In this document: positions 1 through 64,000 of the stretch, piece after piece
Position numbering within the stretch: position 1 is the first letter of the stretch
Layout of the letters: the number at the start of each line of letters is the position of its first letter
DNA from: Selaginella moellendorffii
Taxonomy: Eukaryota > Plantae > Lycopodiophyta
Assembly (NCBI RefSeq): GCF_000143415.4
Contig: NW_003314378.1
Span: forward strand, 1-64,000
DNA: 64,000 nt
Reading direction: 5' to 3'
The notes under the pieces: generated by a model
Database searches by the model: none
What the model saw: only the letters and a program-made list of their open reading frames with translations
Told to the model about the DNA's origin: nothing
Position numbers and translations under genes: made by a program

Positions 1-2824
1 GGAGCTGCTCAGTTTGAGTTTGACATCCAACGAGCTTGCCTAGCGTTCAACTCCTTCTGTGTGAAAATATACACAAGTGGTTTGTGATTTGTCAACACCA
101 CGAACACTGCACCATAAAGATAGTGCCACCACGTCCACAAAGCATGAACAATAGAGAGTAACTCTTGCTCATATGTGGAATAGCATTGCTCCGTGGAATT
201 TAAAGTTCGACTCTTATATGCAATAGGCTGTCCCTCTTGCATGAGAACGCCTCCCAGTGCATAACCACTCACATCGCATGTCACCTCGTAAGGTTTCGAT
301 GGATCAGCAATGCGAAGCACTGGAGTCTCGCTCAACAATCGTTTCAAAACCACAAAACTCTCCTCTTGTGGCTTCTTCCACTCGAATGACACATTCTTGC
401 ATAACAACCGCGTCAAAGGAATAGCCACCTTCGCAAACTTATGCTGGAAACGTCGGTAGTAACTAGCCATACCAAGAAAACTGTGCAACTCGGCCACCGT
501 AATTAGTGTAGGCTAGTTTTCCATCACAGCCGCCTTCCTTGGATCCGTCTTGACACCCTTATATGTCACAATATGGTTGAGATATTCCACCTCCGACTTT
601 ACAAATTCACATTTGCTCTTCTTCGCATAAAGTTTGCTGTCTCGAAGTAACAAAAGAACCTTGCGCAAATGCACCCTATGCTCCTCCATATTTTTGCTAA
701 AAACAAGAATATCGTCCAAGAAAATCTTCACAAACTCATGAAGATAACACCCAAATACCTCCGTCATCAACCGAGTAAATGTGGCAGGTGCATTTCTCAA
801 ACCAAACGGCATAACTGTAAACTCAAAATGTCCGAAGCTTGTGTTGAATGCCGTCTTTGAGATAGATGCATCATCCATTGCAATCTGATGATATCCACTC
901 CTTAGATCAATCTTGGTAAACACTCGTGCTTTACCAAGCTTGTCCAGGATATCATCCACACGTGGCATTGGCATCTTATCCTTCACTGTCTTCTTGTTTA
1001 AAGCACGGTAGTCAATATACATCCGCATTGAACCATCCTTCTTCTTCACAAGCAAGACTGGAGCACCAAACTGAGACTTACTTGGCTGAATAAATCCAAA
1101 CTCAAGTAACTCCTTGACTTGTTGTTGAACTTCTTGCTCCTCTGCATAACTTAACCGAAATGGACGTTGGTAAATTGGCCGCGTCCCCGGCTCCAATGTA
1201 ATCCCATGCTCCACACCTCGTAACGGAGGCAATCCATGAGGAAGTTCAGATGGAAAAACATCAAAAAACTCGTCCAGTACATCCCGTACTGCTGCTTCTC
1301 CCCCACACGTGCCTTAGTCCCCCAAGTCACAAACAAACAGCAAGTAACTCGAAAGTGCTTTTCCATTACGACAAGCCCGCTTCAAAGATGTAGCAGAGAG
1401 TATAACAACTGGTGGTTGAACGCCCTCGCCAAACCACACATCTTTAACGCCACCATACTCTAGCGAGATATGCTTAATACTCCACTTTATCTCTGGATCC
1501 ACCTTCACCAACCATGGCATCCCGAGAATGAGATCCACACGATGGATATCTGCGAGATAAAAAGTCTCCACAAGTGTGGTTTTGCCAACCAACACTTCCA
1601 GCCCCTCGATACAAGCATCGAAATGCTGAGTAGAGGTAGTTGCACCTTCCATTGTGTATGGAAGAACTCCACGTGTGACCAGGCCATGCTCAGCAAGAAA
1701 CTTTGCCGAAACAAAGTTGTCATCGCTCCCACTATCCAGTAAAATCCGCACTGGATCGCCACGGAACACGCCCTCCAGCATTAAAGCTGATTCACGCGTA
1801 TCCTCGAGCTCCATCTTGTTCCACACACAGTTGAGCTTACGAGCAATGATCGAAATTCGCTTCCTCCGACCGGAATGGTCGTTCTCCTCATCCTCACGCT
1901 GCAAAGTTTGCAACTTTTTAGTATCTGATTTACCGTGAGAAGAAGATTGGCCATTCTTCTTGTCCTGCTGCTTGTTCTTCAACTGCGGACAATCAGCCTT
2001 GTAGTGTCCAAGTTTGCCGCAATGATGACAACCCTGTCTATAATTCTTCACAAAGAACTTCTATATGAACATTCTCCATGTCGTAATGAGGGGCAAAACG
2101 CAAACGGAAAGCAGCCTCAAACTCATCCATGGTAGACACTGGTGGTTTTTTATCCGCAACACGGGACTCCTCAAGCCAATTCCATCATCGAAGACCCACA
2201 TCACGCAAAACCATTGGAATAGCCACTAAAGCCTTTGCATCTGGAGTTCCTCTAGCAGCCAAGAACTTCTTCACCATGGCTAGCCAAGCGAGACACTCGT
2301 CCACACCACCATCACCGGAAAAAGTTGGAATCTTGAGTCGATCTACCAAAGAAGGCTTACTTGGAGTGCTACCCCGTCTAGCCTCGAGTGCCTCAACATG
2401 CCCACGCATGGTATCCATCATGCCATACATCTCATCTTGCATCTCTTGCTGATTTTGATTAAGGGCTCGCAGCTCATGAACCACATATTGAATGGTCCAA
2501 ATCTCCACAGCTTCGTCAGCACCATCGTCGGCACCACCATCGACAATAGGATTCCAGCATTCAGCTTGGTCGGCCATCGCAACCAACTCCTTTGATACCA
2601 ATGTTATGATCTGGGGCAAAATGACAGAGATCTAGTCGCCCTAGACTATGCTACGCCACCTCTTGAGGTTCCTCACCACCCAACCACCCCCGAGCTACCT
2701 CAAAAGCTCCACTGCACTGCCACTCCACTATGAGCCCTAGGGTAGGTTAAGTCCCATACCCTAACATGCCTTAATATACCCTTGAGCCTCCCTTTGACTG
2801 ATGTTTACCACGTGGTGCCTAACA
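1..2824 (-). mobile_element. Ty3/Gypsy LTR retrotransposon family G, copy 1 (runs off the left edge; degenerate gag-PR-RT-RH)
   Basis: 5' LTR 2602-2824 (TGTTA...TAACA), PBS TGGTATCAAAG. Gag ATG at 2577, CCHC knuckle CHHCGKLGHYKADC, protease LLDSGS, RT FLDDILVFS, RNase H CDVSGYALGGVL. Stops plus a ~360-bp gag deletion near 2060. Confidence 0.95.
2602..2824 (-). repeat. 5' LTR of G copy 1
   Basis: Homologous to LTRs at 37965, 42639, 45819, 50133, 51149 and 52052; lacks 10 bp relative to them; followed by a tRNA-Met-type PBS. Confidence 0.95.
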
Positions 2825-5708
2825 AAGAGTGAGAGAGAGAGAAAGAATATTCTGGTCCTTAGAATATTCCCCATCTTCCTTGTATAAAACCCTTGCCTCA
2901 CAAGGGTAGGGGGAGGCATTTGTGAAGAGCATTGAAACATTTCTCATGTTTGAGTGAGTGTTGGGGGAGGCGCCCCATCCTTCCCCCAACAAATAGTGAA
3001 CCCGGTGTGATGCGCAGCACTTTCTGAGGTGTCATTTTTCTCTTTTTCTTTTGGCCGAACAATTTAGGAACTAATTTCTCGTTCGTCTTGCGGTGGTTTT
3101 GTTGGATCTTAGGCTTGTTGGATAGGTATGGAGCTCCTCTTTCCATCAAGGTATGGCGCTCATCAAGCCGTGCAGTATTTGAAGAGATACAACATTTCTT
3201 GGCTCGGTCGGATGAACATTTTGGGGTTTTCACTTTCTCGCCTGGATCCTCGGCCCAATTTCTCAAGGTAGTGCATTTGGGCTTGTAGATCTGGCCTAGA
3301 TCTACAAGTAGTGGTGACTCTTGGCGCTAGATTTGGGAAAATTGACGGCATGCAAAACAATTTTCTTCTTCAGCTAGACTAGGTCATCTTTGTAGCAGGA
3401 ATTCGTGCTTCTTCAGGCTTTGTTTTGGATGCCATTTGTTTCCATAGGTGCTCTTGGTCTTGAGCTTTCCAAAAATACCAATGGCACCTTAGTATCAATC
3501 TACATCAGTGGCATGCACATGTTTTTCCACAATATTGGCATTTTGGGCTACCTCTTCTTGGATTTTGGGGAATATTGAGGTGGCTTCCTCCTAAATTCCT
3601 GCGATAGAGGATAGACAGGGTTGAGCTCTTTCCAACGAGCCCACCAACAATGAAAATGGGGAAGGATCAAGACCAGAGGACTCATTTTTCTCTTTTGGGA
3701 TAAACTTTGTTGGGGGGTTCCTTGGGAACGAAGCAATCTTCAAGGAATAGGTTGGCATAGGAACAAGAATAGGAACAGGAGTTGGAGTAAGAGCAGGTGC
3801 AGGGATAGGAGCAGGCGTAGGAGTAGGAGTGAGAGCGGGGGTTATTGGTTACATGTTATAGGTCCCCGGTTATTAGTTTACTGGTCCCAGTTACTCCAGT
3901 GGCTATTCCAGTGGCTACTCCAGCAGTTACCCTACGGGTCAATGGTTACGTGTGCTTGAGGCTTACATCTCCTTCCATTTCGACTTTTATTTCTTTTTGT
4001 CACAAGCATTTTGGGCAACTTTGAGCAACTTGAGCACTAGTCTATAGTCTTCTTGCTCTTGTCAACCCAGTTGCCTTGACCAGGCATTTGCAGTGTTCAG
4101 GGTGTTTGATGCCAGTACAAATCAGGCGTGCGACAAATTGGCACCCTCTCACCATACCTCAAGGCCCTAAGGTACGGAGTAAACTTTCTAACATCTAAAG
4201 GCAGCTTAGGTATGACACAACACCTTCTTAGGCCGAGTCCTCTTCATCCTCGGCAGATTCTAGTGACTTAGATCTATGAGCTATGGTGCAGCCACCTTTA
4301 GCTCGACCTTAGCTCCATGTTCTGAAGAGGGGGAGTGATCTGCCGACCTTCTTAGGTGTTGGAATAGTCTCTCTAGCATTGCATATCAGTCACTTTGATT
4401 ACTATTGCACCACAAACATGATCGTCGATGATGATCGTATGTGCTGTGACTTCTTACAGTCTTTTGAAGGCAAAGCAGCAACTTGGGTAGATTCTCTCTT
4501 CCCAAAGGACCAGACAGACTTCTAGACACTACTCGCTTCTTTCAGAGAACGCTTTGTTGAAGAAAAACCCACAAATCGGCTACTTATCGACCTCTTTTTG
4601 TTCCGGTAGGGTGCTCATGAGTCTGTTCCTGACTACATCACCCAGTTTCAAGCATACTGGAAGCAATGTTGGGATCACAGAGTGGTCCAAGATGAGCAAT
4701 AGGGGACCACGGCATTCACAGCGGGTCTGCGTGGGAACTTGCAGCGGAAAGTTCTTAAGAAGACATTCAGGTTTTGCTGCGAGGCATTTTCATTTGCCAC
4801 AAAGCTGAAAAGAGAGCTGCTTGTTGACATAGGGATTGCTAGAGTTGATTTTGACCAAGCCATCACCCCGTCAGAATCACCTTGTGCAGCTGTTTTCCCA
4901 TCCACAACAAAGCCTGTTGCTATTGAGTGAACACCTCCGGCTATTGAGAACTTTGCCAATGAGATGCGGCAGCTGAAGGAGATCATTCTCCAGCAATAAT
5001 CACACTAGGACAAATTGCTCCAGGAGCTGGTGGAGTAGAAAAGAGGCCACTACAGCTTGGGAATGCAGATTTAAGTCCCGTTTGTGCACTCACTACGAGA
5101 TGAACACACACAACACGCAGTGCTGCTTCAAGCTTCACCCAAAGCTTCGGCCTCCACCTTCTCAATGTGTCCAACAACATCCCTTTGCTAATAATTCCAC
5201 ATCGTCTCGGGGTCCAGAGGCATATCAGGAGCAGTTGGAGCAACAAGCAATTGAGGCAGCCCCTTCGTCAAGCAAAGGCAAGGCACCCATTTCATCAGTC
5301 AACATGATTTTGGTAGCCAAGGAACTCTATAGGCAACAGCAGCAAACAGCAGCCACTCGAGCCCAAGCGAAGAAGAAGGCAGCCACTCAGCCTGCCATAG
5401 ATACCCCGCATCAGTTGAGAGTGAATCTCTATTGACACCAGATCCAGTGACACCGAAGATGGCTTGTAAACTCCCCTTCAAGTCACTACTCTCTTCTCCT
5501 CTTGAGATCTCACCAATAGCTACTCCTGTTCTGGAGCCAGTTCTTCAACAGTTGGTTGACACTCCCGTCACCTTTTTGCTCCGAGACATGTTGTGTCTTG
5601 TCCTGGGATTCGGCTAGCATTTAGAGGAGTTTGCATGGTTAGGAACACCAGAGGGCACTATCATGAGGACTCCTCAAGAGGTGCACATTTTCGACATGAC
5701 AAGATATG

Positions 5709-6852
5709 TGTAAGGAACCAACTCCCCGAAGTGTCATAGGCTAAAGAATCCCCGAAAGCACGACCAAAATGATAAAGAGTTCATCAAATGGGACCAAGTC
5801 TGAGATCGAGTCCAAGATTGAATCTAAGACCAAGTTCAAGACAGAGTCCGGGATCGATTCCGAGGTCGACTCTGAGACCAAGTTCGAGACTGAGTTCGAG
5901 ACTGAGTCCGAGATCCGAGATCCGAGATCAGGTCCAAGACTGAGTCCGAGGTCGAGTCTGAGGTCGAGTCCAAGATTGGGTTCAAGGTTGAGTCCGAGAC
6001 TGAGTCCAAGGTCGGGTCCGAGATCAAGTCCGAGATCGAGTCTAAAACCGAGTCCGAGTACTAACTAATATAGGTCAATGGGTGAAAGCCTAAAGCATGC
6101 ATCTCCCAGGGGGGGAGGGGGGGGGGGGTTCCAAAAGTATAGTAGGGATAATAAGGTCTAGGAACTAGTCTTGAAGGAACTCTCCAGTGGTGCTTCCAAA
6201 CTAACTTGAGGTTGAGATTGGGGCCGAGGGGCCTTGGGTGGGAGTGAGCATAGACTTGGGTAGTGCCAGAGGGGCCACCTGAGGAAGTGCTCAAGAGCAA
6301 CTCCCACTTCCGAAAGGGAAACCGACTGTGGTGCTCCTAGCTCTTGTGGAGTGGTGCCCCACTTGAGTACCTTGCAACTCATTAGTCCTTGCCCTTCCTA
6401 GGGGCTTGGGCCTTTCCTTCGAGATGGAAGAGGGGGAGTAGGAGTACCCACACCGGGCCATTAGGCCACGGTGTTTCCCCCCAATGTCCCGAAGCAAGTG
6501 TTGCATCCAAGGCTTGGGATTTAGAGGGTCCCATGAACAAGTCTTGTTGTACCAAGGGATATTAGGAACTTGGAGGCATGGTGTGTTTGGCTATTTGTGC
6601 TTACAAGGAGTGTAGCTGAACCTTAAGTCTAGTCTAACTCAGGGAGAGGGATTGGGAGAGATTGGGAATCCAGTAATGGATGGCTAACACTCCGTTGCTC
6701 GTGCAATGAGTAGCTGAAACCAAGTAGGACTAAGTAGGAGTTGGTACAATAGGCAGGAACTTTGGTGAGGGAACTTAGTTAAGGCCAAGGCGGTGTCGGT
6801 TGGATAAACGAGGTAAGTTGGCAAATTGAAAAGGAAAAATTTGTAGCTTACA
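5709..6852. mobile_element. Solo LTR (1144 bp) inserted between gag and protease of element A
   Basis: Termini TGTAAG...CTTACA, perfect TSD ATATG (5704-5708 and 6853-6857). Removing it restores the frame FDMTRYGGDLSPFFIPMQIG. Confidence 0.92.
5790..6060. repeat. Degenerate 12-bp minisatellite (CCGAGATCGAGT-like) inside the solo LTR
   Basis: Repeated ccgagatcgagt/ccgagactgagt/ccgaggtcgagt units; copy at ~55250-55513. Confidence 0.9.
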
Positions 6853-9800
6853 ATATGGTGGAGATCTTAGCCCATTCTTCATCCCAATGCAAATTGGTAT
6901 TTCCTCTTGTAGGATGGATGCTTTGGTTGACTCCAGTTTTGGAAGCAACATTATCTCTCTCGAAGCTGCCCTTTTAGCACAACTACAGATCATTGAGAGC
7001 TCCTCCATCGTACTCAAGAATTTCACCAACCACACCGTTCCTCTAGTAGGCATTTGCTATGGTGTCAAGGTGTTAGTGCAGGGTGTTATTTCTGAGGTAG
7101 ATTTCCTCATGGTTGACTACCAACATCTTAGAACATCCTCTTTGAAGGACTCTATCATCCTTGGCCGCTCATGGCAAGTCACATCTCATTGCACCATTGA
7201 CAGCATGCAAGGCAAGATGGAAATTAGCGATGGAACCCATAGTGCCACCTTTCTCAACAACCATGGCAGAGCTCTTTCTCAACAAACCCAGCAGGCTCAG
7301 ACTAAAGTGGTCTCCACACCACACTTTCCTCCTGAGCTCACAGAGGCTTTTCCCGAGTTGGATGTGGAGTAGACCATCTATATGACGGATGCTTTCTCAT
7401 GCAATGTGATTGACATTGTTGGAGGTGAGTCAAATAGCTTGAGATGTGTCTAGAGGCTCGGCCTTACTCTCAAATATAGAGAGTGAGGCTGAGAGATGTC
7501 TTTATTTGATGGCGGGGCTTATAGAGTACAGGCCTCCATATCCAGCTCTTCAGAGTGTTTCTCAATAGAGGAAGGGCTCCTTGATTCGTTTCTTGCATAG
7601 GACCAACTCTCTCTTATGGAGCTTGATAACACAGTCACTCTAGACCAGGTCCATCTTTCGCAGGACGCAACCGAAGCCAATCCTCCTCAGCAACTATCTG
7701 AGGTGTCACACAGCCAGCATCTTCCTACAAAAATCGCAGTAGCTGACGACTCCAAGTGTATTTTGTCATGCCGTTTGCTGAAGATGGAAGAAGACATCCA
7801 GACACACAACTGGCAGAAAGAATCAAGCCAATCAAACGTGCTGCATGTGAGTTATAGCTCTTTGAGTTCAAAATTTCCTACTGTGGAGCCCCCAGTACTC
7901 CAACCACCAGAACAACAACTCCCTTTCAAAATTTACATCAAGATGGATACAGAGGCTTTTGGAATATGCTTTTGCCAATGTTCACAGCCTGGCAAGCCAC
8001 CGCATGCAACATACTATGCCTCACATTCAAGGAGGCTGAGAAAAAGTACATGGATGCGAAAAAAGAAGCAATGGCTGTTGTTTACACCTTGGAGCGATTT
8101 CGTCACTTTCTTGCAGGAGCCTGTATCCATTTCCATGTCTCTTTTAAGGTTCTAACCTTTCGTTTACAGCGACTAGTTCACAGTCCTCGTACTTTATCTT
8201 GGATTGTGACCATCCAATAGTTCCAGCCAACTTTTCACATGCAGCATCTTCTCCAATGGTTGTAAGTCAAGCATGTGAAGAGCAGTAGTTATTATCCTGA
8301 GTGCAATAGCCAGGCAGAGTCCAGCAACAAGATATTGAAGATAATCATCTCAAAGCTTATGGAAGATCACCTGAGGCATTGGCACAAGCACTTGGTTACA
8401 ACATTGTGGGCCTTTCAGATGTCCTTCAAGACATCCATCTCCGTGACCCCATTCTCCCTTGTCTATGGGACAAATGCCGTGCTTCCAGTGGAGATCCAGG
8501 TGCCATTGCTCTCACTTTCACTTCAATATGCAGCAGCGATGGAGATTAGCGATGAGGACAAGCTTCATGCACGTGACTTGGAGGTTTTTGCCTTGGAAGA
8601 ATAGCAACGATCCATGACTGAACATCTCTTTCAAGGCAAGTAGAAGATCAAGTCCATCATTGATCACCGGCGGTCTGCCAAACCATTCGAGGATGGCGAT
8701 CTTGTTCTACTCAAGGAGTTCACGCCACTTTCGAAGTTCTGCCCTAGCTAGACTGGCCTCTACTTTGTCCAGCGACACATTAGAGGTGGAGCATATGTGC
8801 TAGTTGATGCTGATGGATGTGAGCTCCCACACGCTCATAACCACTCTCATCTCAAACGCTTCATTCAGGGAGGCATTCCTCTTCTCTTCTTTTTCTTTTT
8901 CTTTTTCTTCCTTTCTTTCACTTTACTTTCATGGCTCTTTTTCCTTACTTTCAGGGGGTGTTTCTCCATTGGACCATGGCCCATGCCTTGGATTTTGTGC
9001 TCAAGCTGCATTGCCATTTGTATGGAGGTTCCTCACTTGGCTCGGTCTATGTTCCAAGTTTTTTGGCCCTTACTTTACCATTACTACACCCCACACATTC
9101 CCCTCACTCATTCCATATCATCTACACTCATAGTTCCATCACCAATCACTTTTAGCAGCGTTGCCCGCACTTATCTCTAGATGCCCATCTTGCATATTTC
9201 ATTCTTTTACCATCATTCACATCTCCGCTTGAGGTCACATTTACACCATACCACGGGCACACATACATGCACCAGCAACAAAAGACACCACCTCATTTGG
9301 ACGTGCTGTTTCTGAGATATTCTTACGACCATTTGCCAACAACGCACTAGCTTTTCTAGAGCGACTTTCTTCCAACCGGGTGAGCCTGTTCACTCAAGGC
9401 ACCTAGGTGGATCTTTAGGTGAGGCCACAAAAGCCGAAGCCACTTTCTTTTGCTCCAGCACTCAGTGGACACATGCCACCTCTCTTTACCAACAACCCAG
9501 CGACTATGCCATCCTTTTCAGCTGCTGACTTCTTCAGTCCGACGCATTAGACTGGCCATCTTCTCAGAGTACCACCACCATCTCGGCACTCCACCATATC
9601 ACTCCACCATATTGGTGCTGGAGCAGGTGCAAGAGTAGGAGCGAGAGCAGGTGGTTACCGGTTACAGGTACCTGGCTACTAGTTACTGGTTACCAGTTAC
9701 TAACTACTCTGAAAGGTCAGCGCTTACTCTACAGGCCAACGGTTATCAATGGCCACCTTCTTAGGGTGCCACCACCATCTCGGCGCTCCACCATACCACT

Positions 9801-10476
9801 CCATCTTTCATCATTTCCACACTTACCACCCTTGGGCAACGCATCCCCTCTTCTACCTCTCTTTCTTTCTGGATTTCAGTTAATTGTTAGAGCATACCAA
9901 AAGTCATCAAGAGGCTGCATTTGCATATTACACTTTCCTTAGCCGAAATCCAAGTACGGGTTAAATTCTTTGGGTGCTCACACTCTTTTTCCCCTATTTT
10001 TCTCCTCTTTTCACACTTTTTCTGCACTTTTCTTTAACTTCAGGGTTTAGTTTGACTACAGGGTTTCCCATCGGATTTTCATCCCTCCAAACTTCACACC
10101 TACCTCTTTTCTTTCTTTTTCCACTTTATTTTCTAGAGTTTTTACTATTTCACGCAGCTACCAACACTTGGCATCAGTAGCAGAGGTACACTCTACACTC
10201 TTCAGTGGGTTGTTGTGCATCTGGAGCCAATGCAATCCACCGTGGTCACATGTTAGGGCATGGCCATTGAGAGAGTGAGAGAGAGAGAGGGAATATTCTG
10301 GTCCTCAAAATATTCCCCATCTTCCTTGTATAAAACCTTTACCTCACAAGGGCAAGGGGACGGGGGGGGGGGGGGCGGGGGGGGGGCCATTTCCAAAAAG
10401 CGTTGAAGCATTTCTTGTGTTTGAGAGAGCATTGGGGGGGGGCCCACTCCTTCCCCCAATAGTGAAAGAGGTGACA

Positions 10477-13300
10477 AAGGAGGAGAATCTAACTATCTCT
10501 GCTTATGTGACTGGGCTCAAGCTAGGGATCTAACACAAGGTGGCCAAGAGATGCCATTCTAAGTGCAATGATGTGTATGGAGATTGAGAAGAATTTGATG
10601 CAAGAGCTAGGCATTTCTAGTGTGGCAAAGATGCTAGGGTGGCAGTGTATGCCCTCTCCAAGACACAGCCTACTTTGACACCATCACCAGCACCAGCAGC
10701 AAATTCTTCTATTCCCATTGTCGACTTGGTCACCTTAGAGCTTCAACAATACAAGGCTTTGTTACTACAGCAGCAACAAAACTTCATACTCCAGCAACAG
10801 CAGCAAGAGTGGCTTCTAGAGGAACTCCATGCTTTCAGAATATAGGCTTCTTGCAAGCCACCCCATTATAGCTCACACTGTGATTCCTAGACTCACAATG
10901 ACGATCATTGCTAGAAGCTACATCCAGAGCAGTATCCTAGGAAGCAACAATAAGCTATGATACAGCCATTGGCTAACAACTCAAACCTCCAGGCAAATGG
11001 TTATTAGGTGGTGCTTCCTGCTATTTCTCCTCAACCGTGAAGGAATGTGCCCAATGATTTGCAACAGAGTGCTCCTCATTTTCAAGACACCACAGTCACA
11101 CTGTTGGCACACTTGTTGGAGTAGATTCAGGCACTTCAGCTCCAAGTTTCTCTCAGAAACTTGCTCTAGTGCATTCTAGGCTTGGCTGACCAATTGGACC
11201 AGTTCTCTAGACTTCAACCCATGCTTTTCTCACACCATTGTCGGGACAGTGATTGACAGACTGCTCTTGGACTCTGATTTTGGGAGAAACATAATTTCTT
11301 TGCATTTTATGCATCAATTGGGCCTAGAGATTTCATCCACTACAACAATAGTTCTCAAGACATTCACTGACCACACAGTTTTCCTAGTGGGTATTCGCAG
11401 AGGTGTACACACTTCAGTCCAAGGTGTGGATGCTATGTTTTATTTCTTGGTGGTTGATTATGGGGCTACTGGAGCTTCACACAATGGAGACCATGTCATC
11501 CTTTGCTAGTCTTGGCATGAAGCAGTGGACTGCAAAACATGTTAGCACTTGGGCACTACAACAATTTCAGATGGCAAGACAAGCAACTCTTCTCAATGAG
11601 CATGTATGGGTGCCACAGGGTTAGGGCTGGAGCCAGGCTTGGTGAGCATAGTTGGAGGCACAGAAATATGATGATTTACCTGTGGTTTTCCCAGAGCTTC
11701 TTTATGACAAGAGCTTGTCCGAGTTGGAAGTTTATGATTGCCTAGGGCCAAAGCATTCTTGGAGAGATAAGGACTCCATATCAGAGCCTCCAGGTCCATC
11801 ACACATGCAACTGGATGCTCCTTTGTCACAGATTCCTTCTAATGCACAATTGCTGAAGACTATGGTGGTGGAATGCAACAACATTGATTTCTTTCACACT
11901 AAGTAGACGACATCGGCATGGGACTTCTCCCATATGTATTCATCTATTCAGAATGTATTTGGGACCAGCAAGTCACAAGATATGGCAAAGATTCAGGAGA
12001 CTCCCCAAATGCCCACTGCAAAGGATTTGGAGACAGCAACTGATTCAGGCATGCATTTGCTTCCACAGCCAGTAGAGGAGCTTCAGAGTACTCATGCTAA
12101 GGTTATTTCACCCCTAGAGCAGCCAGAGCATAGGGAAATTGTGGAGGAAAGCATTGTGGAGTTTCTTGTGGACACATCTCCTTTGTTGGACAGTTCTCTG
12201 GACAGTATGACCTCTTTATTTGAGGTTGAGCTTGTATCTGACTTGGTGGAGGAGGATGTTACAGAAACCCAGGCCAAGTGCACACTTTCTCTTCAAGACA
12301 AAGATTTTCTCTTATTGCTGGCATTTGGTGCTACAGCAGAGTTTTAACTAGAGTCTTTCTTTAGCCAACTTTGGAGGTGATGTATCCACCCCACTATGTT
12401 CTCTTGTGAACTAATGAGTGACTTTCAGGTACCTTTCTGGGCTCCATGTACTTTATCATGGATGCTTGACATGAGTTTTATTCCATCCTAAATGGCGAGC
12501 TCTCCTTCTATATTTCTGGCACAAGGCTTTTACAATAACATTTAGGAGACTCCTCCAGTTACTCTACATCCATTACCAAGAAGTTTGTATACTGCATGAG
12601 AGTTTTAAATTTGCAAATCCCGAGATTCTACAAGGTGGCATTTGCAAAATTCCAGCATGTTTTTCCACTTCGACTTGGAGCAGTGACTCTTTTCAGCCAC
12701 ACTCAGCTCTGGGCCATTGCCATCCACACCTGTAGCAGTCAATCAGAGCACCTCATTCTTTAGATAGCTTCACAGCAATGAAAGTGGTGGACACGAGCAT
12801 TCTACGGCTTTTTCACGACTTCAGTGCCTCGTCAGCAGGACTCCTGGACACCAGAGATTCCGCTGGCACTCTTGGACACAGCATAATAGCGGAGGGGGGG
12901 GTATGACTTCCTCAGCTTCGAGCTTTCTACTCGGCTTCTGGTGCAGCTTTCGGAGACAACACCACTTTGTACAACCCCCAGATCTCTATGGGCAATCCAA
13001 GGTGACCCCAGCTTGTCATCAGTGCCTTCCTCTATCATTCATGGCTACTCAGGTGCAACATCATCATGGCTTTTAGGACATCAATATGCATTCCGGACTT
13101 CGACATCCACGACGACTTGGCTCAGCCAACTCCAGCATGGGACACATTAGAGTTTCCAGCCTTCTCAGGCCTCTAGAGACATTGTCATACACCTTCATCA
13201 TGCGAGGCCTTGCTACATCACCACTTCCATTTGTGGCGACTTCTTTTTCATTCTCCTTGCTCTTTTCTTTTCTATAGCTTTTTCTTTTCTTTGTTCTTTC
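10477..13300 (+). mobile_element. Degenerate Ty3/Gypsy element 'B', part downstream of the A insertion, copy 1
   Basis: Gag continuation KEENLTISAYVTGLK, protease LLDSDFGRNIIS (11249), integrase remnant WLLGHQYAFRTSTSTTTWLS (~13060-13130). Right boundary uncertain; may extend to ~14600. Confidence 0.65.
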
Positions 13301-15511
13301 ACTTTGTTTTCTTTGTTGCTCTTCCAGATCCCAGGTTCATCACATGTAGACTTGTGCATGGGTCATAATTTCTCTAGGTGGCAATCTCAATTGTCTGGAA
13401 GCTCAAGTTTCTTCAGGTTTTGCCATGATTATTCCACTCCATCTTTACATCACTTCCATCACACTTTCCCTCCCATCCTTTCCCCTTTTCATAATCATTG
13501 TTTACATTTCTATTCATTTCCTACACCATTGCCTGTTCTTTTCACATTACCTCTTTCATCTTTCCACTTGGTACCACGGTTTAGCTAGGCATATTTCAGT
13601 GTTTTACAGGCACAGAGTATTCATATAGATGGCCTCCATCATCAAGTAGAGTTTCAGTAGGAGAGACATAATCATCTCCAACTTTTAGTAGCAACCTTCT
13701 TGAATATTACAATTTTGACACATATAGCAGTGGAAGTGCTCATCTTGCTTAGACATTTTTGCCATCCATGGAGAATTGTAGGCAAAGCACTCGGCATTAA
13801 ACAACTATGAGATGTAGTGTGGTGCCATTAGAGGTGCCCAAGTGAGATCTTGCGTAGATGGTGCTTCAAGATTGGAATTGATGGCTTATAGTGGTGTGAG
13901 GACAAGATCACTCCACTCAATCAAAGGTGCATTCGATCCAATAGGTTGTGGTGATGGCTTTTACTCTTGTGCAGCCCTAGGTGGCATTTGAGCTACTATA
14001 CATTGCTTTAGAGTTGAGCTTGGAGTGTTGGCACATCTTGGCGAAGGTGTAAACATAGGCATAGAGTGAGTGAAAGGGAAAGAGTGAGAGAGAGAAAACA
14101 AAGCTCCCTAGCTACCTCTAATTTACCTAGGTTGCCTTGCCTTAATACATTAGTCCTCTTGCCTTTGCTTGCTTTTGTATGTAAATGTATTTTTTCCTTG
14201 TTAGCATAGTAACCTTTGTTCATTAATCCTTATGGTTTGCTAACAGAGATCAAAGAATGGGGCAAGAAAAATATAGATATTGCTCTTAGTGTATCTGCCC
14301 TTCTTTTCTTTTCTTCTAAATCTTGTATTGCCTGGAAAAAAATTTTATAGGCTATACTAACAAGATTTTGAGGGAAGACCTACTCCAGAGAAAGAAATAT
14401 CTATCTAATATATCCTTTGATTTCTTTCCTTGAAACTTTTCTATAAAAAAAAAACACTCAGATATATAAGAGTTTTTTTAGCATAAAGACAAAGCTTTCC
14501 TAGGGGACATGTATTTTTCCTCTATTCTAGGTAAATATATCCCTGTCTGAGCTTATTAGGAAAGATTACTTTTTTTATCCATAGTTGTATAGGGAGATGG
14601 AAATAAGATTTTGAGTGATTTTAATATCCCTTCTATCCATTTTGAAAGCCAATTTTACAAGATCCCATAATTAAAGAACCAATCTACCTTTTCATGATCT
14701 TACAAAGTTTGATATCACTTTATAAATTTTTTTTAGATCCTTATCCTTCATTCAGTTGTCCATCTTATTTGTGCACTTAGGTAGCTCATCACAATGAATC
14801 CTTGCAAGGGCTTCATCCACGAGTTTATCCATAGTTTTGTACCCTAAGATATAAATAATATTTATGTTTATATCTTCATGGAGCATGGACCATACTTGAG
14901 TTCACGAGCTGAAGAGTTGAGCTCAATTTTCAATTGTAATTTAGTACAAACATTATAAACTTTAAAATTTTAAAGTTATGGTGAACTTAATAATTTCATA
15001 ACTCTCTATATATTATATAGATAAAAATGTTCTAAAGGACACTTCTTGTTCTAATAATTTAAATATTTACTACATGCAATAATAGAGATGTTAGTTAGAA
15101 CATAAAATAAAATGTTTGCAAAAAGATTATTCTTATCCCTTCTTTAAATTTGAACTCTGTGCTTTCTAGCTAGTAAATGTTAGGTTCGTCAAAATTTTAA
15201 AATTATTAAATTTGAATTAAGATTCTATATAAGGCCATATAACCATTTGAAAGGAAAAAAAACAACTATGATGGTACATATGCTCTCATAATACATTGCA
15301 ATATCACACAGCCGAAAGACTACCATGAAATATTTTTTGAGATGGTAAAAACAAAAATGGAAACTGACGAATACTATGGGTAGTATTGCGAAAAGAACCC
15401 TCGTAAGTATATAAAATGAAAAGTGAAATAATGAAATATTTTTATTAATTATATAAGGTATAATTAGTTTATATTATTGATAGAGAATAAACATCAATAG
15501 TGCTGGAAAAT

Positions 15512-17850
15512 CTAATTAGCTCCAAAAGTTTTCTGCAACTCAGCAATAGTAAGGCTTGTTTGGTGTATATGAATATCCACTTTAGGATCTTGGTCCAAGA
15601 TGTTGATGAAGATGTAGTACATATGCTTGCAAGGAGTATATGCCTTCCCATGTTCTTTGTGCTTTGTGAAGTCTGGACATGTGCAAGAAGGAAAGTCTTG
15701 AATGGCAATTGTGTACTCTCCACCTTTTGTTTTGACTATGTACTCTTTTGCAAGCGCAGTGATGTGCTTTGTGGAGAGAATCTCACACTCAAGTGTTTGA
15801 ACCAAGTTTATTTTACCTTGCTTCTGCTTGGAGACGGTACCAATAAATTTAATTGCCTTACCTTTTTCCGCTGGCCTCCTATGCATCTCTGTAGGAACAG
15901 TCCTGGTTTTATCACTTATGTCTCCAACTCTCCTTTTAAGATTGAAACCAGATTTCTCAAGGTTTTCAATCTCATCCGAGGTGAGCGCAACCCCATTAGC
16001 AACCGGCCATTCTTTAGGTACTACATCAAGTTTACTCACTATAGTGTCTTCAAGCTGCTTTGTATAGTTGACATCAGTGTTGCAGCAATATAACCAACAC
16101 CATCTTGAAAATCCTGCTTGCTTTCGTTCCCTATGGAAACATGGGGCTGGAACAGAAGCCGATTTGTCACCACGGATCCAAGCCCAACACTTGTCCTTTG
16201 GAAGCATCCCCACACACCTTACATTTGATTTTGCTGGCACTCGACGGATTGCCCATTGCTTCGGCTCCACGCTATGATAAACAATTTCAACTTGCTATGA
16301 TGCACTTTCTTCATCAGCCACTTGAGGTGGCTCAGTTCGGGGGCAATATCTTGGAACAGAATGATACTCAACATCAGGCTTGTGAGAGCTTTTTGCTCGT
16401 GCCAACATCTTCACCAACAAAGGAAAAGCGACACTTTGAGTGGACGGTCTTCATATCACTAATAGAAGCTCAGGGAGTGTACTCCATAGATGTGCCACGG
16501 ACCACTTCCTCCACTGCAGTTGCCACTGTTCGTGCTGGTGGAGTCACTTTCTTCTTCATCCGATCTTGTAACATCTTAATCGAAGGTCCTGTTTCTATGT
16601 ATCTTCCTTCCTCAAATGCCAAGGCTTTTGAAGATTGCTCTACAACACGTATCAAATCTGATAGACATGCTTCATATAGACTCATCTTCCCTTTCCCTAC
16701 CTCAGAAGAATGCCAGCTCCAATGTTTACTCTTTGAGAGATTCATAGTTAGGGTGTATGCAAGATCCTCAAGTGGTTGATCCTTATAAAAAGATGATATC
16801 AAAAAGCAATAAAAAGAGAGGAAAAAAAGAAAAACCAACCTAAAAAGAGTGATGTCCCCATTGGAACATTCTGACTTCCCACCACCCCAACTGTAGCACA
16901 TGTGTTTATGGGATGAGATTTGGATATATTGTCACCGTGGATCCTTGGAACCTTGGGGAATAAATGGGGATAAAATAGCCATTAAGTGCTCTCTCATCAA
17001 GCAATTGCCCCTTTTCCAGTTGGCTTAAGGGGAGAGAGATAAGGTGCACTATAGTTGGTATTAGAGAAAATGGCACGGGTTCGATTCCCATTGATTAGTG
17101 GCTACTTAAAAGTATAATATATCCTTGAGCAAAGTATATTTAAATTTGAAATCGTACGTATTGGGCATCCATGCGTACGTCCTTCCTCTTGTGTGGAGTA
17201 TCCACAGACGAAGGTATCCACCGTGGGATTGCGGTATGGGTGGATGATTAGTTACCTCACATAGAATAACTAGTTTACACAATGGAAGGATTGGTAGATT
17301 CAGTACAAAAATGGAGGTGCTGGTTCCCCTTGGCTCAGTAGGGGTTGTTAGTCAATAGTCAATGAGGACATTGACATCTCTGAAGGGGGGGTGAGTGTAG
17401 CGCATGTGATCATGGGATGAGATTTGGATATACTGTCACCGTTTAGTCAATAGTCAACGAGGACATTGACATCTTTGAAGGGGGGGTGAGTGTAGCGCAT
17501 GTGATCATGGGATGAGATTTGGATATACTGTCACCATGTAGTCAATAAGGACATTGACATCTTTGAAGGGGGGGTGAGTGTAGCGCATGTGATCATGGGA
17601 TGAGATTTGGATATACTGTCACCGTGAATCCTTGGAACCTTGGGGGATAAATGGGGATAAAATAGCTACTAAGGGCTCTCTCATCAAACAATTGCCCCTT
17701 TTCCAGTTGGCTTAAGGGGTACTTCAATACAATGTTGGAGAGGGACTTCCAAAATATTTCTTGAGCCATCTGGTCTTGTACTTTAAACTCTGTTGTTGCA
17801 ATTGTCAAGTTACAACGTAGTCTGTGAAAAGGGTAATGCTTAAAACCATT
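15512..17850 (-). pseudogene. SWIM zinc-finger-containing, MULE-like transposase remnant
   Basis: SWIM CTCPDF...CKH (15512-16270); upstream segments NLSKSKHWSW...SLYEACLSDLIR (16470-16790) and LTIATTEFKVQDQMAQEIFWKSL (17720-17830); stops and a TRIM insertion. Family assignment is from motif recall. Confidence 0.6.
16892..17719 (+). mobile_element. TRIM family 1 (162-bp LTR), 3' LTR truncated, PPT-LTR junction triplicated
   Basis: LTR 16892-17053, PBS TGGTATTAGAG, non-coding ~340-bp interior, PPT GAAGGGGGGGTGAG followed by TGTAGCGC three times (~17395, ~17491, ~17579). Confidence 0.88.
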
Positions 17851-17899
17851 TTAAGATAATGAGAAAAAAAACTACCTCAGATCATACACATGAGCTCCC

Positions 17900-20800
17900 A
17901 TGGTTGTCCAACCCGCCACCTGCTCCATATGGTCAAAATGTACCTATGCACAGTAGAGGGACCAAGTCATTCAGGCCCTGCTGGGAGATCCTAGTACCGA
18001 CGGCGCACACCACGACTCACCAACCCCAAAGGAATCCACACGGCTCACTACTCTACTGCCCCACCTCTCTATTGGCACCAGCTCTGGTCCAGCACCCCCA
18101 ACCATCCCAGTAGTTGAGCTCTCCCCTGCCCAGGAAAGTCCACGCCCAACGGAGCACACGTCAGCCTCATTGCAACAGTTCGCAAAAATGAAGGAATAAG
18201 AGGTGTTGTATCTAGGATGGACGCGCATGGAGGAACTACATGTCAAAGTCAACAAGGCAACTTCCAACCGTTCCAATGTGGCGCCCACCCTGTCCGATGT
18301 CACAGTCCCAATTCCTGGGGAGATCTAAGTCAAAGCCAATGAGATCCTCATGGAGCTACAGCAACGCCAAGTCCTAGAAGCCAAGACACTTGTCCTTGCA
18401 ATCTTCGAAGGAGGCAAACCAGATCGGGAGTTAGCCATGCAGTGGTTGGACGAATGCTTCCAAGAGGTAGGAGTTGCTTTTCGGGGTCGACAGGTCATAT
18501 TTCTCGGCCACAACTGCTACAGAATCAAAGTCTGCACCGAGATGAACCGCCACACACTCATCACCACACAACGAATCACAGCCAACCTATGAGTGCTTCT
18601 TCTACCGCTACCCACTGGGCTTCTCACCAAGTCAAAAGGAGACGATCCACCAGCCGACGATGGAACTGGACCTCATCATCGACGACCTCTCCAAAACCAA
18701 CAACACCCCGGTGTTTCTGGCCATGATGGTTGAAGGTTTGTGCAGTACTTGGGGAAAAAAGCCACTCAGGAGGAATCAGGCGGACAGCTCATCCATGTCC
18801 TGTTCACAGGTAAAGCTCCCATCCCCTACAAAATTTGGATGCTTGGCAAGGTATACTTGGTCCACATTGTGGAGTCTCGCACAACACCCACAACCACACC
18901 AGCACCATCCACACAAGTTGAGAGCCGCAAGTGCAAACGAAGCCCGGCCACTCGGACTGGCACCTCAAGGAGACCACCTGGCCGGGACTCAGTGTACCAC
19001 ACCGGGCGCTCACACGGATGGAGAGCTTCGCCCATTCGCTCCTCAGGATGGGGAGCCGATCCATCAGCTCAACGGTTGCCCTCTCCAACCCAGCCTCAAC
19101 TGGAACGGTTGCCGGAAGTGAACACCCAACCCCACGCCAAAGAATCCGCCTCCAGGTCCTCTCAGCGCCTCCAGGTCCGTCTCTGGATGCACGTCAGCAC
19201 CTCACGACCAAGGAGGTACCTGGCGGTGTGGCGTGGCTCGCCCACAGGGTGCACTCTCCCATCCTTCCATATGGCACGGAATCAGCTCCCAGACCAGGGC
19301 CTTCATGTGTTCCTTCAGGCCTCTGAAATCATCAACGACATCTCGTACCGGGTGGAAGTAGACAAGTGCACTATAGTGGGCAGCAACATGGACCTGTACG
19401 CAGCCCTCCTCACCAAAAGCGGTGTCATCCCCGCGAGAGGAGGGAGAGATCGCAAATTCTCGTGGGTAGAATGCGGTCGAATCTCCATCAACAACGACAA
19501 TGACTAATCTCAGCGTGCTTTTGTGGAACGTAGGAGGCATTAGTAAGGACGGAGTGCTATAGAATGACAAGAAGGCGAGGCTACGATAGTACCTTCACCA
19601 GTTAGGAGTAATAGGAAAGTGTGACTTTTTATGTTTCCAGGAGCATAGAATGCAAGAACACCAGACAATCTTTAAGTTTTCACAAGGCGAACACTTCTGG
19701 AACCCTGCCGTTGGAAGGCGAGGAGGAACCCTCATCATCGCTAAAGGACCATGGCAATCCCTAGGCACCTCGAACCAGATCCTAATCCCTGGACACGCTC
19801 ACATGATAGTGATAAAAGTAAATGCCTGAACCATAGGCCTATTGAACATCTACACCCCGGCATCCCGCTCCACCTCATGAGCACACTTCTTCTGAATTCT
19901 GCAGCGTCGTCTTCCAACTGGAATCGACGATTGGATCCTGGCTGGTGACTTCAATTTCGTGGACCACGAGGAGGATAAATGGGGAGGCATAATCCAGGAT
20001 AGATGTACACGTGCGGAACGCCTTGCATGGAACTCATTCCTCTTACAAATTGGCACCTGCGACACTTATGAGATCCCGGCATTTGTGACACATGAACCGC
20101 GCTTCACATGGTGAGAATGCCAACACAGAGGCATACAACGTCGTCTGGACCGCTTCTACCTCACCATGGACCTGTGCATGCAAGGAGGGAAGTTGGACAT
20201 CTACAACACCTACACAGACTTCTCGGACCACCATCCGATTAGACTCACACTTCCCTTTCGAAGATCGAGAGGTCCAAGGAAGCCAGTTGCCATACCCAAG
20301 AAGTTCTTTGAGGAGCAGGCCAACAATAACCGGGCGCACGAGCAATGGGAAAAACACAAGGGGAACATACACTCCTTCACCCTTCAAATCGCTCAAGAGG
20401 CTCAAGCCAAGATCCGGAAAGATAGGAGAGGTGTCTTTAACACAGTCCAAAAGGTTCGGAGAATCCTGACCTCAATCAACACTGACCTTTGCAGCAACCC
20501 GGATGACCAGTGGCTACAAGCTCAAAAAATCCAGGTTAAGCACCAACTGGAAAGGATAGAGGCCGACAAGATGGAAGCCTTCCTAAAAGCAGGACACATC
20601 AGATGGCACGCAAGTGAGCTCGTGCTGAACAAGGAGTTCTATCGATCCATAAGATCTAAAGTTGTCTCCCCGCCAATGTTTGGATTGAAGGATGAACAAG
20701 GGCAACTGCACACAGAGATCGACGACATGCACAACATGGCAGAACACTACCACTCCCAGCTTTTCAAGGAGGAACCATGGGATGAGGTCAGGCAAGAGAA

Positions 20801-22560
20801 ACTTGAGCGAGTGCTGGAGCATATACCGACCAAGTACACCCCAGCAATGAACACCAGACTAATGAGACTTTTCACACTGTGAGAACTAAAGGACGCCCTA
20901 GATGACCTCAAGGACGACAAGATGCCAGGGGAGGACGGCATGCCACCAGCCTTCTACAAACAAAACTGGGAATGGATCGGACCAGAAGTTCTCAAGATGT
21001 GGCAAGAAACCATGCGAGCTGGGAAGTGGCCAGAAGGAGCTATGGATGGGATCATTGTGCTAATACCAAAAAAAGGAGATATGTCCCACCTCAAGAACTG
21101 GAGGCCCATCTCTATGCTCAACACCATATACAGGATCATAGCAAAAGCCTTGGCATCACGTCTCAAGCCTCTGCTCCCAGAAACAATTAAGGAGACACAG
21201 AACGGCTTCGTGGAGGGCAGGAAAATTGTGGACAATCTCCTAACAGTCCTTCTAGTGCAAGAACACACCAAAGACATGGCAGAGCAGATCGCAATCATTC
21301 TCTTGGACTTTGAAAAAGCCTACGACCGGGTGGATTGGAAAGTTCTCCAGGCCATAATGATCAACTAAGGAGTTCCTCTGCAGTTCATGGAATGGACAGC
21401 ATCCCTATACCACTCGGCATCAAGCAGGGTTACAATCAATGGAACCATGGGACAATCCTTCAAACTTGAAAGATCGGTCCACCAAGGATGCCCCCTCGCA
21501 CCATACCTATTCCTGTTCGTTGCAGATGCTCTGGCCTACTACCTCGCCCGACCAGAGGGCCCAAAAGTTATGCCCCTTCCAGGCTGTGGTTCCGCGCTCC
21601 AGGACATGAATGAAGCCTCAAAGGAGGACCTCCTATCCTCAGCCTTTGCAGATGACACAAGCCTGATCGTGGAGGGATCACTAGAGAACCTCTCAAACGT
21701 CAAAAGGGACCTGGACTTCTTCAATGAGGCCATGGGATCAAAAATAAACTGGCACAAATTGGTAGGACTATGGCTCCCCCCCGGCAGACCTCCAACATGG
21801 GGCACGGAGCTGGGTTTCAAATGGCTGGACACGAAGGAGACCACCCGCTACCTTGGATTCCAAGTCGGACGCCAGTATGATCCAGAACCTCAGAACCAAA
21901 AAGCAGTTACAAAACTAAGGGATCAACTCAAGTTCTGGGCGAGCAGAAAACTATCATTCTTAGCACACTGTATGGTGGCAAACAGCATCCTGCTTGGAGC
22001 GATCTAGTTCCTGGCAGCATGTTGGAATATGGACAGACGAATGATCCAGGAAATGTACCAACTCATTCGAACCTATGTCTGGAAAGGCTCCTCCTGTGTC
22101 TCACGTGGTGGAGCAAAGGTCAGCTGGCGGTCAGTAACACTTCTGAAGCACGAAGGAGGCCTCAATATTATTGACATCGAAGAACAATGCAAGGCTCTCC
22201 TCTTCAAGATTTTCACGAGGATGCTCATGCCTGGCAACCAACCATGGAGAACACTGCTGCGAGCACAACTTTTGAAAGTCCTCTTGGATAGGAATGAGCA
22301 CACCAGACAAAACTGGGCGACAGATGAACAATGGCTCTTCTCGGACACCAAACTCAAAATGACAAAGGCTCACACGTTCTCAGGAAAGCTGTTCAAGCTT
22401 TGGAGGCAATTCAAATGCAAGTTGGAACATAAACCACCTCGTACCAAAGAACAACTCGACCGGCAGCCAATTTTCCTTAGCAAACTCTTCGCTGTCAATG
22501 GTAAAATGCTCGGAGCTTCAGAGGATTGCGGCCTGGACCAGACCTGCAGAGACCTGCATA
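17900..22560 (+). mobile_element. L1/Tx1-type LINE, degenerate, 3'-truncated
   Basis: ORF1 remnants ~17900-19500; APE endonuclease (VLLWNVGG, FQEH, WILAGDFNF, RLDRFY, FSDHHPI); RT (PGEDG, NWRPISMLN, LDFEKAYDRV, QGCPLAP, FADD); scattered stops and frameshifts. Confidence 0.92.
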
Positions 22561-22940
22561 GTGGGGCCAAAGGTGATCTATGAGGCAATGGCTAATGCAA
22601 AAATTCAATGAGAATAACAAGTTTGGATTAAAATCTCTAACTTAAAAAGTTAGTGAAACTCCCAAAAAAGTGCCTGAAGAGCGAGCATGAAGCAATTGGT
22701 AAGTAGTCTCAAGAAAGAGACAAAAGAATGACTTACATCTTGTGACACATGGAAGTGTCAAGATTGGGCCCGAGACTTCTAGTGTGAATGTTTCATCACT
22801 TTCCTACAGATCTGGGGCTCCAAACTATTGATGAAGGCCAACCCTAGAAGCTGCTCATTGGGATGATCTCTACCATGAAAGCTTTCCAAGTGTTATTGAA
22901 TCTCACTATATAGTCTGTATAGTCACTATATAGGGGGGAG

Positions 22941-23124
22941 ATATGAAAGTGCACAAGAAGAAACCAAGGGAAAGCGGTGTACCTCCATGGGGTACATCTA
23001 AGGTTTCAAGAAACACTTATGGTTAGAGGGTCTGCCCTCTAACCATGAGTGTTTCTTGAAACCTTAGAGGTACCCCATGGAGGTACACCACTCTCCCTTG
23101 GTTTTTTCTTGTGCACTTTCATAT
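22941..23124. repeat. Long foldback inverted repeat (90-bp arms, 4-nt loop)
   Basis: 22941-23030 is the reverse complement of 23035-23124 with 5 mismatches; loop TCTG. Confidence 0.95.
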
Positions 23125-23142
23125 AGATAGTGCATGGCATGC

Positions 23143-23304
23143 TGTAGCACATATTATTTCTCTCCCCTTAAGCCAATTGAAAAAGGGGTAATTGCTTGAT
23201 GAGAGAGCCCTTAGTGGCTATTTTATCCCCATCTATCCCCCAAGGTTCCAAAGATTCACAGTGACAGTATATCCAAATCTCATCCTATGATCACATGTGT
23301 TACA
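23143..23304 (-). mobile_element. Solo LTR of TRIM family 1
   Basis: Reverse-complement match to 16892-17053; TG...CA; perfect TSD CATGC on both sides. Confidence 0.93.
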
Positions 23305-24729
23305 CATGCCATTTGAGGGGATCAAAAGAGGCAAGTACTCACGAATGATTGTGGATGCCAATGGACAGATGGTTCTAGATTCCATAATTGCAACAACATA
23401 GGCCATCAAGCTTGTGAGCAACTCCCCTCTCAAGACTAACCCCTTGGCACCCAGAGTTTCTCCTTTTAGGGATCAAGAGAGACAAGTTCTTTAGTAACTC
23501 CACTCTCAAGTCGCAAAGATTGATTCTTTGGTACTTGGAGCTTCTCCCATCATCTTTTTGCTAGCTTTCACTCAAGACCATGGCTTGAGCTAGAAGGCTG
23601 CAACTACAAGTACCTCCATGCGAAGACCCTTTTTTTGCTCTTTGTTGGTTTTGTGCATAACAAAACTTCTTGTTGCAGCTCTTTGCTGGTTTCATGCCTT
23701 AACGAAACTCAGCCCAGAGTTGGTTTCCTGGTGAATAAAACCCTTGTTTAACAAAATCTGATTCCAACAGACCCTTGTTCTCATGTCTTATCTCCTCAAA
23801 GCTCACATAGTTGTTGTCTCCAAATTTGCCTTGAAGTTGTCGCTCTACACATGCCTCATGCTCAAAGACTTCTAGTGTGAATGTTTCATCACTTTCCTGC
23901 AGATCTGGGGCTCCAAACTATTGATGAAGACCAACACTAGAAGCTGCTCATTAGGATGATCTCTACCATGAAAGCTTTCCAAGTGTTATTGAATCTCACT
24001 GTATAGTCTTCATCCTCCAATTGCTGCAATCAGAATAACTGCTCCAAGGCCCTTCATAAATGACACCTTTAGTGTGTTGAAATTTGCCACCTCTCTTGGC
24101 AGAAGACTCTTCACCCAGGCCTAAGCTCTCCTGTGCACAGCTAGTGAGTAACATTTGCCTAGACCACTACTTTTGGTGCTGTGGACAATAAGAAAGAACA
24201 AACAGTCTAGAGTGCATAAAATAGCCTATGGAAGTTACTTGTTGGTTAAGCACCAGAGAATGTATTTCACAAGAATTTTATAATCTCAATGGAGTAGAGA
24301 GTTCTTACTTGGAAAGGGTAAAATGTTATAGTGGTGACACCATTCCCCACTATTTGTGTTGATGTGCAATGGCTAAACAATTAATATTTTCAGTGCTATA
24401 CAAATGCCTCAATCTAAATAAGTGTTTGGCCTCATTAGATGCTATGTTTAATATTTGAATATGCTAAGAAGTATACTAGAATATACATTTAAAGACAAAC
24501 CACTGAAATAATAACTAATTTGCTATGTGCTGCATGCAATAACACTTAGTTTTCTTAATAGTAGTGTTAACCCTCTTAACCAAATGGAAATTTATACTAT
24601 AAACATATTTATAATTTAGAAATACAAGAATAATTTTATTGAATATCAACAAACTAATAAGTCTTATATTAATATTACAACAGAAAATTGAAGCCCTTTG
24701 CATAATCATGCATCATGTGAGAATTTAGA

Positions 24730-25010
24730 GTTTGAGTAGATTATTGAAGCAGTGAGTTTAAGCTTTCTTATAGTTGGACATACTCATGAAGATGTAGATG
24801 GACTCTTCAGCCATATGTTGGAATCACTTCAATGGGCAAGTTATTTCATTGTTCCACACTGATGAGATTTCAAAAATGCATTTCACAAAAAGCATATTAG
24901 CTTTATAACTAAGGTTGCAGATTTCAAAGTGCTCTCTCAAAAATGATTTTTGTAAAAAGGGTAGTTACATTCTTATTAGCTACTAAAAGCCTTTAGAGTT
25001 TCATGTTAGC
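24730..25010 (+). pseudogene. DDE transposase remnant with FLxVGHTHEDxD motif (Sola-like)
   Basis: Frame reads IIEAVSLSFLIVGHTHEDVDGLFSHMLESL, then KVADFK; not in the ORF track; stops on both sides. Confidence 0.6.
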
Positions 25011-26766
25011 AAGATAAAACTCTAGTCATGCTTAATGTGGCTTTTAGTTATATCCAAGGTTTTCCATGCCAGCCTAACAATAATAATATTATTGGTAGTA
25101 TTTCTAAAGTTTTGGATGAAGGACATCCCAACATATCCATTGATTAAGAATAACTATACAAAAAGGTGATGATCAGTAATTTTAAATCTTAAGAAGTCCC
25201 ATGATCAATTATGTGAAGGTTTTGGACTTTTTCCATTGGTACAAACTCCAGTGGATGATTCAGATTTAATGCCTATATTATAAACAATATTGAACTCGAA
25301 GTAGATATGTTTATTAAGGATAATCAAAGTTCAACAAGTTCCACCTACCTTAATATGAATGATTTATATTAGTGATTAATATTAAGCACTTATTACAAAT
25401 GATTTAGAGGAAGTTTAAATGTGGAAAATTACAGCTGTTAGATTAGGGAATATCCTAGAATATACTTTAATATTCTAGGTATATTCTTTACACTCTCTCA
25501 TTTTCTAAAGAAAATATACATTTAATATTTATGTATGGCTATAATACCATATACTAGTTCTAGAATAGTAGACATTATAGATGACACAATGTTGTTAGTG
25601 TCATACAAATATAGATGATGATTTTAAAGGACGGCATTACAATAATACACTAGTTTGAGTGCAATTATTTGTGTGGATTGGAGCCTTTTTTGAACATTTT
25701 CAAGTGTGTATTTGGATATGTTGACAATTATAGTGCTACTTTTTAGCAATTGTATCATCTCTATCAAGGGCTATCTAAGTCAGCTATGCAATTTCATGTT
25801 TGCTTCTGGAGCATTTTGCTTTATATAGAACCAAATATGTCAGATTGGATCACATGATATTGAGCTTGGTCTTTTAATATTTGCTAAATAATAGTTTATC
25901 ATGTCTACTAAGACACCCTCTCTATTATGCCTAGTGGATTCTTTCTTTGATGATGATTATGCATCTCTTTATTGATGGAATGATTGATGATGTTTCATGA
26001 TAATTAGTTATTCTCTTTGATGGCTTTTGGCTTTTCTCATTACCATATGTTTTTTGTAGTTTGCTCTAGATTAATTTCTTAGGTTTGAGATATAAGTTGA
26101 ATGTTGTTTACACTTGTTTAACAAACTTGAGTTCCTTAGTATAGTTAACTGAGATCTATTCGGATTGGCTGGTATAATGGTTGGCATGAATGAGTATTTG
26201 TTTAATTTGCAATATTCATTCTATTTTATTGATTGTTACTACAGTTAGTTTTAATAGATTTAAATGTTATTTTTTTAAGTGATATATTTATGAGCATTTT
26301 GCTTGTCAGTCAATAATATTTGATGTTCTTTGAGCTATCTTTCTTAAGTTGTTTGATGTGCTATCTACAATCTTTCATAGTTAAACTTTCTTATTGAGTT
26401 TTCTTGATAATAAACTTACTATTAAATTTTGTTGATTGGTTAATCCTATAACTTTAACCTTTTATGATCTTAGTGGTTCCTATACTCTATTTTATACTAG
26501 TTTATCAAATGATAACTGCATAAGACTACTTTTGTGTTCTAATCTAGGATCTATTGAGGAATCTATTTTTTGTATGCCACTTTCATTTGTGTTGGGACCG
26601 ATTGATCAAGCATTTCATTCTCATGAGCTTACTGATGCATCATAACATAGGAAGCATCTAACGAAGTCACTATATCCACCTGACTATCCAATAAAGGTCG
26701 AGAGCCATGATTCACCTCTACAAACTCCACAACATATCAAAACTTGTTGTAGATCATTTTCATACT

Positions 26767-26944
26767 ATCACCTTTTGAGAGGGTTGATGCCCGAGCACCC
26801 TCATCTCGATGCTGCGAAGTTCTATGAGAAGGTTTATTCTGCTCTTTTTTGTCTTTTTTCTTGATGTGATGAGAAGTTTTTTTATGTTTGTTACAGGTGA
26901 ATCAAGATCTCACCCAAACCGATCTCCGTGATACAATAAGGAAC
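26767..26944 (+). repeat. 178-bp intron-containing copy of part of the CR-like gene (=31668-31845)
   Basis: Near-identical (1 mismatch seen), spanning the exon 3 end, the 65-nt intron and the exon 4 start. Confidence 0.95.
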
Positions 26945-27065
26945 CCGGAAATAGCTCACAGATTTAAGCACCCACAATAGAAATTAGAAAATAATTTCCA
27001 TAAAGTGGTGATACTTCTGATAGAAACTTCAGGCTTGAATTGTAATTTGCCAAAAACTCTGCTGG

Positions 27066-27226
27066 AAGTAGAAGGTATGTAGCTTGGGATCTGCTAAGAA
27101 AGACCAACTCAAGGATATCAATTTCAGGATACTGTCAATCACAAGCGACCATCCCCGCTGTGGGCTGAAATTGATATGCTTGAGTTGGTCTTTCTTAGCA
27201 AAACCCAAGCTACATACCTTCTACTT
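27066..27226. repeat. Inverted repeat/hairpin (~62-bp arms, ~37-nt loop) at the end of the COG2 remnant
   Basis: 27066-27127 pairs with 27165-27226 (3 mismatches); flanked by a 54-bp direct repeat (27012-27065 and 27222-27275). Confidence 0.92.
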
Positions 27227-28238
27227 CTGATAGAAACTTCAGGCTTGAATTGTAATTTGCCAAAAACTCTGCTGGTTTCCCAGGTCAAAGTGTGTCAGGC
27301 TTGCCTGCCACTATCACTGAGCGCACTTCTTTAAGAATGGAGTTTCCAAGAAAATTGAACACATTAAGTCCAGAGTTTTCTGAAAAGAAACAAGACCATA
27401 AGAAAACGAGTGAAAAAAGAAAAAGGCATTTGGAAAGCTTACCAGATGCTACGATATCCAACATGAATTTACAATCTTGAGCAATATGCACCTCAACCTG
27501 TTTATAGTCTTCCTCTGGCTTGTCTGCAGCTCCTCCACCCACCAAGTCTTTGGAAGAATTCCCAGGAAAAATCCTGGAGACACACAATTGTGATACGAAA
27601 AGCCTCTTCAGCTCCAGCAGTGTCGTCAATAGCCACATAAGCACGTAGACACGCCTTTCCAGCCTTTCTCGTCACGCCTTTCCAGCCTCGTTTTAATACA
27701 CTTCTCCAAGTTTTCTCTCAAGGAGGCATTGGCATTCTGGATCCTCTTTTCTATGGTTTTGATAAACGGTGACAAGAAAGATAAGTGTCACCTTTTCTGA
27801 AAAATAGAACTTCACCTGGACGTGGGCAACATAGAACTTTAGACAATTCATCTCACTCGCAATTCGCTCCAACAATCAACTCCTCAGGTCGTCACCACTG
27901 TTGTCGACTGGATCCAGAGATCCTTCACTGCCACTCACTAGATTTCTATTGGAAATTCTATTTTCCTTGAGCTCCAGCAAGAGCTTCTCGATCTGCAAGC
28001 AAGCTAGGAGTTGACACCATCGCGCATGGTGACGAGCTTACCTTGCAGCTCTTGCAATGGTGTGAGCATCCGGAGCACAGCACTGTCCACATCCATGAGC
28101 TGTGTGCTGAGGCGCACGAAATCGTTGTAATCCCTGTTGATGAGATCGACGAGCTCGTTCTTGAGCACTGCAAGGTGACTGTGCAGCTCGCCATGCAGCG
28201 CCTCGAGCAGCATGAAGCTGTGCAGGCTAGTCAAAACC
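27218..28238 (-). pseudogene. COG2: Conserved oligomeric Golgi complex subunit 2 fragment (intron-containing pseudogene)
   Basis: ELHSHLAVLKNELVDLINRDYNDFVRLSTQLMDVDSAVLRM, LLERIASEMNCLKFY and SGLNVFNFLGNSILKEV...PGKPAEFLANY match plant COG2; stops, frameshifts, truncated. Confidence 0.88.
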
Positions 28239-28309
28239 CTGAAAAATAAAACTCGAGTTTGTGTGTAAACAGAGCACACTAAAATAAACAAATTTGTGAG
28301 CTTCGAAGT

Positions 28310-29400
28310 GGATTTGTTTAAGTCTACTACATAAGTAGTGAGAATGTTTCTAAGCTCTGTAGCAGCAACATGAGGCTCCGGTCACCAGCCTTGTGGTTGA
28401 TTAGTCATTGGCTCAGGCTCAATGTCTATTTCTCCTATGTTGGAGTTGCAATAACATAATTGTTTTGAGGAAGAGTTCATTCTACAGAAAAGCTCAATCA
28501 GGTGGGATTCTTAATGGACCAGCAGTCTCAAAAGGCCAATAGTACATCATCAAAGACTTAGGATACTACAAGCTTCTGTGGTTGGTTATACCATTTCCAA
28601 GTGCAAATGGAATTGAATTGAGAGAAGCATTTAACTTTTACTTGTTGTTTTTGAGGATGGTATGTGAGAAAAGTTTCAGATTGCTTAAAGGTCATTGGAG
28701 GATGTTTAGGAAGCTAGTTGAAGTTGAGACCATCACTCAGCTAACAGTTGCCATAAAAACAGCTTGCATTTTGCATAACTTCATTATTGGTATAGGTGAG
28801 GATCTCCAACTCGAATATCTAGAGACCTTGCTTCACTATTCATGATTTCTTGCATGACAATTGAGTAATCCTTGTCGTTGTTGTAATAATCATTTGCAAA
28901 AGCATTTCTAGGAAGCTCAACTTTGAAATGCGTGTAGTCAATTGCACCACAGCAATTTGGGAAGCCATGAAGACTCTTGAAACTTATTTTTACTGCTGAT
29001 AGATCTACTGGCCACACAAGAAATTGTCTTAAATGCTGGAATAGGAAACTTCTGACAATACTTTTGGACAGTTACTTTAGAAACACTGAAATGCTCTACT
29101 AAACTAGCAAAAGATAAAGCAATGGCAACTTGCTTACCAACATGAACATATCTAGATTGAATGTTTCTCAAACTTAGAGGTGGTGCTATTTGCATTGATG
29201 GAGTAACAAATTCATAGATTGTCATGAACTACTCCTTAAAAACTCTGAAGAACTCTCTCCACCTTGTTGGATTTTGCATTTCAAACTTGTCCACCCAATG
29301 ACAAGACCTTGGTTTGATATAGAAATCTCCCTCTTGAAATAAGTTCAATTGCAACGAATTCCCAACTACTGCCAAGCACATGTGATAATACACTAGCACT
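28310..29400 (-). pseudogene. PIF/Harbinger DDE nuclease (DDE_Tnp_4/HARBI1-like) pseudogene with internal inversion
   Basis: Minus strand KQVAIAL...GFPNCCGAIDYTHF...DYSIVMQ; the C-terminal block RMVCEKSFRLLKGHWR...ACILHNF lies on the plus strand (~28436-28802). Confidence 0.88.
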
Positions 29401-29650
29401 GATTGTTGTTGAAGAGCAACTTCAAGCCTCTCATCCTCAAGATATTTTCTAAGACACTAGATCTTTTATAAGCAACAACCAACTGTTCATCCCATATGAA
29501 CCCTAATAATGTAGCATTAATCAATGACAAATCAGCATTGACTTAACTTGATTTTAAAATATTCTAGAATAATCTAACATAGATGATGGTTACATGTACC
29601 GTCATTTTATCACCGTCAGCAGACTGTGACAGTCACATGTGCAGCATCTA

Positions 29651-29676
29651 TAAAGCCATTAAAGATTGGCCTTTAG
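29651..29676. repeat. Inverted repeat, left copy (partner 33268-33292)
   Basis: TAAAGCCATTAAAGATTGGCCTTTAG; matches the reverse complement of 33268-33292 at 25/26 (one indel). Confidence 0.9.
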
Positions 29677-29809
29677 TCGGGGGCGGAAAGTTTGTTTTTA
29701 AGGCGGGGGGAGAAATTTCCAGGTAATAAAAGGGTGAAAAAACGGCCCCCAAAAGCACCAAAGGATTATACCCAGACAACGGTGGCTAGGGTTAACAGGA
29801 TCTGAGACT

Positions 29810-32800
29810 ATGGAGGAGATTGTAGAGTTCATCGAAGACATAGATGGAGCAGAAGGTTGCGAGTTCTATCTTAACGATGGTAGAGTGGCAGTAAATGATG
29901 TTCTCCAGGAGTTCTTGGCTGTTTCTATCATTGTGAAGCTCAATGGGCAAGGCAGGGTCAGGTGGAGACGTCTACAGGCAGGGGAAGACGGCCTGAGCAG
30001 GTCTACGTATCTGCCTGGATCTTCTCATACTATTCGGGCAACGAGGGCTCCTACACGTAAGTAGCGTTGCCTGGATCTGCCTCCCTGGTGAGCTTTGTGG
30101 TCTTTGAATCTGAGTAAGGATGTGTTCTTCCTGGGCTGTGCTCCTCTTGAGTTATTTAGGAGTCTGCTTTGCTCGTTTCGCCCTTTGCCGGCTGGTTGTT
30201 TTGCCTCAGGAGTATGGTGCTATTCAGCCTGCTTGTTCCCTGGCTATGGCCGAGTACTGACAAGTTTATATTTCTGTTTCAGCGACCCTGCCGATAACCC
30301 TTCAAGCTGCGCCAGGTAAGCACTTACTGAGCAAAACCACGTCTTGGCTGGAACTTGGCGTTTTCTTGTCGTGGTGCTAGTGCGGCTATAGGGTGTCCGG
30401 GCTGCTGATGGTCTTTTTTTTGGCTCTGTAGCTTGTAGAACGTTTTGCCTGGATTTTCGGCATTGTGGCTCTCATATGCTTTTCAGCTTAATGTGTTGCT
30501 TTTCTGTTTAATGTGTCTATCGGTTTGCTTCTGCTCGTCTCACTTTTTTTTTGCTTTTTGGCGTCTTTTACTTTTGCTTCTACTACTGGCAAGTTTGTGT
30601 TGTAGTGTCGAGGTTGCTGGATGTATACACAAAACAACTGGAGGATGCAAGGTTTTTTCACGGGATGCCGGCGAGGAGGGTGCCAGGCTGCAAGGTGCCG
30701 CTTCTGGACAACGGTGGGCAGCCGTGTTTACATACGGACTTGGGAGATTATTTTACTTTGGTCGGAAGGGAGGAGATGATTCAGCATCTTATGGCTGCCA
30801 CTGCACGGGTCTTTGCAACTTTCATGAACAAGACGGCCAGTGCCTCAGATATTGAACGAAAAGAGTTCTTGTTGATGGTCATCGGATTTCCCGGAGCAGG
30901 TAAAACAACTGTCGGGACATGTCTCTCAGCTCTTTTCAGAGAAGCGTGGGAGAGGGACACAAAAACAGGGACTATAGATGCCATTCTCGGCGACCAGCTA
31001 GGTTACAGTGGGCTTGCCACTCAGTTCAAGGAAGTGGTGAACAACGTGTTGGAGACTGGCAAAGATCTTAGTATGTACCATTCGGTTGAAACGACCATGG
31101 CGGGGGGTGCACTTCTGCTCGAGAACGGCCTGGAAGGCGCACAGGTTTTGGCCCTTCGGTCCTTGCATGCAGCACTTAGTCCAATGAATACGACTGCATA
31201 TGGTGATTTTCTCAAGGAGTTGGATGACAAATTTCCGGGCCTGAGGAATGTGCTGACTTTCAGAGATGTGATCGACTTCATTCGAACTGGTCTTAAGGTT
31301 CCTGCCGACAAGCGAATTTTTCTATCTTGGTTTTTTGATGGAGGCCTCCGAGCTGCATCGTCCTGGATTCATGAAGCTTTCTCGGCCTATGTTCGACATA
31401 TCAAAGGTAACCGAGGTGGCCTGACGTTTCCTGTACTTACAGTAGCAACGACCCGATTTTCTGGGGCCACAATGCGTTACACATCAACGGAGAAGGCAAC
31501 AAGTATTTTTATACCTATTAGGCCTTTGAATGAGGAGGAGGTGGTAAATGTAACGACAATCTTCCTTTCAAGACTAGGAAATACTCTCGGCATGGAGAGA
31601 CCATTTGAGTTGAAGGACGGACTAAGGAATCTGATAAAGTTAGCAGGAGGTAATCCTAGGATGCTTGATCACCTTTTGAGAGGGTTGATGCCCGAGCACC
31701 CTCATCTCGATGCTGCGAAGTTCTATGAGAAGGTTTATTCGGCTCTTTTTTGTCTTTTTTCTTGATGTGATGAGAAGTTTTTTTATGTTTGTTACAGGTG
31801 AATCAAGATCTCACCCAAACCGATCTCCGTGATACAATAAGGAACGCGTGGAGTACTATCAAACGCGGTTATTATTTTCACTACCTTGTGGACAAGAGGT
31901 ATTTGTTGGTGCTACGAGCTCTTTATGTTGCGCTGCTGGGGACCCTGATCAGTCGGGACGAACTGGTCTGGCCAGGTAGCAGATACAAAGATAAGTGGGG
32001 ATTTTTAGAGTCTTGCGGTTTAGTTGCACTCTTACGCAACGAGGTACTTTTCTGATATTTCAGAAGTTCATGTGAGTGGTTATGTGGTGTTAATGTACAG
32101 GAGCCGTCACCCAATAAGCACATAAACTTATCGAAACAGGAAGACACGAAGAATGGAATGCGCTCTTTTTCCGTCATGTTCTCTCCACTCCTTATTTACC
32201 ATCTTGTCGAGAACCTACATGTGGCGGAGCTGAAACATTTATGGCCTCCTATACTGGATTCTAATCCCAAGGTTAAGGAGGTATCAGACCTTATGTGCAT
32301 TGTCTTCATGATATACATGGGTAAGCTTTTTCATGATCGCGAGAAGAAGGACACGGTGTTTGAGTTCACACTCAAAGACATTCTCCCCTCAAATTTCCGC
32401 GTTCCTGCACGTATGCAGGCTTTGAAGTTCCAGTTGCCAGCTGGTGCAACGTTTGGACCTCCGAAACGTCAGCCCCATCAGATAGATACAGCAGACGTAT
32501 TTCAGGCCTTTCTAAGAGAGGACAGGCAGCAGTTTTATTGGGTTGGCAACCATGGACCTGATAGCTTCATCCATCTGCAGCTGGTGGATCTTCAGAACAA
32601 GCTGCAGGACTTCTTTTTATTTATTGAGAGCAAACGCGCGGATGTTTATGAAGGACAGCAAGCCAAGTGGGAAGAAGACTTTCTGAAGAAGATATGGACG
32701 ATGGAGCAATGGATGCCAGGTACTTAATTTTTCTTTGTGGATGGTTAAATGTGTCTTTTCAGATGGGAATTACGCCATGGTTTTTATGACCGATCAAGCA

Positions 32801-33137
32801 GTGTATAACGTGATTTCCAAAGTCAAAAGTTCCAACAGGATGGTTGTGCCAAAGGTTGATAAAGGTCAACACTTGTATCCACAGCAGAGTCCATTTGGTA
32901 AGTAATTGACTCTTTTTGTTATTCTTAGTTTTTATTGATCTATGTGTAGGTTTATTCAGTGCTGTGAGGCACACACCGATGCTAGCTGCTGCAAGTTTTG
33001 ATCCGGACTACGAACCTAGTAATGAGGATAATGAGAGTGGTGATGAGGAAGATGACTGTGGTGATGAGGGTGATGAGGAAGATGACTCTGGTGATGAGGG
33101 TTGTGATGAGGATGATAATGAGTTTAGCCTACTCTAA
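29810..33137 (+). CDS. Crinkler-RHS (CR)-like protein: N-terminal header + P-loop NTPase + PD-(D/E)xK nuclease + acidic tail; 7 exons, 864 aa
   Basis: Exons 29810-30056, 30283-30315, 30606-31732, 31798-32043, 32101-32719, 32763-32897, 32950-33137; all GT-AG, phases consistent, 2595 nt, no internal stop. Motifs: LVGREE, Walker A GFPGAGKT, hhhhD SWFFD, IRPLNEEE, AGGNPRML, nuclease GPDSF...LFIESK. Confidence 0.82.
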
Positions 33138-33267
33138 AAATTCCTGAATGAGAATCAAGAAAACTCTCTATGACTCCATACCTGATGCATAAAAGAGGGA
33201 AAATAACTGGAACTTGCCTAGTAGTGCTCATCCTGCTTTACAGGGGAAGCTTCCACTAAAATCCAAT

Positions 33268-33292
33268 CTAAAGGCCAATCTTTAATGCTTTA
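33268..33292. repeat. Inverted repeat, right copy (partner 29651-29676)
   Basis: CTAAAGGCCAATCTTTAATGCTTTA, 130 nt after the CR-like stop codon. Confidence 0.9.
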
Positions 33293-34239
33293 GAAGGCAA
33301 GAGGCCAAGGGCTGATTCCACTCATATATGACACTACTGCTGCTGCAAAGACCCTCCATGTACTTCTTTGTAACTTTTGAGAAACCAAGAGTAACAAATC
33401 TGCGAAAGCTACTGGCTGGCTGCGAGCATTGTAACTAGATTTATTCATCATATTACCTATTTGTTAAAAACCTTTTACCTCCTCAAAATAATGGATTGAT
33501 GATGGAACAGGATGGTCTGTACAATGGTCATGGGTTTGCTCTGGCCATGGCACCAGCACAAAGGTTAGATGGATATAACAACTATGCCATCCAAGGACCA
33601 CCATAAGCCTGTAATTCTGCTGCTTGGGTGAAGAGGAGGACATTGAAGGTAGTAGATGGTAGGAAGAGTTTTCCAACACATACAACAGTGATGGAAAGTA
33701 AAAACCATCAAGACGAATATGAAGTACTTTTGCTCATCATGGTGGCATGCCTTGTTGCAAGATGGGAGAACTTCATTTTCAAGGTTTAGCCCCAACTAGT
33801 TTTTGAATGGTGAAGTTTTTTAGCTATTCACTACAGAATAAGGCAATTGATGATGAAGTGGCATTCAGTGATAATCTATATAAAGCACTATTACAATGCA
33901 TCACCTACAAACAATCCCAAGAAGGTAAATTAGTTTGAGACTAGGCTTGCAGACCAGAAACCCAACTTCAACACACAAGCTAAACAGATTGGTGTTATGT
34001 CAGATTTAAGCACCCATAATAGAAATCAGAAAATATTTTCCATAAAGTGGGCAACAATAGCTTCACATGCAGTTGAGAATGATAACATGCACAAACCTAA
34101 CACCATACACATTAATGTTCTCTACTCATCCAAAAAGAATTTGAACTTTGCTCATTCGAATGGTGAAGTGATTGCTATAGTGCTTTCCATGCCATATCTT
34201 GCTATAACTTTTAGTGCGTACTACATGAAGCTGAGAAGT

Positions 34240-35210
34240 CTTCACTAGTGGTATTAGATAGAGTTTGAGGTTCTTTATATACATCCACAAAGATTGAGAG
34301 AAGTTTTTTGGGTTTATTCACTTTTCTTTGTGATGAGCTTGTTCCAAAATTGGCCAGGAGGCCTCCTCCAGATTTGGCAAAAATACTAAGGTGGCACTTG
34401 CTTGTTTCAAAGAAAATAGCTATTGCTTTGAAACACTTGGCATTTGGGGATATGTGGTGAATGATTTAATGCATTTGGAGTGACTTCATGCACTACTCAA
34501 GCTTGTCTATGGCATTTTAGGTATGCATTATTTAAGCATGAAGGACTAATGATCCATTGGCCAAATGAGAAAAGAATGAATGAAGTTATAGCAAGATTTC
34601 AAAGATTGCGTGGATTCTCAAATTGTTGTGATGCAATGGATGGCACTCACATTGCAATCAAGCTCCCAAGATCAGGGTTCACAACAAATTGGTATGTTAG
34701 GGCAAGAAAATACTATTCAATGGTAGATAATAAAACTTCATTCTTTGACATAACAACAAGGATAACAAATAATATTCCAAATAGATGAGTTTGGAATTCT
34801 AGTGGTTTGAAGGATTGAAAAGAAGTGTTTATGTAACCTAGTGTACCACACAAAGTTCGAGGGGATTCCATAGTGGAGGATATGATTAATTTTGGTTAAT
34901 AGGTTCATGGCAAAAAGGTACAACTTCCTTCATTCTTCTACATGGATTGTTGTCAAGTGATCTTTTGGAATTTTGAAGAGGCAATGAAAATTGCTAGCTT
35001 AGAAAGGATTCAGAGGACATCAAAGCATCTTTGCAAACAATATCATGGCTTGTTGCATATTGCATAACTTAATGATCACAAAAAATGACAAGTTCATGGA
35101 AAATCTTAACTCTAACAGATTTAACCTCCACAAAAGGTCTCTTCATTTAGCCAAAGATGGCATAATTTTGAGAGATACTGTGGAAAAATTTGTTGAGAGT
35201 TTGGAATGAT
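34240..35210 (+). pseudogene. Second PIF/Harbinger DDE nuclease pseudogene
   Basis: KKIAIALKHLAFG, IHWPNEKRM...GFSNCCDAMDGTHI, SFGILKRQ, ACCILHNL; many stops and frameshifts. Confidence 0.88.
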
Positions 35211-35757
35211 AGTACTTTATTCAATACAATGTTTCTGCATGAACTTGCATCATGAGATATTGATATTTTGTGAGACTAGACGCTATGCTACTGGTCAGTG
35301 AACATGAGAATCCAGAACACAAAAACAGTACCATAGTCCATATAGAATGAAAAAAGGAAATAAGATCCATGAGGAAAAGCTATAAGCTCGCTAGCTAGTC
35401 TTGCAAAGCTTACCATGATCCAGATGTGAAGAGGATACGCATCAGCCTTGTTGGAACTTTGGGCCAAGGCTGTCGATTTCTCCCACAGATCCTATCAAAC
35501 AGCGACTCCATGGATGTCACTGCGAAGAAATTGCAAGAAGAAAAGACAAAGTAGTGTTTGTGACGAGCCAGAACGAAGCACCTTCCATTTTGAAGTTCCC
35601 TAAAAGTCAATGTTCTCCACAACAGTGGATGCATTGTATGACCCTGCAAACATTCCAAAAAATTCTATCAGCCTTCTAATCGAGCCCCGTTATACTTATC
35701 TCTCAAATTTGAGTTGTGCAAAGTGAGGGCACCGCAAATCATGCATGGCAGCATCAC

Positions 35758-36345
35758 TCAGCTGGCCTTGAGCTTGGGCAGGCTAAGGAAGAAGTCCGTC
35801 AACACCGTCTCGTATGCAGGCATCTGGTGAAATAGTTGACGTGGTAGTGGTTCCTGGCTACCACAGATGAGTCCCAGATAAGATTGAAGTTGAAGATCTG
35901 GAGCCCTCAATCCCTTGGCCAGCTCCGCCACAAACTTGGTCGGTGGGAGGCAGTCCGATGCCCCACAGATCTGCAAGAAGCACAGTGCCTCCAACCGGTT
36001 GAGCTCGTCCTCAGGCACATCCGGGAGGGACCTCCGCTTGACACACTTGACGTAGTTGCCCACCACGTACATCTTGAAGATGACGCCACCATGGTTGAAG
36101 AATTCCTGGAGGACAACCGGCAGCTTGAACTTGGTGAGACCCTCTTGGTTGAAGGTGAGAGACATGGCATGGGAGTTTGTGCTGCCATTGGCCACCAGCA
36201 GCTTGGTGATCACCGGGAACTTGGGGCTGCTCATTGCCTTGAGATCGCCCTGGCAATCCGCCCTCAAAGGTCTCCTGTTCGTCACCCAACTGGAGGTCCG
36301 ACACCACCTGGAGCATCTAGATGCGGTTTGTGAATGGAGGATGCT
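35758..36345 (-). pseudogene. ITPK1: Inositol-tetrakisphosphate 1-kinase fragment
   Basis: FPVITKLLVANGSTNSHAMSL, PVVLQEFFNHGGVIFKMYVVG...VKRRSLPDV; N-terminally truncated, frameshifted, internal deletions. Confidence 0.88.
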
Positions 36346-37920
36346 CACTCACCAGCCATGGCAATCCAATCTGGAGCAGCTTCAATGCCAGGGTTCCCAA
36401 TACACCCAAGTAGACAATACTAGAGAACCCTAGCTCTTTGCATTCTTTGCCTTCTCCTTGAACAAGGCATTTGAAAAGTTTATCTTCCCTCCTGACTACT
36501 GGAGACAGCTTGCTGATTCACTTCTGTGCCTGCTCAAGTGATCGGTGGAAGTTCAGAAACTTCTCTACGGTTGGTTGAGTATTTCTATAAACATACTGCC
36601 AAAAAAGAAATAAAAGAAGTGTAAAAGAGCAATGGCCTTGTGAAGAAACTTGAGTACCACACCAAGCATCAACATGCTTATTCTGTGATTCAGGAATTGA
36701 CCATGGACAAAATCTGGATTGATGAAATGTGTATGTACTATTCCCCAATGCCCCTTAGGGGCTAAAAACAATATCGAGAGTGCACTCTTAAAGATACTAA
36801 CAAGACTACAAGCACGGATGCCCGGTGCTGCTTGTGGGATGCCTGCCTTCCAGGTGACTCCACCGCAAAACTTGAAGCCACCTGCTACACTCCACGACAC
36901 TCGAGACTGCTACAGAACACTCCACCATCAACATGCATCCAGTGCCAAAACGATGCCCGATCGCAATGCAACTCCAACTCGTAGATCCATGCGAGGTGTG
37001 AACATCCTCCAACTCATAGTCAGAGTGTGCTACCCTGCCTCCTGCATGGGACAAGTGCACTAGCCCATTTTCAAAAGATTCCTAGCCCTAGGGACTAGAG
37101 AAATGGCCCAAGCCTCCTCTTATGGGAGCCAAATGCTCCAGATCTAGCGTTGGAGAGGAAATGTGTGGATCCCCTACACATGCAGCATCTAATTATCTCC
37201 GTTGGCTGCTAGTCCCTATTGTGGTTGCTAGTCCCCATTGTGGCAGCAATCCCTGCCATTGGATCCAAAAATCCTCCCTTCCCGATCATCCTCAAAGCGA
37301 GACATTGTGCATGGTCTTCCAAAGAGAATCTAGAAAGCTGGGAACTTTTTCAAGTCCTAGTTACTCCAAATCACCCATAAAATAACATCCAGCTCCACCA
37401 ATCCTCAATTGCTACTGTCTCTATCACACATCAAGGCAAGCAAGATCACATAGATTTTGGTAAAGAACTCTATTTCTAGAGTTTTTGCAACTGTTTGTCC
37501 ACTGTCGAAATGCCTTAAGAGCCTCCTAATACTGCAACAACCTGCCACTGCTAGCGCTAGAAGCCCTAACTGCCCTCCAACAGGAATCCTAGCTAGCCGC
37601 TGCCCAAGAACCTTAATTCCAGAGTGTGAGCTAGACAAGAGCTGGATCGAGATCAAACTTTGGACTTGCATTTTAACAATTTAAAAAACAAATTTGGCAA
37701 TTCTACTTCTCCTTTGTCACGGTTGATTCCACAAAAGTTTGCCTGAGAAGTTGAAGCTCCTTGCACATCATGTGTGTTCTTTGCAACATCATCACATCTC
37801 TCCTATCTACAGCCACAATTGAAGCTTGGTGCTATTCATCATTAGTTACTTAAATTTTCTCCAAGTCTCATAGCTCAGGTCGTCTCATAAATCTGCTGGT
37901 TCCAGTTCCAATTCCATTAG

Positions 37921-40900
37921 TGTTAAGCACCACATCAGGATAATAGGATAAAGAAGGGGCAATGTGTTAGGTGCCAGCTTTGACCACATGGTCAACGTTG
38001 GTCAAAGGGAGGCTCAAGGGTATATTAAGGGATGTTAGGGTAAGGGAAAAAAACCTACCCTAGGGCTTACAGTGGAGTGGCGGTGCAGTGGAGCTTTTGA
38101 GGTAGCTCGGGGGTGGTTGGTGAGGAACCTCAAGAGGTGGTGTAGCATAGTCTAGGGCGACTAGATCTCTGTCTTTTTGTGCCAGATCATAACATTGGTA
38201 TTAGAGGAGTTGGTTGCGATGGCCGACCAAGCTGAATGCTGGAATCCTATTGTCAGTGGTGGTGCTGATGATGGTGCTGATGAAGCTGTGGAGATTTGGA
38301 CCATTCAATATGTGGTTCATGAGCTGCGAGCCCTTAATCGAAATCAGCAAAAGATGCAAGACAAAATGCATGGCATAATGGATACCATGCATGGGCGTGT
38401 TGAGGCACTCGAGGCTGGACGGGGTAGCACTCCAAGTAAACCTTCTTTGGTAGAGCGACTCAAGATTCCAACCTTTTTCGGTGATGGTGGTGTGGATGAG
38501 TGTCTCGCTTCGCTAGCCAATGTGAAAAAGTTCTTAGCTGCTAAGGGAACTCCAGATGCAGAGGCTTTAGTGGCTATTCCAATGGTTTTGCGTGATGTGG
38601 GTCTTTGATGGTGGAATTGGCTTAAGGAGTCTTGTGTTGCAGATAAGAAACCACCAGTGTCTACCATGGATGAGTTTGAGGCTGCTTTCCGTTTATGTTT
38701 TGCCCCTCATTACAACGTGGAAAATGCTCATACAAAACTTTGATTCGAGCAAGGGAAAATGACGTTCGGGGACTATATTGAGCTTGATTAGTCGTGTTCC
38801 AATGAAAGATCCAGATCAGAACAAGTCCTACTTCATTGATGGCCTACATATTGAGAGCATGCAGCAACACTTGCGTCATTCTCACCCTACAAAGAGTTTG
38901 AAGGAGCTTTTTGATGTGGCTCGTTGACTTGACAATGACAAGCATAGGTCTTGCAAGCATTCGCAAAGTCCTTTTGTCGATAATCATTGTGATAATTGCC
39001 ATGGACACAAGGATGGGAACAAGCATCACAAGTTGAAGTTGGTGGTGACTACTTCGGATGCAAAGGGGTCCAAGAAGTGGAAGTTCTTTGTGAAGAATTA
39101 TAAACAGGGTTGTCATCATTGTAGCGAACTTGGACACTATAAGGCTGATTTTCCGCAGTTGAAGAACAAGCAGTAGGATAAGAAAAATGGCCAATCTTCT
39201 AGTCATGGTAAGTTAGATACTAAAAAGTTACAAACTTTGCAGCATGAGGATGATGAGAACAACCATTCTGATCAAAGGAAGAGACTTTCGATCGTTGCTC
39301 GTTAGCTCAACTGTGTGTGGAACAAGATGGAGCTCGAGGATACGTGTGAATCAGCTTTAATGCTGGAGGGCGTGTTCCGTGGCGATCCAGTGCAGATTTT
39401 ACTGGATAGTGGGAGCGATAACAACTTTGTTTCGGCTAAGTTTGTTGCAGAGCATGGCCTGGTCACACGCGGAGTTCTTCCATACATAGTGGAAGGTGCA
39501 ACTACCTCTACTTAGCATTTTGATGCTTGTCTCGAGGGGCTGGAAGTGTTGGTTGGCAAAACCACACTTGTGGAGACTTTTTATCTCGCGGATATCCATC
39601 ATGTGGATTTCATTTTTGGGATGCCATGGTTGGTGAAGGTGGATCCAGAAATAAAGTGGAGTATTAAGCATATCTCGTTGGAGTATGATGGTGTTAAAGA
39701 TGTGTGGTTTGGCAAGGGCGTTCAACCACCAGTTGTTATGCTCTCTGTTAACTCTTTGAAGTAGGCTTGTCGTAATGGAAAAGCACTTTCGAGTTACTTG
39801 CTATTTGTTCATGACTTGGGGGACCAAGGCACGTGTGGGGGAGAAGCAACAGTACGGGATGTACTTGATGAGTTTTCTGATGTTTTTCCATCTGAACTTC
39901 TTCATGGGTTGCCTCCGTTACGAGGTGTGGAGCATGGGATTACATTAGAGCCGGGGACGTGGCCATTTTACCGGTGTTCATTTCGGTTAAGTTATGCAGA
40001 GGAGCAAGAAGTTCAACGACAAGTCAAAGAGTTACTTGAGTTTGGATTTATTCAGCCAAGTAAGTCTCAGTTTGGTGCTTTGGTCTTGCTTGTGAAGAAG
40101 AAGGACGGTTCAATGTGGATGTGTATTGACTACCGCGCTTTGAACAAGAAGACAGTGAAGGATAAAATGCCAATGCCATATGTGGATGATATCCTAGACA
40201 AGCTTGGTGATGCACGAGTGTTTACCAAGATTGATCTGAGGAGTGGATATCATCAGATTGCAATGGATGATGCATTTATCTCCAAAACGGCATTTAACAC
40301 AAGCTTTGGACATTTTGAGTTTACAGTTATGCCGTTTGGTTTGACGAATGCACCAACCACATTTACTTGGTTGATGACAAAGGTATTTGGGTGTTATCTT
40401 CATGAGTTTGTGAAGATTTTCTTGGACGATATTCTTGTTTTTAGCAAGAATATGGAGGAGCATAAGGTGCATTTGTGCAAGGTTCTTTTGTTACTCCGAG
40501 ACAGCAAACTTTATATGAAGAAGAGCAAATATGAGTTTGCAAAGTCAGAGGTGGAATATCTAGGCTATATTGTGACATCTAAGGGTGTCAAGATGGATCC
40601 AAGGAAGGTGGTTGTGGTGGAAAACTGGCCTACACTGACTACAGTGGCCGAGTTGCGCAGTTTTCTTGGTATGGCATACTACCAATGTTTCCAGCATAAG
40701 TTTGCAGAGGTGGCTATTCTTTTGATGTGGTTGTTACACAAGAATGTGCCATTCGAGTGGAAGAAGCCACAAGAGGAGAGTTTTGTAGTGTTGAAACGAT
40801 TGTTGAGCGAGACTCCAGTGCTTCACATTGCTGATCCATCGAAACCTTACAAGGTGACATGCGATGCGAGTGGTTATGCACTGGGAGGAATTCTCATGCA

Positions 40901-43402
40901 AGAGGGACAGCCTATTGCATATGAGAGTCAAAGTTTGAATTCCGTAGAGCAACGCTATTCCATATATGAACAAGAGTTACTCTCTATTGTTCATGCTTTG
41001 TAGATGTGGTGACACTATTTTTATGGTGCAGTGTTCGTGGTGCAAACCACTTGTGTATCTTTTTACACAGGAGTTGAACACTAAGCAAGCTCGTTGGATG
41101 GTCAAACTCATGGAGTTTGGGGAGTTTTCTATTGAGCATTGTCTAGGAAAATCCAATGTGGTGGCAGATGCTTTATCTCGTGTTTGTCATGTGACAACGT
41201 TACAAACACGATTTTGTCATCATTTGAGTAAGGTGGTTAGCAAGTTTGGGCAGTTGGTTGAGCATGCTTAGGCTTAGGATGCTGAGGTGGCCTCTTTGCG
41301 AGACTAGATGGAAGCCCCTTTCTCATTAGTGGATGGGATTCTCTACTACAATGGCCGTGTATATTTGCTACGAGTGGATGTGTTAATTACTCAAGTTTTA
41401 TTCCACTATCATGATCGTCTAGAGGCCGGTCATTTTTGGGGGAAGAAGACGTATGAATTGATTAAGCGCAACTTTTATTGGAGGAATATGAAGGCTGATA
41501 TCCTCAAGTATTGTAAATCATGCAAGTTTTGTCAGCAGGTTAAGGTGCTATAGGAGAAGCCGGGGGGACTTTTGCAACCTTTACCTATTCCTCAGAGCCT
41601 TTGGTGTAATATCTCTATAGACTTCATCACTTGTTTGCCACTAACATAGAGGCAAAACTTGTTTGCCACTAACATAGAGGCAAAAGGAGCAAATATGGGT
41701 CATAGTGGATTGGTTGACAAAGTATATGCGGTTGTTGGCTCTTTGAAAGATTGTCACTACCTCAGACTTGGCTGCGGTTTACTTAGAGAAGGTTTTTTTT
41801 TTATTTTGGTTTGCCGGAGGATATCATTAGTGATCGAGATTCAAAGTTCACCAGTGGATTTTAGAAAAGCTTTGTATAGGCTATACAAGTGACTTTGAAA
41901 CTCTCGAGTGGAGATTATCCTCAGACGGATAGGCAAACCGAGCGTGTGAATCAGGTGGTGGAGGATATGCTACGTTGTAGCATTGGTTAAAGGTAAGAAC
42001 AGTGGGATCTTCCGTTGGTGCAATTTGCTTACAACAATAGCCAACACAGTGGAACCAAGCTAAGTCTTTACTTTGCCATATATGGAAGGCATCCTCGAAC
42101 AATGGTGGAGTTGGGATTGCATTTGAGTAAGGACGTTCATGATAAGCTTGATTCTGAGGCAACTGATCTGGCCATAAAACTTGATGAGATTCTGGTGGTG
42201 TATAAACGGAATTTGCAAGTAGCTCAGGATAGAGTGGAGAAGTTTGCGAATGAGCATCGCCAATTCCGGGAATATAAAGTGGGTGATCTCGTCTTTGTGC
42301 GAGTGATCTTTCCATCAAGTGAGCGGCAGAACACCTTGGTGCTTTTACAAATAGGGAAGAGTGATAAACTTTCCTATCGATATGCTGGTCCATATGAAGT
42401 GCTAGAGCGCATTGGTAAAGCGGCTTATCAGGTGCGGTTGCCGGCTGGGGTGAAAATTCATTCGGTATTTTATGTCAGCCAGTTGAAAGGTGTACTATCT
42501 TGGAGTGATGGGCCCAATGCCTCCTTGATGTATACGGCTGTGGAAGATGGACCAAGAGCTTGAGCAAAGTTCCCCAAAAAGGGTGATCACAAGTACAACT
42601 TGTCCTTGGGACAAAGACTTTGTTGGGGGGGGAAGAATTGTTAGGCGCCAGCTTTGACCACGTGGTCAACATTGGTCAAAAGGAGGCTCAAGGGTATATT
42701 AAGGCATGTTAGGGTAAGGGAAAAAACCCTACCCTAGGGCTCACAGTGGTGTGGCGGCGCAGTGGAGCTTTTGAGGTAGCTCAGGGGTGGTTGGGTTGTG
42801 AGGAACTTCAAGAGGTGGTGTAGCATAGTCTAGGATGACTAGATCTTTGTCTTTTTGCACCAGATCATAACACACTATAATCAAGTGATCACCCCTTTAG
42901 CCAGTTGGCTTAGGGTGTAAGGGATAGAATCCTAACATTGGTATTAGAGCCCAATTTGATTCTCGTGGCTGACGAGTGGGGCAAGAATATTTTGAAGGAA
43001 TATTCAACATAGTGGATCTAGAGAACTAAGGTTAGGTAGACCCTAAGAGAAGGACCATGGTGACCAGAGGGTGGCCTAAATATGATTACGGATGATCATT
43101 CCCTGGCGAAGGGAGGATTGTTAGGCACTAAATTAGGATAATAGGATAAAGAAAGGGCCCTATAATCAAGTGATCACCCCTTTAGTCAGTTGGCTTAGGG
43201 TGTAAGGGATAGGATCTTAATCCTAAAAGAAGGACCATGGTGACTAGAGGGTGGCCTAAATTTGATTGTGGATGATCATTCCCTGGCGAAGGGAGGATTG
43301 TTAGGCACCAGATCAGAATAATAGAATAAAGAAAGGGCCTTGCAATCAAGTGATCACCCCTTTAGCTAGTTGGCTTAGGGTGTAAGGGATAGGATCTTTA
43401 CA
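37921..43402 (+). mobile_element. TRIM family 2 (104-bp LTR), three-LTR tandem form, LTR1 split by G copy 2
   Basis: LTR1 37921-37964 + 42878-42937, PBS TGGTATTAGAGC, PPT GAAGGGAGGAT, LTR2 from 43119, LTR3 43299-43402; degenerate TSD ATTAG/ATCAA. Confidence 0.88.
37965..42872 (+). mobile_element. Ty3/Gypsy family G, copy 2, full-length but degenerate (4908 bp)
   Basis: LTRs 37965-38194 and 42639-42872, PBS, PPT GGGGGGGAAGAAT; gag-PR-RT-RH-INT (HHCC, GPY/F) with many stops; degenerate TSD CAATG/CACTA. Confidence 0.96.
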
Positions 43403-44802
43403 ATCAAAGTGAATAATTGGAACATCTAACACTCTCACAAGTTCCTCTAGATGCTCCACATGACAAAAATGCCCTAGAAATTTCTCCATCTTCTCCTCAT
43501 CAAGCATCTGTTTGACCTTCACCATTTCACAAGTAAATTCCCCACCCCACAGCCAATGCTGGAGGCATTCACTTGCCGTGCCCTCCTCAAAAGGTGACAG
43601 CATCAAGTCATTGTAGCTTGAGCATTTGAGTTTTGCAACCTCCACAAAACTCTCAACCTCTAACTGGGTTCCATCCTCACTTCCAACTGAATCACTTCTT
43701 CTTGCACCATCCCTTGTGCTGGAAGTTGTATCACTGCTATTGTCCAAAGTATCAACTGGCTCAAAAGCCACTGGCACTCTTTTACCAGCTTGATCATTTT
43801 TTGTGCACCTTTTGAAATGGAAAATTTATATTGTACAGCCTTCCCATTTCTAACTACATATAAACGCCAATGTTACTCATACAAGCTAGATCCACAGCTT
43901 AATTATCTAAAAACCAGATTATATGCCAGGGGAGTGGCTAGTTGAGTGAAGTTGCAATCTTTTGAAAGAAAAGATTAAAAGTCTAGAGAGAGTAAGTTTC
44001 AAGTTAAACACTTCTTCCATTTTGCTATTGATACTGTTATACCACCAATGTCAACAATAAATCTAACTTGATTGTCAACCCTTTACCCCTAGATCTCAAC
44101 AGCCCCCAAAACATAGTATTGCTGAAGAATTAGAACTTGAGCACACAAATACAAGACCCTAAACCTTAACTCCCAATCATTCCAAAGCAACGCATATTGT
44201 TCTTAGCATTGACTCTTTGAATTATCTAGTTCATATGAAAAACTAGCTCATGAGTAAGAAGCTTCTTAACTTCTGGCACTAGATTTACTTGTAAAGCATC
44301 TTGGAGCACAGAGATTCTTAGAATATCCTTAGGGAATATTCTAAATATGAGAGAGGATATTCTATGCAGGACCTTTGTTCCCCACAAGTTTAGGCCAGAG
44401 CAAGGATGTATTGAGTTTCTTTGCTATAGAAGAGCTTTTTGTTGTGTTTGAGCATGTTTGAGAGTGAAATGGTGTGTAGAACACACACTAGAATGGCGAC
44501 CATAGTGGGATTCCCAGCAGTCCATTCCATTTTCGTGTTTTCTTTGTTGTTCTTGAGAGTTGTAGGCGTAATAGTAGGCAAACTTGTACCTGTGGGAGAA
44601 ACCCTAAAGTAGGATCAAACATAGGTAGATCCATAGCACATTGGAGAAAATGGATTGTTGACTGCTCCATGTTGAGATCAAAATGCCCACTCTCGGAATC
44701 TATGATTGAGGAAGAAAACTTGCTATCTGAGATGCAATTTTGAAAATCTAGCTCATGCCACAACCAAGAGAATTGCCCTTGAGGCTTGAAATAAGGGAAT
44801 AG

Positions 44803-44902
44803 NNNNNNNNNNNNNNNNNNNNNNNNNNNNNNNNNNNNNNNNNNNNNNNNNNNNNNNNNNNNNNNNNNNNNNNNNNNNNNNNNNNNNNNNNNNNNNNNNN
44901 NN
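44803..44902. other. Assembly gap (100 N)
   Basis: Run of N. Confidence 1.
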
Positions 44903-45435
44903 GCCCAATAGTGGCAAATGCCAAATCATGCGACAAACCAAAAAAATGTTTGGCTATGACATACCTCTGTCTCAACCAACACATCTAGAATATATCCCAA
45001 GCTCTAGTAACCAACCACCAGTGTGAAAAAAGCCCAACTCTTAAAATAAACAAGCCACACTCCTAAAATAAGCAAGAGCAAGTGTGAAAACTAGTTAGAA
45101 GCGACGAAAATAGGTGAGACAGAACTCATTCGAAAGCTTCTGACCTACCAACTCTTTGACAAAATAAATTTTGAAAAATCCAAGTAGAAAAGAGGCCAAA
45201 GTCTACATATACAATGCAAGAAGAGAACTGACATCACATCTCTTGATATACATCACCAAAATTCATAAGACCAGACTCTTTTGAAAGATATTTGCATACT
45301 CTAGCTTTTGGACAAAACAAATCTTGAAAAATACAAGTAGAAAAAATGCAAGAAAACTCCAAAGTCCACATATACAGCACAAGAAGAGAAATGACACTAC
45401 ATCTAAACATGTCTTCTAGAAATTGCGAGACAAAG

Positions 45436-45813
45436 TGTTAGGATCCTATCCCTTACACCCTAAGCCAATTGACTAAAGGGGTGATCACTTGATTGCAGGG
45501 CCCTTTCTTTATCCTATTATCCTGACCTGGTGCCTAGCAATCCTCCCCCTCGTCAGGGAATGATCGTCCGCGATCATACTTAGGCCACCATCTGGTCACC
45601 ATGGTCCTCTTAGGGTCTACCAAACCTTGGTTCTCCCTCTAGATTCACCATGTTGAATATTCCTGCCCCACTCGTCAGCCACGAGAATCGAACTGGGCTC
45701 CGATACCAATGTTAGGATCCTATCCCTTACACCCTAAGCCAACTGACTAAAAGGGTGATCACTTGATTGCAGGGCCCTTTCTTTATCCTATTATCCTGAC
45801 CTGGTGCCTAACA
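45436..45813 (-). mobile_element. TRIM family 2, complete 378-bp copy
   Basis: 104-bp LTRs 45436-45539 and 45710-45813 (3 differences), PBS TGGTATCGGAGC, PPT GAGGGGGAGGAT, 170-bp non-coding interior. Confidence 0.95.
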
Positions 45814-45818
45814 ATTGG

Positions 45819-48800
45819 TGTTAGGCGCCAGCTTTGACTATGTGGTCAACGTCGGTCAAAGGGAGGCTCAAGGGTATATTAAAGCATGTTAGGGTAAGGG
45901 ACTTAACCTACCCTAGGGCTCACAGTGGAGCGGTGGCGCAGTGGAGGTTGAGGTAGCTCGGGGGTGGTTGGGTGGTGAGGAACCTCAAGAGGTGGTGTAA
46001 CATAGTCTAGGGCAACTAAATCTTTGTCTTTTTGCGCCAGATCATAACATTGGTATCAGAGGAGTTGGTTGCGATGGCCGACCAAGCCAGCAGGGAGGAG
46101 GCCCGAGGGGAGATCCCCAAGCTCTGGAAGAAATGGATCGAGCAAGGAGTTGAAGCAAATCAGGTGGTGGGCAACACGCTTGCGTTCTGGAAACTACTGG
46201 TACAGGAGAAAGTCAAGGCCACCTCTTGGTTGGTGGCAAATAACGGGCTGCCAGTAGGACAGCGGTTCCAGGAAGAAGCATGCCGACGGTGCAAGGAGTG
46301 TGGCGAGCTGGAGACAGCGCGACATGTCCTATGGGAATGCGACGTGGCGAGAGAAGTTTGGCGACAGATCTTCAAGGCGACGCAGGAACTCGGAGACATT
46401 CCAGAGTTTGAGGCTCGGAGTGGGGATATCCTCCACTGGTTTGAGGGAGCTAGAGGCCCAGCCATTGGTCCGGCTTGGAGGCGTATTCGCTGCTACGGAC
46501 GGCACCGATGGAACATGCGAGTCCGGTGGGATGCGACAGGGGCTGAAGTTGGGATGTCCATCTGGGAGGCGTTGGGCCAAGAGTGCTGGTTCATTTGGAG
46601 GGCAACAGGACTGCAGGCACTTTGGGAGGCGCGGAACCACTGTCGCTTTGATGGGCAACAAGCGAGAATATCAGCAGTGGCAGTATCATGGTGGAGACTC
46701 ACTCTTGCAGCGGTGCGTCTTCACTACACCATCCTGAAAGAGCGGGCGAAACCGAGGCAGCTCGAGGAGTGGAGATCTAGGTGGCTCCCATGCTTTGGCA
46801 AATTGGGAGGTGGCGAGATTCGCTAGCAATGGCACCCCCCAGACTCTGTTCTAAGGTCAGCTCGTGGGGGAGACTTGGACATCGACATGATTCGCTCGAG
46901 ACGACCACGTCCACTTCTACTCCAGGACTAGGTCTAGCTGCGGCATATGAGGATCACGTAGAGTAGCTCATTGAGAGGGCGGCACGCCCATTTTTTGTAT
47001 TAGTCCCATTGGGATATGGGGAATGTACATACACGTTCAGCGATGGCCGACCAAGCTGAACACTGGAATCCTATTGTCGATAGTGGTGCCGACAATGGTG
47101 CTGACGAAGCTGCGGAGATTTGGACTATTCAAGATGTGGTTCATGAGCTGCGAGCCCTTAACCGAAATCAGCAAGAGATGCAAAACGAGATGCATGGCAT
47201 GATGGATACCATGCGTGGGCGTGTTGAGGCACTTGAGGCTGGATGGGGTAGCGCTCCAAGTAAGCCTTCTTTGGTAGATCGACTCAAGATTCCAACCTTT
47301 TCTGGTGATGGTGGTGTGGACGAGTGTCTCGCTTGGCTAGCCAATGTGAAGAAGTTCTTGGCTGCTAGAGGAACTCCAGATGCAGAGGCTTTAGTGGCTA
47401 TTCCGATGGTTTTGTGTGATGCGGGTCTTCGATGGTGGAATTGGCTTGAGGAATCCCGTGTTGCGGATAAGAAACCACCAGTGTCTACCATGGATGAGTT
47501 TGAGGCTGCTTTCCGTTTACGTTTTGCCCCTCATTATGATGTGGAGAATGCTCGTACAGAACTTCGCCATTTCCAGCAAGGGAAAATGACGCTCGGGGAT
47601 TATATTGAGAAGCTTACTTGCTTGATTAGTTGTGTTCCAACGAAGGATCCAGATCAGAACAAGTCCTACTTCATTGATGGCTTACATAGTGAGAGCATGC
47701 GGCAACACTTGCGTCATTCTCAGCCTACAAAGAGTTTGGAGGAGCTCTTTGATGCGGCTCGTCGACTTGACAATGACAAGCACAAGTCTCGCAAGCGTTC
47801 GTGGAGTCCTTCTGTCGAGAATCGTCGTGATGATCACCGTGGACACAAGGATGGGAACAAGCATCACAAGTTTAAGTCGGTGGTGACTACTTCAGATGCA
47901 AAGGGGTCCAAGAAGCAGAAGTTCTTTGTGAAGAATTATAGACAGGGTTGTCATCATTGCGGCGAACTTGGACACTACAAGGCTGATTGTCCGCAGTTGA
48001 AGAACAAGCAGCAGGACAAGAAGAATGGCCAATCTTCTACTCACGGTAAGTCAGATACTAAAAAGTTGCAAGCTTTACAGCGTGAGGATGACGAGAATGA
48101 CCATTCCGGTCGGAGGAAGAGACTTTCGATCGTTGCTCGTCAACTCAACTGTGTGTGGAACAAAATGGAGCTCGAGGATACGCGTGAATCAGCTTTAATG
48201 CTGGAGGGCGTGTTCCGTGGCGATCCAGTGCAGATTTTACTGGATAGTGGGAGCGATGACAACTTTGTTTCGGCTAAGTTTGTTGCGGAGCATCGCCTGA
48301 ACACACGTGGAGTTCTTCCATACACAGTGGAAGGTGCAGCTACCTCTGCTCAGCATTTCAATGCTTGTGTCGAGGGGCTGGAAGTGTTGGTTGGCAAAAC
48401 CACACTTGTGGAAACTTTTTATCTCGCGGATATTCATTGTGTGGATCTCATTCTTGGGATGCCATGGTTGGTGAAGGTGGATCCAAAGATATTGTTCATG
48501 CTTTGCGGACGTGGCGGCACTATCTTTATGGTGCAGTGTTCGTGGTGTTGACAGATCACAAACCACTTGTGTATCTTTCACACAGAAGGAGTTGAACACT
48601 AGGCAAGCTCGTTGGATGGTCAAACTCATGGAGTTTGGGGAGTTTCCTATTGAGCATCGTCCGGGAAAATCAAATGTGGTGGCGGATGCTTTATCTCGTG
48701 TTCGTCATGTGACGACGTTACGAACACGATTTTGTCATCATTTGAGTAAGGTGGTCAGCGAGTTTGGGCAATTGGTTGAGCATGCTCAGGCTCAGGATGC

Positions 48801-50365
48801 TGAGGTGGCCTCTTTGCTAGACCAGATGGAAGCTCCTTTCTCATTGGTGGATGGGATTCTCTACTACAATGGCCGTGTATATTTGCCACGGGTGGATGCG
48901 TTAATTACTCAAGTTTTATTCCACTATCATGATCGTCCAGAGGCCGGTCATTTTGGGGGGAAGAAGACGTATGAGTTGATTAAGCGCAACTTTTATTGGA
49001 GGAATATGAAGGCTGATATCCTCAAGTATTGTAAATCATGTGAGCTTTGTCAGTGGGTTAAGGTGCCACGGGAGAAGCCGGGGGGACTTTTGCAACCTTT
49101 ACCTATTCCTCAGAGCCGTTGGTGTAGTATCTCTATGGACTTCATCACTTGTTTGCCACGAATACAGAGGCAAAAGGAGTAAGTATGGGTCATAGTAGAT
49201 CGGTTGACGAAGTATGTGCAGTTGTTGACTCTTCGAAAGACTGTCACTGCCTTAGACTTGGCTGCGGTTTACTTGGAGAAGGTTTTTCTTGATTTTGGTT
49301 TGCAAGAGGACATCATTAGTGATCAAGATTCAAAGTTCACCAGTGGATTTTGGAAAAGCTTTGCAAAGGCTATGCAAGTGACTTTGAAACTCTCGAGTGG
49401 AGATCATCCTCAGACGGATGGGCAAACCAAGCGTGTGAATCAGGTGGTGGAGGATATGCTACATTGTAGCATTGGTCAAAAGCAAGGACAGTGGGATCTA
49501 TATCTTCCGTTGGTGCAATTTGCTTACAACAATAGCCAACATAGTGGAACCAAGCTAAGTCCTTACTTTGCGATGTTTGGAAGGCATTCTTGAACAGCGG
49601 TGGAGTTGGGATTGCATTTGAGTAAGGACGTTCAAGATAAGCTTGATTCCGAGGCAACTGATCTGGCCACAGAACTTGATGAGATTCTGGTGGTGTGCAA
49701 ACGGAATTTGCAAGCAGCTCAGGACAGAGCGGAGAAGTTTGCCAATGAGCATCGTCAATTCCGAGAATATAAGGTGGGTGATCTCGTCTTTGTGTGAGTG
49801 ATCTTTCCGTCAAGTGAGCGGCGGAACACCTTGGTGCCTTTATGGACAGGGAAGAGTGATAAACTCTCCCATCGATATGCTGGTCCATATGAAGTGCTGG
49901 AGCGCATTGGTAAAGCTGCTTATCGGGTGCGGCAGCTAGCTGGGGTGAAAATTCATCCAATATTTTATGTCAGCCAGTTGAAAGGTGTACTATCTCAAAG
50001 TGATGAGCCCAATGCCTCCTTGATGTATGCGGCTGTGGAAGATGGACCAGGAGCTTGAGCAGGATTCCCCAGAAAGGGTGATCACCAGTACAACTCGTCC
50101 TTGGGACAAGGACTTTGTTGGGGGGGAAGAATTGTTAGGCGCCAGCGTTGACTACGTGGTCAACGTCGGTCAAAGGGAGGCTCAAGGGTATATTAAAGCA
50201 TGTTAGGGTAAGGGACTTAACCTACCCTAGGGCTCACGGTGGAGCGGCGGCGTAGTGGAGCTTTTGAGGTAGCTCGGGGGTGGTTGGGTGGTGAGGAACC
50301 TCAAGAGGTGGCGTAACATAGTCTAGGGCAACTAGATATTTGTCTTTTTGCGCCGGATCATAACA
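45819..50365 (+). mobile_element. Ty3/Gypsy family G, copy 3 (RT-RH deleted, LINE insertion at gag start)
   Basis: LTRs 45819-46049 and 50133-50365; open gag-PR from 47043; junction near 48490 joins the protease end to the RNase H end (~1.3 kb lost); integrase 48600-50058. Confidence 0.96.
46088..47039 (+). mobile_element. 5'-truncated LINE fragment (zf-RVT C-terminus + 3' UTR)
   Basis: CKECGELETARHVLWECDVAREVW, LWEARNHCRF; 17-bp TSD GCGATGGCCGACCAAGC (46071-46087 and 47040-47056). Confidence 0.92.
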
Positions 50366-50846
50366 CAAAGAGAAAGACTTGCTCAAACCCTCAACAGTTG
50401 AAAAAAAATAAGAATTTGTGAGAGAATGAACCAAATCAAGCAAGAAAGAGCTCGTTGGAAAGCATAGGAGTAAATGTACCAAGCACAGGAAAGATCCACA
50501 GAAATGGTGGCTTCTAGAGAACATATAACACCACTAAACATAGTCTTGTCGGTGTGTGACTCAAATCTCCTTGCATGTCATGATTCTTATGCCAAGACTC
50601 CAGATTTATGATGCTAGAGGATAGAAAATTATGAGATCTACAAGCCCATGTACTCAATTTGACAAAAAAACAAGAAGCTAGAATATGAGGATGAGAGTTT
50701 TCAATTATGAGTCCCAAAACCCAAAGAAAGCTAAGAAAAACCAAGGAATTCATGAGAATGGCAGTGAATCTTGTGCTTAGAAGAACCAATCTGATTCCCA
50801 GGGCACCCCTAGACACAGATTCTACAACCAAGAGCAAGAATCATGC

Positions 50847-51123
50847 TTGAATTCCTCATCCAATCACATCTTGACCAATGTTGCACATTGTTTGGAGTTT
50901 GCAAAATCATTGGTAGGGAAAGCACAAACTTGGGTAAGAGCTTTGGCAGAGGATAAGTGTGAGGAATTTCCCATATTGCTCGCTTCTTTTTGTAAGGCTT
51001 TTGAGATTGAGAAGAGCCCACAACAGTTGCTTCACGAGCGTTTTCTCTTTCGACAAGGTGGCAACGAATCTGTGCTTGATTATACAACACAATTCAAGCA
51101 GTACCAGAAGATTTGTCAAGTGA
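50847..51123 (+). pseudogene. Gag of element B, part upstream of the A insertion
   Basis: FAKSLVGKAQTWV...FRQGGNESVLDYTTQFKQYQKICQV; resumes in frame at 59904 (TKEENLAISAYVTGLK). Confidence 0.75.
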
Positions 51124-51148
51124 TGTTAGGGTGTGGCCATTGAGAGAA

Positions 51149-52284
51149 TGTTATGATCTGGCGCAAAAAGACAAAGATTTAGTCGCCCTAGACTATGCTA
51201 CGCTACCTCTTGAGGTTCCTCACCACCCAACCACCCCCGAACTACCTCAAAAGCTCCACTGTGCCGCCGCTCCACTATGAGCCCTAGGGTAGGTTAAGTC
51301 CCCTACCCTAACATGCCTTAATATACCCTTGAGCCTCCCTTTGACCGATGTTGACCACGTAGTCAAAGCTGGCACCTAACAATTCTTCCCCCCTCAACAA
51401 AGTCCTTGTCCCAAGGAAGAGTTGTACCAGTGATCACCCTTTCTGGGGAACCTTGCTCAAGCTCCTGGTCCATCTTCCACAGTCGTATACATCAAGGAGG
51501 CATTGGGCTCGTCACTCCGAGATAGTACACCTTTCAACTGGCTGACATAAAATACCGGATGAATTTTCACCCCAGTTGGCAGCCGCACTCTATAAGCCGC
51601 TTTACCAATGCGCTCCAGCACTTCATATGGACCGGTCACCACGACCCACATCACGCAAAACCATCGGAATAGCCACTAAAGCCTCTGCATCTGGAGTTCC
51701 TCTAGCAGCCAAGAACTTCTTCACCATGGCTAGCCAAGCGAGACACTCGTCCACACCACCATCACCGGAAAAAGTTGGAATCTTGAGTCGATCTACCAAA
51801 GAAGGCTTACTTGGAGTGCTACCTCGTCTAGCCTCGAGTGCCTCAACATGCCCACGCATGGTATCCATCATGCCATGCATCTCGTTTTGCATCTCTTGCT
51901 GATTTTGATTAAGGGCTCGCAGCTCATGAACCACATCTTGAATAGTCCAAATCTCCACAGCTTCGTCAGCACCATCGTCAGCACCACCATCGACAATAGG
52001 ATTCTAGCGTTCAGCTTGGTCGGCCATCGCAACCAACTCCTCTGATACCAATGTTATGATCCGGGGCAAAAAGACAGAGATCTAGTCGCCCTAGACTATG
52101 CTACGCCACCTCTTGAGGTTCCTCACCACCCAACCACCCCCGAGCTACCTTAAAAGCTCCACTGCACTGCCGCTCCACTATGAGCCCTAGGGTAGGTTAA
52201 GTCCCCTACCCTAACATGCCTTAATATACCCTTGAGCCTCCCTTTGACTGATGTTGACCACGTAGTCAAAGCTGGTGCCTAACA
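51149..52284 (-). mobile_element. Family G, copy 4: 1136-bp internally deleted derivative
   Basis: LTRs 51149-51381 and 52052-52284, PBS and PPT retained; gag 5' end fused to the integrase GPY/F tail near 51635; TSD GAGAA/GAGAG. Confidence 0.95.
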
Positions 52285-55169
52285 GAGAGTGAGAGAGAGA
52301 GAAAGAATATTCTGGTCCTCAAAATATTCCCCATCTTCGTTGTATAAAACCCTTGTCTCACAAGGGTAGGGGGGAGCATTTGCGAAGAGCATTGAAACAT
52401 TTCTCATGTTTGAGTGAGTGTTGGGGGAGGTGCCCCCTCCTTCCCCCAACAAATGGTGAACCCGGCATGACGTGCAGCACTTTCTGAGCTGTCATTTCTC
52501 TCTTTTTCTTTTGGCCGTACAATTTGGGAACCAATTTCTCGTTCATCTTGCAGTGGTTTTGTTGGATCTTAGGCTTGTTGGATAGGTCTGGAGCTCCTCT
52601 TTCCATCAAGGTATGGCGCTCATCAAGCCGTGTAGTATTTGAAGAGATACAGCGTTTCTTGGCTCGGTCAGATGAACATTTTGGGGTTCTCACTTTCTCG
52701 CCTGGATCCTCGGCCCAATTTCTCAAGGTAGTGCATTGGGGCTTGTAGATCTGGCCTAGATTTACAAGTAGTGGTGACTCTTGGAGCTAGATTTGGGAAA
52801 ATTGACGGCATGCAAAACAATTTTCTTCTCCGGCTAGACTGGGTCATCTTTGCAGCAAGAATTCGTGCTTCTTCAGGCTTTGTTTTGGATGCCATTTGTT
52901 TCCATAGGTGCTCTTGGTTTTGAGCTTTCCAAAAATACCAATGGCACCTTAGTATCAATCTACATCATTGGCATGCACATGTTTTTCCACAATATTGGCG
53001 TTTTGGGCTACCTCTTCTTGGATTTTGGGGAATATTGAGGTGGCTTCCTCCTAAATTCCTGCGATAGAGGGTAGACGGGGCTGAGCTCTTTCCAACGAGC
53101 CCACCAACAATGAAAATGGGGAAGGATCAAGACTAGAGGACTCATTTTTCTCTTTTGGGCTAAACTTTGTTAAGGGGTTCCTTGGGAACGAAGCAATCTT
53201 CAAGGAATAGGTTGGCATAGGAACAAGAATAGGAACAGGAGTTGGAGTAAGAGCAGGTGCAAGGATAGGAGCAGGCGTAGGAGTAGGAGTGAGAGTGGGG
53301 GTTATTGGTTACATGTTACAGGTCCCCGGTTACTAGTTTACTGGTCCCCAGTTACTCCAGCGGCTATTCCAGTGGCTACTCCAGCAGTTACCCTACGGGT
53401 CAATGGTTACGTGTGCTTGAGGCTTACATCTCCTTCCATTTCGACTTTTATTTCTTTTTGTCACAAGCATTTTGGGCAACTTTGAGCAACTTGAGCACTA
53501 GTCTATAGTCTTCTTGCTCTTGTCAACCCAGTTGCCTTGACCAGGCATTTGCAGTGTTCAGGGTGTTTGATGTCGGTACAAATCAGGCGTGCGACAAATT
53601 GGCACCCTCTCACCATACCTCAAGGCCCTAAGGTACGGAGTAAACTTTCTAACATCTAAAGGCAGCTTAAGTATGACATAACACCTTTTTAGGCCGAGTC
53701 CTCTTCATCCTCGGCAGATTCTAGTGACTTAGATCTATAAGCTATGGTGCAGCCACCTTTAGCTCGACCTTAGCTCCATGTTTTGAAGAGGGGGAGTGAT
53801 CTGCCAACCTTCTCAGGTGTTGGAATAGTCTCTCCAGCATTGCATATCAGTCACTTTGATTACTACTGCACCACAAACATGATCATCGATAATGATCGTA
53901 TGTGCTGTGACTTCTTACAGTCTCTTGAAGGCAAAGCAGCAACTTGGGCAGATTCTCTCCTCCCAAAGGACTAGACAGACTTCTAGACACTACTTGCTTC
54001 TTTTAGAGAACGCTTTGTTGAAGAAAAACCCACAAATCGGCTACTTGTCGACCTCTTTTTGTTCCGGTAGAGTGCTCATGAGTCTATTCCTGACTACATC
54101 ACCCAGTTTCAAGCATACTGGAAGCAATGTTGGGATCACAGAGTGGTCCAAGATGAGCAATAGGGGACGATAGCATTCACAGCGGGTCTGCGAGGGAACT
54201 TGCAGCGGAAAGTTCTTAAGAAGACATTCAGGTCTTGCCGTGAGGCATTTTCATTTGCCACAAAGCTGGAAAGAGAGCTGCTTGTTGACATAGGGATTGC
54301 TAGAGTTGATTTTGACCAAGCCATCACCCCGTCAGAATCACCTTGTGCAGCTGTTTGCCCGTCCACAACAAAGCCTGTTGCTATTGAGTGAACACCTTCG
54401 GCTATTGAGAACTTTGCCAATGAGATGCGGCAGCTGAAGGAGATCATTCTTCAGCAATAATCACACCAGGACAAACTGCTCCAGGAGCTGGTGGAGTAGG
54501 AAAGAGGCCACTACAGCTTGGGAATGCAGATTTAAGTCCCATTTGTGCACTCACTGCGAGATGAACACACACAACACGCAGTGCTGCTTCAAGCTTCACC
54601 CAAAGCTTTGGCCTCCACCTTCTCAATGTGTCCAACAACATCCCTTTGCTAATAATTCCACATCGTCTCGGGGTCTAGACGCATATCAGGAGCAGTTGGA
54701 GCAACAAGCAGTTGAGGCAGCCCCTTCGTCAAGCAAAGGCAAGGCACCCACTTCATCAGTCAACATGATTTTGGTAGCCAAGGAAATCTATAGGCAACAG
54801 CAGCAAACAGCAGCCACTCGAGCCCAAGCGAAGAAGAAGGCAGCCACTCAGCCTGCCATAGATACCCCGCGTCAGTTGAGAGTGAATCTCTATTGACACC
54901 AGATCCAGTGACACCGAAGGTGGCTTGTAAACTCCCCTTTAAGTCCCTACTCTCTTCTCCTCCTGAGATCTCACCAACAGCTACTCCTGTTCTGGAGCCG
55001 GTTCTTCAACAGTTGGTTGACACTGCTGTCACCTTTTTGCTCCAAGACATGTTGTGTCTTGTCCCGGGATTCGGCTAGCATTTAGAGGAGTTTGCACGGT
55101 CAGGAACACCAGAGGGCACTATCATGAGGACTCCTCAAGAGGTGCACATTGTCGACATGACAAGATATG

Positions 55170-56299
55170 TGTAAGGAACCAACTCCCCGAAGTGTCATAG
55201 GCTAAAGAATCCCCGAAAGCATGACCAAAATGATAAAGAGTTCATCAAATGGGACCAAGTCTGAGATCGAGTCCAAGACTGAATCTAAGACCAAGTTCGA
55301 GACAGAGTCTGGGATCGACTCCGAGGTCGACTCTGAGACCAAGTTCGAGACTGAGTTCGACACTGAGTCTGATATCCAAGATCGGGTCCAAGACTGAGTC
55401 TGAGGTCGAGTCCGAGGTCGAGTCCGAGATTGGGTTCAAGGTCGAGTCCGAGACTGAGTTCAAGGTCAGGTCCGAGATCAAGTCCGAGATCGAGTCTAAA
55501 ACCGAGTCCGAGTACTAACTAATATAGGTCAATGGGTGAAAGCCTAAAGCATGCATCTCCCAGGGGGGGGGGGGTTTCCAAAAGTATAGTAGGGATAATA
55601 AGGTCTAGGAACTAGTCTTGAAGGAACTCTCCAATGGTGCTTCCAAACTAACTTGAGGTTGAGACTGGGGCTGAGGGGCCTTGGGTGGGAGTGAACATGG
55701 AGTTGGGTAATGCCAGAGGGGCCACCCGAGGAAGTGCTCAAGAGCAACTCCCACTTCCGAAAGGGAAACCGACTGTGGTGCTCCCAACTCTTGTGGAGTG
55801 GTGCCCCACTTGAGTACCTTGCAACTCATTAGTCCTTGCCCTTCCTAGGGGCTTGGGTCTTTCCTTCGGGATGGAAGAGGGGGAGTAGGAGTACCCACAC
55901 TGGGCCATTAGGCCATGATGTTTCCCCCTGGTGTCCCGAAGCAAGTGTTGCACCCAAGGCTTGGGATTTAGAGGGTCCCATGAACAAGTCTTGTTATACC
56001 AAGGGATGTTAGGAACTTGGAGGCATGGTGTGCTTGGCTGCTTGTGCCTGCAGGGAGTGTAGCTGAACCTTAAGTCCAGTCTAACTCGGGGAGAGGGATT
56101 GGGAGAGATTGGGAATCCAGTAATGGATGGCTAACACTCCGTTGCTCGTGCAATGAGTAGCTGAAACCAAGTAGGACTAAGTAGGAGTTGGTACAATAGG
56201 CGGGAACCTTGGTGAGGGAACTTAGTTAAGGCCAAGGCAGTGTCGGTTGGATAAACAAGGTAAGTTGGCAAATTGAAAAGGAAAAATTTGTAGCTTACA
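55170..56299. mobile_element. Solo LTR, duplicate of 5709-6852
   Basis: TGTAAG...CTTACA with TSD ATATG. Confidence 0.92.
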
Positions 56300-59200
56300 A
56301 TATGGTGGAGATCTTAGCCCATTCTTCGTCCCAGTGCAAATTGGTATTTCCTCTTGTAGGATGGATGCTTTGGTTGACTCCAGTTTTGAAAGCAACATTA
56401 TCTCTCTCGAAGCTGCCCTTTTAGCACAGCTACAGATCATTGAGAGCTCCTCCATCGTACTCAAGACCTTCGCCAACCACACCATAACTCTAGTAGGCAT
56501 TTGCTATGGTGTCAAGGTGTTAGTGCAGGGTGTTGTTTCTGAGGTAGATTTCCTCATGGTTGACTACCAACGTCTTGGAACATCCTCTTTGAAGGACTCT
56601 ATCATCCTTGGCCGCTCATGGCAAGTCACATCCCATTGCACCATTGACAGCATGCAAGGCAAGATGGAAATTAGCAATGGAACCCATAGTGCCACCTTTC
56701 TCAACAACCAATGGCAGAGCTCTTTCTTTACAAACCCAGCAGGCTCAGACTAAAGTGGTCTCCACACCACACTTTCCTCCTGAGCTCACAGAGGCTTTTC
56801 CCAAGTTGGAGGTGGAGTCGACCATCTATATGACGGATGCTTTCTCATGCAATGTGATCGACATTGTTGGAGGTGAGTCAAATAGCTTGAGATGTGTCTA
56901 GAGGCTCGGCCTGACTCTCAAATAAAGAGAGTGAGGCTGAGAGATGTCTTTATTTGATGGCGGGGCTTATAGAGTACAGGCCCCCATATCCAGCTCTTCA
57001 GAGTGTTTCTCAATAGAGGAAGGGCTCCTTGATTCGTTTCTTGCATAGGACCAACTCTCTCTTATGGAGCTTGACAACACAGTCACTCCAGACTAGGTCC
57101 ATCTTTCGCAGGACGCAGCCGAAGTCAATCCTCCTCAGCAACTATCTGAGGTGTCACACAGCCAGCATCTTCCTACAAAAATCACGGTAGCTGACGACTC
57201 CAAGTGTATTTTGTCATGCCGTTTGCTGAAGATGGAAGAAGACATCCAGACACACAACTGGCAGAAAGAATCAAGCCAATCAAACGTGCTGCATGTGAGT
57301 TATAGCTCTTTGAGTTCAAAATTTCCTACTGTGGAGCCCCTGGTACTCCAACCACCAGAACAACAACTCCCTTTCGAAATTTACATCAAGATGGATATAA
57401 AGGCTTTTGGAATATGCCTTTGCCAATGTTCACAGCCTGGCAAGCCACCGCATGCAACATACTATGCCTCACATTCAAGGAGGCTGAGAAAAAGTACATG
57501 GATGCAGAAAAAGAAGCAATGGCTGTTGTTTGCACCTTGGAGCGATTTCGTCACTTTCTTGCAGGAGCCTGTATCCATTTCCATGTCTCTTTTAAGGTTC
57601 TAACCTTTCTTTTACAGCGACTGGTTCACAGTCCTCGTACTTTATCTTGGATTGTGACCATTCAATAGTTCCAGCCAACTTTTCACATGCAGCATCTTCT
57701 CCAACGGTTGTAAGTCAAGCACGTGAAGAGCAGCAGTTATTATCCTGAGTGCAATAGCCAGGCGGAGTCCAGCAACAAGATATTGAAGACAGTCATCTCA
57801 AAGCTTATGGAAGATCACCCGAGGCGTTGGCACGAGCACTTGGTTACAACATTGTGGGCCTTTCAGATGTCCTTCAAGACATCCATCTCCGTGACCCCAT
57901 TCTCCCTTGTCTATGGGACAAATGCCGTGCTTCCAGTGGAGATCCAGGTGCCATCGCTCTCACTTTCACTTCGATATGCAGTAGCGATGGAGCTTAGCGA
58001 TGAGGACAAGCTTCATGCACGTGACTTATAGGTTCTTGCCTTGGAAGAATAGCGACGATCCATGATTGAACATCTCTTTCAAGGCAAGTAGAAGATCAAG
58101 TCCATCATTGGTCACCGGTGGTCTGCCAAACCATTCGAGGATGGCAATCTTGTTTTACTCAAGGAGTTCACGCCACTTTCAAAGTTTTGCCCTAGCTAGA
58201 CTGGCCTTTACTTTGTCCAGCGACACATTAGAGGTGGAGCATATGTGCTAGTTGATGTTGATGGATGTGAACTCCCACACGCTCATAACTACTCTCATCT
58301 CAAACGCTTCATTCAAGGAGGCATTCCTCTTCTCTTCTTTTTCTTTTTCTTTTTCTTCCTTTCTTTCACTTTACTTTCATGGCTCTTTTTCCTTACTTTC
58401 AGGGGGTGTTTCTCCATTGGACCATGGCCCATGCCTTGGATTTTGTGCTCAGGCTGCATTGCCATTTGTATGGAGGTTTCTCACTTGGCTCGGTCTATGT
58501 TCCAAGTTCTTTGGCCCTTCCTTTACCATTACTACACCCCACACATTCCCCTCACTCATTTCATATCATCTACACTCATAGTTCCATCACCAATCACTTT
58601 TAGCAGCATTGCCCGCACTTATCTCTAGATGCCCATCTTGCATATTTCATTCTTTTACCATCATTCACATCTCTGCTTGAGGTCACATTTACACCATACC
58701 ACGGGCACACATACATGCACCAGCAACGAAAGACACCACCTCATTTGGACGTGCCATTTCCGAAAAATTCTTACAACCATTTGCCAATGACGCACTAGCT
58801 TTTCTGGAGCGACTTTCTTCCAACCGGGTGAGCCTGTTCACTCAAGGCACCTTTAGGCGGATCTTTAGGCGAGGCCACAAAAGCTGAAGCCACTTTCTTT
58901 TGCTCCAGCACTCAGTGGACACATGCCACCTCTCTTTACCAACAACCCAGCGACTATGCCATCCTTTTCAGCTACTGACTTCTTCAGTCCGACACATTAG
59001 ACTGGCCATCTTCTCAGAGTACCACCACCATCTCGGCACTCCACCATATCACTCCACCATATTGGTGCTGGAGCAGGTGCAAGAGTAGGAGCGAGAACAA
59101 GTGGTTACCGGTTACAGGTACCTGGCTACTAGTTACCGGTTATCAGTTACTAGCTACTCCGAAAGGTTAGCGCTTACTCTACAGGCCAACGGTTATCAAT

Positions 59201-59903
59201 GGCCACCTTCTTAGGGTGCTACCACCATCTCGGCGCTCCACCATACCACTCCATCTTTCATCATTTCCACACTTACCACCCTTGGGCAACGCATCCCCTC
59301 TTCTACCTCTCTTTCTTTCTGGATTTCAGTTAATCCTTAGAGCATACCAAAAGTCATCAAGAAGCTGCATTTGCATATTACACTTTCCTTAGCCGAAATC
59401 TAGGTATGGGTTAAGTTCTTTGGGTGCTCACACTCTTTTTCCCCTATTTTTCTCCTCTTTTCACACTTTTTCTGCACTTTTTTTTAACTTCAGGGTTTAG
59501 TTTGACTACAGGGTTTCCCATCGGGTTTTCCTCCCTCCAAACTTCACACCTACCTCTTTTCTTTCTTTTTCCACTTTATTTTCTAGAGTTTTTACTATTT
59601 CACGCAGTTACCAACACTTGGCATCAGTAGCAGAGGTACACTCTACACTCTTTAGTGGGTTGTCGTGCATCTGGAGCCAGTGCAATCCACCGTGGTCACA
59701 TGTTAGGGCATGGCCATTGAGAGAGTGAGAGAGAGAGAGGGAATATTCTGGTCCTCAAAATATTCCCCATCTTCCTTGTATAAAACCCTTGCCTCACAAG
59801 GGCAAGGGGAGGGGGGGGGGGCATTTGCAAAGAGCGTTGAAGCATTTTTTGTGTTTAAGTGAGTGTTGGGGGGGATTCCTTCCCCCAATAGTGAAAGAGG
59901 TGA

Positions 59904-62800
59904 CAAAGGAGGAGAATCTAGCTATCTCTGCTTATGTGACTGGGCTCAAGCTAGGGATCTAACACAAGGTGGCCAAGAGATGCCATTCTAAGTGCAATGA
60001 TGTGTATGGAGATTGAGAAGAATTTGATGCAAGAGCTAGGCATTTCTAGTGTGGCAAAGATGCTAGGGTGGCAGTGTATGCCCTCTCCAGGACACAGCCT
60101 ACTTTGACACCATCACCAGCACCAGCAGCAAATTCTTCTATTCCCATTATCGACTTGGTCACCTTAGAGCTTCAACAATACAAGGCTTTGTTACTACAGC
60201 AGCAACAAAACTTCATACTCCAGCAACAGCAGCAAGAGTGGCTTCTAGAGGAACTCCATGCTTTCAGAATATAGGCTTCTTGCAAGCCACCCCATTATAG
60301 CTCACACTGTGATTCCTGGACTCACAATGACGATCATTGCTAGAAGCTACATCCAGAGCAGTATCCTAGGAAGCAACAATAAGCTATGATACAGCCATTG
60401 GCTGACAACTCAAACCTCCAGGCAAATGGTTATTAGGCGGTGCTTCCTGCTGTTTCTCCTCAACCGTGAAGGAATGTGCCCAATGATTTGCAACAGAGTG
60501 CTCCTCATTTTCAGGACACCAACACTGTTGGCACACTTGTTGGAGTAGATTCAGGCACTTCAGCTCCAAGTTTCTCTCAAAAACTTGCTCTAGTGCATTC
60601 TAGGCTTGGCTGACCAATTGGACCAGTTCTCTAGACTTCAACCCATGCTTTTCTCACACCATTTTCGGGACAGTGATTGACGGACTGCTCTTGGACTCTG
60701 ATTTTGGGAGAAACATAATTTCTTTGCATTTTATGCATCAATTGGGCCTAGAGATTTCATCCACTACAGCAATAATTCTCAAGACATTCACTGACCACAC
60801 AGTTTTCCTAGTGGGTATTTGCAGAGGTGTACACACTTCAGTCCAAGGTGTGGATGCTATGTTTTATTTCTTGGTGGTTGATTATGGGGCTACTGGAGCT
60901 TCACACAATGGAAACCGTGTCATCCTTTGCTAGTCTTGGCATGAAGCAGTGGACTGCAAAACATGTTGGCACTTGGGCATTACAACAATTTCAGATGGCA
61001 AGACAAGCAACTCTTCTCAATGAGCATGTATGGGTGCCGCAGGGTTAGGGCTGGAGCCAGGCTTGGTGAGCATAGTTGGAGGCACAGAAATATGATGATT
61101 TACCTGTGGTTTTCCCAGAGCTTCTTTATGACAAGAGCTTGTCCGAGTTGGAAGTTTATGATTGCCTAGGGCCAAAGCATTCTTGGAGAGATAAGGACTC
61201 CATATCAGAGCCTCCAGGTCCATCACACATGCAACTGGATGCTCCTTTGTCACAGTCCTTCTAATGCACAATTGCTGAAGACTATGGTGGTGGAATGCAA
61301 CAACATTGATTTCTTTCACACTAAGTGGACGACATCGGCATGGGACTTCTCCCATATATATTCATCTATTCAGAATGTATTTGGGACCAGCAAGTCACAA
61401 GATATGGCAAAGATTCAGGAGACTCCCCAAATGCCCACTGCAAAGGATTTGGAGACAGCAACTGATTCAGGCATGCATTTGCTTCCACAGCCAGTAGAGG
61501 AGCTTCAGAGTACTCATGCTAAGGTTATTTCACCCCTAGAGCAGCCAGAGCATAGGGAAATTGTGGAGGAAAGCATTGTGGAGTTTCTTGTGGACACATC
61601 TCCTTTGTTGGACAGTTCTCTGGACAGTATGACCTCTTTATTTGAGGTTGAGCTTGTATCTGACTTGGTGGAGGAGGATGTTACAGAAAACCAGGCCAAG
61701 TGCACACTTTCTCTTCAAGACAAAGATTTTCTCTTATTGCTGGCATTTGGTGCTACAGCAGAGTTTTAACTAGAGTCTTTCTTTAGCCAACTTTGGAGGT
61801 GATGTATCCACCCCACTATGTTCTCTTGTGAACTAATGAGTGACTTTCAGGTACCTTTCTGGGCTCCATGTACTTTATCATGGATGCTTGACATGAGTTT
61901 TATTCCATCCTAAATGGCGAGCTCTCCTTCTATATTTCTGGCACAAGGCTTTTACAATAACATTTAGGAGACTCCTCCAGTTACTCTACATCCATTACCA
62001 AGAAGTTTGTATACTGCATGAGAGTTTTAAATTTGCAAATCCCGAGATTCTACAAGGTGGCATTTGCAAAATTCCAGCATGTTTTTCCACTTCGACTTGG
62101 AGCAGTGACTCTTTTCAGCCACACTCAGCTCTGGGCCATTGCCATCCACACCTGTAGCAGTCAATCAGAGCACCTCATTCTTTAGATAGCTTCACAGCAA
62201 TGAAAGTGGAGGACACGAGCATTCTACGGCTTTTTCACGACTTCAGTGCCTCGTCAGCAGGACTCCTGGACACCAGAGATTCCGCTGGCACTCTTGGACA
62301 CAGCATAATAGCGGGGGGGGGGGGGGGTATGACTTCCTCAGCTTCGCCTAGAGAAATTATGACCCATGCACAAGTCTACATGTGATGAACCTGGGATCTG
62401 GAAGAGCAACAAAGAAAACAAAGTGAAAGAACAAAGAAAAGAAAAGAGCAAGGAGAATGAAAAAGAAGTCGCCACAAATGGAAGTGGTGATGTAGCAAGG
62501 CCTCGCATGATGAAGGTGTATGACAATGTCTCTAGAGGCCTGAGAAGGCTGGAATCTCTAATGTGTCCCATGCTAGAGTTGGCTGAGCCAAGTTGTCGTG
62601 GATGTCGAAGTCCGGAATGCATATTGTTGTCCTAAAAGCCATGATGATGTTGCACCTGAGTAGCCATGAATGATAGAGGAAGGCACTGATGACAAGCTGG
62701 GGTCACCTTGGATTGCCCATAGAGATCTGGGAGTTGTACAAAGTGGTGTTGTCTCCGAAAGCTGCACCAGAAGCCGAGTAGAAAGCTTGGCAATCTCAAT
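59904..62800 (+). mobile_element. Element B, downstream part, copy 2 (with inversion 62347-62787)
   Basis: Collinear with 10477-13390. Confidence 0.65.
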
Positions 62801-64000
62801 TGTCTGGAAGCTCAAGTTTCTTCAGGTTTTGCCATGATTATTCTACTCCATCTTTACATCACTTCCATCACACTTTCCCTCCCATCCTTTCCACTTTTCA
62901 TAATCATTGTTTACATTTCTATTCATTTCCTACACCATTGCCTGTTCTTTTCACATTACCTCTTTCATCTTTCCACTTGGTACCACGGCTTAGCTAGGCA
63001 TATTTCAGTGTTTTACAGGCACAGAGTATTCATATAGATGGCCTCCATCATCGAGTAGAGTTTCAGTAGGAGAGACATAGTCATCTCCAACTTATAGTAG
63101 CAACCTTCTTGAACATTACAATTTTGACACATATAGCAGTGGAAGTGCTCGTCTTGCTTAGACATTTTTGCCATCCACGGAGAATTGTAGGCAAAGCACT
63201 CGGCATTAAACAACCATGAGATGTAGTGTGGTGCCATTAGAGGTGCCCAAGTAAGATCTTGCGTAGATGGTGCTTCAAGATTGGAGTTGATGGCTTATAG
63301 TGGTGTGAGGACAAGATCACTCCACCCAATCAAAGGTGCATTTGATCCAATAGGTTGTGGTGATGGCTTTTACTCTTGTGCAGCCCTAGGTGGCGTTTGA
63401 GCTACTATACATTGCTTCAGAGTTGAGCTTGGAGTGTTGGCACATCTTGGCGAAGGTGTAAACATAGGCATAGAGTGAGTGAGAGGGAAAGAGTGAGAGA
63501 GAAAAAACAAAGCTCCCTAGCTACCTCTAATTTACCTAGGTTGCCTTGCCTTAATACATTAGTCCTCTTGCCTTTGCTTGCTTTTGTATGTAAATGTATT
63601 TTTTCCTTGTTAGCATAGTAACCTTTGTTCATTAATCCTTATGGTTTGCTAACAGAGATCAAAGAATGGGGCAAGAAAAATGTAGATATTGCTCTTAGTG
63701 TGTCTGCCCTTCTTTTCTTTTCTTCTAAATTTTGTATTGCCTGGAAAAAATTTTATAGGCTATACCAACAAGATTTTGAGGGAAGGCCTACTCTAGAAAA
63801 AGGAATATCTATCTAATATATCTTTTGATTTCTTTCCTTGAAACTTTTCTATAAAAAAAAAACACTCAGATATATAAGAGTTTTTCTAGCATAAAGACAA
63901 AGCTTTCTCAGGGGACATGTATTTTTCCTCTGTTCTAGGTAAATATATCCCTGTCTGAGCTTATTAGGAAAGATTACTTTTTTTATCCATAGTTGTATAG

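Follow-up and report, generated by a model that had tools for sequence, protein, structure and literature searches.

Outward-reading Harbinger-like ends on both sides of an expressed CR-type gene in Selaginella moellendorffii: most likely transposon debris round a resident gene

On scaffold GL377682.1 of Selaginella moellendorffii, a gene of the CR (Crinkler-RHS) type stands between the two arms of a short inverted repeat, with remnants of Harbinger-like transposases beyond both of them, and this arrangement raises the question of whether gene and repeat together form a mobile unit or whether the gene is a resident around which other transposons have left their traces. If the bracketed unit had moved, an effector/toxin-like family would be tied to a transposon vehicle and its spread to many Selaginella loci would be explained. 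The question was addressed in a stretch of 64 kb (the window) and in seven other fetched loci, which together were searched for the 26-mer of the repeat, paralogue and alternative-haplotype sequence amounting to ~155 kb. The paralogue set comprised eight gene copies at six loci (L001-L005, L009), while the alternative-haplotype scaffold GL378110.1 (97% identical) was reached via the neighbouring ITPK-like gene, which lies from 35758 onward in the window, and terminates at window position 33832, failing to reach the right arm by 540 nt; a COG2 fragment (28004-28213) is called on GL377682.1 alone. Spliced contigs came from the RNA-type runs X1 and X13, and the DNA-type runs X25 and X26 hold only 5-7% of the words of the locus, the CR copy of the window being absent from both. 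The features discussed are collected in Table 1.

Table 1. Features in and around the bracketed unit, in window coordinates (a dot marks features given without a strand)
Feature	Position	Strand	Remarks
Left transposase pseudogene, C-terminal half	28405..28842	+	inverted; DDE_Tnp_4 positions 107-158, PF13359, E 1.8e-7
Left transposase pseudogene, N-terminal half	28787..29456	-	three frames; reads away from CR gene
Left arm of inverted repeat	29651..29676	.	- strand reads C-TAA-A-GGCCAATCTTTAATGG-CTTTA; Harbinger/mPing-like end facing left, away from CR gene
TATA-like TAATAAAAG	~29724-29732	.	about -25
RNA-type contigs, exact match	29750..33178	+	transcript within 29750-33249
CR-type gene, 864 aa	29810..33137	+	exons 29810-30056, 30283-30315, 30606-31732, 31798-32043, 32101-32719, 32763-32897, 32950-33137
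Right arm of inverted repeat	33268..33292	.	+ strand reads C-TAA-A-GGCCAATCTTTAATG-CTTTA; same end facing right, away from CR gene
Stretch missing from alternative haplotype GL378110.1	34235..35117	.	883 nt, within right pseudogene
Right Harbinger-like transposase pseudogene	34269..35206	+	pieces 34269-34457, 34465-34785, 35003-35206; reads away from CR gene

The two arms are fully complementary over 20 nt (29657-29676 and 33268-33287), and with one 1-nt indel, the right arm having one G fewer than the left, the repeat grows to the complete arms of Table 1, which agree at 25/26 positions. The left arm ends 133 nt before the ATG (29676 to 29810) and the right one begins 130 nt after the end of the stop codon (33137 to 33268), the flanks of the bracketed unit reading ...GCAGCATCTA and GAAGGCAAGA... 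on the two sides. Allowing up to three mismatches, the 20-mer occurs in the 64-kb window at two sites only, the arms themselves, with no match in 100 shuffles; a third copy of the arm end was found neither in the rest of the window nor in the other S. moellendorffii sequence (~155 kb). The boundaries of the repeat are sharp, with no similarity past the 26 nt either inward or outward and extension scores at shuffle level. Triplets of the target type abut the ends (TTA at 29673-29675 and TAA at 33269-33271), and the base beyond the triplet (G/C) is common to both arms as well. Outside the arms a target-site duplication is absent, the edge triplets TAA and TTA being each other's reverse complements instead of forming a direct repeat, nor do the outer edges carry any other duplication of 2-10 nt. 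The arm is itself a near-palindrome, so that its outer edge reads TAA-AGCCATT..., and forms only a weak hairpin (-3.3 kcal/mol, z about -1 to -2). Among the DNA-type contigs, one from the left-flank repeat family diverges at 29656, precisely where the perfect 20-mer starts; the neighbourhood of the right arm has zero depth in the DNA-type contigs, from runs that hold the small fraction of locus words given above.

Read outward, both arms give TAA + A-GGCCAATC-TTT-AATGG, which agrees with the mPing terminus ggccagtcacaatgg, whose duplications are TAA/TTA, at 12/15 bases with one gap, as against 9/15 for the opposite reading from the outer edge. Their GGCC-type start and family resemblance mark the arms as predicted PIF/Harbinger (Pong/mPing-like) ends, and the presence of an mPing-like end in a lycophyte would be a case of deep conservation, which is of modest interest. 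Since the arms face outward, the intervening 3.6 kb would be flanking DNA between two transposon ends and not the interior of an element.

Beyond the left arm, which lies ~200 nt from a transposase start, the pseudogene scores above the curated cut-off of PF13359, and its family has further genomic copies, ~83-90% alike, in the DNA-type runs. The right pseudogene starts ~1 kb from the right arm and is recognised solely by its 37% identity to the left one over 65 aa (E 8.5e-13) and by a D-G-T-H motif, Pfam giving it no score. The two remnants have almost no similarity at the DNA level and both transposases are broken. Alignment and coordinates confirm the inverted repeat and its spacing as the earlier note had described them, and the divergent Harbinger pseudogenes that it placed beyond the arms hold in so far as remnants lie outside both and read outward, the exception being the C-terminal half of the left one, which is inverted onto the + strand. 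Outer ends of the flanking elements were not found: the best candidates matched at 13/22 positions, no better than shuffled sequence, 24000-29650 is devoid of TWA+GGCC sites, and 33290-39000 contains no site like the end, the three GCCC+TWA sites on the right differing from it. A 10-nt match to the end at ~28524-28533 falls inside the transposase reading frame and was therefore not accepted as an outer end. For the left Harbinger family elsewhere, no candidate was obtained by a protein search with a 95-aa ORF, and none by tblastn of all fetched loci; the flanks did not turn up again in the fetched sequence, whether next to a paralogue or at another place.

The gene between the arms behaves as an ordinary nuclear gene, being both spliced and transcribed. 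Its model has seven exons and six GT-AG introns, NCBI annotates an 864-aa gene at the same place, and all six splice joints are seen in contigs of X1 and X13, a single contig in each run spanning the last two introns with zero mismatches. The transcribed stretch stops just short of both arms. The protein consists, in order, of a conserved N-terminal header, a predicted P-loop NTPase with the Walker A motif GFPGAGKT, a helical linker, a restriction-endonuclease-fold domain (E...GxD...ESK) and an acidic tail. Pfam returned nothing significant for this protein and its relatives, matches to AAA_16 and to ORC-CDC6-like models being weak. The catalytic residues E, G-x-D and [E/Q]-S-K are kept across the family; in a model of an 80%-identical paralogue the nuclease core reaches a pLDDT of 65-89, and the top matches of the domain in Foldseek (E 1.5e-3 and weaker) and VIA (Z 5-6.2), modest as these scores are, are nearly all PD-(D/E)xK nucleases. 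The C-terminal domain is accordingly best described as a predicted PD-(D/E)xK restriction-endonuclease fold with predicted catalytic residues. The header was modelled with low confidence (pLDDT 57) in the order beta-beta-alpha-beta-beta, had no significant fold match and is also found on proteins with other C-termini. The ubiquitin-like Crinkler header PF20147 gave no Pfam score on the CR protein, a protein-feature search placed the family next to clusters annotated as Crinkler (score 0.95), and among 16 related clusters there was no sequence-level match to oomycete CRNs. In the window copy alone, an in-frame loss of eight residues at Walker B removes the acidic residue of the family-invariant D-[E/D]-x-N, and the protein is therefore poorly suited to act as the enzyme that would mobilise its own gene.

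Comparison with the paralogues shows that what the eight copies share is the gene body only (29761 to ~33000-33050, 80-84% identity, introns included). Their homology does not reach the arms, breaking off at 29761-29810 and 32997-33049, and paralogous contigs in the sequencing runs stop at 29784-29810 and 32997-33046, while 29677-29760 and ~33050-33267 are unique to the window copy. All eight lack the repeat and at the equivalent places show no inverted repeat of more than 12 nt. The CR family spreads in the form of gene bodies and tandem arrays that lack these ends, which points away from a transposon vehicle, and the gene in the window is most likely a resident member of a Selaginella-expanded family of header, NTPase and restriction-fold nuclease proteins.

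The interval around the gene is transposon-rich and visibly rearranged, and the Harbinger remnants on either flank are decayed and have one end each. The junction of the stretch missing from the alternative haplotype shows GA microhomology only, with no inverted repeat and no duplication. Further to the left, 26767-27275 is a patchwork of copied fragments together with a foldback that is flanked by a 54-nt perfect direct repeat; within it, at 26767-27008, a 181-nt copy from the CR gene (99%) is fused to a 50-nt copy from the right flank (94%). No convincing repeat was found at either border of the left-pseudogene inversion.

As nothing shows the bracketed unit moving, it is most likely transposon debris round a resident gene and not a new transposon. 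The specific form of this explanation that we prefer, and which we regard as an even call, is that the two arms are Harbinger (Pong/mPing-like) terminal sequences, each with its TAA/TTA triplet and each pointing outward, around a resident and expressed CR gene: Harbinger insertion near both ends of the gene would have brought the arms, and the unit between them would not itself have transposed. The mPing-like outward reading, the outward-reading transposase remnants beyond both arms, the missing direct repeat at the outer arm edges, the paralogues that share the gene body and never the repeat, the ordinary behaviour of the gene, and an interval prone to rearrangement (a half-inverted left transposase, the 883-nt deletion in one haplotype, the patchwork) all argue for two such insertions. 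Against them stands the identity of the arms (20/20, or 25/26) beside transposase remnants with 37% identity over 65 aa, as the ends of old, unrelated elements should have drifted apart; the arms also have the base beyond the triplet in common, and the left-flank-family contig diverges just where the 20-mer begins. Because outer ends are absent in both elements, two independent truncations would be needed, and because no third copy of the end exists in the sequence searched, two independent insertions 3.6 kb apart are unlikely. The near-perfect, inward-facing pair of ends beside unrelated transposase remnants is of modest interest.

The fact that the remnants are only 37% identical and the arms nearly so in full makes a serious rival of the view, somewhat unlikely in our judgement, that there was one genuine Harbinger end, in the simplest case the left arm, and that the other is a 26-nt inverted duplicate from a single rearrangement. 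A staggered-break inversion of a segment duplicates the overhang in inverted orientation, and templated 'filler' synthesis in double-strand-break repair makes short copies; the duplicate would have come either from such an inversion of the 3.6-kb segment or from filler synthesis when the CR copy was placed. One rearrangement of this kind would account for a repeat that is sharply bounded, that has stayed near-perfect despite old and unrelated pseudogenes on its flanks and that takes in the target triplet plus one more base, would call for neither a duplication nor outer ends, and is consistent with the missing third copy and with the templated patchwork and the inverted left pseudogene in the same interval. 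It would, however, turn the outward-reading Harbinger pseudogene on the right into a coincidence; alleles in the un-inverted state or free of the copy were not seen, and no comparable repeat marks the borders of the left-pseudogene inversion.

Quite unlikely is the reading in which the arms are the TIRs of a single-copy, non-autonomous and possibly Harbinger-type element (~29654-33289) that carries the whole CR gene with its core promoter and is mobilised in trans by a Harbinger transposase, although, if true, it would reveal a DNA-transposon route spreading Crinkler-type genes in a land plant. The tight and symmetric spacing of the arms, just outside the transcript, would suit it, as would the two stretches unique to the window copy, which are what is expected of subterminal sequence, the divergence of the left-flank-family contig at 29656, and the precedent of fish Crinkler-like genes flanked by transposon repeats (PMC12957317). 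The near-palindromic arm also offers an end-like outer edge, and polarity alone is therefore insufficient against this reading. On the other hand, the edge triplets TAA and TTA do not form a direct duplication of any length examined, the outer reading agrees with mPing less well than the inner, a second copy is present neither in the eight paralogues nor in the other sequence searched, and the window copy has lost its Walker B acidic residue. The 3.64-kb transposon with the CR gene as its only gene, as the earlier note had proposed it, was likewise not upheld, given the absent target-site duplication, the paralogues without the repeat, homology that stops inside the arms, and the Walker B loss. 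The refuting case set out in that note was borne out in one part, as the paralogues do lack the repeat; that the 26-mer terminates members of an abundant Tourist-like family was not borne out, with no further copies in the sequence searched.

A function of the arms at the borders of the gene, for instance as putative paired binding sites of CCAAT type within a near-palindrome, could have preserved them, but this we judge very unlikely. Near-perfect identity amid decayed surroundings fits such a role, and the left arm contains GGCCAATCT, the textbook CCAAT-box consensus, at about -80, ~75-95 nt ahead of the most upstream RNA contig end, with the TATA-like box following. The motif occurs five times in the window against 0.5 expected, three of these in LTR repeats. 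The promoters of the paralogues have no such CCAAT box and no repeat, and the hairpin energy is weak. Under our preferred explanation of Harbinger debris, the left arm with GGCCAATCT may nevertheless now be part of a putative promoter of the CR gene, and an expressed CR gene that possibly owes its CCAAT box to a transposon end is a point of modest interest.

Hardly credible is a Tn10-like composite, in which a Harbinger pair would move the CR gene by its outer ends, or its variant, a reversed-ends pair in which cutting would remove the gene: two Harbinger remnants do stand inverted round the gene with their inner ends intact, but a composite transposon needs usable outer ends and a working transposase, both transposases here are broken, the best outer-end candidates do not exceed shuffle level, the flanks do not recur beside any paralogue, and a reversed-ends pair excises and loses the intervening gene instead of moving it; as neither flanking element has an outer end, no composite exists. 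What stands of the corresponding proposal in the earlier note are the outward reading of the arms as Harbinger ends and the transposase remnants outside them, and recurrent Harbinger-CR-Harbinger blocks were not present in the sequence reached (the window and the fetched loci).

Among known systems, Tn10-like composites and reversed-ends pairs (Ac/Ds) resemble the locus in having two elements of the same superfamily inverted round a cargo-like gene, and Tn10-like composites differ from it in their usable outer ends and working transposase, both missing here. Inversions and filler DNA, as generally known, share with it the short, sharply bounded and near-perfect inverted duplication at the borders of a segment, the absence of a target duplication and the patchwork character of the locus, whereas the piece duplicated here is a transposon end. 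With regard to the gene, CR effectors with an NTPase, an HTH and an REase C-terminus are described by Zhang et al. 2016, as cited in the review PMC5289972, where CR-type proteins are also reported from free-living eukaryotes. The Selaginella protein resembles these effectors in its header, predicted P-loop NTPase, helical linker and restriction-fold nuclease, and differs from them in that the window copy lacks the Walker B acidic residue and gives no Pfam score for a Crinkler header. In teleosts, the Crinkler-like AACRNL loci are flanked by hAT or mariner terminal repeats, and the authors propose that the neighbouring elements duplicate the gene (Nat Commun 2026, PMC12957317). There, too, a Crinkler-type gene of a free-living eukaryote has DNA-transposon repeats on both sides, but the C-terminal module of AACRNL is an ADP-ribosyltransferase and its duplicated copies share the transposon flanks (PMC12957317), in contrast to the Selaginella unit with its NTPase and nuclease, its outward Harbinger-type ends and no duplicated copy sharing them. 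The rice elements mPing, Ping and Pong of the PIF/Harbinger superfamily, finally, differ from the present arrangement, in which each flanking element has one end, the two ends confront each other with a host-type gene in between and do not enclose an element, an extra A stands between triplet and GGCC, and the flanking transposases are just 37% identical to each other; they are alike in the GGCCA.TC start, the AATGG finish, the directly adjoining TAA/TTA triplet and the DDE_Tnp_4 transposase, remnants of which lie beside the arm.

The Crinkler-type (CR) NTPase-nuclease gene stands within an inverted repeat whose borders are sharp: the two arms are complementary at 20/20 nt (29657-29676 against 33268-33287) and match at 25/26 with a single 1-nt indel, and when the adjoining 150 or 300 nt were aligned locally, on the inner or the outer side, scores stayed at shuffle level. 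Even with up to three mismatches allowed, the arm 20-mer was found in the window at these two sites alone, and 0/100 shuffles gave a match. With 133 nt from the left arm to the ATG and 130 nt from the stop to the right arm, the tightly spaced repeat described in the earlier note agrees with both alignment and coordinates. Read outward from the gene, each arm consists of C, TAA and then A-GGCCAATC-TTT-AATGG, and the end of rice mPing is ggccagtcacaatgg, with duplications of TAA or TTA (PMC3480845); the two are alike at 12 of the 15 mPing bases, with one gap, directly beside the expected triplet. This likeness is too good for chance, so that at least one arm is a genuine Harbinger-type end directed away from the gene. 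The best reading, to which we give about an even chance, is that Harbinger-type ends would have been left as debris on both sides of a resident CR gene copy.

Features of the inverted-repeat interval and its surroundings
Feature	Position	Orientation	Detail
TGGCCAATCTTC, including CCAAT-box-like GGCCAATCT	1942; 39188; 48026		three sites in this transposon-rich window, unrelated to the arms
Copy of CR gene 31668-31848	26767-26947	direct	181 nt, 99%; source is exon 3 end, intron 3, exon 4 start
Copy of right flank 34001-34050	26959-27008		50 nt, 94%; 11 nt past the preceding copy
Direct repeats enclosing foldback	27012-27065; 27222-27275	direct	54 nt, perfect
Foldback	27065-27127 / 27165-27227	inverted	63-nt arms, 95%; 37-nt loop
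COG2 N-terminal fragment	28004-28213		69 aa, called as gene
Left Harbinger transposase, C-terminal half	28405-28842	inverted onto + strand	PF13359, E 1.8e-7
Left Harbinger transposase, N-terminal half	29456 to 28787	away from gene	three frames
Left arm	29651-29676
CR gene	29810-33137	+	864 aa; 7 exons, 6 GT-AG introns (gene model)
Walker B loss	31333-31345		8 residues, in frame; residues about 335-340
Right arm	33268-33292
Right transposase	34269-35206	away from gene	more decayed; 37% identity to left one over 65 aa
ITPK-like gene	35758-36348		290 aa

The gene itself is transcribed. The window corresponds to scaffold GL377682.1 of S. moellendorffii assembly GCA_000143415.2: loci reached by way of the COG2 fragment and the ITPK-like neighbour agree with it at 100% identity and equal coordinates. 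NCBI calls a gene of 864 aa at this site, and joints for all six predicted introns occur in contigs of the public runs X1 and X13, one contig per run crossing the last two introns without mismatch; the kind of each run, RNA-type or DNA-type, is the tool's guess, although spliced contigs would be hard to explain if these two were not RNA. Exact-match RNA-type contigs extend from 29750 to 33178, with zero depth from 33250 onward, and therefore both arms lie just beyond the transcribed part; a TATA-like TAATAAAAG is found ~25 nt upstream of 29750. An additional CR paralogue, ~90% alike, is present in RNA-type and DNA-type runs (29848-29940 and other sites); no annotated copy that was fetched comes as near to this gene, and it shares 8 of the 16 differences of the paralogue on GL377585.1 (L004) over 29848-29942. 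The DNA-type runs X25 and X26, labelled as the same species, contain this paralogue and lack the present locus.

The predicted protein carries a Walker A motif (GFPGAGKT), and the C-terminal residues E, G-x-D and [E/Q]-S-K are conserved across the family. A model of the C-terminal domain, built from an 80%-identical paralogue and not from this copy (core pLDDT 65-89), found almost exclusively PD-(D/E)xK nucleases among its best Foldseek/VIA matches, including MUS81, N.BspD6I, Card1, FokI, Can2 and McrC, at modest scores (E 1.5e-3 and weaker; Z 5 to 6.2). No Pfam family scored significantly for the protein or its relatives; in a feature search the family adjoins eukaryotic clusters annotated as Crinkler (0.95) and also bacterial ATPase plus Mrr/Hjc proteins. 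Clusters that resemble the NTPase part number just 16 in a set of 1.84 billion representatives. Most come from Selaginella, and the named sources of the rest are one fern, two streptophyte algae and the transcriptome of a marine protist. The open reading frame is intact, in line with the earlier description of the gene, which is also expressed, but in its Walker B region this copy alone reads FFD-GG against FFD-[E/D]-x-N-K-A-... in 13/13 aligned relatives and has lost a family-invariant acidic residue and the asparagine following the Walker B aspartate. The loss is also seen in an exact-match RNA contig, and judging from these residues the copy is probably not a normal NTPase. The C-terminal tails of close paralogues are wholly different (32998-33137 against L004), being acidic, D/E-rich and built with 30-nt repeats here and a long basic repeat (GQVGRTRSKT...) in the 80%-identical L004 paralogue.

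Of the two Harbinger pseudogenes noted earlier as reading away from the gene, the right one and the N-terminal half of the left one do so, whereas the left C-terminal half is inverted. Other copies of the left-flank transposase sequence, about 83-90% alike, exist elsewhere (DNA-type contigs). The right transposase is not recognised by Pfam, and the 97% identical alternative haplotype, GL378110.1, lacks 883 nt of it, with plain microhomology at the junction. Just beyond the flanks, gene calls are limited to the COG2 fragment and an ITPK-like gene that is shortened, with LINE and Gypsy sequences farther out. Both bordering genes are partial copies themselves; a 321-aa ITPK1 protein elsewhere is 67% identical to the queried stretch.

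The main rival to debris around a resident gene, serious though of low probability, is that a single event linked the arms, one being a short inverted copy of a genuine end made by staggered-break inversion or templated repair. Two unrelated decayed transposases are not expected to have 25/26-identical ends, the base beyond the triplet is also common to both arms, and one left-flank-family contig departs from the window sequence exactly at 29656. No third arm copy was found in ~155 kb of other fetched S. moellendorffii sequence, and no contig adjoins the right arm in the DNA-type runs X25 and X26, which lack this locus and comprise ~200 Mb of contigs each; it is therefore not likely that two insertions occurred independently at a distance of 3.6 kb. 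Together, end identity, the missing third copy, the extra base and the divergence at 29656 favour one arm-linking event. The same interval bears further signs of such repair, namely the patchwork 26767-27008, whose two sources lie 2.15 kb apart, and the foldback at 27012-27275. The 54-nt duplication is unusually long for a small inverted-repeat insertion.

As the single linking event, a one-off element with the arms as its termini is less likely than a short inverted copy, and its slender chance survives because the arm is near-palindromic and its outer edge can likewise be read as TAA-AGCC.... No direct repeat of usual length lies at the outer edges, where the triplets are TAA and TTA, each the reverse complement of the other, and neither the repeat nor any inverted repeat >12 nt occurs at equivalent places in the eight paralogue copies (six loci). 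A new transposon type carrying the CR gene, as first proposed, is thus not upheld: when paralogue flanks were aligned as the earlier note suggested, homology (80-84% identity, introns alignable) covered only 29761 to 32997-33049, stopping inside the arms and not just outside them, and paralogous contigs in sequencing runs end at 29784-29810 and 32997-33046. The family spreads by other means; in L004 (GL377585.1, 1-25421) CR genes stand in tandem, one about every 12 kb (full copies 9961-13188 and 21931-25158; partial third 1-1134). A Tn10-like composite with the gene as cargo is rejected, since, although the outward Harbinger-type arm ends and the transposases outside them agree with that proposal, both flanking elements lack a matching outer end (best candidates at shuffle-level scores) and the flanks were not found again beside other CR copies in the fetched sequence.

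Debris around a resident CR paralogue thus remains the best reading, and the locus may be set beside known systems. An 80-aa header also occurs on Selaginella proteins with other C-termini, the modular logic reported for CR proteins (PMC5289972). A low-confidence model of this header (pLDDT 57) gave no significant fold match. Crinkler-like genes with flanking transposon repeats were recently reported in fish (PMC12957317), so that the association of such a gene with transposon repeats is not new as a general idea and already has a precedent.
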